Counted from the first letter of the whole stretch, positions 1-61,419 are shown. The stretch: 61,419 nt of DNA, filler included, from 10 parts of 10 records of this genome joined end to end with filler, not necessarily neighbours in it; one strand, 5' to 3'. Notes: generated from the sequence alone by a model not told the origin. Made by a program: numbers and translations.

Positions 1-720
1 CGCCCTGAACAGAGCTCACGGCCGCCCCGACAGCCGCGGGATCATGGGAGAATGCGCTGGGGACAACGACGGCGCGTACTGCTACACCTTGAAGTACAAC
101 GACGACGACGAGACACGTACCTGACCATCTTCGAGCGGCTCCAACAGGACGGGGGTTGGGTGACCAGGGAACTCGCAAACGCCCGCTTCGCAGCGCCCGC
201 GATCTTCAAGTGCCTTCCCGAGACCGCTGGAGGTGTTAGACAGACGCTGCAGAAGCAAACGATGCAATCGTACAAGCAATGTGTTAAGCTATGTCAAGCT
301 ATTCAAGCTATGGTGTTGCTATGTCAAGCTCTGGTGGACAATCAGCCGGTTATGCTATATATGTCAAGCTATGGTGTTGAAGGAGTGGTGGCAAACTCAT
401 TGCAAGCATTGAGCACGAGAAAAGAAGAACTGCACCTGCACATGTAGAGTGATCTGAAACATACCTCGCTTTGCTTGCTTTGCCTATGGCAAAGAACGAA
501 AATCCGGCAGCGAACGAAACTGATCCGTGACAATGTCGACCGAGCTTGATGTAATGTTACATCGACCCCATTTCTTATGACAAATGATTTCAACTCACTA
601 TTAACGAGATGAAACCACGTGAAACTTATTTTTACAATAGACCTAGGTTTCTTCCTCGGCTGCATGTCGTCGCACGTGTCGTTGGCGAGTCAAAGTTGCA
701 GTGCCTCTCTTGCAGCGACA

Positions 721-1601
721 TCAGGCAATGTTCGACCGCCGGTTGTAGTCGTCGAGCAGCGTCTGCACCCCCAACGGAATCGGGGATCCAGGATGCCTCC
801 TCACGGCTGCCTGCTGCACCACTTTATCGAGCAACCCTTTGCTCGAGGTGGCCGCCTGACCCCCCTCACCCCGCCGGCCGCCTGACTGGCTCACCTCGAG
901 CAGTCTGGCCTCCAGCTCGTCCTTGTCCGCCTCGGCTTGAGCCAGTTCCATCTTGGCGCTCGCGAGTTCCGCCTCAAGCTACCGGGCAAGGCTCAGCTCG
1001 CTCCTCCGCGCACACTCACCGCTTGCAGCGCAGCCCCCGGCTCCGAGCTACAGAAGCTCTCCACCTCCACCAGCTGTTCGCGCAGTTGCATCCTGCCCAG
1101 ACACATTCCCTCCAGCCCGGCCATTCCCCGGACCTTTCGGCCGTCGCCAGCATGAGCTCGGCGTCCTTGGCTTCCAGCTGGGCCCGCAGCCCGCTGAGGG
1201 CGCTGTTGCTGTCCCGCTCGTCCTTGAGCGCCTGTATCTGCCGCTGCTGGGCCTCGAGCTGCTCCCGCTGCTGCTCGGCCTCCGCCCACCACTGCGCCAC
1301 GTGAGTGCCAGCCCGCCCGGCCCCGCGCCTGCAGCGAGTTGTTGTACGCTGCCTCGGCCGCTTTGAACTGCCGCCGCCACTTCCCCACACTGGCCTCGAG
1401 CCCGTAGGTCCGCTGCACCGGCCGTGAGCCCACAGTCCGCCGGGCGGGTCCCACCGCCAGCTGGCCCCACCAGAGCCGGCAGTGCCGGTCAACGCCGGGG
1501 ACCGATCGACCGCCAGGCGGCGGGCCGGTGAGCCGGGCGGTGAGCCGGGGAAACAGACCCCTGGCGGCCAGCCAGAACGCGCCCGCCGCCAGCCGGATCA
1601 T
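721..1601 (-). CDS. Multi-exon coiled-coil protein of unknown function (ends approximate)
   Basis: Coiled-coil exons (WWAEAEQQREQLEAQQRQIQALKDERD; ELAQAEADKDELEARLLE) lie in different frames and can be joined by short introns, e.g. CAG|GCGCGG...GCAG near 1293-1329. Confidence 0.5.
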
Positions 1602-1647
1602 GACTGAGGCTGCCCACCAGGCGAGCCGGTGCAACATCTCAAACCAA

Positions 1648-2460
1648 ATGAAAATGTTGGACGGTGAAGACGCCGCACAGCAGGAGGCTGAGGAGGACGG
1701 TGACGGGAGGCGGGCGGTGCTGCTGCTCGGGTGGACGGGCTGCAGACCGCGGCACTTGGCCAAGTATGCTGAGCTCTGGCGCGAGCTGGGCTGGAGGCCG
1801 ATCTGCCACACGGAGCACTCCAGCCTGCTGACTCTGCTCCGGCCCGGCAGGATGGACGCGCTGGCCCGTCGCCTGCTCGAGCAGGCTGTCCGGGTGCAGC
1901 CGGCCGCCGTGCACGTGTTCTCAAACGGCGGCGCCCTGCTCTGGACCCGTGTGCTGGCGCTAGCCGCCCGGGGCGTCCAGCGCGGGGCGCTGGATCGGCT
2001 GGAGTGCCAGGTCCTAGATTCAACCCCCGGCAATTTGGCCGACATCCGGGCCGGGTTCCACTTTTGCTGGGCGATGGCCCGTCGATGGTGGCTCCGGCTG
2101 CTCGTGCTCGTGCTGTTCCCGTTCCTGGCTGCGGCGGCGGGAGCAGGCTACTTGGTGACGCTCCAGTGGCTTCCGGGCTGGTCTCGGGACCTCCGGTGGA
2201 AGGCGGCCTGGGCGCGGCACCTGCAGGCGCTGGGGGTGCGACGGCACCTGGTGCTGCTCTCGGCGGACGACAAGCTGATAGCGCGCGACTCAGTGGTCCG
2301 GTTTGCGAGGATGCTGGCCGGAGGAGGGAGGGAGGTCAAGGTAAAGGAGTGGCCCGAGAGCAGGCACTGCGAGCACCTGCGGCTGCACCCGGACGAGTAC
2401 CGGACCGAGCTGCGGCAGTTCTTGACCGCCGGTGCAGAGCCACGGGCGAGCTGTACTTGA
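1648..2460 (+). CDS. TMEM53/DUF829-family alpha/beta-hydrolase-like protein
   Basis: Motifs VLLLGWTG..RHLAKYAELW, HVFSNGG, VLDSTPG, SADDKLI and SRHCEH..HPDEY are typical of DUF829. Confidence 0.8.
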   Translation: MKMLDGEDAAQQEAEEDGDGRRAVLLLGWTGCRPRHLAKYAELWRELGWRPICHTEHSSLLTLLRPGRMDALARRLLEQAVRVQPAAVHVFSNGGALLWTRVLALAARGVQRGALDRLECQVLDSTPGNLADIRAGFHFCWAMARRWWLRLLVLVLFPFLAAAAGAGYLVTLQWLPGWSRDLRWKAAWARHLQALGVRRHLVLLSADDKLIARDSVVRFARMLAGGGREVKVKEWPESRHCEHLRLHPDEYRTELRQFLTAGAEPRASCT

Positions 2461-2618
2461 GCACTGAATGAAAATTCAATAGTTTTATCAGTTGGAATTG
2501 TTGTTTCATGTAGCAGTTTTTAAATCTGTCCACCCGCGCAACCCGCTTCACTAAGCATATCGGTACACCCAATATGACATCAAACATAAATACAATTGCC
2601 ATTCTCGCATGCCCGCTA

Positions 2619-3444
2619 CTATCTAGTAGGATTGATGCTAATCTTTGATCTCATCCTCTGTACATTCTTGATACTCGGCCCCCTCTCCTCGTCTTCCGGC
2701 CAGGTCTGAATGTACTCAACCGCCGACACAAACCCGGTGGCCTCCCGGCTGCTCTCAAACTCCGAACCGGCCGGCCGATCCATCCGTCTGCCATACTTGG
2801 CCAGAGCTTCCGACAACACCCGGCGCTCACTCATGCAGTCCACCCCTTTGGCCCGCCGGAGCCAGCGGATCCCAAGCGCATGGCTCCGCCGCCCACCGCA
2901 GCCGGCTATGTACGCCTGGCCCAGCTTGTACATACTCGGCCGGTGCCCCGCCTCGGCCGCCCGCCCCCACCAGAACACCTACCTCCCCATCCCCCCTGGC
3001 CGGGCTGGCGGGCTCACCGCCTGCTCAGGGCTGCACTGCGCACCCTCCTTGCCGTGCAGGAACTGGTCCCCCAGCCGGGAGGCGCTCGGCGCGTCTCCTC
3101 GCTCGGCCGCCGCGGTCCGCCACTTCTGGGCGGTCCGCTGGTCGCCGGCCGCTTCGAAGTGGCTTGCCAATTGCGCCATGGCCGACACGTCACCTGCACC
3201 GGTGTTCTGCTCGCCCACGCGGCAGGGCACCGTCGGCCGCCCGCCGGCTGCTCTCGAGTAGGGCCACCGCGGGCGCCATGTCGGCTGCTGGCGCCCGGTC
3301 CAGCGCGGCGGCCCTCTTTTCCAGTTGCCGGCACACGCCCGCCGTGGGGCTCTCGGCCGGCGGGCAGCGCGGCTTGCGCCGCTTGGGCCGGTCGGGGCTG
3401 CTCTTGGGCCGGGGCGCGCCCGACTCCTTCCAGTACACCCGCAT
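2619..3444 (-). CDS. Sel1-like repeat protein (multi-exon)
   Basis: Repeats AQKWRTAAAERGDAPSASRLG and WWGRAAEAGHRPSMYKLGQAY..G.G.....GIRWLRRA. Confidence 0.7.
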
Positions 3445-3535
3445 CTTTGGCGCCACCCAGTTGGCGTTGTACCTATTATTAGACCTCCAACTTGAACTCT
3501 TCGTGATCCACAACCGTTCGACACACACTCGCACG

Positions 3536-5274
3536 ATGGTGGCCACGAGGCGATCCCCTGGCGGGCTCCCGGAGATCCCCGAGTCAGCCCGGGCCGAGCA
3601 GCGCTCGCCGGCCGCTCAGCCGGCGAAGCTCAAATCCTCGCGTTCGGCCCCGGGAAGGCTCGGGGTGCACCGGCAGCCGAGCCGGCAGAATTCCTTCGGG
3701 CTCGAGATGGGCACTTCTCTCTCGCTGGCCGACAGGGATGTACTCAAGCACGCGCTCGAGGAATACGAGTACCGCCCCGGCCGGGCTGCCCGAGCCCCCG
3801 GGCCAGGCACATTTCGCCCAACCTGTCCATTTTTGAATACCTGTGGCTGGAGGCGCTCTGGAATTGGTGCCAGCGTCGGCTTTACCCCAAGTGGCTGGCC
3901 CCCAACCTGATCACGCTCACCGGATTCCTGTGCATCATGGTACGCCCCCCCCCCGCCCCGCGCCTGACACGCCGCAGACTTCGTTCATACTGATGCTCTA
4001 TCTGAGCCCCCGGCTGGACGGCTCGTGCCCCGTCTGGTGCGCCGGCCCGACCGCCGGCCCGTCGATCCGCGGCCAGGTGGTCTGGACTCACCGCGGTCAC
4101 CTGCTTTCTGTACCAGACCTTTGATGGGAGCGACGGGAAGCAGGCACGCGCCACAAAGTCCGGCTCACCTCTCGGCGAGCTGTTTGACCACGGAGTGGAC
4201 GCCTTGGTCACCGTGGTGTACGTCAGCTTCAGCATCGAGCTTCAGGGGCTCGGGATCGACTCGCCTCTGGCGCTGGCCTCGCTGGTGCTCAGCCAGGCCG
4301 CTTTCTTCATGTCGAATCTCTCTCTCCTGCACAGCGGCAAGCAAGAGTTCAACACCGTGGACTCCCAAGAGGTCCTTGCACCGGCCGGCCAGCCAGCCAG
4401 CCCGGGGGCAGAGCCAGGTGGTGATCCAGCTGGCGCTGCTGATGAACGTGTTTGTCAACAAGTCAGTTTGGCTCACGCAGATCGATCTGCCTTTCAAGAA
4501 CATCGCGTGGCTCATCCAAATGGTCTTGCCCGCATGGCCGGCACCGGCGACGGGGGGCAGCTGCCGGCGAACGTGACGCGCGACGTGATCGTGCCTGGAC
4601 ACTCAACCAAGTTTTACGTGCGTGGTCTGCTGATGGTCTGGGCGGCCTGCTGCATGTCCTACAACTGCCTCCGAGGTGAGACAATTAAACTGGCAGCCAC
4701 TCACGCTGGGGCAGCGATCAGCACAATCGCGTCGCATTACTTCATTCACGTGTCGGACACGCTCGAATACTACAGCCCGCTCCAAGGGCGCTCACCGAAA
4801 GAAGGACATGGGATCGTGGCATTCATCCAGCAGCTCGGCACTATGCTCGTTTATGTCTTCCTCAACTGCATCTGCTGGAGCAGCGCAATGGCCGAGGCCG
4901 CATCTAACCAAGAGGCTGGCTCGCCCTCCTCGTCCTTCTCGACCGGATGGGGCAATACAGGGGCCGAGGCTGGAGCTACGTCGCCTCACCTGCCCGTATG
5001 CTGGCTGGTTCTGATGTGCTACACGTTCGGAGATCTGATGGACCACATGCTGCTCTGCCGCGTGGGCCAGCTCAAGTTCCCGCCGTTGTATCGGAACCGC
5101 GGGTTCTGGTTCCTCACGGCTTTCTGGATCTGCATAGGCCAAAACACGCTAGTTTATGGCGTGACAGTGCTCGCTGTTGCATCGCACTTTCAGTACGCTT
5201 CCTCCATGGGCCGCACCGTGTGTGCGTGCCTCGGCATCAAGGCGTTTTCTATACCTTACAAAGCCGACGAATGA
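3536..5274 (+). CDS. CDP-alcohol phosphatidyltransferase (choline/ethanolamine phosphotransferase-like), multi-exon
   Basis: Spliced reading gives YPKWLAPNLITLTG and the signature YQTFDGSDGKQARATKSGSPLGELFDHGVDA, followed by many TM helices. Confidence 0.88.
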
Positions 5275-5533
5275 TTGGGCTGACCGAAACCACCCAACGA
5301 TGCGCTGTTGCTCAGTTGTTGTAAATTCGATGCACACTGGGCCTCTATCAAATGCAAACCAATCGCTATAGTCATTCAAGACACGTAGACACATACATGC
5401 ATTCCACGTAAAATAAAAGCCGTACAAGAACGCGCTAGGCTTACTCGTACGCTAGGCTAAAGTCACCTCGCCGGCGTATCGAAGTTGTAACGGCTTGCTT
5501 CGCGCCGGATATCAGAGCAGCACTGAGTCAGTG

Positions 5534-5818
5534 ATGGGCGGCCCCGCCCGGGCGCTGTACCGGCAAGCGCTGCGCGAGTGCGGGCGGTTGCCCCGACAGC
5601 TGCGGCGCAAGCTGCGGCACAACGTGCGCGAGCTGTTCGAACTGGACAGGGACGAGTCCGACCCCGGTGCGCCGGCCCGCGGCCCAGCTGACCGGACGGC
5701 AGCCAAGCGGCGGGCGTTGCTCGAGGCCGGGCGGGACGACCTGGAGACACTGCGGCTGCTGGCTGGACGGACTCGCGAGCTGGAGTACATCATAGGCCCG
5801 GCACCGCCCGGCGGCTAG
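5534..5818 (+). CDS. LYR-motif (Complex1_LYR) small protein
   Basis: N-terminal ARALYRQALRECGRLP....RHNVRELF. Confidence 0.75.
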   Translation: MGGPARALYRQALRECGRLPRQLRRKLRHNVRELFELDRDESDPGAPARGPADRTAAKRRALLEAGRDDLETLRLLAGRTRELEYIIGPAPPGG

Positions 5819-5909
5819 CCCGGCGCGCTGATAACAATGAGAATTCAGTACACAATGTACTCATGTAGATAGGCAGAGCGTGGTTTATTGAGTGACGCAC
5901 CATGTGCTG

Positions 5910-6776
5910 TCACTTGCACCGGGCGCATACGTTCCCGGGCTGGTCGCCCATAGGCTTGGTGCAAAGTGCACACCGGGGCACTTTTTGAGCCTCGCCCACT
6001 AGCTTGGCCGCCTGCGCACTCGTGTCCACCCCGGAGACCTTGATCCCCGCGAGCTGTGACGCGATGTCGTCCGGCTGCGCCTTCCGGTTGGCCATGGTCT
6101 CCTCGAGCCCCTCGGAGCTGTTTGCTTTGCCTGATTGGTTGTGGGTGTACCGTTTCACCTCATACACAACACCCCGCTCGATCTTCTGGGCCGCCCTGCC
6201 GGCTTTATTGATCGAGGCCCGGCACGCGTTCTTCACGCCGGTGCTCAGGTCCACCCCGCCTAAATCTTTCTTAAACCTGCCCCCCGCGCTGGCAGCAGCC
6301 CAGGGCCCGCGGGCTTGCCTTCCAGCTCCGGTGAGCGCTTTAAGCACCGCCTGCACCGCCTCCAAGGTGGGCACGTCCTCACACCCGTCCAGGTCCGCCT
6401 GAAGATCGGTCCCCACGATCTCGACTGCCTTCTTGGCCGGGGCACCCGCCAGGTTCCGCCGGGTCAGCTCCGCCGTCAGCGGCAGCTTCCCAAACCCCTG
6501 ATGGTACCCGGCCCGGGAGAGCCCGCGCAGCAGACCCCACTTGACCGCCCCGCCCAGCCCGGCCAGCGTGCTGTCCACCTCCGGCTCTAGCTCGCCGGCG
6601 CCCCCCGCCCAGCCCAGCAGCGCGAACACGGCCTGCTGGCAGCGCGGCTTGACCTCGGCAAGCGCGTCCTTGTCATCTCCGCACGCGTCGAACTCGGCAG
6701 CCGCCGCTACCACAGCCGCCAGCAACTCCGCGCCTCCCAGCTCCGAGCTCTCCGGGCTCGCGTTCGCAGCAGCCAT
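5910..6776 (-). CDS. Hypothetical protein with C-terminal CxxC...CxxC
   Basis: Intronless 288-aa ATG ORF with coding-like composition, ending CALCTKPMGDQPGNVCARCK. Confidence 0.7.
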   Translation of the reverse strand: MAAANASPESSELGGAELLAAVVAAAAEFDACGDDKDALAEVKPRCQQAVFALLGWAGGAGELEPEVDSTLAGLGGAVKWGLLRGLSRAGYHQGFGKLPLTAELTRRNLAGAPAKKAVEIVGTDLQADLDGCEDVPTLEAVQAVLKALTGAGRQARGPWAAASAGGRFKKDLGGVDLSTGVKNACRASINKAGRAAQKIERGVVYEVKRYTHNQSGKANSSEGLEETMANRKAQPDDIASQLAGIKVSGVDTSAQAAKLVGEAQKVPRCALCTKPMGDQPGNVCARCK

Positions 6777-6887
6777 GTAAGCTGCGCGCGTCCGTCCCGC
6801 TTCTTTTTTGCCAGCCGCGGAGCGGAATCACAAGACGAAGGACCGGGAATCTCGAATATTCGCTCGTGGCGAGGGATAACTGTGGGC

Positions 6888-9176
6888 ATGATTCTGTGTG
6901 CCCGGCTGGCTCCGCGGGTGGCGTGTGCGGCGCCGCTCCTGGACAGGCCAGGCCCGTCGCAGCTTGCTCGCCGACAGATCCAACTGGAAGAGCTCCGGTC
7001 ACACACCCGGCCCGAGAGCTGCTGGGTGGCTCACCTAGGCAAAGTTTACGACGTCACCAGCTTCCTGGCCGCACACCCGGGCGGCCGGGCCGCCGTGCTG
7101 TTCGCCGCCGGTGCCGTGCCTGGCGGCCCCGGCGGGCGAGCCTTGTGGACCAGGTCAGGACTTGACCAGCTTCTGGAATCAATACCCCATACACTACCGC
7201 AAGAACGCCGCCAACACGCTGGAGCCCTACCTCGTGGGCGAGCTCTCCGAGGCCGACCAGGCGGTGCTCGAGCAGCCCGGGCAGCTCACGGCCCACCGCG
7301 GCCGGACTGCCTCCCGACGCTGGTGCGATACGGTCCCCACACTCCTCGAGATCGGGCTGTCGGCCCCTCTCTGGATTGCGCTCCGGTGCTGCCTGCGGGC
7401 GCTGGGCTGGGCGGTGCCCTGGCTCGGGCAGCGGCTGGCGGACGCGGTCAGCTGGCGGCTACCGGTGTCGGTACCTGGATACGGCGCCAGTGCACCACTC
7501 AGGCCGCGCGGGCGGGTAGCAGTCGTGGGAGGTGGGATCGCAGGCGTGGGCTGTGCATACACTCTGGCCGAGTCGGGATACGAGTGCGGCCAGCCCCGAG
7601 CACGGGCGGCTCAATATGTGGACAGGGTGACAGTGTACGAGACCCGTGAGCAGCTCGGGGGGAACGCGCAGGTCGGTCATTTCGAGAACGGGAATGGCAC
7701 GGTGATCCAGCACTGTTGGGCGAGTCCGCGAGCCCAGGATAGGTCTCTCAGGACCTGTCGGTGCTGTTCTGGGCGCCCGAGTACTACAAGAACTACACGG
7801 CGCTGCTCGGTCGGCTCGGAGTGACCCCTGAAAGCGTGGGAGTGGCGTACGTGCTTTGCACAAACAAGTTCAGGTGGCCGCGCTCGGACCGGTCTCGCTC
7901 ACGCAGGGGCAGCGATGAGTTGGAGTACTACACCCCGCCCGGGAGCGAACTGCACGGGCTGCTTCCGGACAGTCTCGAGCGCCGGTTCGCAGGGGACTTT
8001 GAGCGGTATGACAGAATGATCTCCTGCATCGCCAAGGTGGAGTGCCACCTGTGGGCTGGCTGAGTGCGCTCTAGATGAATACTTTCTTCTGCTTGGGAAA
8101 CAACTCGCCCAGCTTTTACAAACTGGCCACCAGCCCTCTGGGCGGGCTCAACCCGCTGAATTTCATTTCCAACAGGCAACGAGCCATTGGTCAGCTCGTG
8201 TTGATAGGTTTGTAACAGGACCTTCTCACGGTGGTTTGGAATCAGCGACGACTTCTACACGAGCATCCTGCAGCCCTTTCATGGGATACAGTTCAGCACG
8301 ATCAAGATGGAGCATATCCCGGCCGTGGCGATGCAGGCTCTGGACGAGATTGTGCCACTCACGGGCACCAGAGAGCACACCTCGTGGGGCGTGGGCAACT
8401 CGCAGCAAGTATTCAGCCTGGCCACCACCAAGTGCCAGGTCCATCTCGAGCGCCGGGTGCTCGCCGTCGAGTGGGACGACGACTCGCAGACGAACAGAGT
8501 CACGGATGACTCGGGCAGCACGTGTGAGTTTGATAGAGTAGTGTTTGCGTGCCCGTCACACGCTGCGGCAAACATCATGCGGGACGCTGGCCGGTACGAG
8601 CGGAATCTGCTGCAGGCCGTCGGCTACCATGACGATTTCGACAAGGAGGACTGGGCCGATTGGCTGGAGGCGCCGGTGCACCAGGACACCGTGTGCATGC
8701 CCGAGAAGCACAGGAAGGCGCTGATGGAGCACTGCGCCTTTCTGATCGATACGGACGTGCACGGCGCGCAGGACGGCACGAGCAATACGCAGTACACCCA
8801 CTGCCTCGGCTCGTGGAGTCCGTCCGCCAAAGCTGCGGGCGTGGCCGGGGCGGACGGCGTGCCCATGTTCATGAGCCAGTGCCTGCACAAGGACACCGAG
8901 CTTGACTCAGGCAAAGTGGTCAAGACGTTCAGCGCGCCGCGCTCACACCCTGACCTTTCGACCTCCAACATAATCGCCACGCAGCTGATGAGGTTTATTC
9001 AGGGCAGGAAGGGCCGGTACTTTTGCTCCAACTACACCGCGCCTGGCAACGGGCACGACCTGAGCTTCCTGAGTGGTGTGTCGGTGGCCACGGCGCTCGG
9101 AGCCGAGTACCCGTTCCCCGAGAATGCGGGCGCCGCGCAGGACCACTGCGATATGAGAAGCTTTATGGGCCTGTAG
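6888..9176 (+). CDS. Cytochrome b5 domain fused to FAD-dependent oxidoreductase (COG2907/amine-oxidase-like), multi-exon
   Basis: Cyt b5 motif CWVAHLGKVYDVTSFLAAHPGG..GQDLT; Rossmann motif VAVVGGGIAGVGCAYTL...VYETREQLGGNA; C-terminal FDRVVFAC, IQGRKGRYFC and GHDLSFLSG. Confidence 0.8.
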
Positions 9177-9484
9177 GCCCGCACCATTGCATGCTTGTAT
9201 AGATCGAGCCTAGATTTCAAGAGCAAGACGTGAGCAAGATTCATAGCCGGATTCAGAAGAAATGGATTGGCGATTGCAAAATAGACTTCAATTATAACCC
9301 TTGTAATAAATAAACCATTGATTCGAGTCAGGATTGGCCTATACGTTGTGTTGTCCGATCAGCCCATCGAAACATTTGCATTTTTCGCTGAAGTCTGTTC
9401 AGGCGCCGGCCGGCGCTAGACAGACTGGGCTATGATTGGGCTCATCTTAATTAAGGAGCGGTTCGAGTGGTCCTAGGCCGGCCC

Positions 9485-9584
9485 NNNNNNNNNNNNNNNN
9501 NNNNNNNNNNNNNNNNNNNNNNNNNNNNTTAATTAATTAANNNNNNNNNNNNNNNNNNNNNNNNNNNNNNNNNNNNNNNNNNNN
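9485..9584. other. Artificial contig linker N44-TTAATTAATTAA-N44 (also 13228-13327, 16642-16741, 25735-25834, 38545-38644, 42347-42446, 48728-48827, 53344-53443, 58270-58369)
   Basis: The identical 100-bp spacer, with stops in all six frames, occurs nine times. Genes are truncated at these points, so adjacency across linkers is not biological. Confidence 0.98.
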
Positions 9585-10838
9585 ACTGAGGAGGCACAGA
9601 GCACGACAGCGGCAACCACAAAGGTGGAGGCCCCAGCAGTTGCAGCAACAGGCGAGGCGAAGGTTGCAGCACCAACAGGGAAGACACAGGACCAAGTAGC
9701 AGGTCAGGCTGAGGACCCAACAGCTACAACGGGGAAGACAAAGGCTGCCACAGCAGTCGCACGAGAGGCAGGAGGAGCAGAGGGCTCAGAAGTAGCAACA
9801 AAAACGGGGCGAGCGGTTGAAGACCCTAAAGCTGGGACCAAAACCGAGTATCGGCGACTCAAGGCCAAGTATCATCAAGCTGTGGTGTGTGGTGTCAAGT
9901 ATGGCTGGGACAAGCCTGCATGCGTGGCCCAGCTTAGTGCAGTCGAGGCCCGTCTCCAGGCTGACCGAGTGCCTGTCGATCGCCAGCCGGAGATGGCGCT
10001 GCAGATGGTGGTCCAGGCACTCAAGCCCCAACTCCAGGCTAAAGCTGCCCAAGCTGACCTGTTGGCCCGCTCGCTTCGCTTGCTCAAGGTGGTCGGTGCC
10101 GCACTCGAGGGCAATCAGCCTCAGCTCCGGCTAGCGCTGACTAGCTGGCAGGCTGCCTTCAGTGCCGGCCGCAGTGTGCAGCTGGACGAGCTGGAGGCTG
10201 AGCTGGAGGCTGAGCACCGGGAAGGGCAGCTGATGGCGCAGGCCGAGCTCCGGATGACGCAGCTCGAGGCCGTGCTTGACGCCGGCTGCGGAGGCTGCGC
10301 CGGTACCAGCCACCAAAAGGGCTGTTCATCTAGCACGGCTGCTTGGGCCCAATCAGATCGGCCAGCTGAATCTGGGCAGCACCCAGCCCCAAGTGCACCC
10401 TCGCAGCATGATCAGTCGGGCACTGTACGAGAGGATCTGAAAGGCACTGAAGTACAGACCAGGCCCATGCAGCCAGATTACTCGTCGTTGCTCGACGGTG
10501 CTGACGTGGCGGAAGCGCAGGGGACGGGAATGGGTGTTGAGCCTGCTGGCAGTGGTTTGCAGTCAGACTATTCGCCATTGCTCGGGGAGACTGATCGGGA
10601 GTTGGGAGAATCTGAGGGCCTGGTGGGAGGTGCTGAGCCAGCGAGCGGCGGCTTGGCCAAGAGGAGGCCGTTCACCGAAATCTGGTCCAAAGACACAGCC
10701 CGTACAATCGCTCTTCCAAGCATAGTATTAAGGACACTGGAACGGGTCTGGCGCAGCCAAACATGCACTTGGCTGGGCTTAATGATCCGATCTTGGAGCA
10801 CAAACTACCAAGACTTCATCGTGAAACAATACTATTAA
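9585..10838 (+). CDS. Intronless hypothetical protein, 5'-truncated, possibly transposon-derived
   Basis: ORF of >400 aa with low-complexity N-terminus, coiled coil and internal repeat QPDYSSLL/QSDYSPLL. No recognisable catalytic motif. Confidence 0.5.
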   Translation, partial: TEEAQSTTAATTKVEAPAVAATGEAKVAAPTGKTQDQVAGQAEDPTATTGKTKAATAVAREAGGAEGSEVATKTGRAVEDPKAGTKTEYRRLKAKYHQAVVCGVKYGWDKPACVAQLSAVEARLQADRVPVDRQPEMALQMVVQALKPQLQAKAAQADLLARSLRLLKVVGAALEGNQPQLRLALTSWQAAFSAGRSVQLDELEAELEAEHREGQLMAQAELRMTQLEAVLDAGCGGCAGTSHQKGCSSSTAAWAQSDRPAESGQHPAPSAPSQHDQSGTVREDLKGTEVQTRPMQPDYSSLLDGADVAEAQGTGMGVEPAGSGLQSDYSPLLGETDRELGESEGLVGGAEPASGGLAKRRPFTEIWSKDTARTIALPSIVLRTLERVWRSQTCTWLGLMIRSWSTNYQDFIVKQYY

Positions 10839-11228
10839 TTATTATTATGCCGGAAGAACAATTGTACAGGCCGTGTTTTTGGACCAGAGTTCGTTGAACA
10901 ATACTAAGTCTAGCGTGAAATACCAAGATTTCGTCGTAAAACAATACTACTTAAATACTATGAACTCAGTCTACTACTTATTAAGCTTACTGAATGCCTT
11001 AGTAGTAATCGGGTGACCACCACGGTCACCGGCCACCGGCTAAGGGGGGTCAGACTCACCTCGCGTGAGCTGGACCTAATGGACCTAATGGACCTTGCCA
11101 TGTCATCACACCCTTATCCTAGCTTTTATTTAGTTAATTTATCCAAATCTAAACAAAGCTAAGATGAACGCCCTAGAGAACTTTGATTGATTGATAAAAA
11201 GCGCCAACACAACGAAGAGGTGGACTGA

Positions 11229-12226
11229 TCAGTCTGGGCTTGAGAAGACAATTTCGAGCTCTCTAGGCCGGCTTGGGCTCCGGCTTGCACTCAGCTCGTG
11301 CAACGCACCACCTGCCGCCAGTAAGCCGGTTGATTCGGGCGTGCCTGGACCGGCTCCGTGCGCGCTGGTTAGGTACAAGTCAACCATAGGCCCGATGTCG
11401 CTGCCCTCCGGCTCGGCCCGGCGCCCGGCTGCGCGCACCAGAGGTTGTTGAGTGCTTGGCTGAGCTGCGGGCTCATGGCCGCGGCCTCCCACTCGGCCAT
11501 GTCTATCAGTCCGTTGTTGTCGGTGTCGATCGCCTCTAGCATCCGCGCGGCCAGCTCTGGCACCTGAGCCCGCAGCCTATGCCCGAGCTCCGACAAAGCC
11601 CGACTGCCCGCCCGCTCGCACGGATCCAGCTGCGGCTGGACTAGTTGGGGCCACCAGCCTGGCTGCGGGCTGGCCCGGGCCCGGGCTGTGCTTTCGGCAA
11701 GATTGAGGCTCGCGGCCAGGACGGCGCTCAGATGCCGGCGCAGCTCCTGAGGATCGATGTTGCCGTCAGCCGACTGGTCGATCGCGTAGAACAAGAACCG
11801 TCGGCGGAGCATTGCGTCTCCCACAACGAATCTGCACGCCAGCCCCACCATCAACTCGCCGGGCTCCAGTCTGTTGTCGCCGTTCACGTCACACGCCGCA
11901 AACAGAGACCGGCGCTGGCTGGCGGTCTCCACCGCCGCGGCGAACGGCTGGCCGAACAACCCTGTCTCACGCAGGACCCGACAGAGCCGCTCGAACTGGG
12001 CCAGCCGGAGGCAGCCGTCGTCCTCGCAGGCGCACTGGCCGATCGCGGACCGCAGTGCGATCGCAGCCCGGGGGTTGAGCAGCGCCTCGGCCTCGGCCAC
12101 TGCCTCCGGCCGGAAGGCCTGCCCGAGCGCCGGCCGGGCAGCCAGGTCCGCGTGCTCCTGCATGATCTGGCGCTCCGCCGCGGCACGGGCAGCGCTCGAT
12201 GTGCGCTTCAGCACCCGCGGTGCCAT
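11229..12226 (-). CDS. EF-hand calcium-binding protein (calcineurin-B/NCS-like)
   Basis: EF loops DVNGDNRLEPGE, DQSADGNIDPQE and DTDNNGLIDMAE. A GT-AG intron joins the last exon. Confidence 0.8.
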
Positions 12227-12261
12227 CTGTAAATTTTGACACACGAAATACGATTTGCGGC

Positions 12262-13227
12262 ATGGTGCTGGAGACGATCACCGACAAGGCGCTCAACCAG
12301 CAGGCCCGGCTCAAGCGGCTGCTCCAGGCGCCCGGCCGGCCGGCCTGGTCGAGCCGCACGCAGGTCCGCCAGCGGGACAAGCAGTTCGCGGCCGACCAGC
12401 GCGCAAAGTACAAGGCGGCGTTGGCCGACCGCAGGCGGGTCGAGCAGCAGAACGCCGAGCAGCAGGCCGCCCGGCAGGCCGAGGCACCCCGGCCGGCGGG
12501 CAGGCCTGACTAGGGTCCAGGCTCGGGCGCTCCGGGAGGCCCAGGAGCAGGCCGAGGCAATCCGGCTGCGCGGGGAGGCCGAGCGGGAGGCCGAGCGCCG
12601 GGCGGCCGAGCGGGAGGCCGAGCGGGTGGCCGCGGCCGGGCGGGAGCGGCGGTGGGCGGTGGCCAGTCGCGAGAACTACCAGGCAGCAGTGGCGAGGGAA
12701 GGCCGGGAGCGGGCCGAACGAGAGCGGCCGATGCTCCAGTTCCGGCAGAGGGCGCAGGCGGTCAAGCAGGCGGAGGGCCGCCGGGCTGCCAAGGTAGTGG
12801 CCCGGCAGCGGGAGCGGTGCAAGAAAGAACCTGGGGAGGTCTCGGTTAGGTCTGAGGCGCCGGAGCAGGCCGACCCGGCTCAGACTCGGCTGCACATGGG
12901 CGGAGCGAGGAACAGACCGACCGCAGACAAGCAGAACGAGCTGGGTCCTGCTCCGATTGAGCCGGAGCTGGACCCAAGCGCTGTTAGTCCGAGGACCGGC
13001 CCGCCCAAGCCACACAAGCGCTCGCTGGTCGGATCAGCCAGGCCAAAGGCCAACCTGAGCTCAAAGGTCAGCAGTGCCGACCCGAGCAAGAGTGAATCGA
13101 GCAGCGGATTTAAGCTAGTCTCGCTGGAGCCGCGACCGGTGCCCGGGCTAGAGACCCCGATGCTTCGGTCAGTGCCGCAGCCCGACTGGAGCCAATTGGA
13201 GGAGTTTTGTCGGGACGAGGCATCGCC
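12262..13227 (+). CDS. Coiled-coil protein with CEP295/Ana1-like N-terminus (3'-truncated)
   Basis: Removing two GC-AG introns gives ARLKRLLQVRQRDKQFA...coiled coil...EGRRAAKV, reminiscent of the CEP295 N-terminal motif RLLQVREQE. Confidence 0.45.
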
Positions 13228-13406
13228 NNNNNNNNNNNNNNNNNNNNNNNNNNNNNNNNNNNNNNNNNNNNTTAATTAATTAANNNNNNNNNNNNNNNNN
13301 NNNNNNNNNNNNNNNNNNNNNNNNNNNAAATTAAACTAACGGTTTTTCGCAAAAAAAGTCCAATATAATACGAGTAGTCCACGGGCTGAGTAACGGAATT
13401 TCGAGC

Positions 13407-14115
13407 ATGGCGTACCCGGTGGGGCTGGACCTGCCGGACTCCCCAGAGAGCTGGGCGTCGGCCGGGTTCGCGCTGAGCCCGGGGGGGGCTGGTCCGGCTG
13501 GGGGAGATAACCATCCGACTGGGCCGGCCCTCCCCCCCGCGCTGGCTGTGGGCCGGGCTCCCGAGCGGAGTGGACCAGCTCGGCGGTGTGCCTGCCGGGC
13601 CCGGGCCAGCCGGGTCGGCGCAGCCCACCCACCCGAACGGGGCGGTGTCCGTGGATCACATCGTGCTTCACACCCCGGACCCGGCCGCGTGCGCCCGCAG
13701 CCTGGCTGCGGTGGGGGTGCGGCCGCTGCGGGACACGGACAGAGTGCGGCCGGGAGTCCGCCAAGTGATCTACCGGCCGTCCAGCGTGATCATCGAGGTG
13801 GTCGGGTCCAGTCGGACGGCCCAGACCCCTGCCGGGCTGTGGGGGCTCACGCTGGTCACGAAAGACTTGGACGCTACCCACTCGGCGCTGGCGAAGAGCA
13901 CCAAGCCGCCCTGGCCCGCGGTGCAGCCAGGCCGGCGGATGACTGTGCTCCGGAACAAGTCACATGGGATCTCGATCAAGCTAGCGTTCATGTCGCCGCA
14001 CGTGCGGGGGGCTGAGGGTTCCGGAGAGGAGCGGGAGCGGTTGCTGGAACAGAGGGCCCGTGCGCAGGAGGAGGAGCTCCGCCGAAGGGAAGGAGCTGGC
14101 TCGGCCAAGCTGTGA
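13407..14115 (+). CDS. Glyoxalase/VOC-family protein, bacterial-like, with a frameshift in a G8 run (13481-13488)
   Basis: Motifs DSPESWASAGF, HPNGAVSVDHIVLHTPD, IIEVVG, LWGLTLVTKDLDA, AVQPGRRM and LAFMSP. One G fewer joins SPGG to LVRLGEITIRL. Confidence 0.75.
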
Positions 14116-14243
14116 CCTCGCTGTGACCCGACTATTACTTGCAATTGACTTACATTTTATGTACTGGACTGTGACCTACTAATTTGTTACATTTAGACAA
14201 CGACGCTTAGATCCCCGTTACATTTAGACAATGTCGATTCGTA

Positions 14244-16412
14244 TTAGACAACGACGCTTAGATCCCCGTGTGCTAGATGCGCTGCAGGGTTCCGTTCCGT
14301 CTTCACTTCTAAGCTCGCCGAGCTCACCCGGCTACCGGCCATCTCTTCCAGCTTGGCGCCGGCCTTGATAGCAGCTACAATCCGGGTGAACTCACTCACG
14401 AGCTTGGTAGTAGACACCTTGCCGTCCACGGCCTCGTCCGTGTAATCCAAATTCTCAAACGCGACCACAAACAATTCATCGTCGAGCCCGGATTCATACA
14501 AGAAAGTAGTCAGCTCCTCTAGAGTGACCACCCCATCCCCGTCAATGTCCATCTCCTTGAACAGCAGCTGCGAGTCGCCCGACTCGATAGCCTCCACCTG
14601 CCAGCTGCTCACAAGCTGGCTACTGATACAGCCAGCTGCCTTGGAAGCGCGAGCCCGCAGCCGGAAAGACTTCATCACAGCGTGATACACGCTCGCCACG
14701 ATCACGAGGTAAATCAGCACATTGACCGCATACAGTATGGCCGCTAGCGCCGTTAGGTTCTTCGACCCGTGGTCTGGGCAAGTAAAGCTCACGTGCTGGT
14801 AGCACTCTGCTTGCACCACCTGAGGGCGGTCAGCTGTGGCCACCGGCCGTGATACTCACCTCGGTATAGGCCCAGCCCGCTCCGATCCCGAACATCGTAA
14901 AGAACAGCTCGTCCGAGACCGCCTGGAGGTTCTAAGCGGCCGCCTGAAGCGAGCTGGCACCTCCCAACGGAGAACCTTTGTGTCCGTCTTGAGCAGCGTT
15001 TGAGAGTAGAACTTATCCAGATTCTTGAGTGTGAAAGCTGAGTACCGGAGGGATGGCACGGCCAGCAGCGAAACGGCTGTGAAGACTGCGGCGTAGAGCA
15101 CCCAGAGCAACAGCGTGGCGGGCCCACACTCACGGAAAGGGTACCTGCCGCCCGACTCAGGCTTGCGGGCTGCAGGTTCACCCGCAAGCAAAGGCGCAGT
15201 GGAAGAAGCACTCGTAGATGAGTTGGGTGATCTGCCGGGTGAAGGCGAACGGGAGGGCCCGGAAGAAGAGGTCCACTGCGAGGTCGAGCATCCAGCCTAG
15301 AGTGACTGGGTGTGAAACAGAGCTCTTGTCATCCCACGGCTGCCTGCCAGATTTTGCCAGCCTGAGCCGGCGTCTATTATTGTAGTTCATCCCTACGAGG
15401 CATGTGAAGAACGCCACCTGCCACGCATCGTGTGACTATCACTACATTGCAATATACGGACCGAGCTAGTAACAATCCGGACAGCGACAGGGTAAAGCCC
15501 GAACTGTACGTCCTCGTGCACGGCCTGCGCCCCCCTCACCACCCGCACGGCGCGAGGCTGCACCTTGGTGGGGAACCAGTACCAAGGGTAGGTAAACACG
15601 TTCGACTGTGCGATCCCGATTCCGAGAAGAAACGGCGGCGCCTGAAGCCACTCGATACACATTTTGCCGCGTTGGCGCTCCGGTCTGCAGTTGATCATGG
15701 CCTGGAGCATGGCCGAGAACAGTACGGAGGCCAGCAGGGCCAGCCCGATGCTGCTCAGGTTGAGGATTAAGTACTTTGAGACCCATCCGACAGTGGACCA
15801 GGAATAGTCATTAAACCAGTATTCGCTGGCCGGTGTCGGGTAACCGCCTGTGGTCACTTGGGTCTCCCCCTGCCACAAGGCGAATAACAGCGCCTCCTGG
15901 CTGAGCACGACATCTTTGAATGACCAGAACACCATCATGCTGGCCGCGTGCTGCCACAGGATCCGCAGGTCTTCAGTGAAACGTCGGCGGCGGCTGTGCC
16001 AGGCGAAATCGGTGATGGACATCATGTTACACAGCAACAGCTTGCACCACCGCCGCCCGGCATACACAGTCAGCACCAGACCGAACCAGATGATGTTGAC
16101 GGCGAACGCTTCGCTGAAGGTGCGATCCTCCGGCGTGCCACCGAAGAGAACATGTCCACTGGTGCGCTTAAAGAAGAGCTCAATCATGTAGGCCACGCAG
16201 ATCGAGGTGGACATATCGATCAGGTCGCGCTGAATCCGTTGGTTCTGCCCGTCGAACTCGCGCCGCCGGGTCTTGGTGTGTTCCATCTCCCAGAACAAAT
16301 AAGTCAGCCGCTCCTGGTCGCTGGCCTCAGGGGGCGGCATCGCCAGCCCTGTGTCGTACCGCCGCTCGTTCGGCATGGCCGGCCGCCGTTTGAACCAGCC
16401 CGGCCCGCTCAT
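14244..16412 (-). CDS. Multi-pass membrane protein with C-terminal EF-hand pair, multi-exon
   Basis: Successive hydrophobic exons, then LFKEMDIDGDGVVTLEEL. Confidence 0.7.
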
Positions 16413-16538
16413 CGGCGGCTCGTCTGCTGCGGCCGCATCTGGTCTGCCGTGCCTGCAAGATGGGCGGCTCAGGCCTCCAGTTGCAAATCGGATTTATAAC
16501 GGAATTGTCGTTAGAGCTCCCGGGGATCACTCCCAGTG

Positions 16539-16641
16539 ATGTCGTCTGGCTTTGAGCGACGGGTGCTGATGGCGCGGCTGCGGGCGGAGCGACAGCTGGC
16601 GGAGCTGCTGGCGGACGACTGGCGGCACCAGCTCGCGGACA
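16539..16641 (+). CDS. 5' fragment of a gene truncated by the contig end
   Basis: ATG ORF MSSGFERRVLMARLRAERQLAELLADDW is open to the linker, with a TAACGG motif upstream. Confidence 0.4.
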
Positions 16642-16741
16642 NNNNNNNNNNNNNNNNNNNNNNNNNNNNNNNNNNNNNNNNNNNNTTAATTAATTAANNN
16701 NNNNNNNNNNNNNNNNNNNNNNNNNNNNNNNNNNNNNNNNN

Positions 16742-18131
16742 GCGCCCGCCGCGGCCAGTGCGCAGGCGTTCCAGCAGCCGACAGGAGCGCCGCAGGCCAG
16801 CTCGCACCTCAGGCGCTTGGCTGCGGGCCTTGGCGGGCTGAAGGTGGCACGCAGGGCGCCCTCATACCAGGCCGAGTTCCAGGCCCACCAGCAGCCTGCG
16901 GCTCTCCCCCCAGGCGGTAGACACCGGTCAGCCCAGCCGCTGTCGGCGCAGCACTGGGAGAACAGCGGGACCGAGTCGCAGGATCGCGTGATACAGCGAA
17001 ACAACTTCATTCAGTCTCTGGTCCTGCCGATCGCCTGCTCGCACGACTGATCGGGCTGTCGGGCCAGGGCGGGGTGATCGGCACCAAGCCGTGCGCCACC
17101 AAGGAAGGCGCGCCGGGCCGGGGGTGCCGGGCGATTGCTTACAGGCGAGCTCAAGCCTTGGTTAGAACTGAGCAAGGATGAGCCTATAGACATGAGACAG
17201 TTCCCTCAGCGCAAGTTTGTCGAACTTTTCGAGCGCAAGGAAAACTGTAAACCCCAACCCGCTCGGCCGTCCTGACCGGGGGCCCAGCCGACAAGTACAA
17301 GCGCACGCTCACCATGTTTGCGGACGCTTTAGTGTGCCACAACGGGCATAAGTTCAAATGGCACCCGCGCCCGAGGTCTGCTGCGAGCCCAGGGCGGCAG
17401 GTTCCGGCCGATGGACCTGCTCCAGTCGATGAAGGTGCCCGGGCCGGTGCGTTGGGCTGACCAGCGCGGCCAGACCTCCAAGTCGCACTCGGATCTTCTA
17501 ATCTTGGAGTGGCGCGCAGGCTCGGCGCTCGGATACACTCTACAAAGCCCGAGCATGGTGCGCCGCCCCCGGCCGTGTGCCAGCCCCGGCCAGGTCCAGC
17601 TCTGCTTCCCCGACAGAGAGCGGCTGATCTCGGAGATTCGGACTCGGTTTGGCTTTGTGAAGCAGCAGGGCATGCCGAGCTCGCCGCGGAGCGTCAATAG
17701 GAGTGGCTCCAGGCGGCCAGCCGGCTCGGCAGGGGCGAACGGGCGGGCAGGACGAATGGGGCGTTTGAGCCGCCGCCGGAGTATACGACGACTGATATGA
17801 GCCCGACTAGCCGAACATCGGGGAGCCCTCTGAGCAGTTCGATGGTGCACACAGTGAACGGGGCGCCGCCGGGGTACGGGCATGACGCCGGGCGGGTGAT
17901 GGAGGTAGACTTTGAGGCGCTGGTGGTCCGGGCGGTGGCGCTCGGGTGGGTGGCTCCTTGTGTGTGGCTGAGCCAGGGCTCAGGTACCCGGATGGGGAGG
18001 TGAGGGCAGCCATGAGGGAGCTGCATCTGTCTGGAGTGGTGATCGATATCAACCGGCTGCTGGACCAGATCGAGCGAGATCGGATGGCCAACAGCTGCGG
18101 CCAAGCGCCGCAACTTGACATGGCGACATAA
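16742..18131 (+). CDS. Hypothetical multi-exon protein (5'-truncated) with possible C-terminal UBA-like helices
   Basis: A continuous frame is recoverable through about 7-8 short GT/GC-AG introns, ending ...RAVALG|YPDGEVRAAMREL...INRLLDQIE...DMAT*. Confidence 0.55.
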
Positions 18132-18494
18132 CGGCCCGCACATCGCATGATTGTAGTGCGACGCTCGAAGGGCTGTAACGTACAATAATAGCGGCTGGTC
18201 GGAAATGATAACTTAAACGAGCAGAATTACATAGAGACCTCTTCCGCTATGTGCGAGTGCTTATACAATCAGATAGCGAACGAGTAGCTCGAAGCAAGTG
18301 AGCTAATGAGCCTGAAGGACGGCTCCTTGGGTCGGGCGTGACCGGGCATGACCGGGCCCCTCAGGAGTCGACGCAAGGAAAAGCAAACCGACTGCCGTCG
18401 ACTGCCGACTATTTGGTATAATGAAGGATGCCTTAGCATGACTGAGCACCGCATCGACGTCATAAGCACTGGCCGCCGCCTCCGGCAGCTTACA

Positions 18495-18939
18495 TTACAG
18501 GGCGCTTTCGCGCGTCGCCACCCTTACCGCCAAAGTATATGCACGCCAGAGAGAGGACGAAGAAGCCCGCGTAGATCCCAGCCGCGGTGTAGCTGCCAAC
18601 CGGCCACTCAGCCCACGGGCCGGCCACTCAGCCCGAGCCGGCTCTCAGGCTGTCGACAGGGCGCGGCGCACCAGTTGCTGGAGGCCTGCGTCATGTTGTC
18701 GTGGACCACGTACTGTGGGCACGGCTCGTCGGCCTTCTTGCAGTGGTACCCGAGGCCGTGCGTGTGCGTGCCCTCGTAGTGGCCGACCACCACCTGCGCC
18801 CGGTCGGCCGGGGCCCGCGAGAGGTGGCACCAGCAGGAGCACCCCGAGGAAAGATGTGAGCGAGCAGCAATAACCGGTCACTGGACCCGCCCCGGTCAAC
18901 CCTGCCGGCCGCCCGGCGCTTACGTTCAAGCATCGACAT
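18495..18939 (-). CDS. RNASEK: Ribonuclease kappa / V-ATPase subunit f (RNASEK family), 4 exons; not recovered as a whole by the ORF track
   Basis: Spliced product MSMLELTGYCCSLTSFLGVLLLVVVG...QASSNCYTAAGIYAGFFVLSLACIYFAVRVATRESAL* has two TMs and the NCxxAAGxY motif. Confidence 0.7.
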
Positions 18940-19079
18940 GGTGACTGGCCCTGTAGTGTGCGGTATGGAGCCTGGGCCAACTGGTGCGACAACGGACAAA
19001 CAACAGCGTCTGCTTGGCTGGCCCCCGCGTTGTGCGGACGATGGGAGGCCAGCCACCGTGCGGCTGAATCGGCCGAGGG

Positions 19080-21266
19080 ATGAGCCACGCGCTGCCCACC
19101 GCGCTGTCCAAGCGGGACCGGCAGCTCGAAAAGCAGCGCAGGGGCGCCCGGAAGGGCCAGCGTCGGCGGCTGATCGCACGGTTCGATTGGAGCCATCTGA
19201 TCCCTTCGCTGCTGGCCGACCCGGCCCCGATCGAGCGCAGAACGGCGGCCGGGCTGGCCGGGGAGGTGGCACGGGCCATCCACGACAAGCTGGTCCAGGA
19301 GGGTCACCCCGAGCGGGCCGCCCGGCTGGCCGCTAGCCACCTGGTGCTGGCTGAGGGTGCGGCCAAGCCGCTCAAGGGCAAGTGGGCCCTGAGCAGCCTG
19401 TACGAGGGGCTGCGGCGGGGCGGAGTGTGCCCGCACGTGGTCCAGATAGAGGGCAAACTCACCAAGTCGGCCGCCGCAGTCGAGCGCGGCCCGTGCCAGT
19501 GCAACTTGCCGGCCCGGGCCACTCAGGCCCCCGGGCTCAGCCGGTCTGAGGCCAAGCGGTGGGCCCGGTGCGCACTCCCGGCCGCGGAGCGGGAGGACCT
19601 CTGGAGCCGGGCGGCGGACGACATGCTCACGCCGGCGGAGCACCAGCAAGCTGGGCAGCAGTGCGAATGGCCGGCGCTCGAGAGTGCAGTGGTGGTGCCA
19701 GAGCACACTGTGGCCGGCTGGTTGGTGCAGACCGGGGAGCGCAGGTGCCACCGGTGCCAGCACCTCTGCTCAGACCTGTGCGAGCACGCGCCCCAGCTCG
19801 GGTTTGCCGTGTGTCCTTGCGGCGAGCGCGACCACGCCTGGTGTGAGCAGTGCATCCAAATCCACCTCGGCATCGACTTCGAGCAGCTCAAGCGGCAGCC
19901 GCACAGCTGGGAGTGCCCGGTGTGCGCCGATCGGTGCGACTGTCCCGACTGCGCCACGCTGCGTGCCGAGCCAGGATCGTGCCGGCGCAAGGTAGACCTG
20001 GGTAAGCTGCGTCGCGCCCCAAACAGCTCGCGGTATCACGGCGTCCGCCAGAAGTCGAACGGGCGGTTCAGGGCGAGCTACCTGAACAGCAAGCAGCAGC
20101 GGGTGGGGATCGGGGTGTATGACAGTGCGGAGGAGGCGGCAGTGGCAGCTGGGCAGAAGGCTCTGATTCTAGAGGATAATCAGGCCAGGGAGCAGAGTTA
20201 TCAGTGTGAGAAGGACATGGACTGTGTGCTCTTGAAGGGGCACCCTGGCCCGTGCCAGCTCCGGCCCCCGCTCAGCCAGTGCACGGTGCACAGCCGGAAG
20301 CAAGTCGGGACCGGCCAGCGATTCCTTGTGAGCTGCATGCTCTGTGGGTGGGGCGGGCAGCAGGGGGTGTGGGCGGGGCTCGATCAGCTGCGCGACCACT
20401 ACCTACAGCTCGGGCCGGACTCTTGCCTCCCTCTAGACCAGCTTCGCGCCCGCTGTCCCGAGTTCCTCACCAAAATCAACGCCATGAGCTCCCAGGCCAG
20501 CCGGCGCAGCCAGTCGCGACCTCGTAAGCGCCTGAAGCAGGATCCAGCCGCTGTGCCTCCTGGGCCGGCCCAGCCGCCGGCCGAGATAAACCTTGCGGCC
20601 TGGCAGTCGAGCAGGAACAAAACTGGGTTCCAGTACGTGTATGAGCTGAGAGATGGCCGGTTTGAGGCTCAGTTTCAGCCCAGGTTTGGGGCGCGCGAGT
20701 TCCTAGGCAAGTACAGGACTGCCGAACTGGCCGCAACCGCGCACGCCAAGCGGTGGCTGCAAGAGTATGGCCAGCCGCCCAAGCCGGAGCTCCCGGGCCA
20801 CCCAACAATCTCCAGCCAGGAGGACGGCGCACGGCAGGAGCCGATGGATCTGTCGCCGTGGCGTTGTAATCGGAGCAAGACAGGTTTTGTGGGCGTGTAT
20901 AAACACGAGGGCAAATTCCAGGCCCAGACCATCTACAGGGGCAAGCGGCTCTACCTCGGCACCAGGAGCACTGCCGAGCAGGCCGCGGGGCTGATCGCAC
21001 GAAAGTGGGCCGAGTTTGGGCACGGGGCGCCGCAGAACGGGCGGGTGCAGGCCAAGCGGAAGACTCGAGTGATGGCTGCGGTGGAGCAGCTGTCGGACGA
21101 GGCCGGCCAGATGCTGGTAGAGCAGTACGACCAGCTGGTCAGCAGCCAACAGGTCGATCGCGTCAGACACTCTATCAAGCAGCTCCAAATAGAGTATGGA
21201 CTGCCCAAAAACCTGAGGATGAGCAAAATTGTTTCGAAGCTGAAGGCAAAGTTGTTTGAAGGTTGA
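19080..21266 (+). CDS. zf-4CXXC_R1-like zinc finger + three AP2/ERF domains (DNA-binding protein)
   Basis: Finger CHRCQ...CPC....WCEQCI...WECPVCADRCDCPDC; AP2 motifs SSRYHGVRQ..GRFRA...IGVYDSAEEAA, NKTGFQYV..GRFEAQ...LGKYRTAELAA and SKTGFVGVYKHEGKFQAQ...YLGTRSTAEQAA. Confidence 0.85.
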   Translation: MSHALPTALSKRDRQLEKQRRGARKGQRRRLIARFDWSHLIPSLLADPAPIERRTAAGLAGEVARAIHDKLVQEGHPERAARLAASHLVLAEGAAKPLKGKWALSSLYEGLRRGGVCPHVVQIEGKLTKSAAAVERGPCQCNLPARATQAPGLSRSEAKRWARCALPAAEREDLWSRAADDMLTPAEHQQAGQQCEWPALESAVVVPEHTVAGWLVQTGERRCHRCQHLCSDLCEHAPQLGFAVCPCGERDHAWCEQCIQIHLGIDFEQLKRQPHSWECPVCADRCDCPDCATLRAEPGSCRRKVDLGKLRRAPNSSRYHGVRQKSNGRFRASYLNSKQQRVGIGVYDSAEEAAVAAGQKALILEDNQAREQSYQCEKDMDCVLLKGHPGPCQLRPPLSQCTVHSRKQVGTGQRFLVSCMLCGWGGQQGVWAGLDQLRDHYLQLGPDSCLPLDQLRARCPEFLTKINAMSSQASRRSQSRPRKRLKQDPAAVPPGPAQPPAEINLAAWQSSRNKTGFQYVYELRDGRFEAQFQPRFGAREFLGKYRTAELAATAHAKRWLQEYGQPPKPELPGHPTISSQEDGARQEPMDLSPWRCNRSKTGFVGVYKHEGKFQAQTIYRGKRLYLGTRSTAEQAAGLIARKWAEFGHGAPQNGRVQAKRKTRVMAAVEQLSDEAGQMLVEQYDQLVSSQQVDRVRHSIKQLQIEYGLPKNLRMSKIVSKLKAKLFEG

Positions 21267-21569
21267 TCGATTCTAGATCACACGTGTCCCTCATCGATTC
21301 ATTCGACGTCATATAATTGTGCAAATTTGTATTAAATTTGTATTGGTTGGTTCTAAACAAGTTTATACTAGTCAGTCTATACATCGACATGCAAGCTTTA
21401 CCGCATTACGAACAGCGCAACGCAGAGTCCTAAATATTGATACTCTATTGATGATTATCTAGATGAATTCGTGTAGACAGTCTGACTCGATCCGACACTC
21501 TCGATCTCGCAACTTGGATCGCTTGCCTCAGGCTTTTGAGTCCACCGAGTCTGCACACGATGAGAGGCC

Positions 21570-22495
21570 TCAATGCTCAGTAATCGTAGCCATAGTAGTC
21601 GGCTTGGTCGCGCGAGTACGAGCTTGCCCGCTGCATGTTGAGCGACGGTTTCTGGTTCCGGCCTGCTCGCGATCTGGTTCTGCCACAAGGCTCAGCCCCC
21701 AACCTCGGCTTGACTGCCTGTTGCGCGACGGGGCCTCCGAGTGCTCCTCCTTGGCCAATGGATCTGCCTGGAAGGCCAGCTCGAACTCGGTGAGCGAGAT
21801 CGCGCCGTTCCCATCAACGTCGATCCGGTCAAAGACCTCGCGCCAGGGCGCTCCTACTCCATCAAATGCGAGACGCAGCTCCGCCTTGCGGTTGCCGCAG
21901 AGCGCCCGCCTGAAATCATCCTTGGTGATCACGCCGCTCTGACTGATGTCGATCTCATTGTACAGCGCTCGAATCTCCTGCTCAGCCCGAGCTCAGGCGC
22001 AGCCGGCCAGCGATCCGTGCCTTGCACAGAGCCGAGTTGATACCAGCCTGTCCTCGCGCGGTGAAGGAATACTGGAACTCGGCCAGGGTGATCTGACCGT
22101 TCTCATCTTCATCGAGGCGCTCGAATACGTCGGTCCACGGCACTTTGACCGCTGTCCACCGTCAACAAAGCCGAACCATCGCCCACCGTCAAACAAAGCG
22201 CGCATCTCCAGCTTGCGCTTGCCGGTGAGAGCCTTATGCAGCTCGGCCTTACTGATGGCCCCATTGTCGTCCCGGTCGATTTCGTTGACTGCACGCCACA
22301 CAAGCCGCTCAGCTGTTCGAGGCCTGAACAGGTCGCACAAATCTGCCGGATGTAGCTTGCATCCGGGGCAGGGTTGGGGCGGGGCGGGGCTTGCAGCTGA
22401 TCTGGTTGGGTCGCGTTCTCCCGCCTGTTCCTAGCGCCCTTGCTCTCGGTCTTCTGGCTCTCGCGCCTCTGAGATCTCCCCTGGCCCACTGTCAT
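21570..22495 (-). CDS. Four-EF-hand protein made of two tandem repeat halves, multi-exon
   Basis: EF loops DRDDNGAISKAE, DEDENGQITLAE, DISQSGVITKDD and DVDGNGAISLTE. Confidence 0.8.
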
Positions 22496-22728
22496 CGCTC
22501 GCGTGTACCCGCACCAGTGTCCGAGATCCACGAAGCTGTTACGCTCTACGTGTAGACAGCACCGAACCTGCCCACATACTGTACGTCGAGTAGGCACGAA
22601 ATCTTACAACACGATCTATGTTTCGAGGAAGAATACGGTGCGCGAGGCTGTAGACGTAATTAGTTGTAATACTTGCCAACTCAGGCACAATCGAGCGGGC
22701 AAGACTCATTAATTATCGGAACCAAGAG

Positions 22729-24042
22729 CTATCGAGTAATCGAGTACCGAGGCATGAGTTCTATCGGACCCAACGCCCGCTTGACTTGCCTCAGACCCGA
22801 AGTAGGGGCATTCTGCCGGTTGACTCTCATCTGCCAGCCCGGGACGGGTGGGAACAGGAGCCGCGTGGCCTCCCGCGCCACATACTGGTAGCAACCAAAC
22901 AAATCTCTCCGAGCCTTCTCAACATGCACATTGAGCGCCTTTCCAGCCTGCTGCCGTTCACACACCTGGAACCCGACCACACAGCCATCCACTCGGACCA
23001 CCACCCCACACAGCTCCACCCCCTCCGCACGCAGCGCGTTGTACTGATGTAGCAGCCGCAGCGTGAAGTGTCTGTCACCTTCGACGTTGCCAGGAGACTG
23101 AGAGGCTCCCTTTTGGGCCCTCCAGAGTCCCACAGTGAATGCCGCACAGTCGGCCAGGTCTTGTTCGCTCTCGAGCAGCCGCACTTCCGGGCAGCAGGCA
23201 GCAGCAAACCTGTCTGCTCGCCTCGCGCGGTTGCGTTGCTGCGAGGTGCGTTGGAGCTCGGAGCTTCAACTAACCCTTGCCCGAGTCCTACTTGCCCAGA
23301 CGCGTTACAGCCGCAAGATAGCACCTGCAGCGAGGCTCGCGGACCTGAGGCAGAATTCCTGACCTGGTCGTCAGCAGTTATGAAGACTGCGAACTTCCCA
23401 CCGCAGCTGATCTGTGTGACGTGAAGCCCCTGCAAGCCCCAATGGTCAGGCGGCGGCGCTTACCGCGTCGCTGCAGGGAGGTGGGAACACCAAGAAGGGC
23501 AATCAGCGGCCGAGCGCGCTCCAGATACCTAAGGTGGGCTGAGCGTGCTATTTAGGGAGAGGAGCTGACTGAAGAGCTGGCGCAGGACGCGCTTGTGGGC
23601 CCAGATTCACTGCTTGGCGAAAATGACACCCCTGGCCTGTTCAAACAACTGCCTGGCCCGAGCATTCCGATGATGAACAGCTCGCTCGGCTCGGAGCAGC
23701 CCTTTCCTTCGCCCACCCACTTCCTCTCAGAGCTGCAGACCCCGATGGGATGGTGCTGCCGCCCTGTACTGGCAGCCTGAGGCAGGCCGGCAGCACCACA
23801 CCGTCAAACCTGAGTGCTTTTGCTTGGAATTCGCCCAACAATACTTCTGGAGCTGGTGGCCACCAGCTCACTGTGCCCGGCGAGGTGCGAGCCGGCCTAT
23901 TCTGGCGTGTGATGTGTGATTGCAGAAAGAAATGAAGCCGCCAAATGGAATGCCACAAGTGGCGCCATGAGCTTGAATCGCGCATAGAGCCCAGTCCACC
24001 CACTAGAATCACGCGAGACAGTCGCTCAATGATAAACGCCAT
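22729..24042 (-). CDS. RCC1-repeat fragment fused to DUF2156 (MprF C-terminal/GNAT-like) domain; 5' exons uncertain
   Basis: RCC1-like GLHVTQISCGGKFAVFIT..|VLSCGCNASGQ, then DUF2156-like QRNRARRADRF...VVRVDGCVVGF...VHVEKARRDLFGCYQY...VNRQN...GLRQVKRALGP. Confidence 0.6.
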
Positions 24043-24172
24043 TATCGTATTCGCCGTCCTAGCTGATTCTAAGCTGATTCCATATTGCTATTTATCATTG
24101 AGGAGCTCACTCAAGCACATAGATCTACATAGCATTGTGTTACGTAGCTCACCAAAGCTTCGCGTTCGTAGG

Positions 24173-25097
24173 TCACCAATTGTTGCGCTCCTGGCTGCGG
24201 CTCTTGGCGTCTTTCTTGCGCTTCTTGTAGAGCATCTTTTGCTCTCGCCACGCATCCATCCGGTCGCTGTTAGTGTCATTAAAAAAGCTCTCCACCACCT
24301 CTGGGCTCTCCTCAGCCGCGTCAGCCGCTGGGTCGTTGTACACCCCACCACCGCCGATGACAATCTCCGGTAGCCCTTCCCGCCTCCGATACGCGTTTGA
24401 GTCCCTCAGGCTGTACGAGCAGCCGCAATACTCCTGTTTGTAGAACTCCTCCTCTGCGTTTATCCTGTACTTGCGCTCCGTCATCTCATCCGTCTGCCAG
24501 TCGTACATCAAGTAGTCCACGCTGTCATACTTGGACGCGGCCACTATCCCGGACCGGTTCACCTGCCCCAAGCTCGCGCTCGCCCGCCACCGGCCGCGCC
24601 TGGTCCTGGTCCTTCCACCGGCTGGTCGCATTTGTGGTGGTGAAATGACTAAATCCATGAGCTGCCGCGTACGCCGCGGTGCGCTCCATCCGCATGTCGA
24701 AGCAGGCGGTGCAGCGGGCCCCTCGCTCGGGGCAGAATTCCATCCCTTTGGTCCTGTGGTACCAGGCCTCCACATCGTAGTCTGCGTCCACGATGGGAAT
24801 CCCGAGCTTGCCCGCGTACCGGATGTTCTCCTGCTTGCGGATCTCGTACTCCTTGCGCGGGTGGATGTTTGGGTTGTAGAAAAATACCGTGATATCCACA
24901 CCCTGCGCCTGCAGCTCCTCGGTCATTGCACCGGAGCACGGCGCGCAACAGCTGTGCAGCAGTATCTTGAGCTGCCCCGGCCCGCGCCAGCGCCGTTTGA
25001 GCCGGTGCAGTGCGTTGGGCGCCTCCTCGCCCGCCCGCCCGCCCGCAAAGCTCCGCCGCGAGACGGCGCCCCAGCCCGCTCTCACCGCACGGAGCAT
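24173..25097 (-). CDS. queH: Epoxyqueuosine reductase QueH (DUF208) with N-terminal presequence and a GC-AG intron at 24563-24599
   Basis: Motifs [46 protein letters not shown] and [11 protein letters not shown]. Confidence 0.9.
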
Positions 25098-25100
25098 TCC

Positions 25101-25110
25101 AGTCCGTTAA
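25101..25110 (-). promoter_or_regulatory. Recurrent TAACGG(A) MYB-like upstream motif (example upstream of queH)
   Basis: AGTCCGTTAA here is identical to 55771-55780; the core also occurs at 5488, 13391, 16497, 30937, 40364 and 45649. Confidence 0.55.
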
Positions 25111-25401
25111 AAAGCTGCATCCTTACCAGCGGCTCAGTCTAGATCTGGCTCCAAAAAGGTGCGACGCGCAAGTGGTCGATCATCCTGAGCGGGGCGCGCC
25201 GTTGCACACGAATAAAATAAAGCCATTGAACTACGGTATTTCGTCGGCCCATTGGCAACAACTCGGTGGTGGCACAATACTTAATATCTAATCTTACTAA
25301 ATCGAATCATCAGTTCTGTTCGCTTGAAAATATTGATCGAATTAACGAATCAGATCGACCGGATTGCGTTTGGAAGACGTTCAGTTTAAAGCGAGCTGCG
25401 C

Positions 25402-25734
25402 TTATTCTGTTTCAGCTTCGTCGTCAGCGTCGGGTTGTGCCTCAGCCTCGGCAGCAGCTGCCTCAGCGTCAGCAACTCGCCTCTCAGACCGTGGTGTGCA
25501 CCGCCCCGTCGCCGCCGAGCACCGAGGCAGCCCCGTCCTTCTGATTCCGGTCCCACTCGCCTGCATACATCGAGCCGTTTGCATAGTGGAACGTGCCCTT
25601 GCCTGGCCAGAGCTTACACCAGGCCAACCGGACGGCTACCGTGCCGCGAGCCCTGTCGCATTGTCCCGGTGTAGTGGTTGAGCTGCTGGTAATGCCCCGC
25701 CAGTCCTGCCCGGCTTCGACGCCGGCCGCCGGAT
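25402..25734 (-). CDS. MORN-repeat protein C-terminal part (RSPH1-like), 5'-truncated
   Basis: Exon fragments HYTGTMRQGSRHG and GKGTFHYANGSMYAGEWDRNQKDG, plus an acidic tail. Confidence 0.6.
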
Positions 25735-25834
25735 NNNNNNNNNNNNNNNNNNNNNNNNNNNNNNNNNNNNNNNNNNNNTTAATTAATTAANNNNNNNNNN
25801 NNNNNNNNNNNNNNNNNNNNNNNNNNNNNNNNNN

Positions 25835-27670
25835 TGGCTCACTCTGATCTGCATCCTAAACAATGGCTATCAGTCTCCCACAGATGGATGCTAATCTGCA
25901 TTTACCCCTGTTCGGGCCAACTGTTTATCGCTGTTAAATTTCGGAACATCCTCTTCTGGCGGATCTGGTAGCACCAGTGAAGCTCCTACCTCTATTGCAG
26001 AATCTTTAGTCAGGTCGTCAAAGAAGTCAGAGTTGAGGGTGATCAGCTCACTGACCTGTGCATCCACAGCTGCCTTAACCCAGATTAAGCTCTTAGTCAG
26101 GCACCTTGACATTGAGCTGGTCGGCAAGATTTTCCAAAGTGTCGGAATCTTCTACGACATGGACCAGTTGATGGGCACATCTCACCCCATCAATTGTAAT
26201 TGCTGGAGGCGGTTCCGGCTTGACAATACCATGCTGCACCTTGCGGTACAGAGCCCTGCCGCGCTCCACCTCCGCAAACCCGAGCTCTTCCCTGTCTCCA
26301 TCTTCCATCACATTTAGAAAAAACTCAGGCTCAGTCTGTGTGGCAGGCAGATATGCGACAATATCTCCTGTGAAAATCCCCATTTTCGGAAATTTGCGGC
26401 ATACACGTTGCCAGATTACTGGATGCCTGACCAGTGCTCAGCACTACAACAGTACACAAACGCTCACCCGAAATGCACCCACCCTTCTTGCAATTGCCCT
26501 GCATTCAGGAGTGGCTCACTGTGGGTCGCTTTCCACTCTTCAAGCGCCTCCTCCTGTTGGTGCAGATAGTCTACAGCCTCACCCTCCTGCCCATCAGGCT
26601 CAGCCCAATCAATATTGCTGGATCCGGCCTACCGTGCGCATATCACTGTGAACAACTGAACCCCACCCCTGCTGGAGTCGCCAATTTCTCTCCCGGCTGC
26701 ACAAGCGTACCAGGTCATTTCGGCACTACAGTGTAAGCGAGGCACATGAAATCATCGTTGTACTCCAGCGTCCAGTCAACTGCACTCGTGTAGCGTTCCT
26801 CATCTCGCTCGTACTCTATAGGATCCAGCACTGGCTCCGCGTCAGGCTCTGCAGCCTGCTCCTGCTCTCGGGCTTCGCGCTCGCGCTCCCGCTCCCGTTC
26901 TCGCTCTCGCTCCCGAGCAGCGGCCACAAGGCTAGCACGCTCGACAGCATGCTCCTCCAGCGCCTCGCGGCCAAAGTATCGGATGAAAGTCCTAGCGTAG
27001 GCCCTGCACACCAGGCGGATTGAGCGCTGCAGCTGAGCGGTAGGCAAACCGGGCCGCCTTATTGACGTCCTTGAACTTGCCCAGCGACTCGATCTTATTC
27101 TTCTGAGATGAGTCTCTGCCTGGGATCTGGAATTGCACCACCCACATGTCACCTGCCAATCCCCTCAGTGGGTGGTGACAGCCCATCCTTCGCCTCACCG
27201 GTGCTGTTCGGGTAGACGCCCTGATACCCCGAAATTGCGCGCTCAGAGACGATCAAAGGCAGATTATCTTCGGGTTCCTCATCTTCCGAGGACTCCTCTT
27301 CTTCAGCTGCGTCCTCAGCGGCGGGCTGTTCCTCGGCCGCGGGCTCCTCCTCCTCGGCCGCTGGCTCCTCCTCTTCTGCAGGCAAATCAGCTTCGGGATC
27401 CACATCATCTGAGGACTGCTCCTCCTCAGCTGCATCCTCAGCGGCGGGCTGTTCCTCGACCGCTGGCTCCTCCTCTTCTGCAGGCAAGTCAGCTTCGGGC
27501 TCCTCATCTTCTGAGATCCCCGCTTCCTCAGCTGCGTTCTCTGCTGTGGGCTGTTCTTCCTCCACGCCCGCGGGCTCGTCCCCAGCTACTGGCTCTTCCT
27601 TGGCCGCTGGCACTGGCTCTTCCCTAGCCGCTCCCGATTCCCATGCCTCTGGCGCTTCACCTGATTCCAT
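25835..27670 (-). CDS. Acidic-repeat + AP2 + Tudor-like + LysM multidomain protein, multi-exon, probably 3'-truncated
   Basis: AP2: SGYQGVYP..GDMWVVQ...LGKFKDVNKAARAYAR. Tudor-like: RKFPKMGIFTGDIVAYLP...EDGDREEL. LysM: HVVEDSDTLENLADQLNVK|VSELITLN...IEVGASLVLP. Confidence 0.7.
27270..27620 (-). repeat. Coding tandem repeat (PEADLPAEEEEPAxEEQPAAEDAAEEE)
   Basis: Near-identical ~80-100 bp units visible in both DNA and protein. Confidence 0.85.
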
Positions 27671-27993
27671 TCCGCGGGACCGGCTCCGGGCCCGAGAACT
27701 AACGATTATCTGATTTAAGCTAGAGCTGTAGCTGGAGGAGCGGGTATCAGACTACCCGTGACTACCGGTATACGTAAGACCAAGAACTCAGTTTACGAGT
27801 ACTCTCAGTGCACTGTAGTGGGTGGTTGCGTTGAGTGTACATGTCGTGTAAAATCTTGAAAGTACAAATCAAGTACAGATTATTATACAAATGGAATCGA
27901 CGTAGAATCGACGCGTCTCCATCGGAGACTACGTATAAAATTATACTAACTTGTATTATTGGCACGTCGGTACTCGTACGCATCGCTGACAAG

Positions 27994-28981
27994 TCACAGC
28001 AGTGTGCTTGTAGTGCCATCGGCGTCTAAATCGTTACTCGCACGATTCTGCAAGCAAGCAAGCACTTTGAGCATGGAGGTCTTGCTGTATCTGCTTCTCA
28101 GCATAGTAGTTTTCCTGCGACCAGCAATCACAAATGTGGGCCCCGGCTGCCACAGCCTGTGAGAGTGCGAGCAGCCGCAGCCCGAGCAGACCAGTTGCAA
28201 ACTGCCCAACCCGACTGAGCGCCATTCTCGGCTAGATCAACACACCAAGAGTGCCACCGCCAGGAACACGCTTACCACCTGGTTGAACCGCTCGGCAACG
28301 AGTCATGCGAGGCCCCTTACATACACCAGGCGCATGTAGTGGTCGTCATAGCCTCCTGCAGAGAAGGGTGTGCCCTGGTTATAGTAGAGGATGACAACCT
28401 GCCGGGCACCGTGCGGCCAGCCAAGGGTCCAGGGGCACAGCCATCGTGCCAACCAGCACATTCAGAAATGAGAAGGTGAAGATGGACATTGCAAACTGCC
28501 GGCAAGGCTTAGTCACGGGGGCGGGTGCTGGAGGTGCACGTAAAACTGGGAGCAGGCCTCGAACGCCACCACTACCAGCGTGCAGCATATGGTAATCCCG
28601 AATATGGACAGTTGCATCACTGCACCCTCCTCTGAGCGAGCCTGTCTGGCCAGCCCACCAGCGAATATGGCCAGGAAGGTTCGGTACGGTACAAAGGCGC
28701 CCCCCAGTTCGAACGCAAGGTAACTGACCCAGCAATCGGGTCAAGCATGCGGCTGAGACAACCTCATCGCCCCAGCAGCTACCCCGCATGCAACCTAACA
28801 ATAATTGAGTGCCGGCACCGGCAGCAGACTGCACCACAGATAGGATAACCCAGAGGTAGGCCTGGCCCTTGACTTTTTGCATGCTTTCGTCGCGGGTCTT
28901 CTCTTTGTCGCGCAGCCTTTGCAGCTTGAGCTTCTGACGGTCCGCCTGCTGTGCCAGGACCTCCTGCCCGTCCGCCAGCAT
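27994..28981 (-). CDS. Hypothetical multi-exon membrane protein
   Basis: Coiled-coil N-terminus followed by hydrophobic exons (AYLWVILSVVQS; FAMSIFTFSFLNVLVG). The 3' end is uncertain. Confidence 0.45.
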
Positions 28982-29272
28982 ATCGCCCCGTCTCCGTCTC
29001 ACATCGCCTCTCGTACGAACGTCCGTCGGTAGGTTTGGTGTGAAACGTTCCCCAGTCTGTCGGGGGACCACCCGAGAAGTGGAATTAAAGTGGAATCTGG
29101 TAGGAATCTGGTCTAGACTCTAGATGCTTTATTATTATGAGTTGGTCGCGACTCACCACGGTGTACGACCCACTGACTAATCTATGGCAAAGTAGTTCTA
29201 AAATGATCGTGAGAATAACAGAATCACTGATGGTATTCGTACTCGTGATGCATATGAGATCTTCGGCAAGGT

Positions 29273-30041
29273 TTACCGCGTTGTCAAACTTTGCCGTCTA
29301 GAAGCTCCTGCGCCGAGCCTATCTAGCCCCATGTAGGCTTACCGCCGGCAGCACCTGCACTGGACCCGACTTGAACAGATTCTGGGGCAACATGCGTGCT
29401 TTGGCGGCCTCCTCCAACTCGGTCACAAGCCTGCTTTCGGCTCGCGCCCGCCAACCGCAGGCCCCACACCGCTTCAGCTCAGCCTCGGCCTCCTGGGTCT
29501 TGGCCTCCTCCTATCTGCGGCTCAGGGCCAACCGGCTGCCTATGCCGACCCGGTCGAGCGCCGCTTGGGCTTTGCGCTTCCGGGCGTCGAGCAGCTCGAT
29601 CGCATCCTCCAGCGAGACTCCCTGCCGTCCATCTGGTCCCGCCGGGCGGTAGCCGGCACCTCGGCCTCGGCCTGGGTATCGGCAATGTAGTGCTCGATCT
29701 TTCGCTCTACCCGGGCCTTCTTCTTGCTATGCTCCCGGGTCAGATGCTCACTCAGCGTCTCGACCGCCGCCGAGTCGCTGCACCGGCCGTGCGTTACAAC
29801 CAGTCTGAGCTGGCGACCCTGAGGACGTCTGCGAGCTTGGCGCAGCTGGACGGGGCTAGTGGACTCACTGGGGGGCATCAAACAGTCGACTACGCCGGCA
29901 CCGAGTGCGTGCGATGGGCAGAAGCGCAGGGGGGTGCGGGGGGGAGCGGCACCGGTATTTGGATGGGATGAACTTGTTCAGCTCCGTCGAACTGACGAGC
30001 CCCAGCTCGTGCTCCAGGAGCAGCTCGCGCACCTCCTGCAT
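29273..30041 (-). CDS. Hypothetical multi-exon coiled-coil protein
   Basis: A frame is recoverable via short GT-AG introns: [10 protein letters not shown]...[37 protein letters not shown]. Confidence 0.55.
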
Positions 30042-30085
30042 CGCCTCCGGGAGGCCCAGCAGCAGGCTCGGCAGTGCACTTGAAA

Positions 30086-30769
30086 ATGCGCAGCTGCAGG
30101 TCGCTGTGTACAGCGGCCCAGCGGCCATTCCGGACGCTCGGGCTGCAGCAAGTGGCGGTGTGGCCGGCTGGCCTCTGCCGCCCGCTCACGGGCTGCGCCG
30201 GCCAGATCGGCTCGCTCAACAAAGGGGGACTGAGCAAGCTGTGGGGCAGCGTGCTGGGGGTGCCCAAGTGCGAGCAGGGCCGGGCCGGCGGGTCACTGGT
30301 CGGTGCAGGGTGGGCAGCTTCAAGTCAGACAAGGAGAACGTGGACGAGGATATTCACCAGCTCGGCTCCGGGCCGCTGGCTGTGGAGCTCGATCTGATGC
30401 AGCCGCTGGACGCTGGGCGCAGCCCCAAGGTGCACGTACCGCCGCTCAACCACCTGGGCCTGTGGGTGGACGACCTGTCCGCGGTGAGCGGCGCTGTGCG
30501 GGTGACCTGTGCCTGACTAGTGCCAGGCGGTGACCTGGCTTGAGCGGAGCGGCGTCCGATTCGCCCCGGGCGGCATCCGCAAGGGGGCGGCGGGGCACGA
30601 GGTGGCCTTCATTCACCCCAAGCCCAAGTGCGTGCACTCGCATGTAGCAGCCTAGCATGATGGCCTGGGTGTCAGCGCCGAGTTCCCACTCAGCGGCGAA
30701 GGGGTGCTGATCGAACTCGTGCAAGCTCCCACCGAGGTGATTCAAGCTCACGATGCGATCGCATCGTAA
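30086..30769 (+). CDS. VOC/glyoxalase (methylmalonyl-CoA epimerase-like) protein with mitochondrial-like presequence, 4 introns
   Basis: Motifs [58 protein letters not shown] and [12 protein letters not shown]. Confidence 0.85.
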
Positions 30770-31085
30770 AGCTACGTACAACTCGTTAGAACTAACAAGT
30801 GTATACGCTCTGAGTAGTGAAGTAGGTCGGTACAGAGCCTATGGCACCTATCCGCTATGTGAGGTTCGATCAGCGTTACAATACAGTCAGCTGACACGCT
30901 GACAGCAGGCAGCAGCTCGGCATCTTTTTTGTGTCGTAACGGATCGGGTACCAGTCTCGGGCATTCGAACTTGCCGTGGCCGCCAGGCACGCCAGCTTCG
31001 CAGGGTTTGGGTGGTGCGTCGGCCGAGCTGGTGCCGCGTGTTAATCGCTCCGCGCAGAGCACAGAGCGGCCTGAGCGCCGTCGAG

Positions 31086-34000
31086 ATGGAGGGCAACGTC
31101 GGGGAGGAGTTGCCGCAGGATGTCGAGGACAACCTGGCGGAGGACACCACATCGATGGACATCGGGCAGGTGGGCTGAGGCCGGATCCTCGGGGGCTGCG
31201 CGCCGACCGCTGTCGCCGGTTTGGCAGGTGGAGGAGTATCTGGCTGCGGTCGGGCCAGCGATGCTCGGCGACACTCCGTCCAACCAGGGCTTCCTGGACC
31301 AGCTGCGCATGGTGACAGTGGCGGCTGCGGCCGGGAAATGGCTGGCTCTTACGCAGCTGGACTGTCAGGGGGCTGCGCACGAGAAGCTACGCCAATTCGT
31401 GAACGACCCGCAAGTGTCTGTATTCACCGTCTCCAAGGTGGTCATGGGCGGCGATGGGAACCAGCCGGCCCGGTGCAGGTGAAGGACGACGGCGACGACC
31501 CGATGATCGATCAGGCACCCTCCGAATACACATTCGAACTCGAGGTTTCGTTCCTGGGCACCAAAAATTCCCAGGTCTGTAGAACAGCAGCTGGCTGCTC
31601 GTTACAGCAGGGCCAGGTGGCGTTCATCAAAAGGCAGGCGGCAGCGCTGGACGGGAGTCGTCCGTGCGCTGCACAGCTACAGGTGATCTGCGGCGGGCTG
31701 CCGACATTTGCTCAGCTGTTGTGGGGCAGGCAATCGACCTGGGCAATGGAGTGCCTTTTGAGACACTGCACTCGTACATTCACTCCACGTTCTCGCCCCT
31801 CTTCCACTCGTACGTGATGAAGACCCAGCGGTTCGACAAGGTCTGTGCTGTTTAGCTGTGTTGAGCGGCCAGTAACCGAATGTAATCTACCAGGAGGTCA
31901 GTGAGAAGAAACAGGGAATCCCTGCGGTTAAGAAAAAGATGCAAGAGTTGGAGCAATCCCTCTTACAGTGTCAGCAAAGTCTCGAGATCCCGGAGGTTGG
32001 CCCGATCCAGAAGGTCGGCTTATCGGAGTGGGCCTAGGTGCACCTGGAAATCGACCAGCATGTGAAGCGAGTGGCGCTGGCTGCAAAGGTGCGACTTGCT
32101 GTGTACACAGCTCAAGCTGCCCCTTGTAGGATGCTAATCGGAAGCTGGATGTGGAGGAGTTCAGCGATCTCATCGGCGATTCTGAGTTCCTCAACAGCAT
32201 CCAAGGTGGCGTGAATCGATGGGTGAGGCCAACCAGCTGGGCTCGCACTGATGCCACCATGTCTGTGACAGATTCGTGAGATCCAACGTGTGTATAAGCA
32301 TCAACGAGACCCAAGCTCTGGACCAGCAATTCAGGAAATCAATTTTCATCTTGGTAACAATCACGCTTATGATAGTTGCTGATTGGGTGGCTGTGCCCTC
32401 GGAAAGGCTCTTCTGATAGTATTCCCAACAGTCTTGTGTAAAAGTTGTTGGCCCCAGTAGCGCACTGCTGTTCATGCTGTTGCCTGTGTAATAATCCGCC
32501 GTGCTTGCTGCAGGCCATGAGAGTGCTCTTCTTGACGTAGTTGAGCAGCTGAAGCAACCTGAGATCGATGTGACGCTGTCGTTGCTTAAGCAGGCCAAAC
32601 GATTCCATGCCACAATGGGTCTAGATACTGCTGCCCAAAAGCTTCACAACACTGTCACCAGAGTTCAGAATTACAATCAACTCATGCACGATTTTCCGAT
32701 TAATGATCTCCTTGGGGCATCAGAGGTGCCTGCAATCATTGCAGCCATCCAAGCCATTTTCAAGCACATGACAGTGCTCAAGACCAAGAATCTGATGTAT
32801 CCTGTCGAACGCGCTGTCAAGCTGGTCGAGGCCATTTCACGTGACGTCACTGATGTGCTGGTGCGCATGCTTTCTGCCAAGCGCCCAATGCAGTTGCCCT
32901 ATGACAATTTTGAGAGTCTCACTGCTGGTTGTGAAACGCTCTTCAAAACATGGGAGGAGCTGGTCGAGAAGGATTTCAGGCACAAGGTGCTGAAATATTT
33001 GGCGGATCGTCAAGTCAGGGGGCAAACAAACTTCAAACTGAAGATTGTTCATGAGCTCGGTCCACTGCGGGATCGAATTGAAGCCATCCGACAATTCAGG
33101 AGGCAGCACGAGGAATTGAATCTTGTGATCAACACAGTGCTTGGGAATACAGCCTCCTCTGAATTCAACACTGAGACTGAGCTAAGGAATGCATTTGAAC
33201 ATGTGAAGGGCATTGACGTTCTGGACGTCACAGCAGATGGTCAGGAGGCGTGGCGATTTGCAATGGAACAATATGACAATAGCATAGACCGCATTGAAGG
33301 TCGTGTCACTGCCAAGTTGCAAGACAAGCTGGGTGCTTGTCGAAATGCAAATGAAATGTTCCGTGTCTTCTCTAAGTTCAACGCTCTGTTCTACCTGCCC
33401 AAGATCCGAGGGGCCATTCAGCAATATCAGACCCAACTCATCGACCGCGTCAAGAATGATATCAAGGGATTGCAAGAAAAGTTTAAGCATGGTTATCCAA
33501 AATCAGAAGCGTACAAAATGTCAAAGCTTCGCGACTTGCCTGATGTTGCAGGGTCAATTATCTGGGCCCGTCAGATTGAGCACCAGTTGGATATGTACCT
33601 GAATCGTGTGCGAGATGTCCTTGGTGAAGATTGGGAGCAGGACAATGATGGCCGCATTCTCAAGCAAGAAAGTGAGACATTCCGCAAGAAGCTGAATGCT
33701 GAATCTTTGTATTCAAACTGGGCCAACGAAATGGGGGAGCATAGCTCAGAGATTCGTGGTGAGATTTTTGAAGTGGGACGCAAGGGTGGCAATCTGGTGC
33801 TCCAAGTGCACTATGATCCTGCCACCATAACGATGTTCAAGGAAGTGAGAAACTTCAAGTGGCTAGGCTTTCGACCCAGCACTGATATCAACATGATGGC
33901 AAGTCAGGCAAGAGATATCTACCCATCTGCCATGTCTCTGAGGGAGACACTGCGAACATACCACCAGTCCTGCTTCAGGATCAGTGAGCACGTGAGACCA

Positions 34001-37000
34001 CTGATTGCCAGCCACAAGGTCTCAGTGCAGAATTTGATCAGCGAGGGAGTGAATCTGAGATGGGAGGACAAGAAGAAGGAGCTCCAGTCTTATGCACAGC
34101 GTCTTGCAGACGAGGTCTTGTCTTTCCAGGATGCAGTCAATGAGCTACTGGCAGTCGACAAAAAAATTGAGCGCCAGCTTTCATCCCTGGCATCTTGTGC
34201 CTGGGACAAGCAAGCATTCCAGCAAATACTTGAAGACGTTCAAAAGCTAGTGGATGATTTGAACCTTGCATCCCACTCCAACCTAGAATTGTGGGTTGAT
34301 GCTCAGAACAAGAAGATAGAAGATCACCTTGTGGCTCGGCTCCAAGAAGGCATATCAGTGTGGAACTCAGTTTTCAATGAGACTGCTGGCGATGCGCAGA
34401 ATCCCAAGTCAGTGGACGATGAGGACGATGATCATAAACCCAAGTGTGATCTCCAGGTGCAGTCATCTGTCCATCAAATCAAGATCAGGAACCAATTGAT
34501 GTACTTGGATCCACCACTCGAGTTTGCTCGGAAGAACTGGGTTGGGCAACTGCACGTTTATCTGGGTATCATCTGCAACCTGCCAACGCTAAAGAGTTCA
34601 AGGTATGATGCGTGGGCAGCTGGTGTGGGCAGCAGTGAGGTTGACCAAGGCCCAGCATTCTACACTCATCTTCTGAAGCGGCTCCCACAAGGCGAGCTTG
34701 AGAGTGCTTACAATTCAATTGAGGCTCATCTGGAACACGTCAGACAATATGTTGAGACGTGGCTTCAATACCAAGCCCTTTGGGATATGCAAGCTAGTTA
34801 CATCTATGAACGACTGGGTGACGATATTAATCTATGGCAGCAGCTGCTCACTGAAATTAAGCTGGCACGGACCACTTTTGACACCAGTGAGACCTTCAAG
34901 GAATATGGCCCTGTCAAAATTGATTATCGTCAGGTCCAGGCAAAGGTGAACAACAAGTACGACGCATGGCACAAGGAACTTCTGAGCCAATTCGGACAAC
35001 GGCTTGGCACAGCATTGGTAACCTTCCATTCTGATGTCTCAGATGCACGCAGCAAGCTGGAGCGCACTGTGGTCGAGTTCAGCACAGCGGAGGCTGTTGC
35101 ATTTCTGACCCAGCTTCAGGACTTCAAGCAAAAGGCCCAGACTTGGGAATCAGAGGTTGAAGGGTTCCAGAATGGGCAGATCCTGCTGCAGAAGCAACGC
35201 TTTCAGTTCCCACAAGATTGGCTCTATTATGATCACGTCGCTGGCGAATGGAGTGCATTCCAGGAGATTTTGCGCCGCAAGAATGAGGAAGTTGCCTCCG
35301 AAATCCCAGAGCTACGCAAGAAGATCATTGAAGAAGATAAATCCTTGCAAGTCAGAGTCAATGATGTGCAGAGTGAGTGGAGTGCGAGCAAGCCGCTCCG
35401 TGGCTCAATCCCATGCGCGGACGCACTGGGTACTCTGCAAGTATATGATAGCCGTGTCAGCCAGCTGCAGGAGCACATGACATTGCTTGCACAGGCCAAG
35501 CAGGCACTTGAACTGGAGGTTTCAACAACAACAAGCCTTGAACTAGTGATTGAGGAGATATCAGACCTGAAGGGTGTATGGGAGGCGATTGCTTCAGTCT
35601 GGCAGGAGCTGACGCCCATCCGTGAAACTGCCTGGTCAGCCGTGATCCCGCGGAAAATTCGGACATTTCTGGACGAGGTTGGCGAGAAACTCAAAGAGTT
35701 GCCTTCGAGGTTCAAGTCCTACGAGGCTTATGAGTTCCTACGCAATCAGATTAAGAGCTACCAGAAAGTCAACTCTCTTGTTGCTGATTTGCGGTCTGAG
35801 GCAATGCGAGATAGGCACTGGAAAACACTATTGACAAAGCTTAACATGCACTGTCTCTTCTCAGAGCTTACTCTGGGGGCACTGTGGGATACTGATCTTG
35901 AAGCTCAAAGTAAGATTGTGCAAGATGTGATTCGGGTAGCCCAAGGAGAGCTTGCACTGGAGATGTTCCTTGCAGGCGTGCGCGAATTTTATGAGACATT
36001 CGAGCTCGAGACGGTCAGCTATCAAGGCAAATGTCGGCTCATCAAGGGCTGGGACGATCTGTTCACTAAATTGAATGACCATCTGCAAAGTCTGGGGTCC
36101 ATGAAAATGTCTCCGTTCTTCAAAACATTTGAGGAGGAGGCACTGAGCTGGGAGGACAAAGTCAATCGTGCTCGTAACATGTTTGATGTTTGGATTGATG
36201 TACAGCGCCGGTGGGTCTATTTGGAGGGAATCTTCTATGGCAGCGCCGATATCAAGCACACGCTGCCTAATGAGTACTCCCGCTTCAAGAGCATTGACAA
36301 TGAGTTCTTGAACATGATGAAGAAGGCAATGAAGACGCCCAACGTGTTGGAAATACTCAACATACAGGGCCAGCAGCGCACGCTGGATCGTATCTCAGAT
36401 CTACTGAGTAAGATTCAGAAGGCGCTCAGTGAATATCTTGAGAAGGAGCGTTCTAGCTTTCCAAGATTTTACTTTGTTGGAGATGAAGACTTGCTCGAAA
36501 TTATTGGGAACTCGAAAGACCCAGTCAAGATTCAAAAGCACCTACGTAAGATGTTTGCTGGGCTGGCATTGCTTCAGTTCTCAGAGGATGCTTCGGAAGT
36601 GCACGGTATGGAGTCTGCTGAGGGTGAAGTAGTGCCATTCAACACTGCTGTTCAAGTCAAGGATAGGAAGATGAATGAATGGCTGCAGAGCGTGCAAGAA
36701 ATGATGGTGCTGTCCCTCGCTAAGCATCTCGAAAATTCATTGGAAGCCTCCAAGCCCTTATATGCTGGTGGCAAATTCGATGCCCCTGGATACTGTGATT
36801 GGGCAGCTAAGTTCCCAGCTCAAATTACGCTGTTGAGTACCCAAGTAATGATTACGCAACTAGTCGAGCAGGCTTTGGATGGTGGCGAGGCAGCCATGTC
36901 CTCAACTGTGGCCCTTTTCCAGCAGATCCTGGATTGCCTTGCAGATCAGGTGCTCACACCATCTTCAACCAACCTTCTCCGGAAGTATGAACAGCTGATC

Positions 37001-38544
37001 AAGGAGCTTGTCCATGGGCGAGATGCCCTGAGGATCCTGATCAAGGACCAAGTGAAATCCAAAAGTGATTTCAAATGGCTGTACTTCATGCGCTTCTACT
37101 ATGACACAGCTTGCAAAGAGATTGATAGCAGGCTTGTCGTACGAGTGGCCAATGCATCATTCCTCTATGGGTATGAATACTTGGGGATCAATGATGGCCT
37201 CGTACAGACTCCATTGATTGATTCTACCTATCTGACCCTGACACAGGCTCTGCACAGCCGTCTTGGTGGCTCACCATTTGGGCCTGCTGGAACTGGCAAG
37301 ACTGAATCTGTCAAGGCATTGGGCGCACAGTTGGGAAGGTATGTCATTGTTTTCAACTGCGATGAAAATTTCGATTTGCTTGCTATGGGCCGAATCTTTG
37401 TTGGCCTCTGTCAATGTGGAGCCTGGGGTTGCTTTGATGAATTCAATCGGCTTGAAGAACGCATTCTTTCGGCAGTATCCCAACAGATCCTTACCATACA
37501 GTCTGGGCTGCGTGACGAAAGCAGTGAGATTGAACTCATGAACAAGGGCTGTGCTTTGAATAGCGACACAGGCATCTTTGTGACAATGAATCCTGGTTAT
37601 GCTGGCCGGTCCAATCTTCCAGACAACCTGAAGCAGCTGTTCCATCAAGCAGCAATGATCAAACCAGACAGGCAGTCGATTGCACAGGTGACACTGTATT
37701 CTCAGGGTTTCCAAACCGCTGAGGTATTGTCACAGAAGGTAGTGCCACTGTTCAATCTCTGTGCAGACCAACTCTCTCAGCAGCCCCACTATGATTTTGG
37801 CCTGCGGGCCTTAAAGTATGTGTTGGTGAGTGCTGGCAATCTCAAACGGAAGAGCCTTGCAGCTGATACCACTGTGGGTGAACACGACGAAGCCGGATTC
37901 TTGATCAGAAGCATGTGTGACACCATGATTCCCAAGCTGGTGCAGCAGGACATTCCTCTGTTCAACTCATTGATCTGTGATGTGTTCCCTGGAGCAGATA
38001 TTGCACCACCTGGTCTGGAGGAGCTCACAGCAGAGATCCACAGACAGTGCGAAAAGCGTTCCCTGTGCCCAGGACCACTCTGGATTCAAAAGATTTTGCA
38101 ACTGTACCAGATTCAGAATATTGCCCATGGTGTCATGCTTGTGGGACCATCTGGTGTTGGCAAGACTACGGCATGGAAAGTGCTGCTAAAGGCATTGCAG
38201 GTGGTGGATGGAATAGAGGGTGTCTCATATGTAATGGACCCCAAAGCAATTACCAAGGAGCAGTTATATGGCTCCCTTGATCCCACAACGCGAGAATGGA
38301 CTGATGGTGTCTTCACTGCTACACTGCGTAAGATCGTTGACAATATGAGAGGTGAGGCTAGCAAGCGGCACTGGATTCTATTTGATGGTGATGTCGACCC
38401 TGAATGGGTTGAGAACCTCAACTCTGTCCTTGATGACAACAAGTTGTTGACCCTGCCAAATGGAGAGCGTCTAATCATACCATCAAATGTCCGAATTATG
38501 TTTGAAGTGGAGAACCTCAAGTATGCCACCCTTGCCACAGTCAG
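31086..38544 (+). CDS. DYNC1H1: Cytoplasmic dynein-1 heavy chain (3'-truncated)
   Basis: Motifs AKRFHAT, MHDFPINDLL, SKLRDLP..AGSIIWARQI, FPRFYFVGDEDLLEIIG, GGSPFGPAGTGKTESVK (AAA1), GPSGVGKT (AAA2) and DGDVDPEWVENLNSVLDDNK. About nine introns before 32514, then one long exon. Confidence 0.97.
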
Positions 38545-38644
38545 NNNNNNNNNNNNNNNNNNNNNNNNNNNNNNNNNNNNNNNNNNNNTTAATTAATTAA
38601 NNNNNNNNNNNNNNNNNNNNNNNNNNNNNNNNNNNNNNNNNNNN

Positions 38645-39100
38645 CATTCAATTGCTGCGCGAGCAGAGCTACATTCTTTCGTTCCTGGTCAAGGGCCTTC
38701 GTCATCTCTTCCTTTGCAGATTCTAACTCCTGTACTTTTCTCCTTTGCAAAACCGCCTCGTTATGAGCAACTTCAGTTGCAGCCAGCTCGGTCTCAAGCT
38801 GTTGATCTACCACTTTTCGAGCTTCAAGCTCTTCCAGCAGCTCTTGCACGCCAATTTGGCCAACAGCTCCTGCTGTAACTGCTCCACATGCCTCTCCTTG
38901 TGCTCCAGTTGAACTCTCATCTCGTCCACCACAGCACTGAAATCCAGCACACGAAGCGCATAGCCCTCAGCCACCCTCTTGGCCTGCACGCACTCGGCTT
39001 CACAGTCCCGCCACATCTGCTCGAGGTACTCCGTGCTCTATCAAGCCGGTCGCTGGGCGGTGTGTGCACTCGGCTAGACCGCCGGTGCTTGAGGTACTCA
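38645..39100 (-). CDS. Coiled-coil protein fragment
   Basis: Heptad-rich ORFs at 38807-39016 and 38589-38849; structure uncertain. Confidence 0.4.
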
Positions 39101-39289
39101 GGGTTATTCTACTGGCAATTCTCCGGCCGGAGGGAGACGAGCCAGCGTGTCGGCCTTGCGCCGTCTTCTTCGCGGAGAGCTTGGAGTGTGAGCAGATTCT
39201 CAAGCCGTTACTCGCTTACAGCGGGATCGAAACAAATGAGCTAATGCAAGATTTCGCCAATGAGCTAATGCCAAATGATTAAAATGTCG

Positions 39290-40282
39290 TCAAACTTTAA
39301 CATTTGCTTGGTCGGGTACGCTACAGGCCTCTTGCAACAGGCAGCCTTGCCATACTCCACTATGGCAAGCTGCGTGCGCCGCTTCATCCAGCCCGGCTCT
39401 GCAACACGCCGCGCGGTATAGCCGGCTGCTCGACAGCCCCATCTTATCTTCGGGGCGAGGACGGTCTACCCCAGGGCACTCCGAAAGCATAGCATTCAGC
39501 CTAAACACATGCACTGTGCGACAGGCCGACATTGGCACCCCGAAATATTTGACCACGCCAGGCTCTCCCGGCGCACGGCACGTCTCGACGATCCGGCCCT
39601 CGTCGGTTGCCAGCCATGAGTGCGAGCACCAGAGCCGGTTCCTCGACAGCCCGAACCTGCCCCGTTCGTTGGTTCAGGCCGGCGGCCCGGTGCACCCTGT
39701 CATCACTACGCATCCGGGATGATTGAACCAGTACCCGACCACGTTCTTGTGACATGTCTTGGGCGCCGGCGCCGGCAGGTTCTGGTGCGGCGGCGGGGCA
39801 GCAGCCACCTCTGTGGGCGCCTGCAGCTGGCCCCGGTCCAAGAGCGGCTCCAGGTCCGGCTCGGCGTATCCGGACTGGAATAGAATCTCGTGGATCCCAA
39901 GCCCGCCGTGCCGGAGCACCCGACGCTCGAGCGCCAGGTAGCGGCTGTCCCGGGCCAGAAGCTCTTGCCGGACAGCAGCAGGCAGCAGCCGAGCCTTCAT
40001 CTCCGGGCAGCAGATGCTGCCGTCGTGCAGCCCCTGGAGGCACCAGCCCCAGAACAGGTCGGTCGCCAGCCCCTCCGGCGCCTCGATCAGCCGGCCGGCC
40101 TCGAGGCCCATCTGGCGCAGCCCTGCCACGGTCAGTGGCCGTGGCTCCGCCCGCAGCTGCCGGTCAAACAGCCGGTCGCAGCGGAGCTCTGCCGGGTGGG
40201 CCGCCGTGTGGACCAGCTGGGCGGCGGCCAGCTCCTCCTCGGCCTCCTCCCAGATATCCTGTCGGTTCCAGGCAGCCAGCAT
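39290..40282 (-). CDS. Hypothetical protein with CHxN...HSW...IVET...YFGV (transglutaminase/papain-like triad) module
   Basis: One GT-AG intron joins CHKNVVGYW...VMTG to FGLSRNRLWCSHSWLATDEGRIVET...VKYFGVP. Confidence 0.6.
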
Positions 40283-40375
40283 CGGGAGGGGAGGGTAGCC
40301 TGGGTAGCCAGGAGACAAGGAAAGCGGCCGAGCACGCCAGTGGCGCTCCTCGCCGTCGGAAATCCGTTAGAATCC

Positions 40376-42094
40376 ATGGGGCGTCTCCTGGTCTGGTCTT
40401 ACGTGCTCGGGCTGGCGGTGGGGGTGCCGTTGGAGTGCGCCCCCACTGGGCTGGAGCCGCAGTGGCCCAGCTACCACGCGCACAACGGGCTGGAGCGCGC
40501 GGCTGACGGCAGCTTGAACCTGCAGCCGCTCAACGACGCGAACGCCATCTTCGAGTACCGAGGCATCTTCCACCTGATGATGCAGCACGGGGGCGGGAAC
40601 TGGACTCACGCCGTCTCCAACGACTTGGTCCGATGGCACCACCTGGCCGACGCGCTCGGCTCCGGCGGGCCAGGGATTGATTTCCCGGATAGAAACCCTT
40701 GCGACGGCGCGCTCTCTTTTCCCGACCTGGGAGCGGCCCCGTTCAACGGCTCGGCCCCGGTGATTATCTACGATACGGACTGCGGCACGCCACTCCCCAA
40801 GAATCAGACACCGCCTACCGGACCCTTCTCGCGGCACAAGATCCCGGGGGATGTGGCACGGCTGGAAGTAGCCAGACCGCGCGACCCATCCTCGCCCTAC
40901 CTGCAGCAGTGGGTCAAGACCACTTCGGGCCCGGTCAGCTTCGACGGCCTCCCCTGCGCCTTCCCGTCCGTTGTGTGGAGAGCCGAGACAGCCGGGCCAC
41001 CGAGATGGAACATGCTGTGCGCGCCCGACGGAGCGGCGGCCTGGGCGCGATATGTATCTGACAGCCCGAGCCTGATGCGCTGGAGGCTGGCAGATCCACA
41101 GTTTACAGAGCCAGTGGCGCTTGGGTGCTATGACTGTGTCCAGACCGGGATTATGTTTAGGCCATTGACAAACCCCGCAACTGATGGGTTCGGGCCCACG
41201 CACATCATCACAGGCAATCTGAGCGGGTACTGGGACGGCAGCGGGCGGTGCCGGCATGATGCATTCTTCCTGGGCAGGTATGATGCTCAGACCGAGAAGT
41301 TCCTGGTCAATACAACTCTTGGGCCGCAGTTGCTAGAGAACGGCTGTGGCGACGGAAGCTTCCCGCCCGGCCGGAGTTCTTGGGCTGTGGCCGGACAGAC
41401 TGCAGACGGCCGGCTGATTTCGGTGGACTGGCTCCAGATCAGCCCAGGACCGGCCCGGCCTGGAGAGGAGAGTGGTCGGAACGTGGCTTCCCTCGTGAGA
41501 GAGTTACTGTACGACCATGCAGCGCAACAGCTGCTGCTCCGCCCGGTGGCGGAGTACAGCAAGCTTCATAATGCGAGCTTTGTGACCAACCAGTCGTTGG
41601 CGCTCGCCCCAGGGCGTCTAGCGACCCTCGATGTGCCACAGGACAAGGCCGGCGCTTTAGACATCCACCTGGCTTTCGACCTTAGCTCTAGCAGCCCACT
41701 CTCGGCGTTTGGGCTGGCGATTCGGGCTCCTCAGGGAAGTATTGCAGGGGCGGGGCTCACGGTGTCTTTCAATGTGTCAACCCCGCACCCGGGCTCAGGA
41801 ATCCGGCTGGTGACTGTTTATGGCGTGCATGCAGAGGTGCCGCCAGTTAAGTTGCTCCCCGGTGAGATGCTGCAAGTGCGAGCCTTGGTGGACAGGCCGA
41901 TCATAGAGGTCTTCCTGATGGGTGGCCGAGCTGCGTTTGTTGCCAGCCGGGTGCCCTTTGAGCCCGATCTGACAGCCATCCACTTGTTCAGCGGGCAAGC
42001 TAGCGTGATAGCCAGGAACGTCTCGGTATACGGGATGGGTTGCGGCTGGGTCGACCAAATGCCCACTCCGCGACAGATCTCAGCCAACAGCTAG
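40376..42094 (+). CDS. Secreted glycoside hydrolase family 32 (beta-fructofuranosidase-like), intronless
   Basis: Signal peptide; LNDANAIFEYRGIFHLMMQH, WTHAVSNDLVRW, SLVRELL, PVAEYSKL and ALVDRPIIEVF..GGR. Confidence 0.85.
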   Translation: MGRLLVWSYVLGLAVGVPLECAPTGLEPQWPSYHAHNGLERAADGSLNLQPLNDANAIFEYRGIFHLMMQHGGGNWTHAVSNDLVRWHHLADALGSGGPGIDFPDRNPCDGALSFPDLGAAPFNGSAPVIIYDTDCGTPLPKNQTPPTGPFSRHKIPGDVARLEVARPRDPSSPYLQQWVKTTSGPVSFDGLPCAFPSVVWRAETAGPPRWNMLCAPDGAAAWARYVSDSPSLMRWRLADPQFTEPVALGCYDCVQTGIMFRPLTNPATDGFGPTHIITGNLSGYWDGSGRCRHDAFFLGRYDAQTEKFLVNTTLGPQLLENGCGDGSFPPGRSSWAVAGQTADGRLISVDWLQISPGPARPGEESGRNVASLVRELLYDHAAQQLLLRPVAEYSKLHNASFVTNQSLALAPGRLATLDVPQDKAGALDIHLAFDLSSSSPLSAFGLAIRAPQGSIAGAGLTVSFNVSTPHPGSGIRLVTVYGVHAEVPPVKLLPGEMLQVRALVDRPIIEVFLMGGRAAFVASRVPFEPDLTAIHLFSGQASVIARNVSVYGMGCGWVDQMPTPRQISANS

Positions 42095-42446
42095 CCAACA
42101 GCTGACGATCACAAGTCATTGTATAACTGAAGGCTTCCGTCATGTATCGTATACAATTATCATTGTACAGCATTACAATCATATTACAATCATGATTGTA
42201 CATGTACGGTACACTCAAAATGTCGGCGGGGCAGGTCCTAAATGCACTTCGTGTAAGACTCTAAATCCCCGTACTTAAGACCCAAATAAACTTACCTTTC
42301 TAAATCCCTTCGTCTGAGAGCGGTGCGACCAAGGGGACTAGGATTTNNNNNNNNNNNNNNNNNNNNNNNNNNNNNNNNNNNNNNNNNNNNTTAATTAATT
42401 AANNNNNNNNNNNNNNNNNNNNNNNNNNNNNNNNNNNNNNNNNNNN

Positions 42447-43148
42447 GGCAGCTGCAGCCCTGGCAGCCTCCTCCTCTGCAGCCTTAGTGTCAGCCACTTG
42501 CTTCGCAGCCGCTTCCCTGGCCGCTCTGTTTGCAGCCGCCTGCGCAGCCTTCTTTTTGGCCTCATCGCTGGCCGCTTGCTCCTCGCGTACTCGCTGACGC
42601 TCGGCCGCTTGCTTAGCAACCTCCTCCCGGGCTGACTTGTTCGCTGCCGCCTTTGCCGCCGCAGCACTGGCCTCCTGGTCGCGGGCTTTTGTGCTGGGTG
42701 CCCTGTTCGCCGCCTCCTCTCGCCGCTGCTTCGCCGCCGCCTCGACAGCTTTCTTCGACGATTCTTCTCGGGCTTTCCTGGCAGCCTCCTCCTCCTCCCG
42801 AGCGGCCCATTTCGCTTCGCGCTTCGCCAACTCCTTCGCGGCTGCAGCCCTGTCCTCCCCCTGCTTCGCAGCCTTGGCGTCAGCCACTTTCTTGGCAGCC
42901 TCCTCGCGTGCTGCTTTGTTGGCCCGCTCCTGCGGGCTGAGCGCCTTTGGACTACGCGGCGATGTGCGCTGCTTAGACCAGTCGATGCGCTCGGCGCCCA
43001 GGAAAGTCATAATCTTCTCGTCCTCCTTCTCCTGCCTCTCTCGCTCTGGCGAGGTTGGTGAGGTCAGCCCCGGCAGCTCCCGTTGGATCTCCGGGACTTT
43101 GTTCTGCCGGTGTGACAACGCCCCGCCCGGCGCGAGGCGAGACGACAT
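42447..43148 (-). CDS. Ala/Lys/Glu-rich repeat coiled-coil protein (3'-truncated)
   Basis: Repeats of ANKAAREEAAKKVADAKAA. Confidence 0.65.
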
Positions 43149-44264
43149 GCCGAGTCTCCCTGGCCCGCCTCTGCAACGAAGCCGCCAACGACACTCATCA
43201 AGCTGAACCCAAAAGCGAAATCGCCGGCCAAGGAAGGCCCCGGCAGCTGACGAGGAGGCTGCCAGGGAGGCAGCGAACCGAGCAGCGCGCGAGGTGGCCG
43301 CTAAGCAAGTGGCTGACGCCAAAGCTGCTGAGGCGGCCGGCATGGCATGGCGGCCCAGGTGCCGGCACCGGTGCTGTGGCGCCGGGCTAGCTCTCCGTCG
43401 GCGCATCGCCCGGGCAGATCAGCCTCGCCTCACCGGTGCGAAGGCGGGCAGGGCGGGCACCCAACAGCGCTGGCAGGGGAAAGAGCTGGGAAGCCTGGAA
43501 GCGGGAGAAGGCGAGCCAGTCGCCGGGCAGGTCGCTTCATGGCTCGCGCAGCACGGATCAAGATGAATTAAAAAAGGGCATCATGGAATCTGCTGCAAGA
43601 AGGAGGGCAGCCAGTATTACGCCGGCGCCTTTGGTGGGCGTGGATGTAACTGGAAATAGCAGCGCATAAGCAGCGCAGACTACCTCGCACCAGGTGCTCT
43701 TTCGTTGAATGATCCGCCCGAGACCGCCGCAGCATTGGCGATGCATCGAGTATCTTTATCTCTTTGATTTAATACTCTTTGGTAACTTTTTGAACGTGCA
43801 GTTGCCAGGCTACGGCTACTCAATCAGCCAACATAACTGTGTACTTGCACATGTAACTCGCAGTCGCTAACTTGTTATTATTGAAGTGACTTTCAAGTAA
43901 GCTCTTTCCAGTTACTTTCCAGTGTCTCATTCGACCGGTATACGTACTGTGGTGACGTGCGTGCTATCTGCACATGTGCCGTACCTGGCTATACGCAGAG
44001 ATTCTGGAGGCTGGGATCAAGCGCGACCGCACACGGGCTGGTCTTAGGCTGGTCTTAGGCTGGTCTAGGGCTAGCTCTACATGTACTGTAGCTTGCATTA
44101 GCTCATGCCGGCGTCTTTTGCACCGACTTTGCAAGCTGTCGCGCAAATGTTGTTACTTGGAGATGGGGCGGGGCGGAGAACAGGACAGGAAAGCTCGAGC
44201 CGGACGAGCAGGTGAAGTTTGACAAGCTTAACGCGAGCAACGAGGAGCAGACGAACCTCCGCGG

Positions 44265-44661
44265 ATGGCGCTTGTGGAGTGGTCTTCCGGGCTGTTCGAC
44301 TGCGGAAGCGCCCCGGACATCGGTGTGCGGCCGGCGCGGCCGGTGCTGAGCGGTGGAGTGGGCAGCGTTGCTTGGGTGCCTGTGCCCTTGCGCCCTGGCG
44401 GCGATGGTCAGGCGGAACCTGCCCGGCACCCCACCGCCGGCCGGGTTGGTACTGCTCTCGCTGCTGCCATGCGCCTGGTGCTGCTGGAGGCACGAGATGC
44501 GCGACGTGTACCAGATCGAGGGCTCGGGGTGGCGAGACTGCCTGGCGGTGAGCTTCTGTCCACCGTGCGCGCTGTGCCAGCAGGCACGGCACTGGGAGAA
44601 CGAGGAATGCGACGGATTCTTGGGGGCTGAGAGGTGGCTGGTGAGGCTGGCCCAGTGGTGA
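44265..44661 (+). CDS. PLAC8-family cysteine-rich membrane protein, 1 intron
   Basis: WSSGLFDC...CLCPC...RHEMRDVYQIEGS..DCLAVSFCPPCALCQQAR. Confidence 0.88.
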
Positions 44662-44859
44662 GCAGGGGCGACAGGGCGGAACGGGGTGTGAGCAGCCCAA
44701 TGACTGGATCACTGCGCGCGTCGGCACCTGTGCTCAACACATATTATGAGTATAGGCCTAGTGCTGCGACATGATATGGCATTGGTCTCTTTATTCACAG
44801 ATACGTACGAGTTTCAATCATGATCCGGCATAATTAATTAATAACACTTGTTCCAGCAG

Positions 44860-44902
44860 CCTCCTATGAATAGGAGGCCCTCCTATGAATAGGAGGCCCT
44901 CC
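44860..44902. repeat. Tandem 19-bp palindromic repeat CCTCCTATGAATAGGAGGC x2.3
   Basis: Directly visible; each unit forms a CCTCCTA-TGAA-TAGGAGG hairpin. Confidence 0.9.
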
Positions 44903-45179
44903 TTTTTATAGTAGGCAATTTATTTAAGGGCTACATGTAATAGAAAAAATCGTTGCGAACACTTACCAGCGGTTACTCGTCGGCAGCGTGGGGGTAAACA
45001 ATCGAGTTGTCTAGCAGAGGAGAAGGCGGAGGCGCTCGAGGAGCGAGTGCAGGCTGCTCTGGCGGCGAGCCGGCCGTTGCTGCCGGGTAGCTGCCGGGAT
45101 GCTGAGTGGAGGAGGAGTATAGGCTAGCGCTCATGATCACGATCATGACTTTCTTTACTGTATTTACATCCCCCAGATT

Positions 45180-45623
45180 TCAGTCGGCCTTGGCGCCGCG
45201 TGTGTCCGACATGAGTCCGGCCAGCCCCGTGCCGGTGATCAACGACCAGGCATAGATGGGGGGCGTCGTCCAGGCAAACTTGCCGTGGGTGTCTGGCGAC
45301 TTGAGGCCGAGGCCGACGGCGCAGATGAAGGTCGTGGCGCTCAGCACGACGGCGATTTTCGCGAGGCGCTGGCTCTCCGGCCCCGTGGTGCCGGCTGCCT
45401 GCCAGAAGATCCAGGCCAGGGCAAAAACCATGAGGCCACAGGTGTGATAGCAGACGTTGCAGATGAAGTCGACCTCCTGGGGTGACCAGGTGGCGTCGCC
45501 TGCGAGGTTGGACGCGTACAGGGTGCCCTTCGCCAGGCTCTCCGCGACGACGGGGCCGCCCACCAGCTCGTGGACTAAGCCCATGAAGAGGCAGAGCACG
45601 GCGGGGATCTTGTAAAGCAGCAT
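45180..45623 (-). CDS. Small 4-TM membrane protein
   Basis: MLLYKIPAVLCLFMGLVHELVGG...CYHTCGLMVFALA; four hydrophobic segments; intronless. Confidence 0.7.
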   Translation of the reverse strand: MLLYKIPAVLCLFMGLVHELVGGPVVAESLAKGTLYASNLAGDATWSPQEVDFICNVCYHTCGLMVFALAWIFWQAAGTTGPESQRLAKIAVVLSATTFICAVGLGLKSPDTHGKFAWTTPPIYAWSLITGTGLAGLMSDTRGAKAD

Positions 45624-45714
45624 GGTCCCGGGGCCCCGGACCGGTGTATAACGGCAACTGAACTCAACTGATCCTGAACAACAACTGATCCCGGACGTCC
45701 AGGGATCAGGAGCG

Positions 45715-47736
45715 ATGCTGCCGGCCCAGCTGGCCGGCTGTGCCACGGTGCTGCACCCTGCGTTCCTCAGCCTGTCGCCTGCACTCGGCCTGGCCGCCAC
45801 CAACAGCAGCCTCACCCGCAACCTGGCCGGGCTGCGCGCGTCGGCCCCCGAGGCCCTGCTGGCGCGCGAGCTGTTTCTGCACGCCGGGGGCAAGCTGCGG
45901 CCGACCACCACCCGGTCCAAGCCCGGCGCGCACCTGGACACCGCCGCCTGGGGCTCGCTGATCGGGCTGGCCGTCGGACCGGCCGGGGCCGAACGGGTGG
46001 ATCAGGTCCTCAGAGGCGAGCACCAAATCGCCACCCGGCTGGGCAACCAGAGCCGGCCGCCCCCGAGCTTTGGGCGGTACTGCCGGCTGGTCGAGTTGGT
46101 GCGCCAGGCGCTGCGCACTGGGCGTGGGGCCGGGCTGCTCGCGCAATACACCTGGGAGAAAGCCGCTTCCAAAGCTGACCTTTTGCACTTCCTGCAGGCA
46201 CTGCACAGGACGTCGCCGCAGCCGGTGCTCCGGGCCGAGTTCGCCGAGAGCGAGGCGGCGCAACAGGCCTGGCTGGAGGACGAGTTCAGCGAGGCCGAGC
46301 TCAGCTGCGGCGACCGGATGGCGAGCGCGGCGCTCAGAGTGCTGGACGAGCGCGGATCCGACCTCGAATGGGCGCGGCACTTTGAGGCAGTGACTGCTGG
46401 GCTGAGCAGACTGGGCGGGTCCCGGACGCCGGTCCGGCTCCGGCGGTTTATGTATGGGCAGGGGAAAGAGGTGCCGGATTGCGTGGAGGTGGCTGTGAGG
46501 GAGCTCGTAGAGTTGGTGCTCTTTAGACCGCACAACCAGCAGTTTGACCTCGCCAGGCTGCCCGGACCGGCCGCCCCGGCGCTCAGGCGGTTCTTTGAGA
46601 TGGCGAATGATAAGCTGCGAAGAGGAGGGGCTGCTCAGTCCGAGCAGGAGCAGGCGGGCGAGTGGTTTGCGCTCTGCCAGGACCTGCCGACCGGACAAGC
46701 AAGCAACGGCATGGCGCTGCACCAGCCTGGCGACCACGGGCTGGAGTACGTGAGCCGAGCGCCGTGCGGCGGCTTGTTCGAGCTCAAGCCCACTACGCGC
46801 ACGATTGCGCGCGCGCTGCACCAGCTGCTGCTCGGTGGAGAAGGCGAGCGGCCGTGGGACTCGTTGGAGGAGTTTGCACAGTTCTGGAGGGCAAGGCAGC
46901 CAGGCTGCTCGCTCAAGGTGACCGAGGAGAGGCAGATACGGCGGAGCTTGGTGAGCGAGGGCTCTGCCATCACGCAGCGGGCGACGGTCTGGCTGGACGG
47001 GCAGGCAATGCACATTGAGCTCGATCCAATCAAGAACATCGCCACCTGCCGGCACGTGCCATGCACCCCCGAGTGGGCCTTACCGGGCAGCGACGTGCAC
47101 AGCGCCCATCTAGCTCGAGCGCTCGGCGGTTCTAATGAGACTTCGCCCAGAATGAGCGCGCTGTCGCTGGTCTGGCCAGCGCTGCTAGGCAGCGCCGCTT
47201 TGGACGCTCTATCGTTAGGCAGCTTTTCTCCGACCGCCCTGCAGGCGATGAGGGCGGTGATGGCGGCCGACTTCGATGAGCAGTATGTGGATGAGTCCGG
47301 GTTCAAAGTGGCCGACATGACAATCGCTGAAGCAGCGCGAGCCCGCCGAAATGCCGGCAGACGAGTGCTTGATGCAATCCGAATCGTCACCAGGTTAGCC
47401 AGCCACCGGGCCGACTTCGGGAGTCGTGATACGCACCTACAAGGCGATAATGCGGCCGCGGAGATGGCGCAAGACAGCTTGCCGTGGTTGCTGCGGCTGG
47501 CGCCGGCGGAGCTGAGTGCCAGGGAGGTGGCATTTGCCTTGTCTGGACTTTCTCCAGAGCTTTTGCTCGCAGATGCTGAGCTGAGAGAAGCTTTAGACCA
47601 GCGAGATGGCGGGATGTTGACACGGATGGTGGAGTTTGAAGCCGAATCGGTCCCGCTGCGCGATGCCTTTAAAGGGCTGGGCTCGAGACATTTAATCGAC
47701 ATGGCACGCTTTGTTGCTGGCACCGCGATTAAATGA
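45715..47736 (+). CDS. Intronless hypothetical protein with PDCVE motif
   Basis: 673-aa ATG ORF with core VPDCVEVAVRELVELVLF...FDLARLP...EWFALCQDLP...LEYV...FELKPT. Confidence 0.75.
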   Translation: MLPAQLAGCATVLHPAFLSLSPALGLAATNSSLTRNLAGLRASAPEALLARELFLHAGGKLRPTTTRSKPGAHLDTAAWGSLIGLAVGPAGAERVDQVLRGEHQIATRLGNQSRPPPSFGRYCRLVELVRQALRTGRGAGLLAQYTWEKAASKADLLHFLQALHRTSPQPVLRAEFAESEAAQQAWLEDEFSEAELSCGDRMASAALRVLDERGSDLEWARHFEAVTAGLSRLGGSRTPVRLRRFMYGQGKEVPDCVEVAVRELVELVLFRPHNQQFDLARLPGPAAPALRRFFEMANDKLRRGGAAQSEQEQAGEWFALCQDLPTGQASNGMALHQPGDHGLEYVSRAPCGGLFELKPTTRTIARALHQLLLGGEGERPWDSLEEFAQFWRARQPGCSLKVTEERQIRRSLVSEGSAITQRATVWLDGQAMHIELDPIKNIATCRHVPCTPEWALPGSDVHSAHLARALGGSNETSPRMSALSLVWPALLGSAALDALSLGSFSPTALQAMRAVMAADFDEQYVDESGFKVADMTIAEAARARRNAGRRVLDAIRIVTRLASHRADFGSRDTHLQGDNAAAEMAQDSLPWLLRLAPAELSAREVAFALSGLSPELLLADAELREALDQRDGGMLTRMVEFEAESVPLRDAFKGLGSRHLIDMARFVAGTAIK

Positions 47737-47931
47737 ACAGTATTCCTCACTTGAATCAGCATTCCAATGACATAGCACTTTTATATAGCTATTACATGTA
47801 TGATCATGACATTCTGTCTGTGTGCTAATTATATTCGTCATCGGAGTTCTACGGTTATGTGGTCCTCATGGGCCCGACTGTTTAATAAATGTACCAGTAC
47901 TTATTTCGTCGTCGGAGTTCATCCGTGTATT

Positions 47932-48727
47932 CTACGTGTATTCCGAAGTCAGATGGTAGATCAGCACGCCATATGCCAGCACAGCAACTGCAATCAGCGG
48001 GCCTACTATTTGATACATCCTGAACCGCTTGTGCAAGTTGTTCACTGAAATCTCCACGTCAGGGTCCCTCAGTGCACGCTTTGTACGGAAGTACCTTTGG
48101 ACTCCCCAGCCAAATAAGAGCAGTGAGAGGCTCGCCACAAACACCCCAACGGTGTACTGAGACCAAGCCGCTCCGAGCCTACCATTCTGAACGTCGTCCA
48201 GCCCGAGCTTGCCGAGTGTGACCGACCAGCCAAACACGCTCACCATCGTCCTGATCCACGCCAGCAGCGTCCTCTCGTTGGCGAGTTGGCTGGTCACTTT
48301 GGAAACTTCAAACTGCTTGTCGACGAGGTCCGTTACGTCCTCGGCCAGCTCGGCTACGTGTATGTCGACCGGGCTGATCTGCGCTGAATGATCCGAGCTG
48401 ATCCGCATCAACCGCTCCGATCGCGCCTGACCCCTGCGCCTGGAGAGGGTGCGGCGAAGCGTCGAGGTACTCAGATCGGCTAACTTGCGTTCCTCCATCT
48501 CCAGCTCAGTTAGATTGCTCATCGTCGGGACTCCGTCCAGAGTTGGCACGTGCTCCGTTGGCTGTCCTGATCCGGTGCCCCGGCCTGCCCCAGCGGCCGA
48601 GCACCCGGCGCCGCCCGTGAGCCGGGCCAGGTGGGTCGCCTTGAGGGCCGCGTGCTCGTGTGGCTCGATGCAGCCGTCGTCCAGCAGCGCCCTGAGAGTT
48701 TGCAACACCTGCAACTCGGCCAGATCC
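47932..48727 (-). CDS. DUF202 (YidH/Vtc1-like) membrane protein, 5'-truncated
   Basis: SQLANERTLLAWIRT followed by three TMs; SHOCT-like LRALLDDGCIEPHEHAALK upstream. Confidence 0.8.
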
Positions 48728-48827
48728 NNNNNNNNNNNNNNNNNNNNNNNNNNNNNNNNNNNNNNNNNNNNTTAATTAATTAANNNNNNNNNNNNNNNNN
48801 NNNNNNNNNNNNNNNNNNNNNNNNNNN

Positions 48828-51800
48828 AACCGGGACGGGGTGATCGACCGGGCCGAGTTTGAGCGGGGCTGGAAGGGCAGCAAGCGGAGCAACGACCAGT
48901 GGGCCGCTCAGATGATGAAGGAGATGCAAATGGTCGAGGAAGCGCTCACTCCCGACCGGTTTGGCCACCGGCCGCCGGCTGTGGCTGCCTCGCCCACCCC
49001 AGCCCCGCCGCTAGCCCAGTCGGCCGTGCGCGCAGTGGTGGTGCTCAACGGCTCAGTGGACAGCCTGCCGGTCCCGAGGCGAGCCTGGGACGAGGCTCTG
49101 TGCACGGATGTTGCTTCGGCGATCGGGACGCGGCCGGAGCGGGTGGTGGTGGCGGCCGTCGAGCCGGGCTCGGTAGTGGCTTGGTTGGACCTGCTGCCCG
49201 GCGGACCGCTCGAGGCAAGCTCTGAAGAGCTGGGGAGCACGCTCGTAGCTGTGGTAGCCGACAGCGCCAGCAGGCTGTATCGGGGCCGCGTGACTGCAGA
49301 CCTGAACCGGAGTGAAACGCTGAGCATGCTCGCCAACCTCGGGAGTGTCGCCAAGCCGGAGCCGAGCCCGAGCACAATTGACAGCTCTCTCGCGGTGCGG
49401 CGGTCGGTGCAAGCGGTGTATGTCGCAGTGAACCACTGGAAGCAGTGCAAGATGCAGGGGATGAACGACCGGTGGAGGAAGGTTGCTGCTGAGAAGAAGC
49501 GAGCACGGATGGGCTGTCTTGAAGCAACAGTCAAGTACAGGCACGATCAGGTGGCGCATGCAGTGGTGCTTTGGTGGAAGGTCTGCATGGTCGAACGGGA
49601 CGGTGCAAACATGGTCGACTGGGTGGTGGCGTTTGGGAAGGGCCAGGGACAAGCTGCCAGCTTCTCGAGCTGGCGGGTGCAGACCGCCATCGCAGTATCC
49701 CTTGCCACATTCGAACAACAGGCCAGCCAGCATTTTGAGCGGCACGCCATGGCTAATGCGATGGCTATTTGGAGAGTCCTAACCACCGAGAATGGGGCGC
49801 TCAAGCATTTGACCCAGAGAGGTGGTGTCAAGCTCCGGAAGCTAAGAACTTCCCTAGCTGTGGCGCACTGGATTGCTATCTCGGGTGACATCGGGTGCAG
49901 GCGGGCGTCGCTAGAGGCAGCCAAAAGGTGGTGGCGACGAGCCCAATTCAGACGTGCACTTGCAAGCTGGGGCCAGCGAGGGTCGGTGGTGGGGACAGTC
50001 AAGCAGCTTGAATCGAGCGGAAGGCCACTGCTATTCAAGTTTCAATTGCAGAATGGGATTAAAGATTGGCGCAGGGTGAGCCTGGAGCTGCGTGAATCGC
50101 TCTCATTACTTCAGTGGGCTTCAGTCTGGTGGGCATTTAGAGTTGTACAGAGCACTCTGTCGCAGTGGCACCAGTCTAGTGGACATTTGCAGCATGCTAG
50201 CAAGGGCTTGGAGAGCTCAAAGCAATTTTGGACTGGTAGTGCACTCGTGATCCGGCTCCAGCACTGGAGGGTGGTAGCACGCAAGATGCACGCATTGGAA
50301 TCTCAGGCGCACTCCTCCCAGTGGTATTGGCAGCTTCGGCAAATGCTCCGAGTGTGGGACTTTTGGTCATATCGAACGTGCTTGACAAAGGAGCTGTCAG
50401 CTGCTGAGCTCGGTGCCCTAAAACACTGGAACCGAAAGCTCTGCCGTGCCGCTCTCTGTACTTGGATCCATGGCTCTGCCTCGCCAGCACTCAACAGCAC
50501 TGCAATGCGATTCTGGAGAGGCAATGAGAGAGTTAGACGATTCGACCAATGGCGATCAAAGACAGATGAGTTGCTTGCGCAGCTGCATACAATGAGAAGC
50601 GTGCTGGCAAGGATGCAAAACGGCGTGCTGGCACGTGCGCTGACCACTTGGTGCACAGAGACAAGAGACGCGCAGCATGCAAGAGAGGTGGCAATGGCAG
50701 CTGTACAGCGCTTGCGGCAACTCAATCTTCATTTTGCCATGAATACTTGGCGTTCGCAAGTTGATCACGCGTTGCAGAGCATTGCTGCTGATGACAAAGT
50801 CAGATATGCAATATGCAATGCCTTTGGAAGCGAGCTGCATCGTGCTCTCCTCCTTTGGCGGATGGATGCCCAAGGTGCTCTTGCCGAAAAGAGCTCAATC
50901 GGGAAGGCCAGTGCCCAGATGTTCAACGTGCTTTTGCGCGCTGGATGGAATAAGTGGCGGTCTGACTTTTGTCAAGCAGTTGACGAGCTCGCGGCACTTC
51001 TCAAAGCTGTCAGGACATGGTCAATGCCAAAAGCATCAGCTGCGCTCAGAACATGGTACAGTGCCTCGACTGAAGCGCGCGAAGCCAAGATAGCTACGCG
51101 TGCGGTGATAAAACGATGGAAGATGAAACATCTGATGCGAGGCCTGTTGAAATGGCGTGAAGTTTATACTCAGGCGCAGGATATGCACGAGTTGTGGCAA
51201 AACTTGTATGAATGCTACAGCCAGGCCTTCAAGCTCAACTTGATCCCTGAAGCATTGGCCTCAGCGGGTCGACAGCGTCGCCAAAAGCTGGGGTATTATG
51301 CCCGCTTCTTTTACACAGGGCAGCTCCATTCTTACATTTCTGAGTGGAGGACCTTAGCAGCAGACGGATCAGTGACAAAGGAGAGTTGTCATCGTGCTGC
51401 CAAGGCGTTCCTTTTGAGTGCAGAACGTCGCGCGATGAACAAGTGGCTGGAATATCACATTGAACTTCTCGAAGGTAAGCGGTCTTGCCTGCGAGCACTT
51501 TCAATCTGGCAGCATCGTGATTTGTTTCGCGCTTTCTATACCATGCGTGAAATAGCAGAGGCCACCCGGGATACAAGAAAGCACTTGAAAATGGTGGCAG
51601 CAAAGATTTCGCAGGTGCACCTATGGCGCGCTTTCAATACATGGCTTGCAGAGAGAGGTGACCAGCATTCTGATGGTGCTCAAATGCGCCGTGCGGCGCA
51701 ATGGTGGCTGCAGCGTGGCCGAGTCTGGTGTACATTGTTATGGCGCCATGTTGCAAGCCATGCTCGAATATTGCAGGTCTCGCTCGCTATTGGGGCACAT

Positions 51801-52998
51801 CACTACAGAATCTCCACTCTGCTCCATTGGTTGGCGCTCTGGCAGCTGCAAAACCGGGAACGAGCCACCAGAGAGCCTAAGAGGAGACCGAGCCAAACTG
51901 TGGCTAGACCGTATGTGGGTGTGGCCTCCCAGGGTGGAGTGCCACAGAAGATAACAAATCTGGATGGCCCAATGGGTAGGTCTATTCGCTCTGGTTTCCT
52001 AGGTACCCGGTCCAAGCAAGTTTACAACACACCTAATCTATCAGCACAAGCAACCGTCGAGTCTCGGTCTCCCACTGAAGCCATTGACCGCATGTTTGAT
52101 GCTGCTGATGTGAACGCAGACGGGGTGCTTGACCGTAAAGAGTTTGTTGCAGCATTCCAGCGCGGTACTATAGTGATTCCTCAGGTCAGTACCTGGATTA
52201 GAATGATGTTGATGCGTTGACTGCAGGCCCTGCAACAAGCCAGATCTCACCAAGATGAGCCTAGTAGAAGCAATACACACATAAGTTCCAAGGGGAGGGA
52301 AAGAGCCAGACCGTTAGGCTGGTCTGTGCCAGCTGGCTCTGAGCAGCCTGAGGTATGTGCCTGCTAATGCGCTGAATATAGGACTGAACATGGTGATGAA
52401 GGTGCTACCCCAGCAGGACACAGCAGCTCACCAGGACACACAGCAACTGCAATCTAGCAGGAACCGCAGACCAGGAGAAACACAACCGAGGTCCATGTCA
52501 CGGAGCCAGAATGAGGAACACCAAGCTGCTGAAGGGGATGGCTCTGCTTCGGCTGTGAAAGCAAAGTACCAACAGCTTGCTCATTTGTTTGAGACTGCAC
52601 CATCCTCTGGTACGAACTGCCCATCCATGATGCGCTTGACCAGTTTGATAGGTGCACTGCAAGGGCTTTTTACGAGATATGCTAGTCCTGAAGGTGAGCT
52701 TACCAGCCAAAAATTCGGAAGGATGATGATTGATACTGGGTTTGTTGACACCACGTTGACTTCAGGTGAGCCTTCTTTAGCCGCCCCTGTTCCCACAGTC
52801 CCGGGAGGTCTTGATTTCACCGCGGTAGGTGTGGTCAACATAGCATTTCTTCAAGCGATTAGAACAGGTCCAAAACGAAGATCGCGGATGCAGTGGTCTC
52901 AGTTTCTTCTCGGACTGGCCATGGTCACAATGCGCAAATACCCGATTGCGACGCCTCACGAAGCACTCGAAGCGGCCAGTGTAAATCACATGCGATAA
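48828..52998 (+). CDS. Sfi1-like Trp-repeat protein with EF-hands and C-terminal p25-alpha/TPPP-like domain, 5'-truncated
   Basis: Regularly spaced (A/F)xxW repeats; EF loop DVNADGVLDRKE. GT-AG introns near 52185 and 52353 keep the frame into LFTRYAS..LTSQKFGRMMIDTG...MQWSQFLLGLAMVTMRKYP. Confidence 0.65.
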
Positions 52999-53908
52999 AA
53001 TGTGAACCGAAAATTTAATAAAAGTACTCGTATCACGAGTGTATAGAAAGATTCTGTCCGGCACTGACTGGCAGGGGTGCCACGTGTACCTTGTCGAGTG
53101 CTGATTCAAGAGGAGCTAATGGATGCCGATCTGATCGATGACGTCGCTGCCCGAGTGCACGTTGTGCCGGTGATCTTTCATGTTCTCCACTTTACAATAG
53201 CTTTTTGGCTTGGCCCGCGGACAGGGCTGCGGTTTAGGGCTGCAATTAATTATTCAGCATGTCGCCATTGACGGCCATTCCCGAGCAGCTCGGCAGGTTT
53301 CCTGGCAATAGCGGCTCGCTTCGAGCTCCGGCGAGCAGCGGATNNNNNNNNNNNNNNNNNNNNNNNNNNNNNNNNNNNNNNNNNNNNTTAATTAATTAAN
53401 NNNNNNNNNNNNNNNNNNNNNNNNNNNNNNNNNNNNNNNNNNNACTTGCGGGACGCATGTCAAAGATTTGGGGTGCCCGATCCGAATCAGGAGGACAACC
53501 TGAGGCACGAGCACCAGCTGCCTCACGGAGCACAGCGGGCGTGGCTACCCGGGCACATGCCAGCGTTGGTGAACCATCTATCGGAGGGAAGCCCCAGCTC
53601 GGCCCTTACGCTGGTGAACACGAGCGTGGCTGAGCCGAGGAGGTATTCACACAACAATATCGTACTGTAACACACCTCAAATCTTGACGCTCACATACGT
53701 GTACATGTAGAATAGACATCACCGAGTACCCAATGAGCGCTGGATTTGTCACTATAAAGTAGTTATCAATAAATAAAGCATAGTCAATTGAATAAAGAGG
53801 AAATGTAAATGGCTCTTGGATTCACATTTTGATGTCGGCTCTAATGAACATGCTAAGCTTGTACCCGTCCTGGGCAGTGCCATTAAATAACAAGCTAGCA
53901 ACGGATGA

Positions 53909-55747
<1,839 letters not shown>

Positions 55748-55833
55748 GCTTCCGCCGCTCGCCGGCGGGAAGTCCGTTAACTTTGTGGTGGCCCGCTCGA
55801 ACCCGCTCGATCGCATCGTCGCATTACTAGCAT

Positions 55834-57665
55834 ATGCTCGGTGAGCCCGAGGCAGGCTGACCAGTGGCCGAGGCCGCGGGGGGCAGACATCAACTTGTTT
55901 CGAGAGGAGAAGGGCGGCAATCCGGAGCTGGTGCGCGAGTCCCAGCGCCAGCGGTATGCTCGCGTTGAAGACGTGGACGACGTGATCGCACTCGACCTCG
56001 CCTGGCGCGCCGGTGCCCTGCCAGCCAGCCGGCTTGGGCCAGCCCGGGCGGGCAGTGCTGCAGGCTACTGAAGCTGCCCGGAAGAAGCGCTCGCAGGTGC
56101 AGAAGCAGATCACTGATGCGTTCAAGGTCGGCTCGCCCGGCGGCCCGGCGCCCACTGGCTCCTGCAGAAAAAGGAGCAGCCGGCGGATGAGCTCGTGGCT
56201 GAGAAGGACGCGCTCGACGCCCAGCTGAAGCAGGCGCTGCCGGCGCGGTGGGTCGGTCTGAGTGGAGCTGGGTAGATGGATTTGGATCTGGCGGCGGCAG
56301 CGCAGCAGCGGGACAACAAGCTAAAAACCATCGGCAATATCGTGCACGGGTCGGTGCCTGTGAACGACGACGAGGCGCGCGACGGCCGACGGCAGCGCGT
56401 GTGAGCCTGGCGGACAGGAGTACAATGATCCGGTGCACAACACGTGCGGTGGGCTGAAGGATACGCCGGCGGCGCGGGAGGGGCTGTTCAACCATGTCGA
56501 CCTGATGCGGATGCTAGACATCATGGACTGCGAGCGCGGAACCACCATCGCTGGGGACCGGGGCTATTTCCTGAAGAACGAGGGCGTGCTGCTCAACCAA
56601 GCTATGCAGTCGCTGGCCTCTTGCCACCTCATGTCTCGCGGGTTCAATATGCTGCAGGCGACGCTCTTGCGGCGCCGGGGCTGACTGGAGGCCAGACGCC
56701 GTTTTTTATGGTGCGCGAGATGATGTCTCAGTGCGCCCAGCTGGAGGAATTCCACGAAGCGCTGTACAAGGTATTGGCAGCCCTGAGTGCTCGGCTGACA
56801 GCACGCAGGTGGTGGCCAAAGATCCGGAGCCTGGGGCAGCCGACAGTGGAGACATCAAGTACCTGATCGCCACCTCGGAGCAGCCGCTGGCCTGCTACCA
56901 CGCCAACGAGTCAATTAATTGCGACAAATTCCCTCTCAGGTGCTCACTGCGACCCGGGCACTCCCGGATGCTGGCTGCAGGTACGCCGGACTGTCGACAT
57001 GCTTCCGGAAGGAGGCCGGCAAGCATGGCAAGGACACGGGCGGGATCTTCCGGACCCATCAGTTCGAGAAAGTGGAGCAGTTTGTGTATTGCAACCCTGA
57101 AGAGTCGTGGAAGGAGATGGAGCTGCTCATCAACAACGCGATGGTGCACCACAGCGCGGCTGCCGCCCATCCTGCCCGCAGGACTTTTACACCGCGCTGG
57201 AGATTCCGTTCCGTGTGGTCAACATTGTGTCCGGCGAGCTGAACAACGCTGCGGCAAAGAAGTACGACCTAGAGGGATGGTACCCCGGTGCTGAGGGCGG
57301 CGGCACCTGGCGCGAGCTGGTCTCCTGTTCCAACTGCACAGACTACCAGGCACTGTGCATCGCCGGGTGCCCGCGTCGAGCCCGGGGACAGGCTCGCAGG
57401 CTAAACACCAAGTTTGGAGAGAAGGGTGGGTCTCCTCCGTGCCACATGCTCAACTCGACACTGACGGCATGCGAACGGACGATGTGCTGTCTGGTGGAGA
57501 ATTACCAGGTGCCGTCGCCAGGGTGGGTGGTGGGGGAGCTGGGGACAGAACCTAGAGAAGGGCGGGATTGATATCCCTGCGCCACTACGGCCGTACCTTG
57601 GAGGGCGAGACTTCATTCCGTTCAAGTTCAAGATAGATAAAAAGGGCAAGCTGGTTCCTGTTTAA
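55834..57665 (+). CDS. SARS1: Cytosolic seryl-tRNA synthetase, 11 introns
   Basis: Motifs [69 protein letters not shown] and HMLNSTL. Confidence 0.97.
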
Positions 57666-57877
57666 TTTTATGGGCCAAAATGTGCTCTCAACCGTGAGCT
57701 CGTTCATGGTCCTCATAGAGCTCACAAAATAGTTTGGGTGTTGTGGTGCGCTTGAAAATTCCAACTCAAGAGCTTTCAATCTAACGAACAATTACAGGAA
57801 TCGAATTAAAAATAAAAATACAGTGTAACTCCGTGTCACTCCTCGAGCAGGGGTGTCGCGAATCACGACACACACAC

Positions 57878-58269
57878 ATGGCCTTGCTTCGTGGGCTTGC
57901 GTTTACGCTCTGCGCGGCGGCAGCCTGGGCGCAGTCCCCAGGTAACGGCATCTCCAAGCAGACCTACTCTGTCACCGACCCCCAGGCCTCCTTCACCTTC
58001 TTCGCCAAATACTTGCCAATCCATTGCGGCGACCCCGTGGCAATGTGCAACTCATCCGACGCGGGCTGCGGGCAGAAGGGCCGGTCCAACCTGTGCTCCG
58101 AGAGCGACAACACCACCTGCACCGGTAACGCGTTTGACGGTTTCATGTTCCACATGGTCAACACCTCGGCCCGGCCTTCTGGGACGCACTCGGTGGCCGA
58201 GCTCGAGCAGATCTACGACCAGAAGATGGCCGAGGCGTTTGCAGCCAACCGGTACGATGCGTTCATGGA
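57878..58269 (+). CDS. Secreted protein, possibly VOC-like fold, 3'-truncated
   Basis: Signal peptide MALLRGLAFTLCAAAAWA; SVTDPQASFTFFAKYL. Confidence 0.6.
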
Positions 58270-58369
58270 NNNNNNNNNNNNNNNNNNNNNNNNNNNNNNN
58301 NNNNNNNNNNNNNTTAATTAATTAANNNNNNNNNNNNNNNNNNNNNNNNNNNNNNNNNNNNNNNNNNNN

Positions 58370-59580
58370 CCAGGATGCCCATGGTGAGCCGCCCGACCCA
58401 GGGCACCAGATCCCCAGGGCTGAGCCACCGGCCTGTCTGCAGCCTAGTGAGCTCCACCAGCTCCTGCGCCAGCTCCAGCCCCATCAACCGGTGCGACAAC
58501 GGCACCGGCTGCCCCGGCCCGGTCCAATGCATGGACAGCTGTAGGTACATTTGTTCGACCGCCGCCGCCGCTTCCTTGGCTCCTGAAGTCCTTCGGAGCA
58601 GCCCAGCAGCGCCGTGGACTATCCTGTCCAGCTGCCCTCTGCTCACCGCCCGGAGCTCGGCCTCGCTCGCGCTGCGCAGCCCGACCCACAGCTCTGGGGG
58701 CAGTCCGGCAGTGAGCCGGCAAACTGCCTGCCTGGTGAGCAGAGGGCTGATCTTGTGGAGCGCGTCTACGGCCCGGCAGGCGAGCACAAGAGGCGGCTTG
58801 CCCACCACTCCCCGGAGCGCCTCGATCGTCCCCCCGGCCGCCGCCTGGTTGATCAGCTCCACAAGCCATCCGCCGAGCGGCACTGTGTCGCGCAACACCG
58901 CCGCAGTCGGCCAGCCCGGTGATGACTCATCGTCAGCCACCTCATACCGCGCCGGGGGCAGCTCCAGTGCCAGGCGCGGCCCAGCCAGCCGGTTCAGCCC
59001 GGGGTGCGATCGGAGCACCCACATCGGCCGCAGCTGCCCGGGCACCTCTAGTTGCAGCCGCGCTCTCGGACCGTCCGGACACGGCTCGTCCCCTAATACC
59101 TTGCACCGCCGCCACTGGCCAGCCGGGCTGTTGGGCAGCCTGAGCAGCACCGGGTCGCCCGGCCCGAGCCCCTCCCGCCAGGCCTCCCGCACCCCGGCCG
59201 GCAGGTTGTAATTGGCGTGCACCCAACTCTCCGGGTCCAGCGCCGCCGCAGCCGTCTCCACCCGCAGCTCAATCGGCCCAGCCTCCACCGCGGCCAGCGC
59301 CGCGCTCACGAACTTGCGCAGCGCGGCGCCGGTCGGGCTGGGCGGCACCAGTTGGTCCGGGTAGCTCCGGTTGAGCGCGGCGGCCACGGCTTTGGGGAGC
59401 CAGCCGGCGTCGGCAGGCCGGCCAAGCATCCCGGCGGCCCGGGTGAGCGGCCGGCGCGGGTCCGGCTCGAGCGCGATCGAGCGGACCAGCGCCTGGTCGG
59501 CCGTGTCCCGGGGCATCGCCCCTGGCAGCTGGCCCTCACTGAGCACTACTCAGTGGGGCTGGTCCCTCCTGCCTGAGCAT
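58370..59580 (-). CDS. N-terminal part of a large helical protein, USP9/24/34-like, 3'-truncated
   Basis: SEAELRAVSR...LSHRLMGLELAQEL...WLSPGDLVPWV resembles the ARM region of large USPs; first intron is GC-AG. Confidence 0.5.
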
Positions 59581-59656
59581 GCTTTTCCGTTGGATTTCCA
59601 ACGGCGAGGCCGGAGGTGGCCAGTGTGCTCGGAGTTGGTGGGTTGAGTCGGCAGCC

Positions 59657-61258
59657 ATGTCGTGCTCTGCGGTGTTCATCCTGGATGCCAAGGGCAAGAT
59701 CATCATCAACCGCAACTACCGCGGGGACATCCCAATGACAGTGGCCGAGAAGTTCTCCCAGTACATTTCCGAGACTGAGGAGGAAGACCTACGGCCGGTC
59801 CTGCCCGCGCCCCTGGCCCCGGCCCACGCCGGCCGGCCCAGGTGGTTGTCGACAACGGGGTTGTGTTTTGCTACGTCAAGTACAACAACCTGTACCTTCT
59901 GGCCGTCACCAAGCGCAATGCCAACGCTGCGGTGATCGTGCTCTTCCTGTACCGTTTGGTCCACGTGCGTTCGCTGGCCGGGGGGTAGGGTCAAGCGAGG
60001 GGGGCAGGTGTTTAAAAACTACTTCAAGGAGCTGGAGGAGGAGAGCATTCGGGACAACTTTGTGATCATCTACGAGCTGCTCGACGAGATGATGGACTTT
60101 GGGTACCCGCAGGTCCGCCCAGCACCTGTGGCCCCGGGGCCAGCGGCGGCAGACCACCGAGCCCAAGATCCTCAAGGAGTTCATCCTGCAGGAGGGCCAC
60201 AAGGCGCCCCCTCCCCGCCCGCAGCTGCCGGCTGACCGCCTGCCCGCAGCTTGAGGTAAAACCACCGATGGCAGTAACCAACGCTGTGTCCTGGCGGAGC
60301 GAAGGGATCAAATACCGGAAGAACGAGATCTTCCTGGACGTGATCGAGTCGGTCAACCTGCTTGTCTCCGGGAGCGGGTGCCTCCCCGGCTGGCAAGGGC
60401 TCACGCGCTTGCAGTGCGATCCTCCGTTCGGAGATCCTCGGAGCGCTCAAGATGCGGTCGTACCTGTCCGGGATGCCTGAACTCAAACTGGGGCTCAACG
60501 ACCGCGTGCTGTTCGAGCAGGCCGGGCGCAGCGTGGGCAAGGTGCCGCGGCAGCTTGCCCATCAGCTGAGCCTGGCCCGCCGCAGGGCAAGGCTGTCGAC
60601 CTCGAAGATATTAAGTTCCACCAGTGTGTCCGCCTGGCTCGGTTCGAAAACGACCGGACTATCTCGTTCATCCCGCCCGACGGCGAGTTCGAGCTCATGT
60701 CGTACCGGCTCTCCACGCAGGTTCGGCCGATCATTTGGATCGAAGCTGTCGTCGAGCCGCACTCGCATAGCAGGATCGAGTATATGATTAAGGCCAAATC
60801 GCAATTCAAGCAGCGATCCACGGCCAACAACGTCGAGATCCTGATCCCCGTCCCGCCGGATGCCTCCTCCCCAAGTGCTGTATCAGACTGGCCGCCCGCT
60901 GAGCAGGGGGGCGCAGGCTTCAAGACGAGCATCGGTTCGGTCAAGTATGCGCCGGAGCTGGATTGCATCATCTGGTCAATCAAGCAGTTCCAGGGCGGCA
61001 AGGAGTACCTGATGCGGGCGCACTTTGGGCTGCCTTCCGTTACGTGCGAGGACACGGATAAGAAGAAGCCTCTCTCAGTTAAGTTTGAGATTCCATACTT
61101 CACTGTGTCAGGGATACAGGCGGCTTCCAACGGCGGGCTCAGCTCAGCTGGTGGGGCAGGTGCGCTACTTGAAGATCATCGAGCGGAGTGGGTACCAGGC
61201 GCTGCCCTGGGTACGGTATATTACCCAGAACGGCACATATGAGCTGCGGATGGGCTGA
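59657..61258 (+). CDS. AP1M1: AP-1 complex subunit mu, 8 introns
   Basis: [64 protein letters not shown] and [14 protein letters not shown]. Confidence 0.97.
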
Positions 61259-61419
61259 TCGGGCCGCTGGCGCGAATAGCTAGCATAGCGCAGCTCTAGG
61301 CTGGTCGAGCCGGCTCGAGACAAAATCAGGTCAGATGTCAATCAAGAATCAGCAATCAACCTGATTTTATATTCATGATTAAATAGATGCTCAGATACAT
61401 GTACTCACAGAGTCCCCGC

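Follow-up and report, generated by a model that had tools for sequence, protein, structure and literature searches.

How often do the very short introns of this locus begin with GC, and does such usage call for a splicing machinery other than the ordinary one? The locus belongs to a window (the whole stretch of DNA that was analysed, 61,419 nucleotides) made up of short contigs with N linkers between them. Reading frames were rebuilt for four genes picked for their conservation: seryl-tRNA synthetase (SerRS, 11 introns), the AP-1 mu subunit (AP1M, 8), methionine aminopeptidase 2 (MetAP2, 8) and the 5' part of a dynein heavy chain gene (9). This is a small sample (n = 36 introns, four genes, one window). 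SerRS, AP1M and MetAP2, the GC-rich genes, form a set of 27 introns, on which signals and motifs were counted. Among proteins with a species name, the nearest carries that of Telonema subtile.

GC-AG introns in four conserved genes

GC-AG introns represented 8 of the 36 introns (22%), and 8/27 in the three GC-rich genes (Table 1). Set against an expectation of 1%, 8 in 36 is a clear excess (binomial P = 2e-9). The acceptor was AG in 36/36. All introns were 33 to 62 nt long except one of 160 nt, with a median of about 42 nt. We conclude that the high share of GC donors in tiny introns is real.

The first-pass annotation of this DNA had proposed about 9/36 GC donors and lengths clustered at about 36 to 50 nt. 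Both proposals were borne out, and the eight GC introns retained here fall exactly where it had placed them. Gene by gene, its proportions of 4/11 for SerRS, 2/8 for AP1M and 0/~9 for dynein were recovered. For MetAP2 it had given 2/7; both GC-AG introns stand, and the total has to be raised to eight. The ninth GC intron, 1/1 in a QueH-like gene (24179-25049), is less clear: the gene contains two Pfam QueH pieces in different frames and a 37-nt GC-AG candidate is present, but a 28-nt in-frame GT-AG alternative exists as well, and the candidate is outside the 8/36 count.

Table 1. Genes and GC-AG introns, with positions counted from the first letter of the window (^, exon-intron boundary)
Feature	Start	End	Strand	Description
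QueH-like gene, candidate GC-AG intron	24563	24599	-	37 nt; CAG^GCGCGG..GGGGCAG^GTG
Dynein heavy chain, 5' part	31086	38544	+	9 GT-AG introns in first 1.4 kb
MetAP2 gene	53909	55747	-	496 codons; 8 introns (6 GT-AG, 2 GC-AG), 36-62 nt; complete ORF
MetAP2 GC-AG intron	54708	54748	-	41 nt, phase 1; AAG^GCAGCT..AGGGCAG^G; gapless against three relatives
MetAP2 GC-AG intron	54987	55023	-	37 nt; CAG^GCGGCC..GACGCAG^G; gapless against P0248, P0130 and P0129
SerRS gene	55834	57665	+	459 codons; 11 introns (7 GT-AG, 4 GC-AG), 38-46 nt; complete ORF once spliced
SerRS GC-AG intron	56234	56275	+	42 nt; CAG^GCGCTG..GGGTAG^A; skipped by RNA contigs (runs X1, X2)
SerRS GC-AG intron	56375	56417	+	43 nt; skipped by RNA contigs (X1, X2)
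SerRS GC-AG intron	56658	56695	+	38 nt; CTGAC 11 nt from 3' end; skipped by RNA contigs (X1, X2, X3)
SerRS GC-AG intron	57350	57391	+	42 nt; homology only; gapless against P0001 (138/157 identical, 88%)
AP1M gene	59657	61258	+	421 codons; 8 introns (6 GT-AG, 2 GC-AG), 37-46 nt; complete ORF
AP1M GC-AG intron	60204	60249	+	46 nt; AAG^GCGCCC..CCCGCAG^C; CTGAC 14 nt from 3' end
AP1M GC-AG intron	61120	61159	+	40 nt; CAG^GCGGCT..GGGGCAG^G; junction identical to P0016

Eight of the dynein introns are 33 to 58 nt long and the ninth is the one of 160 nt; they are followed by a single 6-kb exon that runs to the contig end. Once spliced, the gene gives a 2311-aa open frame with the Pfam domains DHC_N1 and DHC_N2. 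Six of the nine introns were recovered by comparison with dyneins of 35 to 43% identity, and three were placed on frame continuity only.

Placement of the donors by RNA and by homology

Metatranscriptome contigs that match the exons exactly skip three GC-AG and seven GT-AG introns. In SerRS, whose spliced product aligns at 72 to 75% identity with P0002, P0003 and P0006, 7 of the 11 introns have such an RNA joint, among them three of the four with a GC donor. The exons flanking these three show no mismatch, and the position of each joint is ambiguous by two or three letters. The joint of 56234-56275 could be cut as AG..GT, GG..TA or GC..AG, of which GC..AG is the sole known splice pair; the same pair is the sole known one within the three-letter ambiguity of 56375-56417 and within that of 56658-56695. 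A 24-nt in-frame GT alternative at 56234-56275 was considered as well, and is not what the RNA shows.

The GC-AG identity of the other five GC introns is set by homology, through gapless alignment with proteins 84 to 98.6% identical that are mostly transcript-derived. The fourth SerRS intron, 57350-57391, is absent among the RNA joints listed; its GT alternative (57355-57399) was rejected, as it introduces a gap and a substitution and leaves the conserved QARRL stretch one residue short. Spliced AP1M is gapless over 421 aa, with 413/421 residues identical to P0016 and 98.6% identity to P0020 and P0022, all of them predicted on contigs of mRNA length. At 60204-60249 the junction (QEGHK^LEVKPP) is gapless against P0016, and a GT-only model scores 74 lower. 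MetAP2 was aligned with P0248 (84%) and with P0130 and P0129 (92%). RNA joints were found for three of its GT introns (55124-55161, 55225-55270 and 54115-54156). An RNA contig piece begins at 55023, the joint of 54987-55023 being absent among those listed; for the intron 54708-54748, pieces begin at 54747/54748. Overall, spliced protein alignments restricted to GT scored 74 to 165 below those in which GC was permitted, and when donor dinucleotides were tried in turn, with 15 decoys, GC gave the biggest gain in score in SerRS, AP1M and MetAP2 alike.

These data bear on the reading that hand-splicing produced the GC donors as an artefact, the true donors being nearby GTs or the frames being different. 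In-frame GT..AG alternatives do exist within 30 nt for six of the eight GC introns, the QueH case is ambiguous, and the homology-based aligner once picked a false GC intron (56777-56829) where the RNA has a GT-AG intron at 56771-56808. However, the three RNA joints leave no possible GT cut, and for two GC introns, 56658-56695 and 54708-54748, the 30 nt around them offer no GT alternative that keeps the frame. Around both junctions the AP1M GC model agrees in every residue with a protein 98% identical, and 11 identities are lost under GT only; choosing GT at 57350-57391 disrupts a conserved motif. We therefore hold an artefact to be hardly credible.

Donor, branch and acceptor signals

An exonic AG precedes the donor in 8/8 GC introns, as the first-pass annotation had asserted, compared to 14/28 GT introns (Fisher P = 0.013). 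Within the three GC-rich genes, donors preceded by AG are 8 GC and 7 GT, and 0/12 donors without AG are GC. Downstream of the dinucleotide, position +3 is G in 21/27 introns, +4 is C in 15/27 and +5 is G in 6/27; among GC donors, +3 is G or A in 8/8, +4 is C in 4/8, +5 is G in 1/8 and +6 is T in 2/8. GC introns thus lack the RAGT consensus at +3 to +6, and GT introns fall equally short of it. Donors of either class would form about 4.4 Watson-Crick pairs with the textbook U1 5' end, with a longest paired run of 3.6 to 4.6.

At the 3' end, the acceptor reads GCAG^G: -4 is G in 21/27 introns, -3 is C in 26/27, the complete GCAG is present in 21/27, and C is found at -5 in 8/27. A branch-like CT[C/G]A[C/G] motif occurs in 14/27 introns, compared to 5.5 +/- 1.9 in dinucleotide shuffles (0/1000 reach 14). 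Of the 17 copies of the motif, 13 are located 10 to 16 nt from the 3' end; roughly every second intron is without it, and its CTGAC form is found in 5/27. No polypyrimidine tract is present, since positions -17 to -3 are 43% G, 35% C, 12% T and 10% A. None of the 36 introns has a U12-type [A/G]TATCC donor or a TCCTTAAC-like branch site. The intronic signals had earlier been described as degenerate. This is correct for the absent pyrimidine tract and for +4 to +6, which carry little of the usual signal, but is overstated as a whole, given the G at +3, the GCAG^G acceptor and the branch-like motif, the last two of which had been missed.

Eroded signals or a changed machinery

The earlier suggestion that splicing relies on exonic pairing plus intron length is a reasonable one, because the signal at +4 to +6 is weak and there is no pyrimidine tract. 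Since +4 to +6 are without a U1-like consensus in either class, compensation for the GC donor is exonic only (A-2 and G-1). The introns of the GC-rich genes are 75% G+C, and the GC3 of these genes is 77 to 81%. Those with a GC donor lie at the GC-rich end (72 to 88% G+C, compared to 49 to 92% for those with a GT donor). The relation between local GC content and donor type was not significant (Mann-Whitney P = 0.053), nor was the difference between the GC-rich genes (8/27) and the lower-GC dynein gene (0/9, P = 0.16).

We favour, with a probability of about three in four, the reading that these are ordinary U2-type introns in the nucleus of a GC-rich marine protist, that GC pressure has eroded them, and that the exonic AG makes up for the lost T. 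The introns would have been miniaturised to about 36 to 62 nt and would have lost most AT-rich parts of their signals, namely the T at +2, the A, G or T at +4 to +6, and the pyrimidine tract. What they retain is an AG^G(T/C)G(C) donor, a branch-like motif in about half of the cases, a GCAG^G acceptor and a narrow range of lengths. Each C at +2 would cost one U1 pair, and may be tolerated only together with exonic A-2 and G-1. U1, U5 and U6 would be unchanged, the T to C change would be driven by GC-biased mutation or gene conversion, and recognition would presumably proceed by intron definition. The weak pairing with U1 (about 4.4 pairs in both classes) counts against this reading, in that an altered snRNA or protein factor would fit it too; the window contains no snRNA gene.

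Alternatively, the machinery itself may have been re-tuned, by changes in the U1 5' end, the U6 ACAGAG box, the U5 loop or U2AF/SF1, so that it reads AG^G(U/C)GC as a donor and accepts G-rich 3' ends, GC and GU being near-equivalent by design; altered U1/U6 snRNA or U2AF had been put forward in the first-pass annotation. The C-rich +4 to +6, unable to pair with textbook U1, would fit, as would the absent pyrimidine tract and the G at -4 (21/27 acceptors), which is not a standard requirement. For the GTGCGTG donors of Ostreococcus, complementary snRNA changes are called worth exploring in PMC2483917. However, an unchanged U1 would predict just such a strict exonic AG at GC donors, and Aureococcus and Micromonas pusilla, for which Iwata & Gotoh report comparable GC-donor shares, have a textbook U1 5' end by the same account (PMC3033335), so that an altered snRNA is not needed. 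We consider re-tuning unlikely.

A related and likewise doubtful view, to which we give slightly less weight, is that the lineage, probably Telonemia, has re-tuned its 5' splice-site recognition, the intron being defined by exonic AG, G+1, G+3 and a length of 36 to 46 nt, with many of the mini-introns also evolutionarily young. Such recognition could work through an altered U1 5' end, or depend on U5/U6 and proteins. Our literature search found no paper describing the nuclear introns of Telonemia, an orphan group.

Could the introns be recent gains?

The uniform lengths and ends of the introns would also be expected if they were recent gains of one spreading, introner-like element whose ends supply the GC donors. 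Introners are classically known from two hosts, M. pusilla and Aureococcus. Both are also classic GC-donor-rich genomes, going by the donor frequencies in PMC3033335. In addition, two ORFs 92% identical to AP1M, P0257 (315 aa, on a 13-kb contig) and P0258 (247 aa, on an 8-kb contig), run unbroken through six and four of the AP1M intron positions, respectively. However, these contigs may be either DNA or RNA, and the interiors of the 27 introns are no more alike than shuffles of them (maximal local score 13 compared to 12 to 15, mean 7.75 compared to 7.09). To our knowledge, the introners described are all far longer than 36 to 46 nt. Introner-like gain is thus very unlikely.

Comparison with known GC-donor-rich genomes

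Abundant GC donors are already known in GC-rich marine microbes, and the present case adds another. The value of about 1% that the first-pass annotation had quoted for typical eukaryotes holds true of model organisms, and omits the 14 to 56% published for GC-rich marine protists. In the model organisms tabulated by Sheth et al. 2006 (PMC1557818), U2-type GC-AG introns amount to 0.37 to 0.87%, and a better donor match elsewhere offsets the mismatch at +2. The dinucleotides and the principle of compensation are the same here, but compensation there is both exonic and intronic, whereas here it is exonic only and the share is 22%.

The introns of Emiliania huxleyi are a few hundred nt long, compared to about 40 nt in the present genes. 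This species (65% G+C) is likewise a GC-rich marine protist with a large GC-AG share and a conserved AG acceptor; the junctions mapped by hand in Feldmesser et al. 2014 (PMC4028052) include 135 GC-AG out of 241, that is, 56% compared to 8/36 here, and the shift is ascribed there to genome GC content. GC donors also make up 14 to 40% in Aureococcus anophagefferens, Micromonas pusilla and Pelagomonas calceolata, in genomes of 64 to 70% G+C: the figures given by Iwata & Gotoh 2011 are 39.6% for Aureococcus and 22.2% for M. pusilla (PMC3033335), and pelagophytes have 14 to 17% (bioRxiv 10.1101/2024.10.30.620910). The splice signals of Aureococcus are described as having a large 'information deficit'; the origin was called an enigma (PMC3033335; bioRxiv 10.1101/2024.10.30.620910). 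With at least 10% GC donors, invariant AG acceptors and GC-rich genes, the present introns resemble those of these protists. They differ in length, the mean being 103 to 177 bp in the three genomes compared to a median of about 42 nt here (bioRxiv 10.1101/2024.10.30.620910), and in lineage, the nearest named protein being one labelled Telonema subtile.

A further, probably unrelated lineage is thereby added to the GC-rich marine protists with abundant GC donors, and this abundance is now seen in very short introns. It supports base-composition pressure, buffered by exon-side pairing, as the driver of the shift from GT to GC; GC-donor abundance alone reveals no new machinery. As three of the four genes have GC donors, gene finders that accept only GT and require a pyrimidine tract would break about one in two gene models. 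For assemblies of this kind, a suitable annotation rule would be to allow GC only after exonic AG, with a GCAG^G acceptor and a length of 36 to 46 nt.

The signals themselves recall Ostreococcus, a GC-rich picoeukaryote. For O. lucimarinus introns outside chromosome 2, Irimia & Roy 2008 (PMC2483917) give a GTGCGTG donor, an ACTGAC branch and a CGCAG acceptor, to be compared with G(T/C)GC, CT[C/G]A[C/G] and GCAG here. Unlike the present intron-dense genes, that genome is intron-poor, its signals are strict (ACTGAC in 87%), the branch lies 20 to 35 nt from the AG compared to 10 to 16 nt here, and GC donors are no part of the signal set as that paper describes it. Measured against this set, the frequencies of G at +3, C at +4, G at +5 and CTGAC in the present introns (21/27, 15/27, 6/27 and 5/27) indicate signals of similar flavour but much looser.

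GC donors in conserved genes

A total of 36 introns were delineated in four conserved genes: SerRS (11), AP1M (8), MetAP2 (8) and a dynein heavy chain (9). Eight of them (22%) have a GC donor, which is far above an expectation of 1% (binomial P = 2e-9). These eight belong to the three GC-rich genes SerRS, AP1M and MetAP2 (8/27; 3/10 when restricted to introns for which an RNA joint is listed). The dynein gene, as the first-pass annotation had said, is devoid of GC donors (0/9), and the difference between 8/27 and 0/9 is not significant (P = 0.16). The coordinates and counts of GC introns in that annotation were correct, with two exceptions: MetAP2 contains eight introns, not seven, and the QueH intron was left out of the counts, because two cuts are possible there (a 37-nt GC-AG candidate, similar in style to the other introns, and an in-frame 28-nt GT-AG cut).

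Gene models were built with a protein-to-genome spliced aligner written for this work, using as queries relatives found with single exons. For SerRS, the aligner recovered the four GC introns when GT or GC donors were permitted, and GT-only models scored 138 to 165 lower; the fourth of these introns is also supported by an 88% identical relative, against which the best GT alternative introduces a gap and a substitution. The AP1M relatives, from contigs of mRNA length (1.3 to 1.7 kb), are 98 to 98.6% identical across all 421 residues; the eight-intron model with two GC introns aligned with them without gaps, both GC junctions being identical. The eight-intron model of MetAP2, again with two GC introns, was gapless relative to relatives of 84, 82 and 92% identity. 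Each of the three spliced models forms a complete reading frame with a single terminal stop. As a decoy control, each of the 15 remaining dinucleotides in turn was permitted as donor alongside GT: the highest score gain always came from GC, with 154, 74 and 96 in the three genes, compared to 102, 45 and 71 for the best decoys. The aligner also produced one false GC intron, 56777-56829, in a variable stretch of SerRS where the RNA reveals a GT-AG intron at 56771-56808; homology with relatives of 72 to 75% identity is therefore unsafe on its own. An ab initio parser based on codon usage and allowing short introns was dropped, as it placed boundaries wrongly even in its three training genes and called an excess of GC donors.

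The dynein heavy chain gene starts at 31086 on the piece 25835-38544, and its spliced frame is open for 2311 aa, through to the end of the piece. Its nine introns are GT-AG (33 to 58 nt, with one of 160 nt); six were recovered with dyneins of 35 to 43% identity, and the remaining three are defined by frame continuity only. All nine lie in the first 1.4 kb of the gene, and the rest (32514-38544, + strand) is a single 6-kb exon. Intron density varies strongly both between and within genes, as does base composition.

RNA joints

Parts of the window occur in 16 public runs of marine metatranscriptomes or metagenomes, which belong to 6 studies. The best four RNA runs come from one study, and their contigs were placed on the piece 53444-58269 only, a range that does not include AP1M. 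The joints given are those listed; eight more exist, so that introns with no listed joint (57350-57391, 54987-55023, 54708-54748 and five GT introns) are not thereby contradicted, and for these the RNA is uninformative either way. Seven of the listed joints are GT-AG. Three others, all in SerRS, are incompatible with GT-AG. At each of these the position of the cut is ambiguous by 2 to 3 letters, and among the cuts allowed GC..AG is the sole known splice pair, matching exactly the introns of the first-pass annotation. The contig pieces flanking the three GC joints had zero mismatches to the window, which indicates that the RNA came from an organism identical or nearly identical to the source of the window.

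Coordinates of introns, genes, linkers and pieces in the window
Feature	Position	Strand	Remarks
SerRS GC-AG intron	56234-56275	+	RNA joint 56231>56274; skips 42 nt; cuts AG..GT, GG..TA, GC..AG
SerRS GC-AG intron	56375-56417	+	RNA joint 56372>56416; skips 43 nt; cuts AG..AC, GG..CA, GC..AG, CG..GG
SerRS GC-AG intron	56658-56695	+	RNA joint 56654>56693; skips 38 nt; cuts CA..GC, AG..CC, GG..CA, GC..AG
SerRS GC-AG intron	57350-57391	+	
AP1M GC-AG intron	60204-60249	+	
AP1M GC-AG intron	61120-61159	+	
MetAP2 GC-AG intron	54987-55023	-	
MetAP2 GC-AG intron	54708-54748	-	
SerRS GT-AG intron	56013-56055	+	RNA joint
SerRS GT-AG intron	56127-56167	+	RNA joint
SerRS GT-AG intron	56771-56808	+	RNA joint
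SerRS GT-AG intron	57509-57548	+	RNA joint
MetAP2 GT-AG intron	55124-55161	-	RNA joint
MetAP2 GT-AG intron	55225-55270	-	RNA joint
MetAP2 GT-AG intron	54115-54156	-	RNA joint
Intronless ORF	19068-21251	+	Pfam zf-4CXXC_R1
Intronless ORF	40400-41980	+	Pfam GH32 N/C
Intronless ORF	45685-47325	+	no Pfam
Intronless ORF	48828-52217	+	Pfam EF-hand
Piece	53444-58269		MetAP2 (-), SerRS (+), start of one more gene
Piece	58370-61419		389-aa ORF (-), AP1M (+)
Linker	9485-9584		
Linker	13228-13327		
Linker	16642-16741		
Linker	25735-25834		
Linker	38545-38644		
Linker	42347-42446		
Linker	48728-48827		
Linker	53344-53443		
Linker	58270-58369		

Joints 54253>54437, 56885>57045/57056, 56888>57056 and 56901>56994 were set aside, having non-splice ends, short sides or mismatches. 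They probably stem from contigs of other organisms that match conserved stretches only, and at 56885-57056 probably from SerRS transcripts of other organisms, similar solely in the conserved flanks. In that interval RNA contig depth reaches 28; positions 56885, 56888 and 56901 are joined to 56994, 57045 or 57056, and loose ends occur at 56860 and 57037/57082.

Exon context and splice signals

GC donors were found only after an exonic AG. In the three GC-rich genes, AG precedes 8/8 GC donors compared to 7/19 GT donors (P = 0.003), and over all 36 introns 8/8 compared to 14/28 (P = 0.013). Seen from the exon, the share of GC in the three genes is 8/15 after AG and 0/12 elsewhere. Seven of the eight GC introns are in phase 0. 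Lengths fall within 33 to 62 nt for 35 of the 36 introns, with a median of about 42. Length is divisible by three in 5/27 introns, 4 of these 5 having no in-frame stop, a sample too small for any statement on selection of the nonsense-mediated-decay type.

Signals were counted on the 27 introns of SerRS, AP1M and MetAP2. At the donor, G is preferred at -1 (23/27) and +3 (21/27) and C at +4 (15/27); +5 and +6 are without consensus, G at +5 occurring in merely 6/27. Preferences for C at -3 (26/27), G at -4 (21/27) and G as first exon base (15/27) define an acceptor GCAG|G. In the 15 nt preceding it G makes up 43%, C 35% and T 12%, so a pyrimidine tract is absent. A branch-like motif, CT[C/G]A[C/G], is found in 14/27 introns, compared to 5.5 +/- 1.9 in dinucleotide shuffles (0/1000 reach 14), and in 13 of its 17 occurrences the A lies 10 to 16 nt from the 3' end. 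The earlier description of the intronic signals as degenerate thus applies to +4 to +6 and to the pyrimidine tract without extending to the entire intron, given the +3 G, the GCAG|G acceptor and the branch-like motif. Paired with a textbook U1 5' end, GC and GT donors alike would each make about 4.4 Watson-Crick pairs and one wobble pair. U12-type signals were present in none of the introns, and intron interiors were no more similar to one another than shuffled sequences are. Rfam gave no match on the whole window at gathering scores and, at E <= 1, three chance-level matches only, with no spliceosomal snRNA among them.

The introns are 75% G+C, and GC3 is 77 to 81% in SerRS, AP1M and MetAP2 compared to 55% in the dynein ORF. 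GC-donor introns range from 72 to 88% G+C and GT introns from 49 to 92%, a non-significant trend (P = 0.053).

The most economical reading is that these would be ordinary major-spliceosome introns, miniaturised and saturated with GC, in which a change of T to C at +2 would be near-neutral where the exon provides AG.

Published parallels

In animals, fungi and plants, 98 to 99% of introns are reported to be GT-AG (PMC7072748). GC-AG introns are put at 0.37 to 0.87% in five model species, the U1 mismatch at +2 being offset by the rest of the donor (PMC1557818). Much higher proportions of GC donors have been described in marine protists with GC-rich genomes: 56% in E. huxleyi (241 hand-mapped junctions, 9 verified by RT-PCR; PMC4028052), 39.6% and 22.2% of annotated donors in Aureococcus and M. 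pusilla (PMC3033335), and 14 to 17% in Aureococcus and Pelagomonas, with a mean intron of 103 to 177 bp (bioRxiv 10.1101/2024.10.30.620910). In both Aureococcus and M. pusilla the U1 5' end is described as the textbook one, and where the GC donors came from is termed an enigma there (PMC3033335). On the reading given above, the phenomenon is that of Emiliania, Aureococcus and M. pusilla, here occurring in introns of about 40 nt and in a lineage that probably differs from the published ones. Weak signals are reported for short-intron lineages, and in Ostreococcus donors are described as GTGCGTG, branch sites as ACTGAC and acceptors as CGCAG, a stricter form of the flavour found in our introns (Irimia & Roy 2008, PMC2483917).

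Relatives and lineage

A protein filed under Telonema subtile in a public protist protein set shares 98.6% identity with the AP1M product, and two more transcriptome-derived entries of the same set share 97 to 98%; haptophyte proteins reach 79%. The close relatives of SerRS and MetAP2 are all unnamed. Judging from these protein identities, the source organism probably belongs to the telonemids or is closely related to them, and the Telonema subtile entry may be a contaminant of its transcriptome. The literature listings on Telonemia and Telonema yielded no description of nuclear intron structure.

The close relatives found for AP1M were all cDNA-like contigs, whose exon sequence is about 80% identical at the nucleotide level; the genomic contigs found are distant (58 to 79% identity), with few introns and ordinary GT donors. 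Two ORFs related to 60008-61258 and 92% identical to AP1M, P0257 (315 aa, on a 13-kb contig) and P0258 (247 aa, on an 8-kb contig), run unbroken across 6 and 4 AP1M intron positions, respectively. If these contigs are DNA, close relatives are without those introns. A relative's AP1M, 79% identical and located on a 1.8-kb contig, contains a single 199-nt GT-AG intron (L033:291-489, a locus of that relative), at or near the position of the second AP1M intron, 59965-60007.

Gene layout

Nine N44-TTAATTAATTAA-N44 linkers join ten short contigs into the window. The window being such a chain, gene order across linkers is meaningless, and the pieces are not necessarily neighbours in the genome. G+C varies from 48 to 68% (2-kb bins). 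An uninterrupted ORF of 389 aa with no Pfam match (58371-59537, - strand; 72.5% G+C) lies immediately upstream of AP1M and is encoded on the other strand. A gene for a QueH-type epoxyqueuosine reductase (24179-25049, - strand; Pfam QueH 7.8e-46, PDB QueH 5e-14) sits in an otherwise eukaryotic nuclear context, one mini-intron interrupting its coding part. Compared to the 8 to 11 introns of the housekeeping genes, several long ORFs (547 to 1146 aa), with weak or absent Pfam matches, are intronless.
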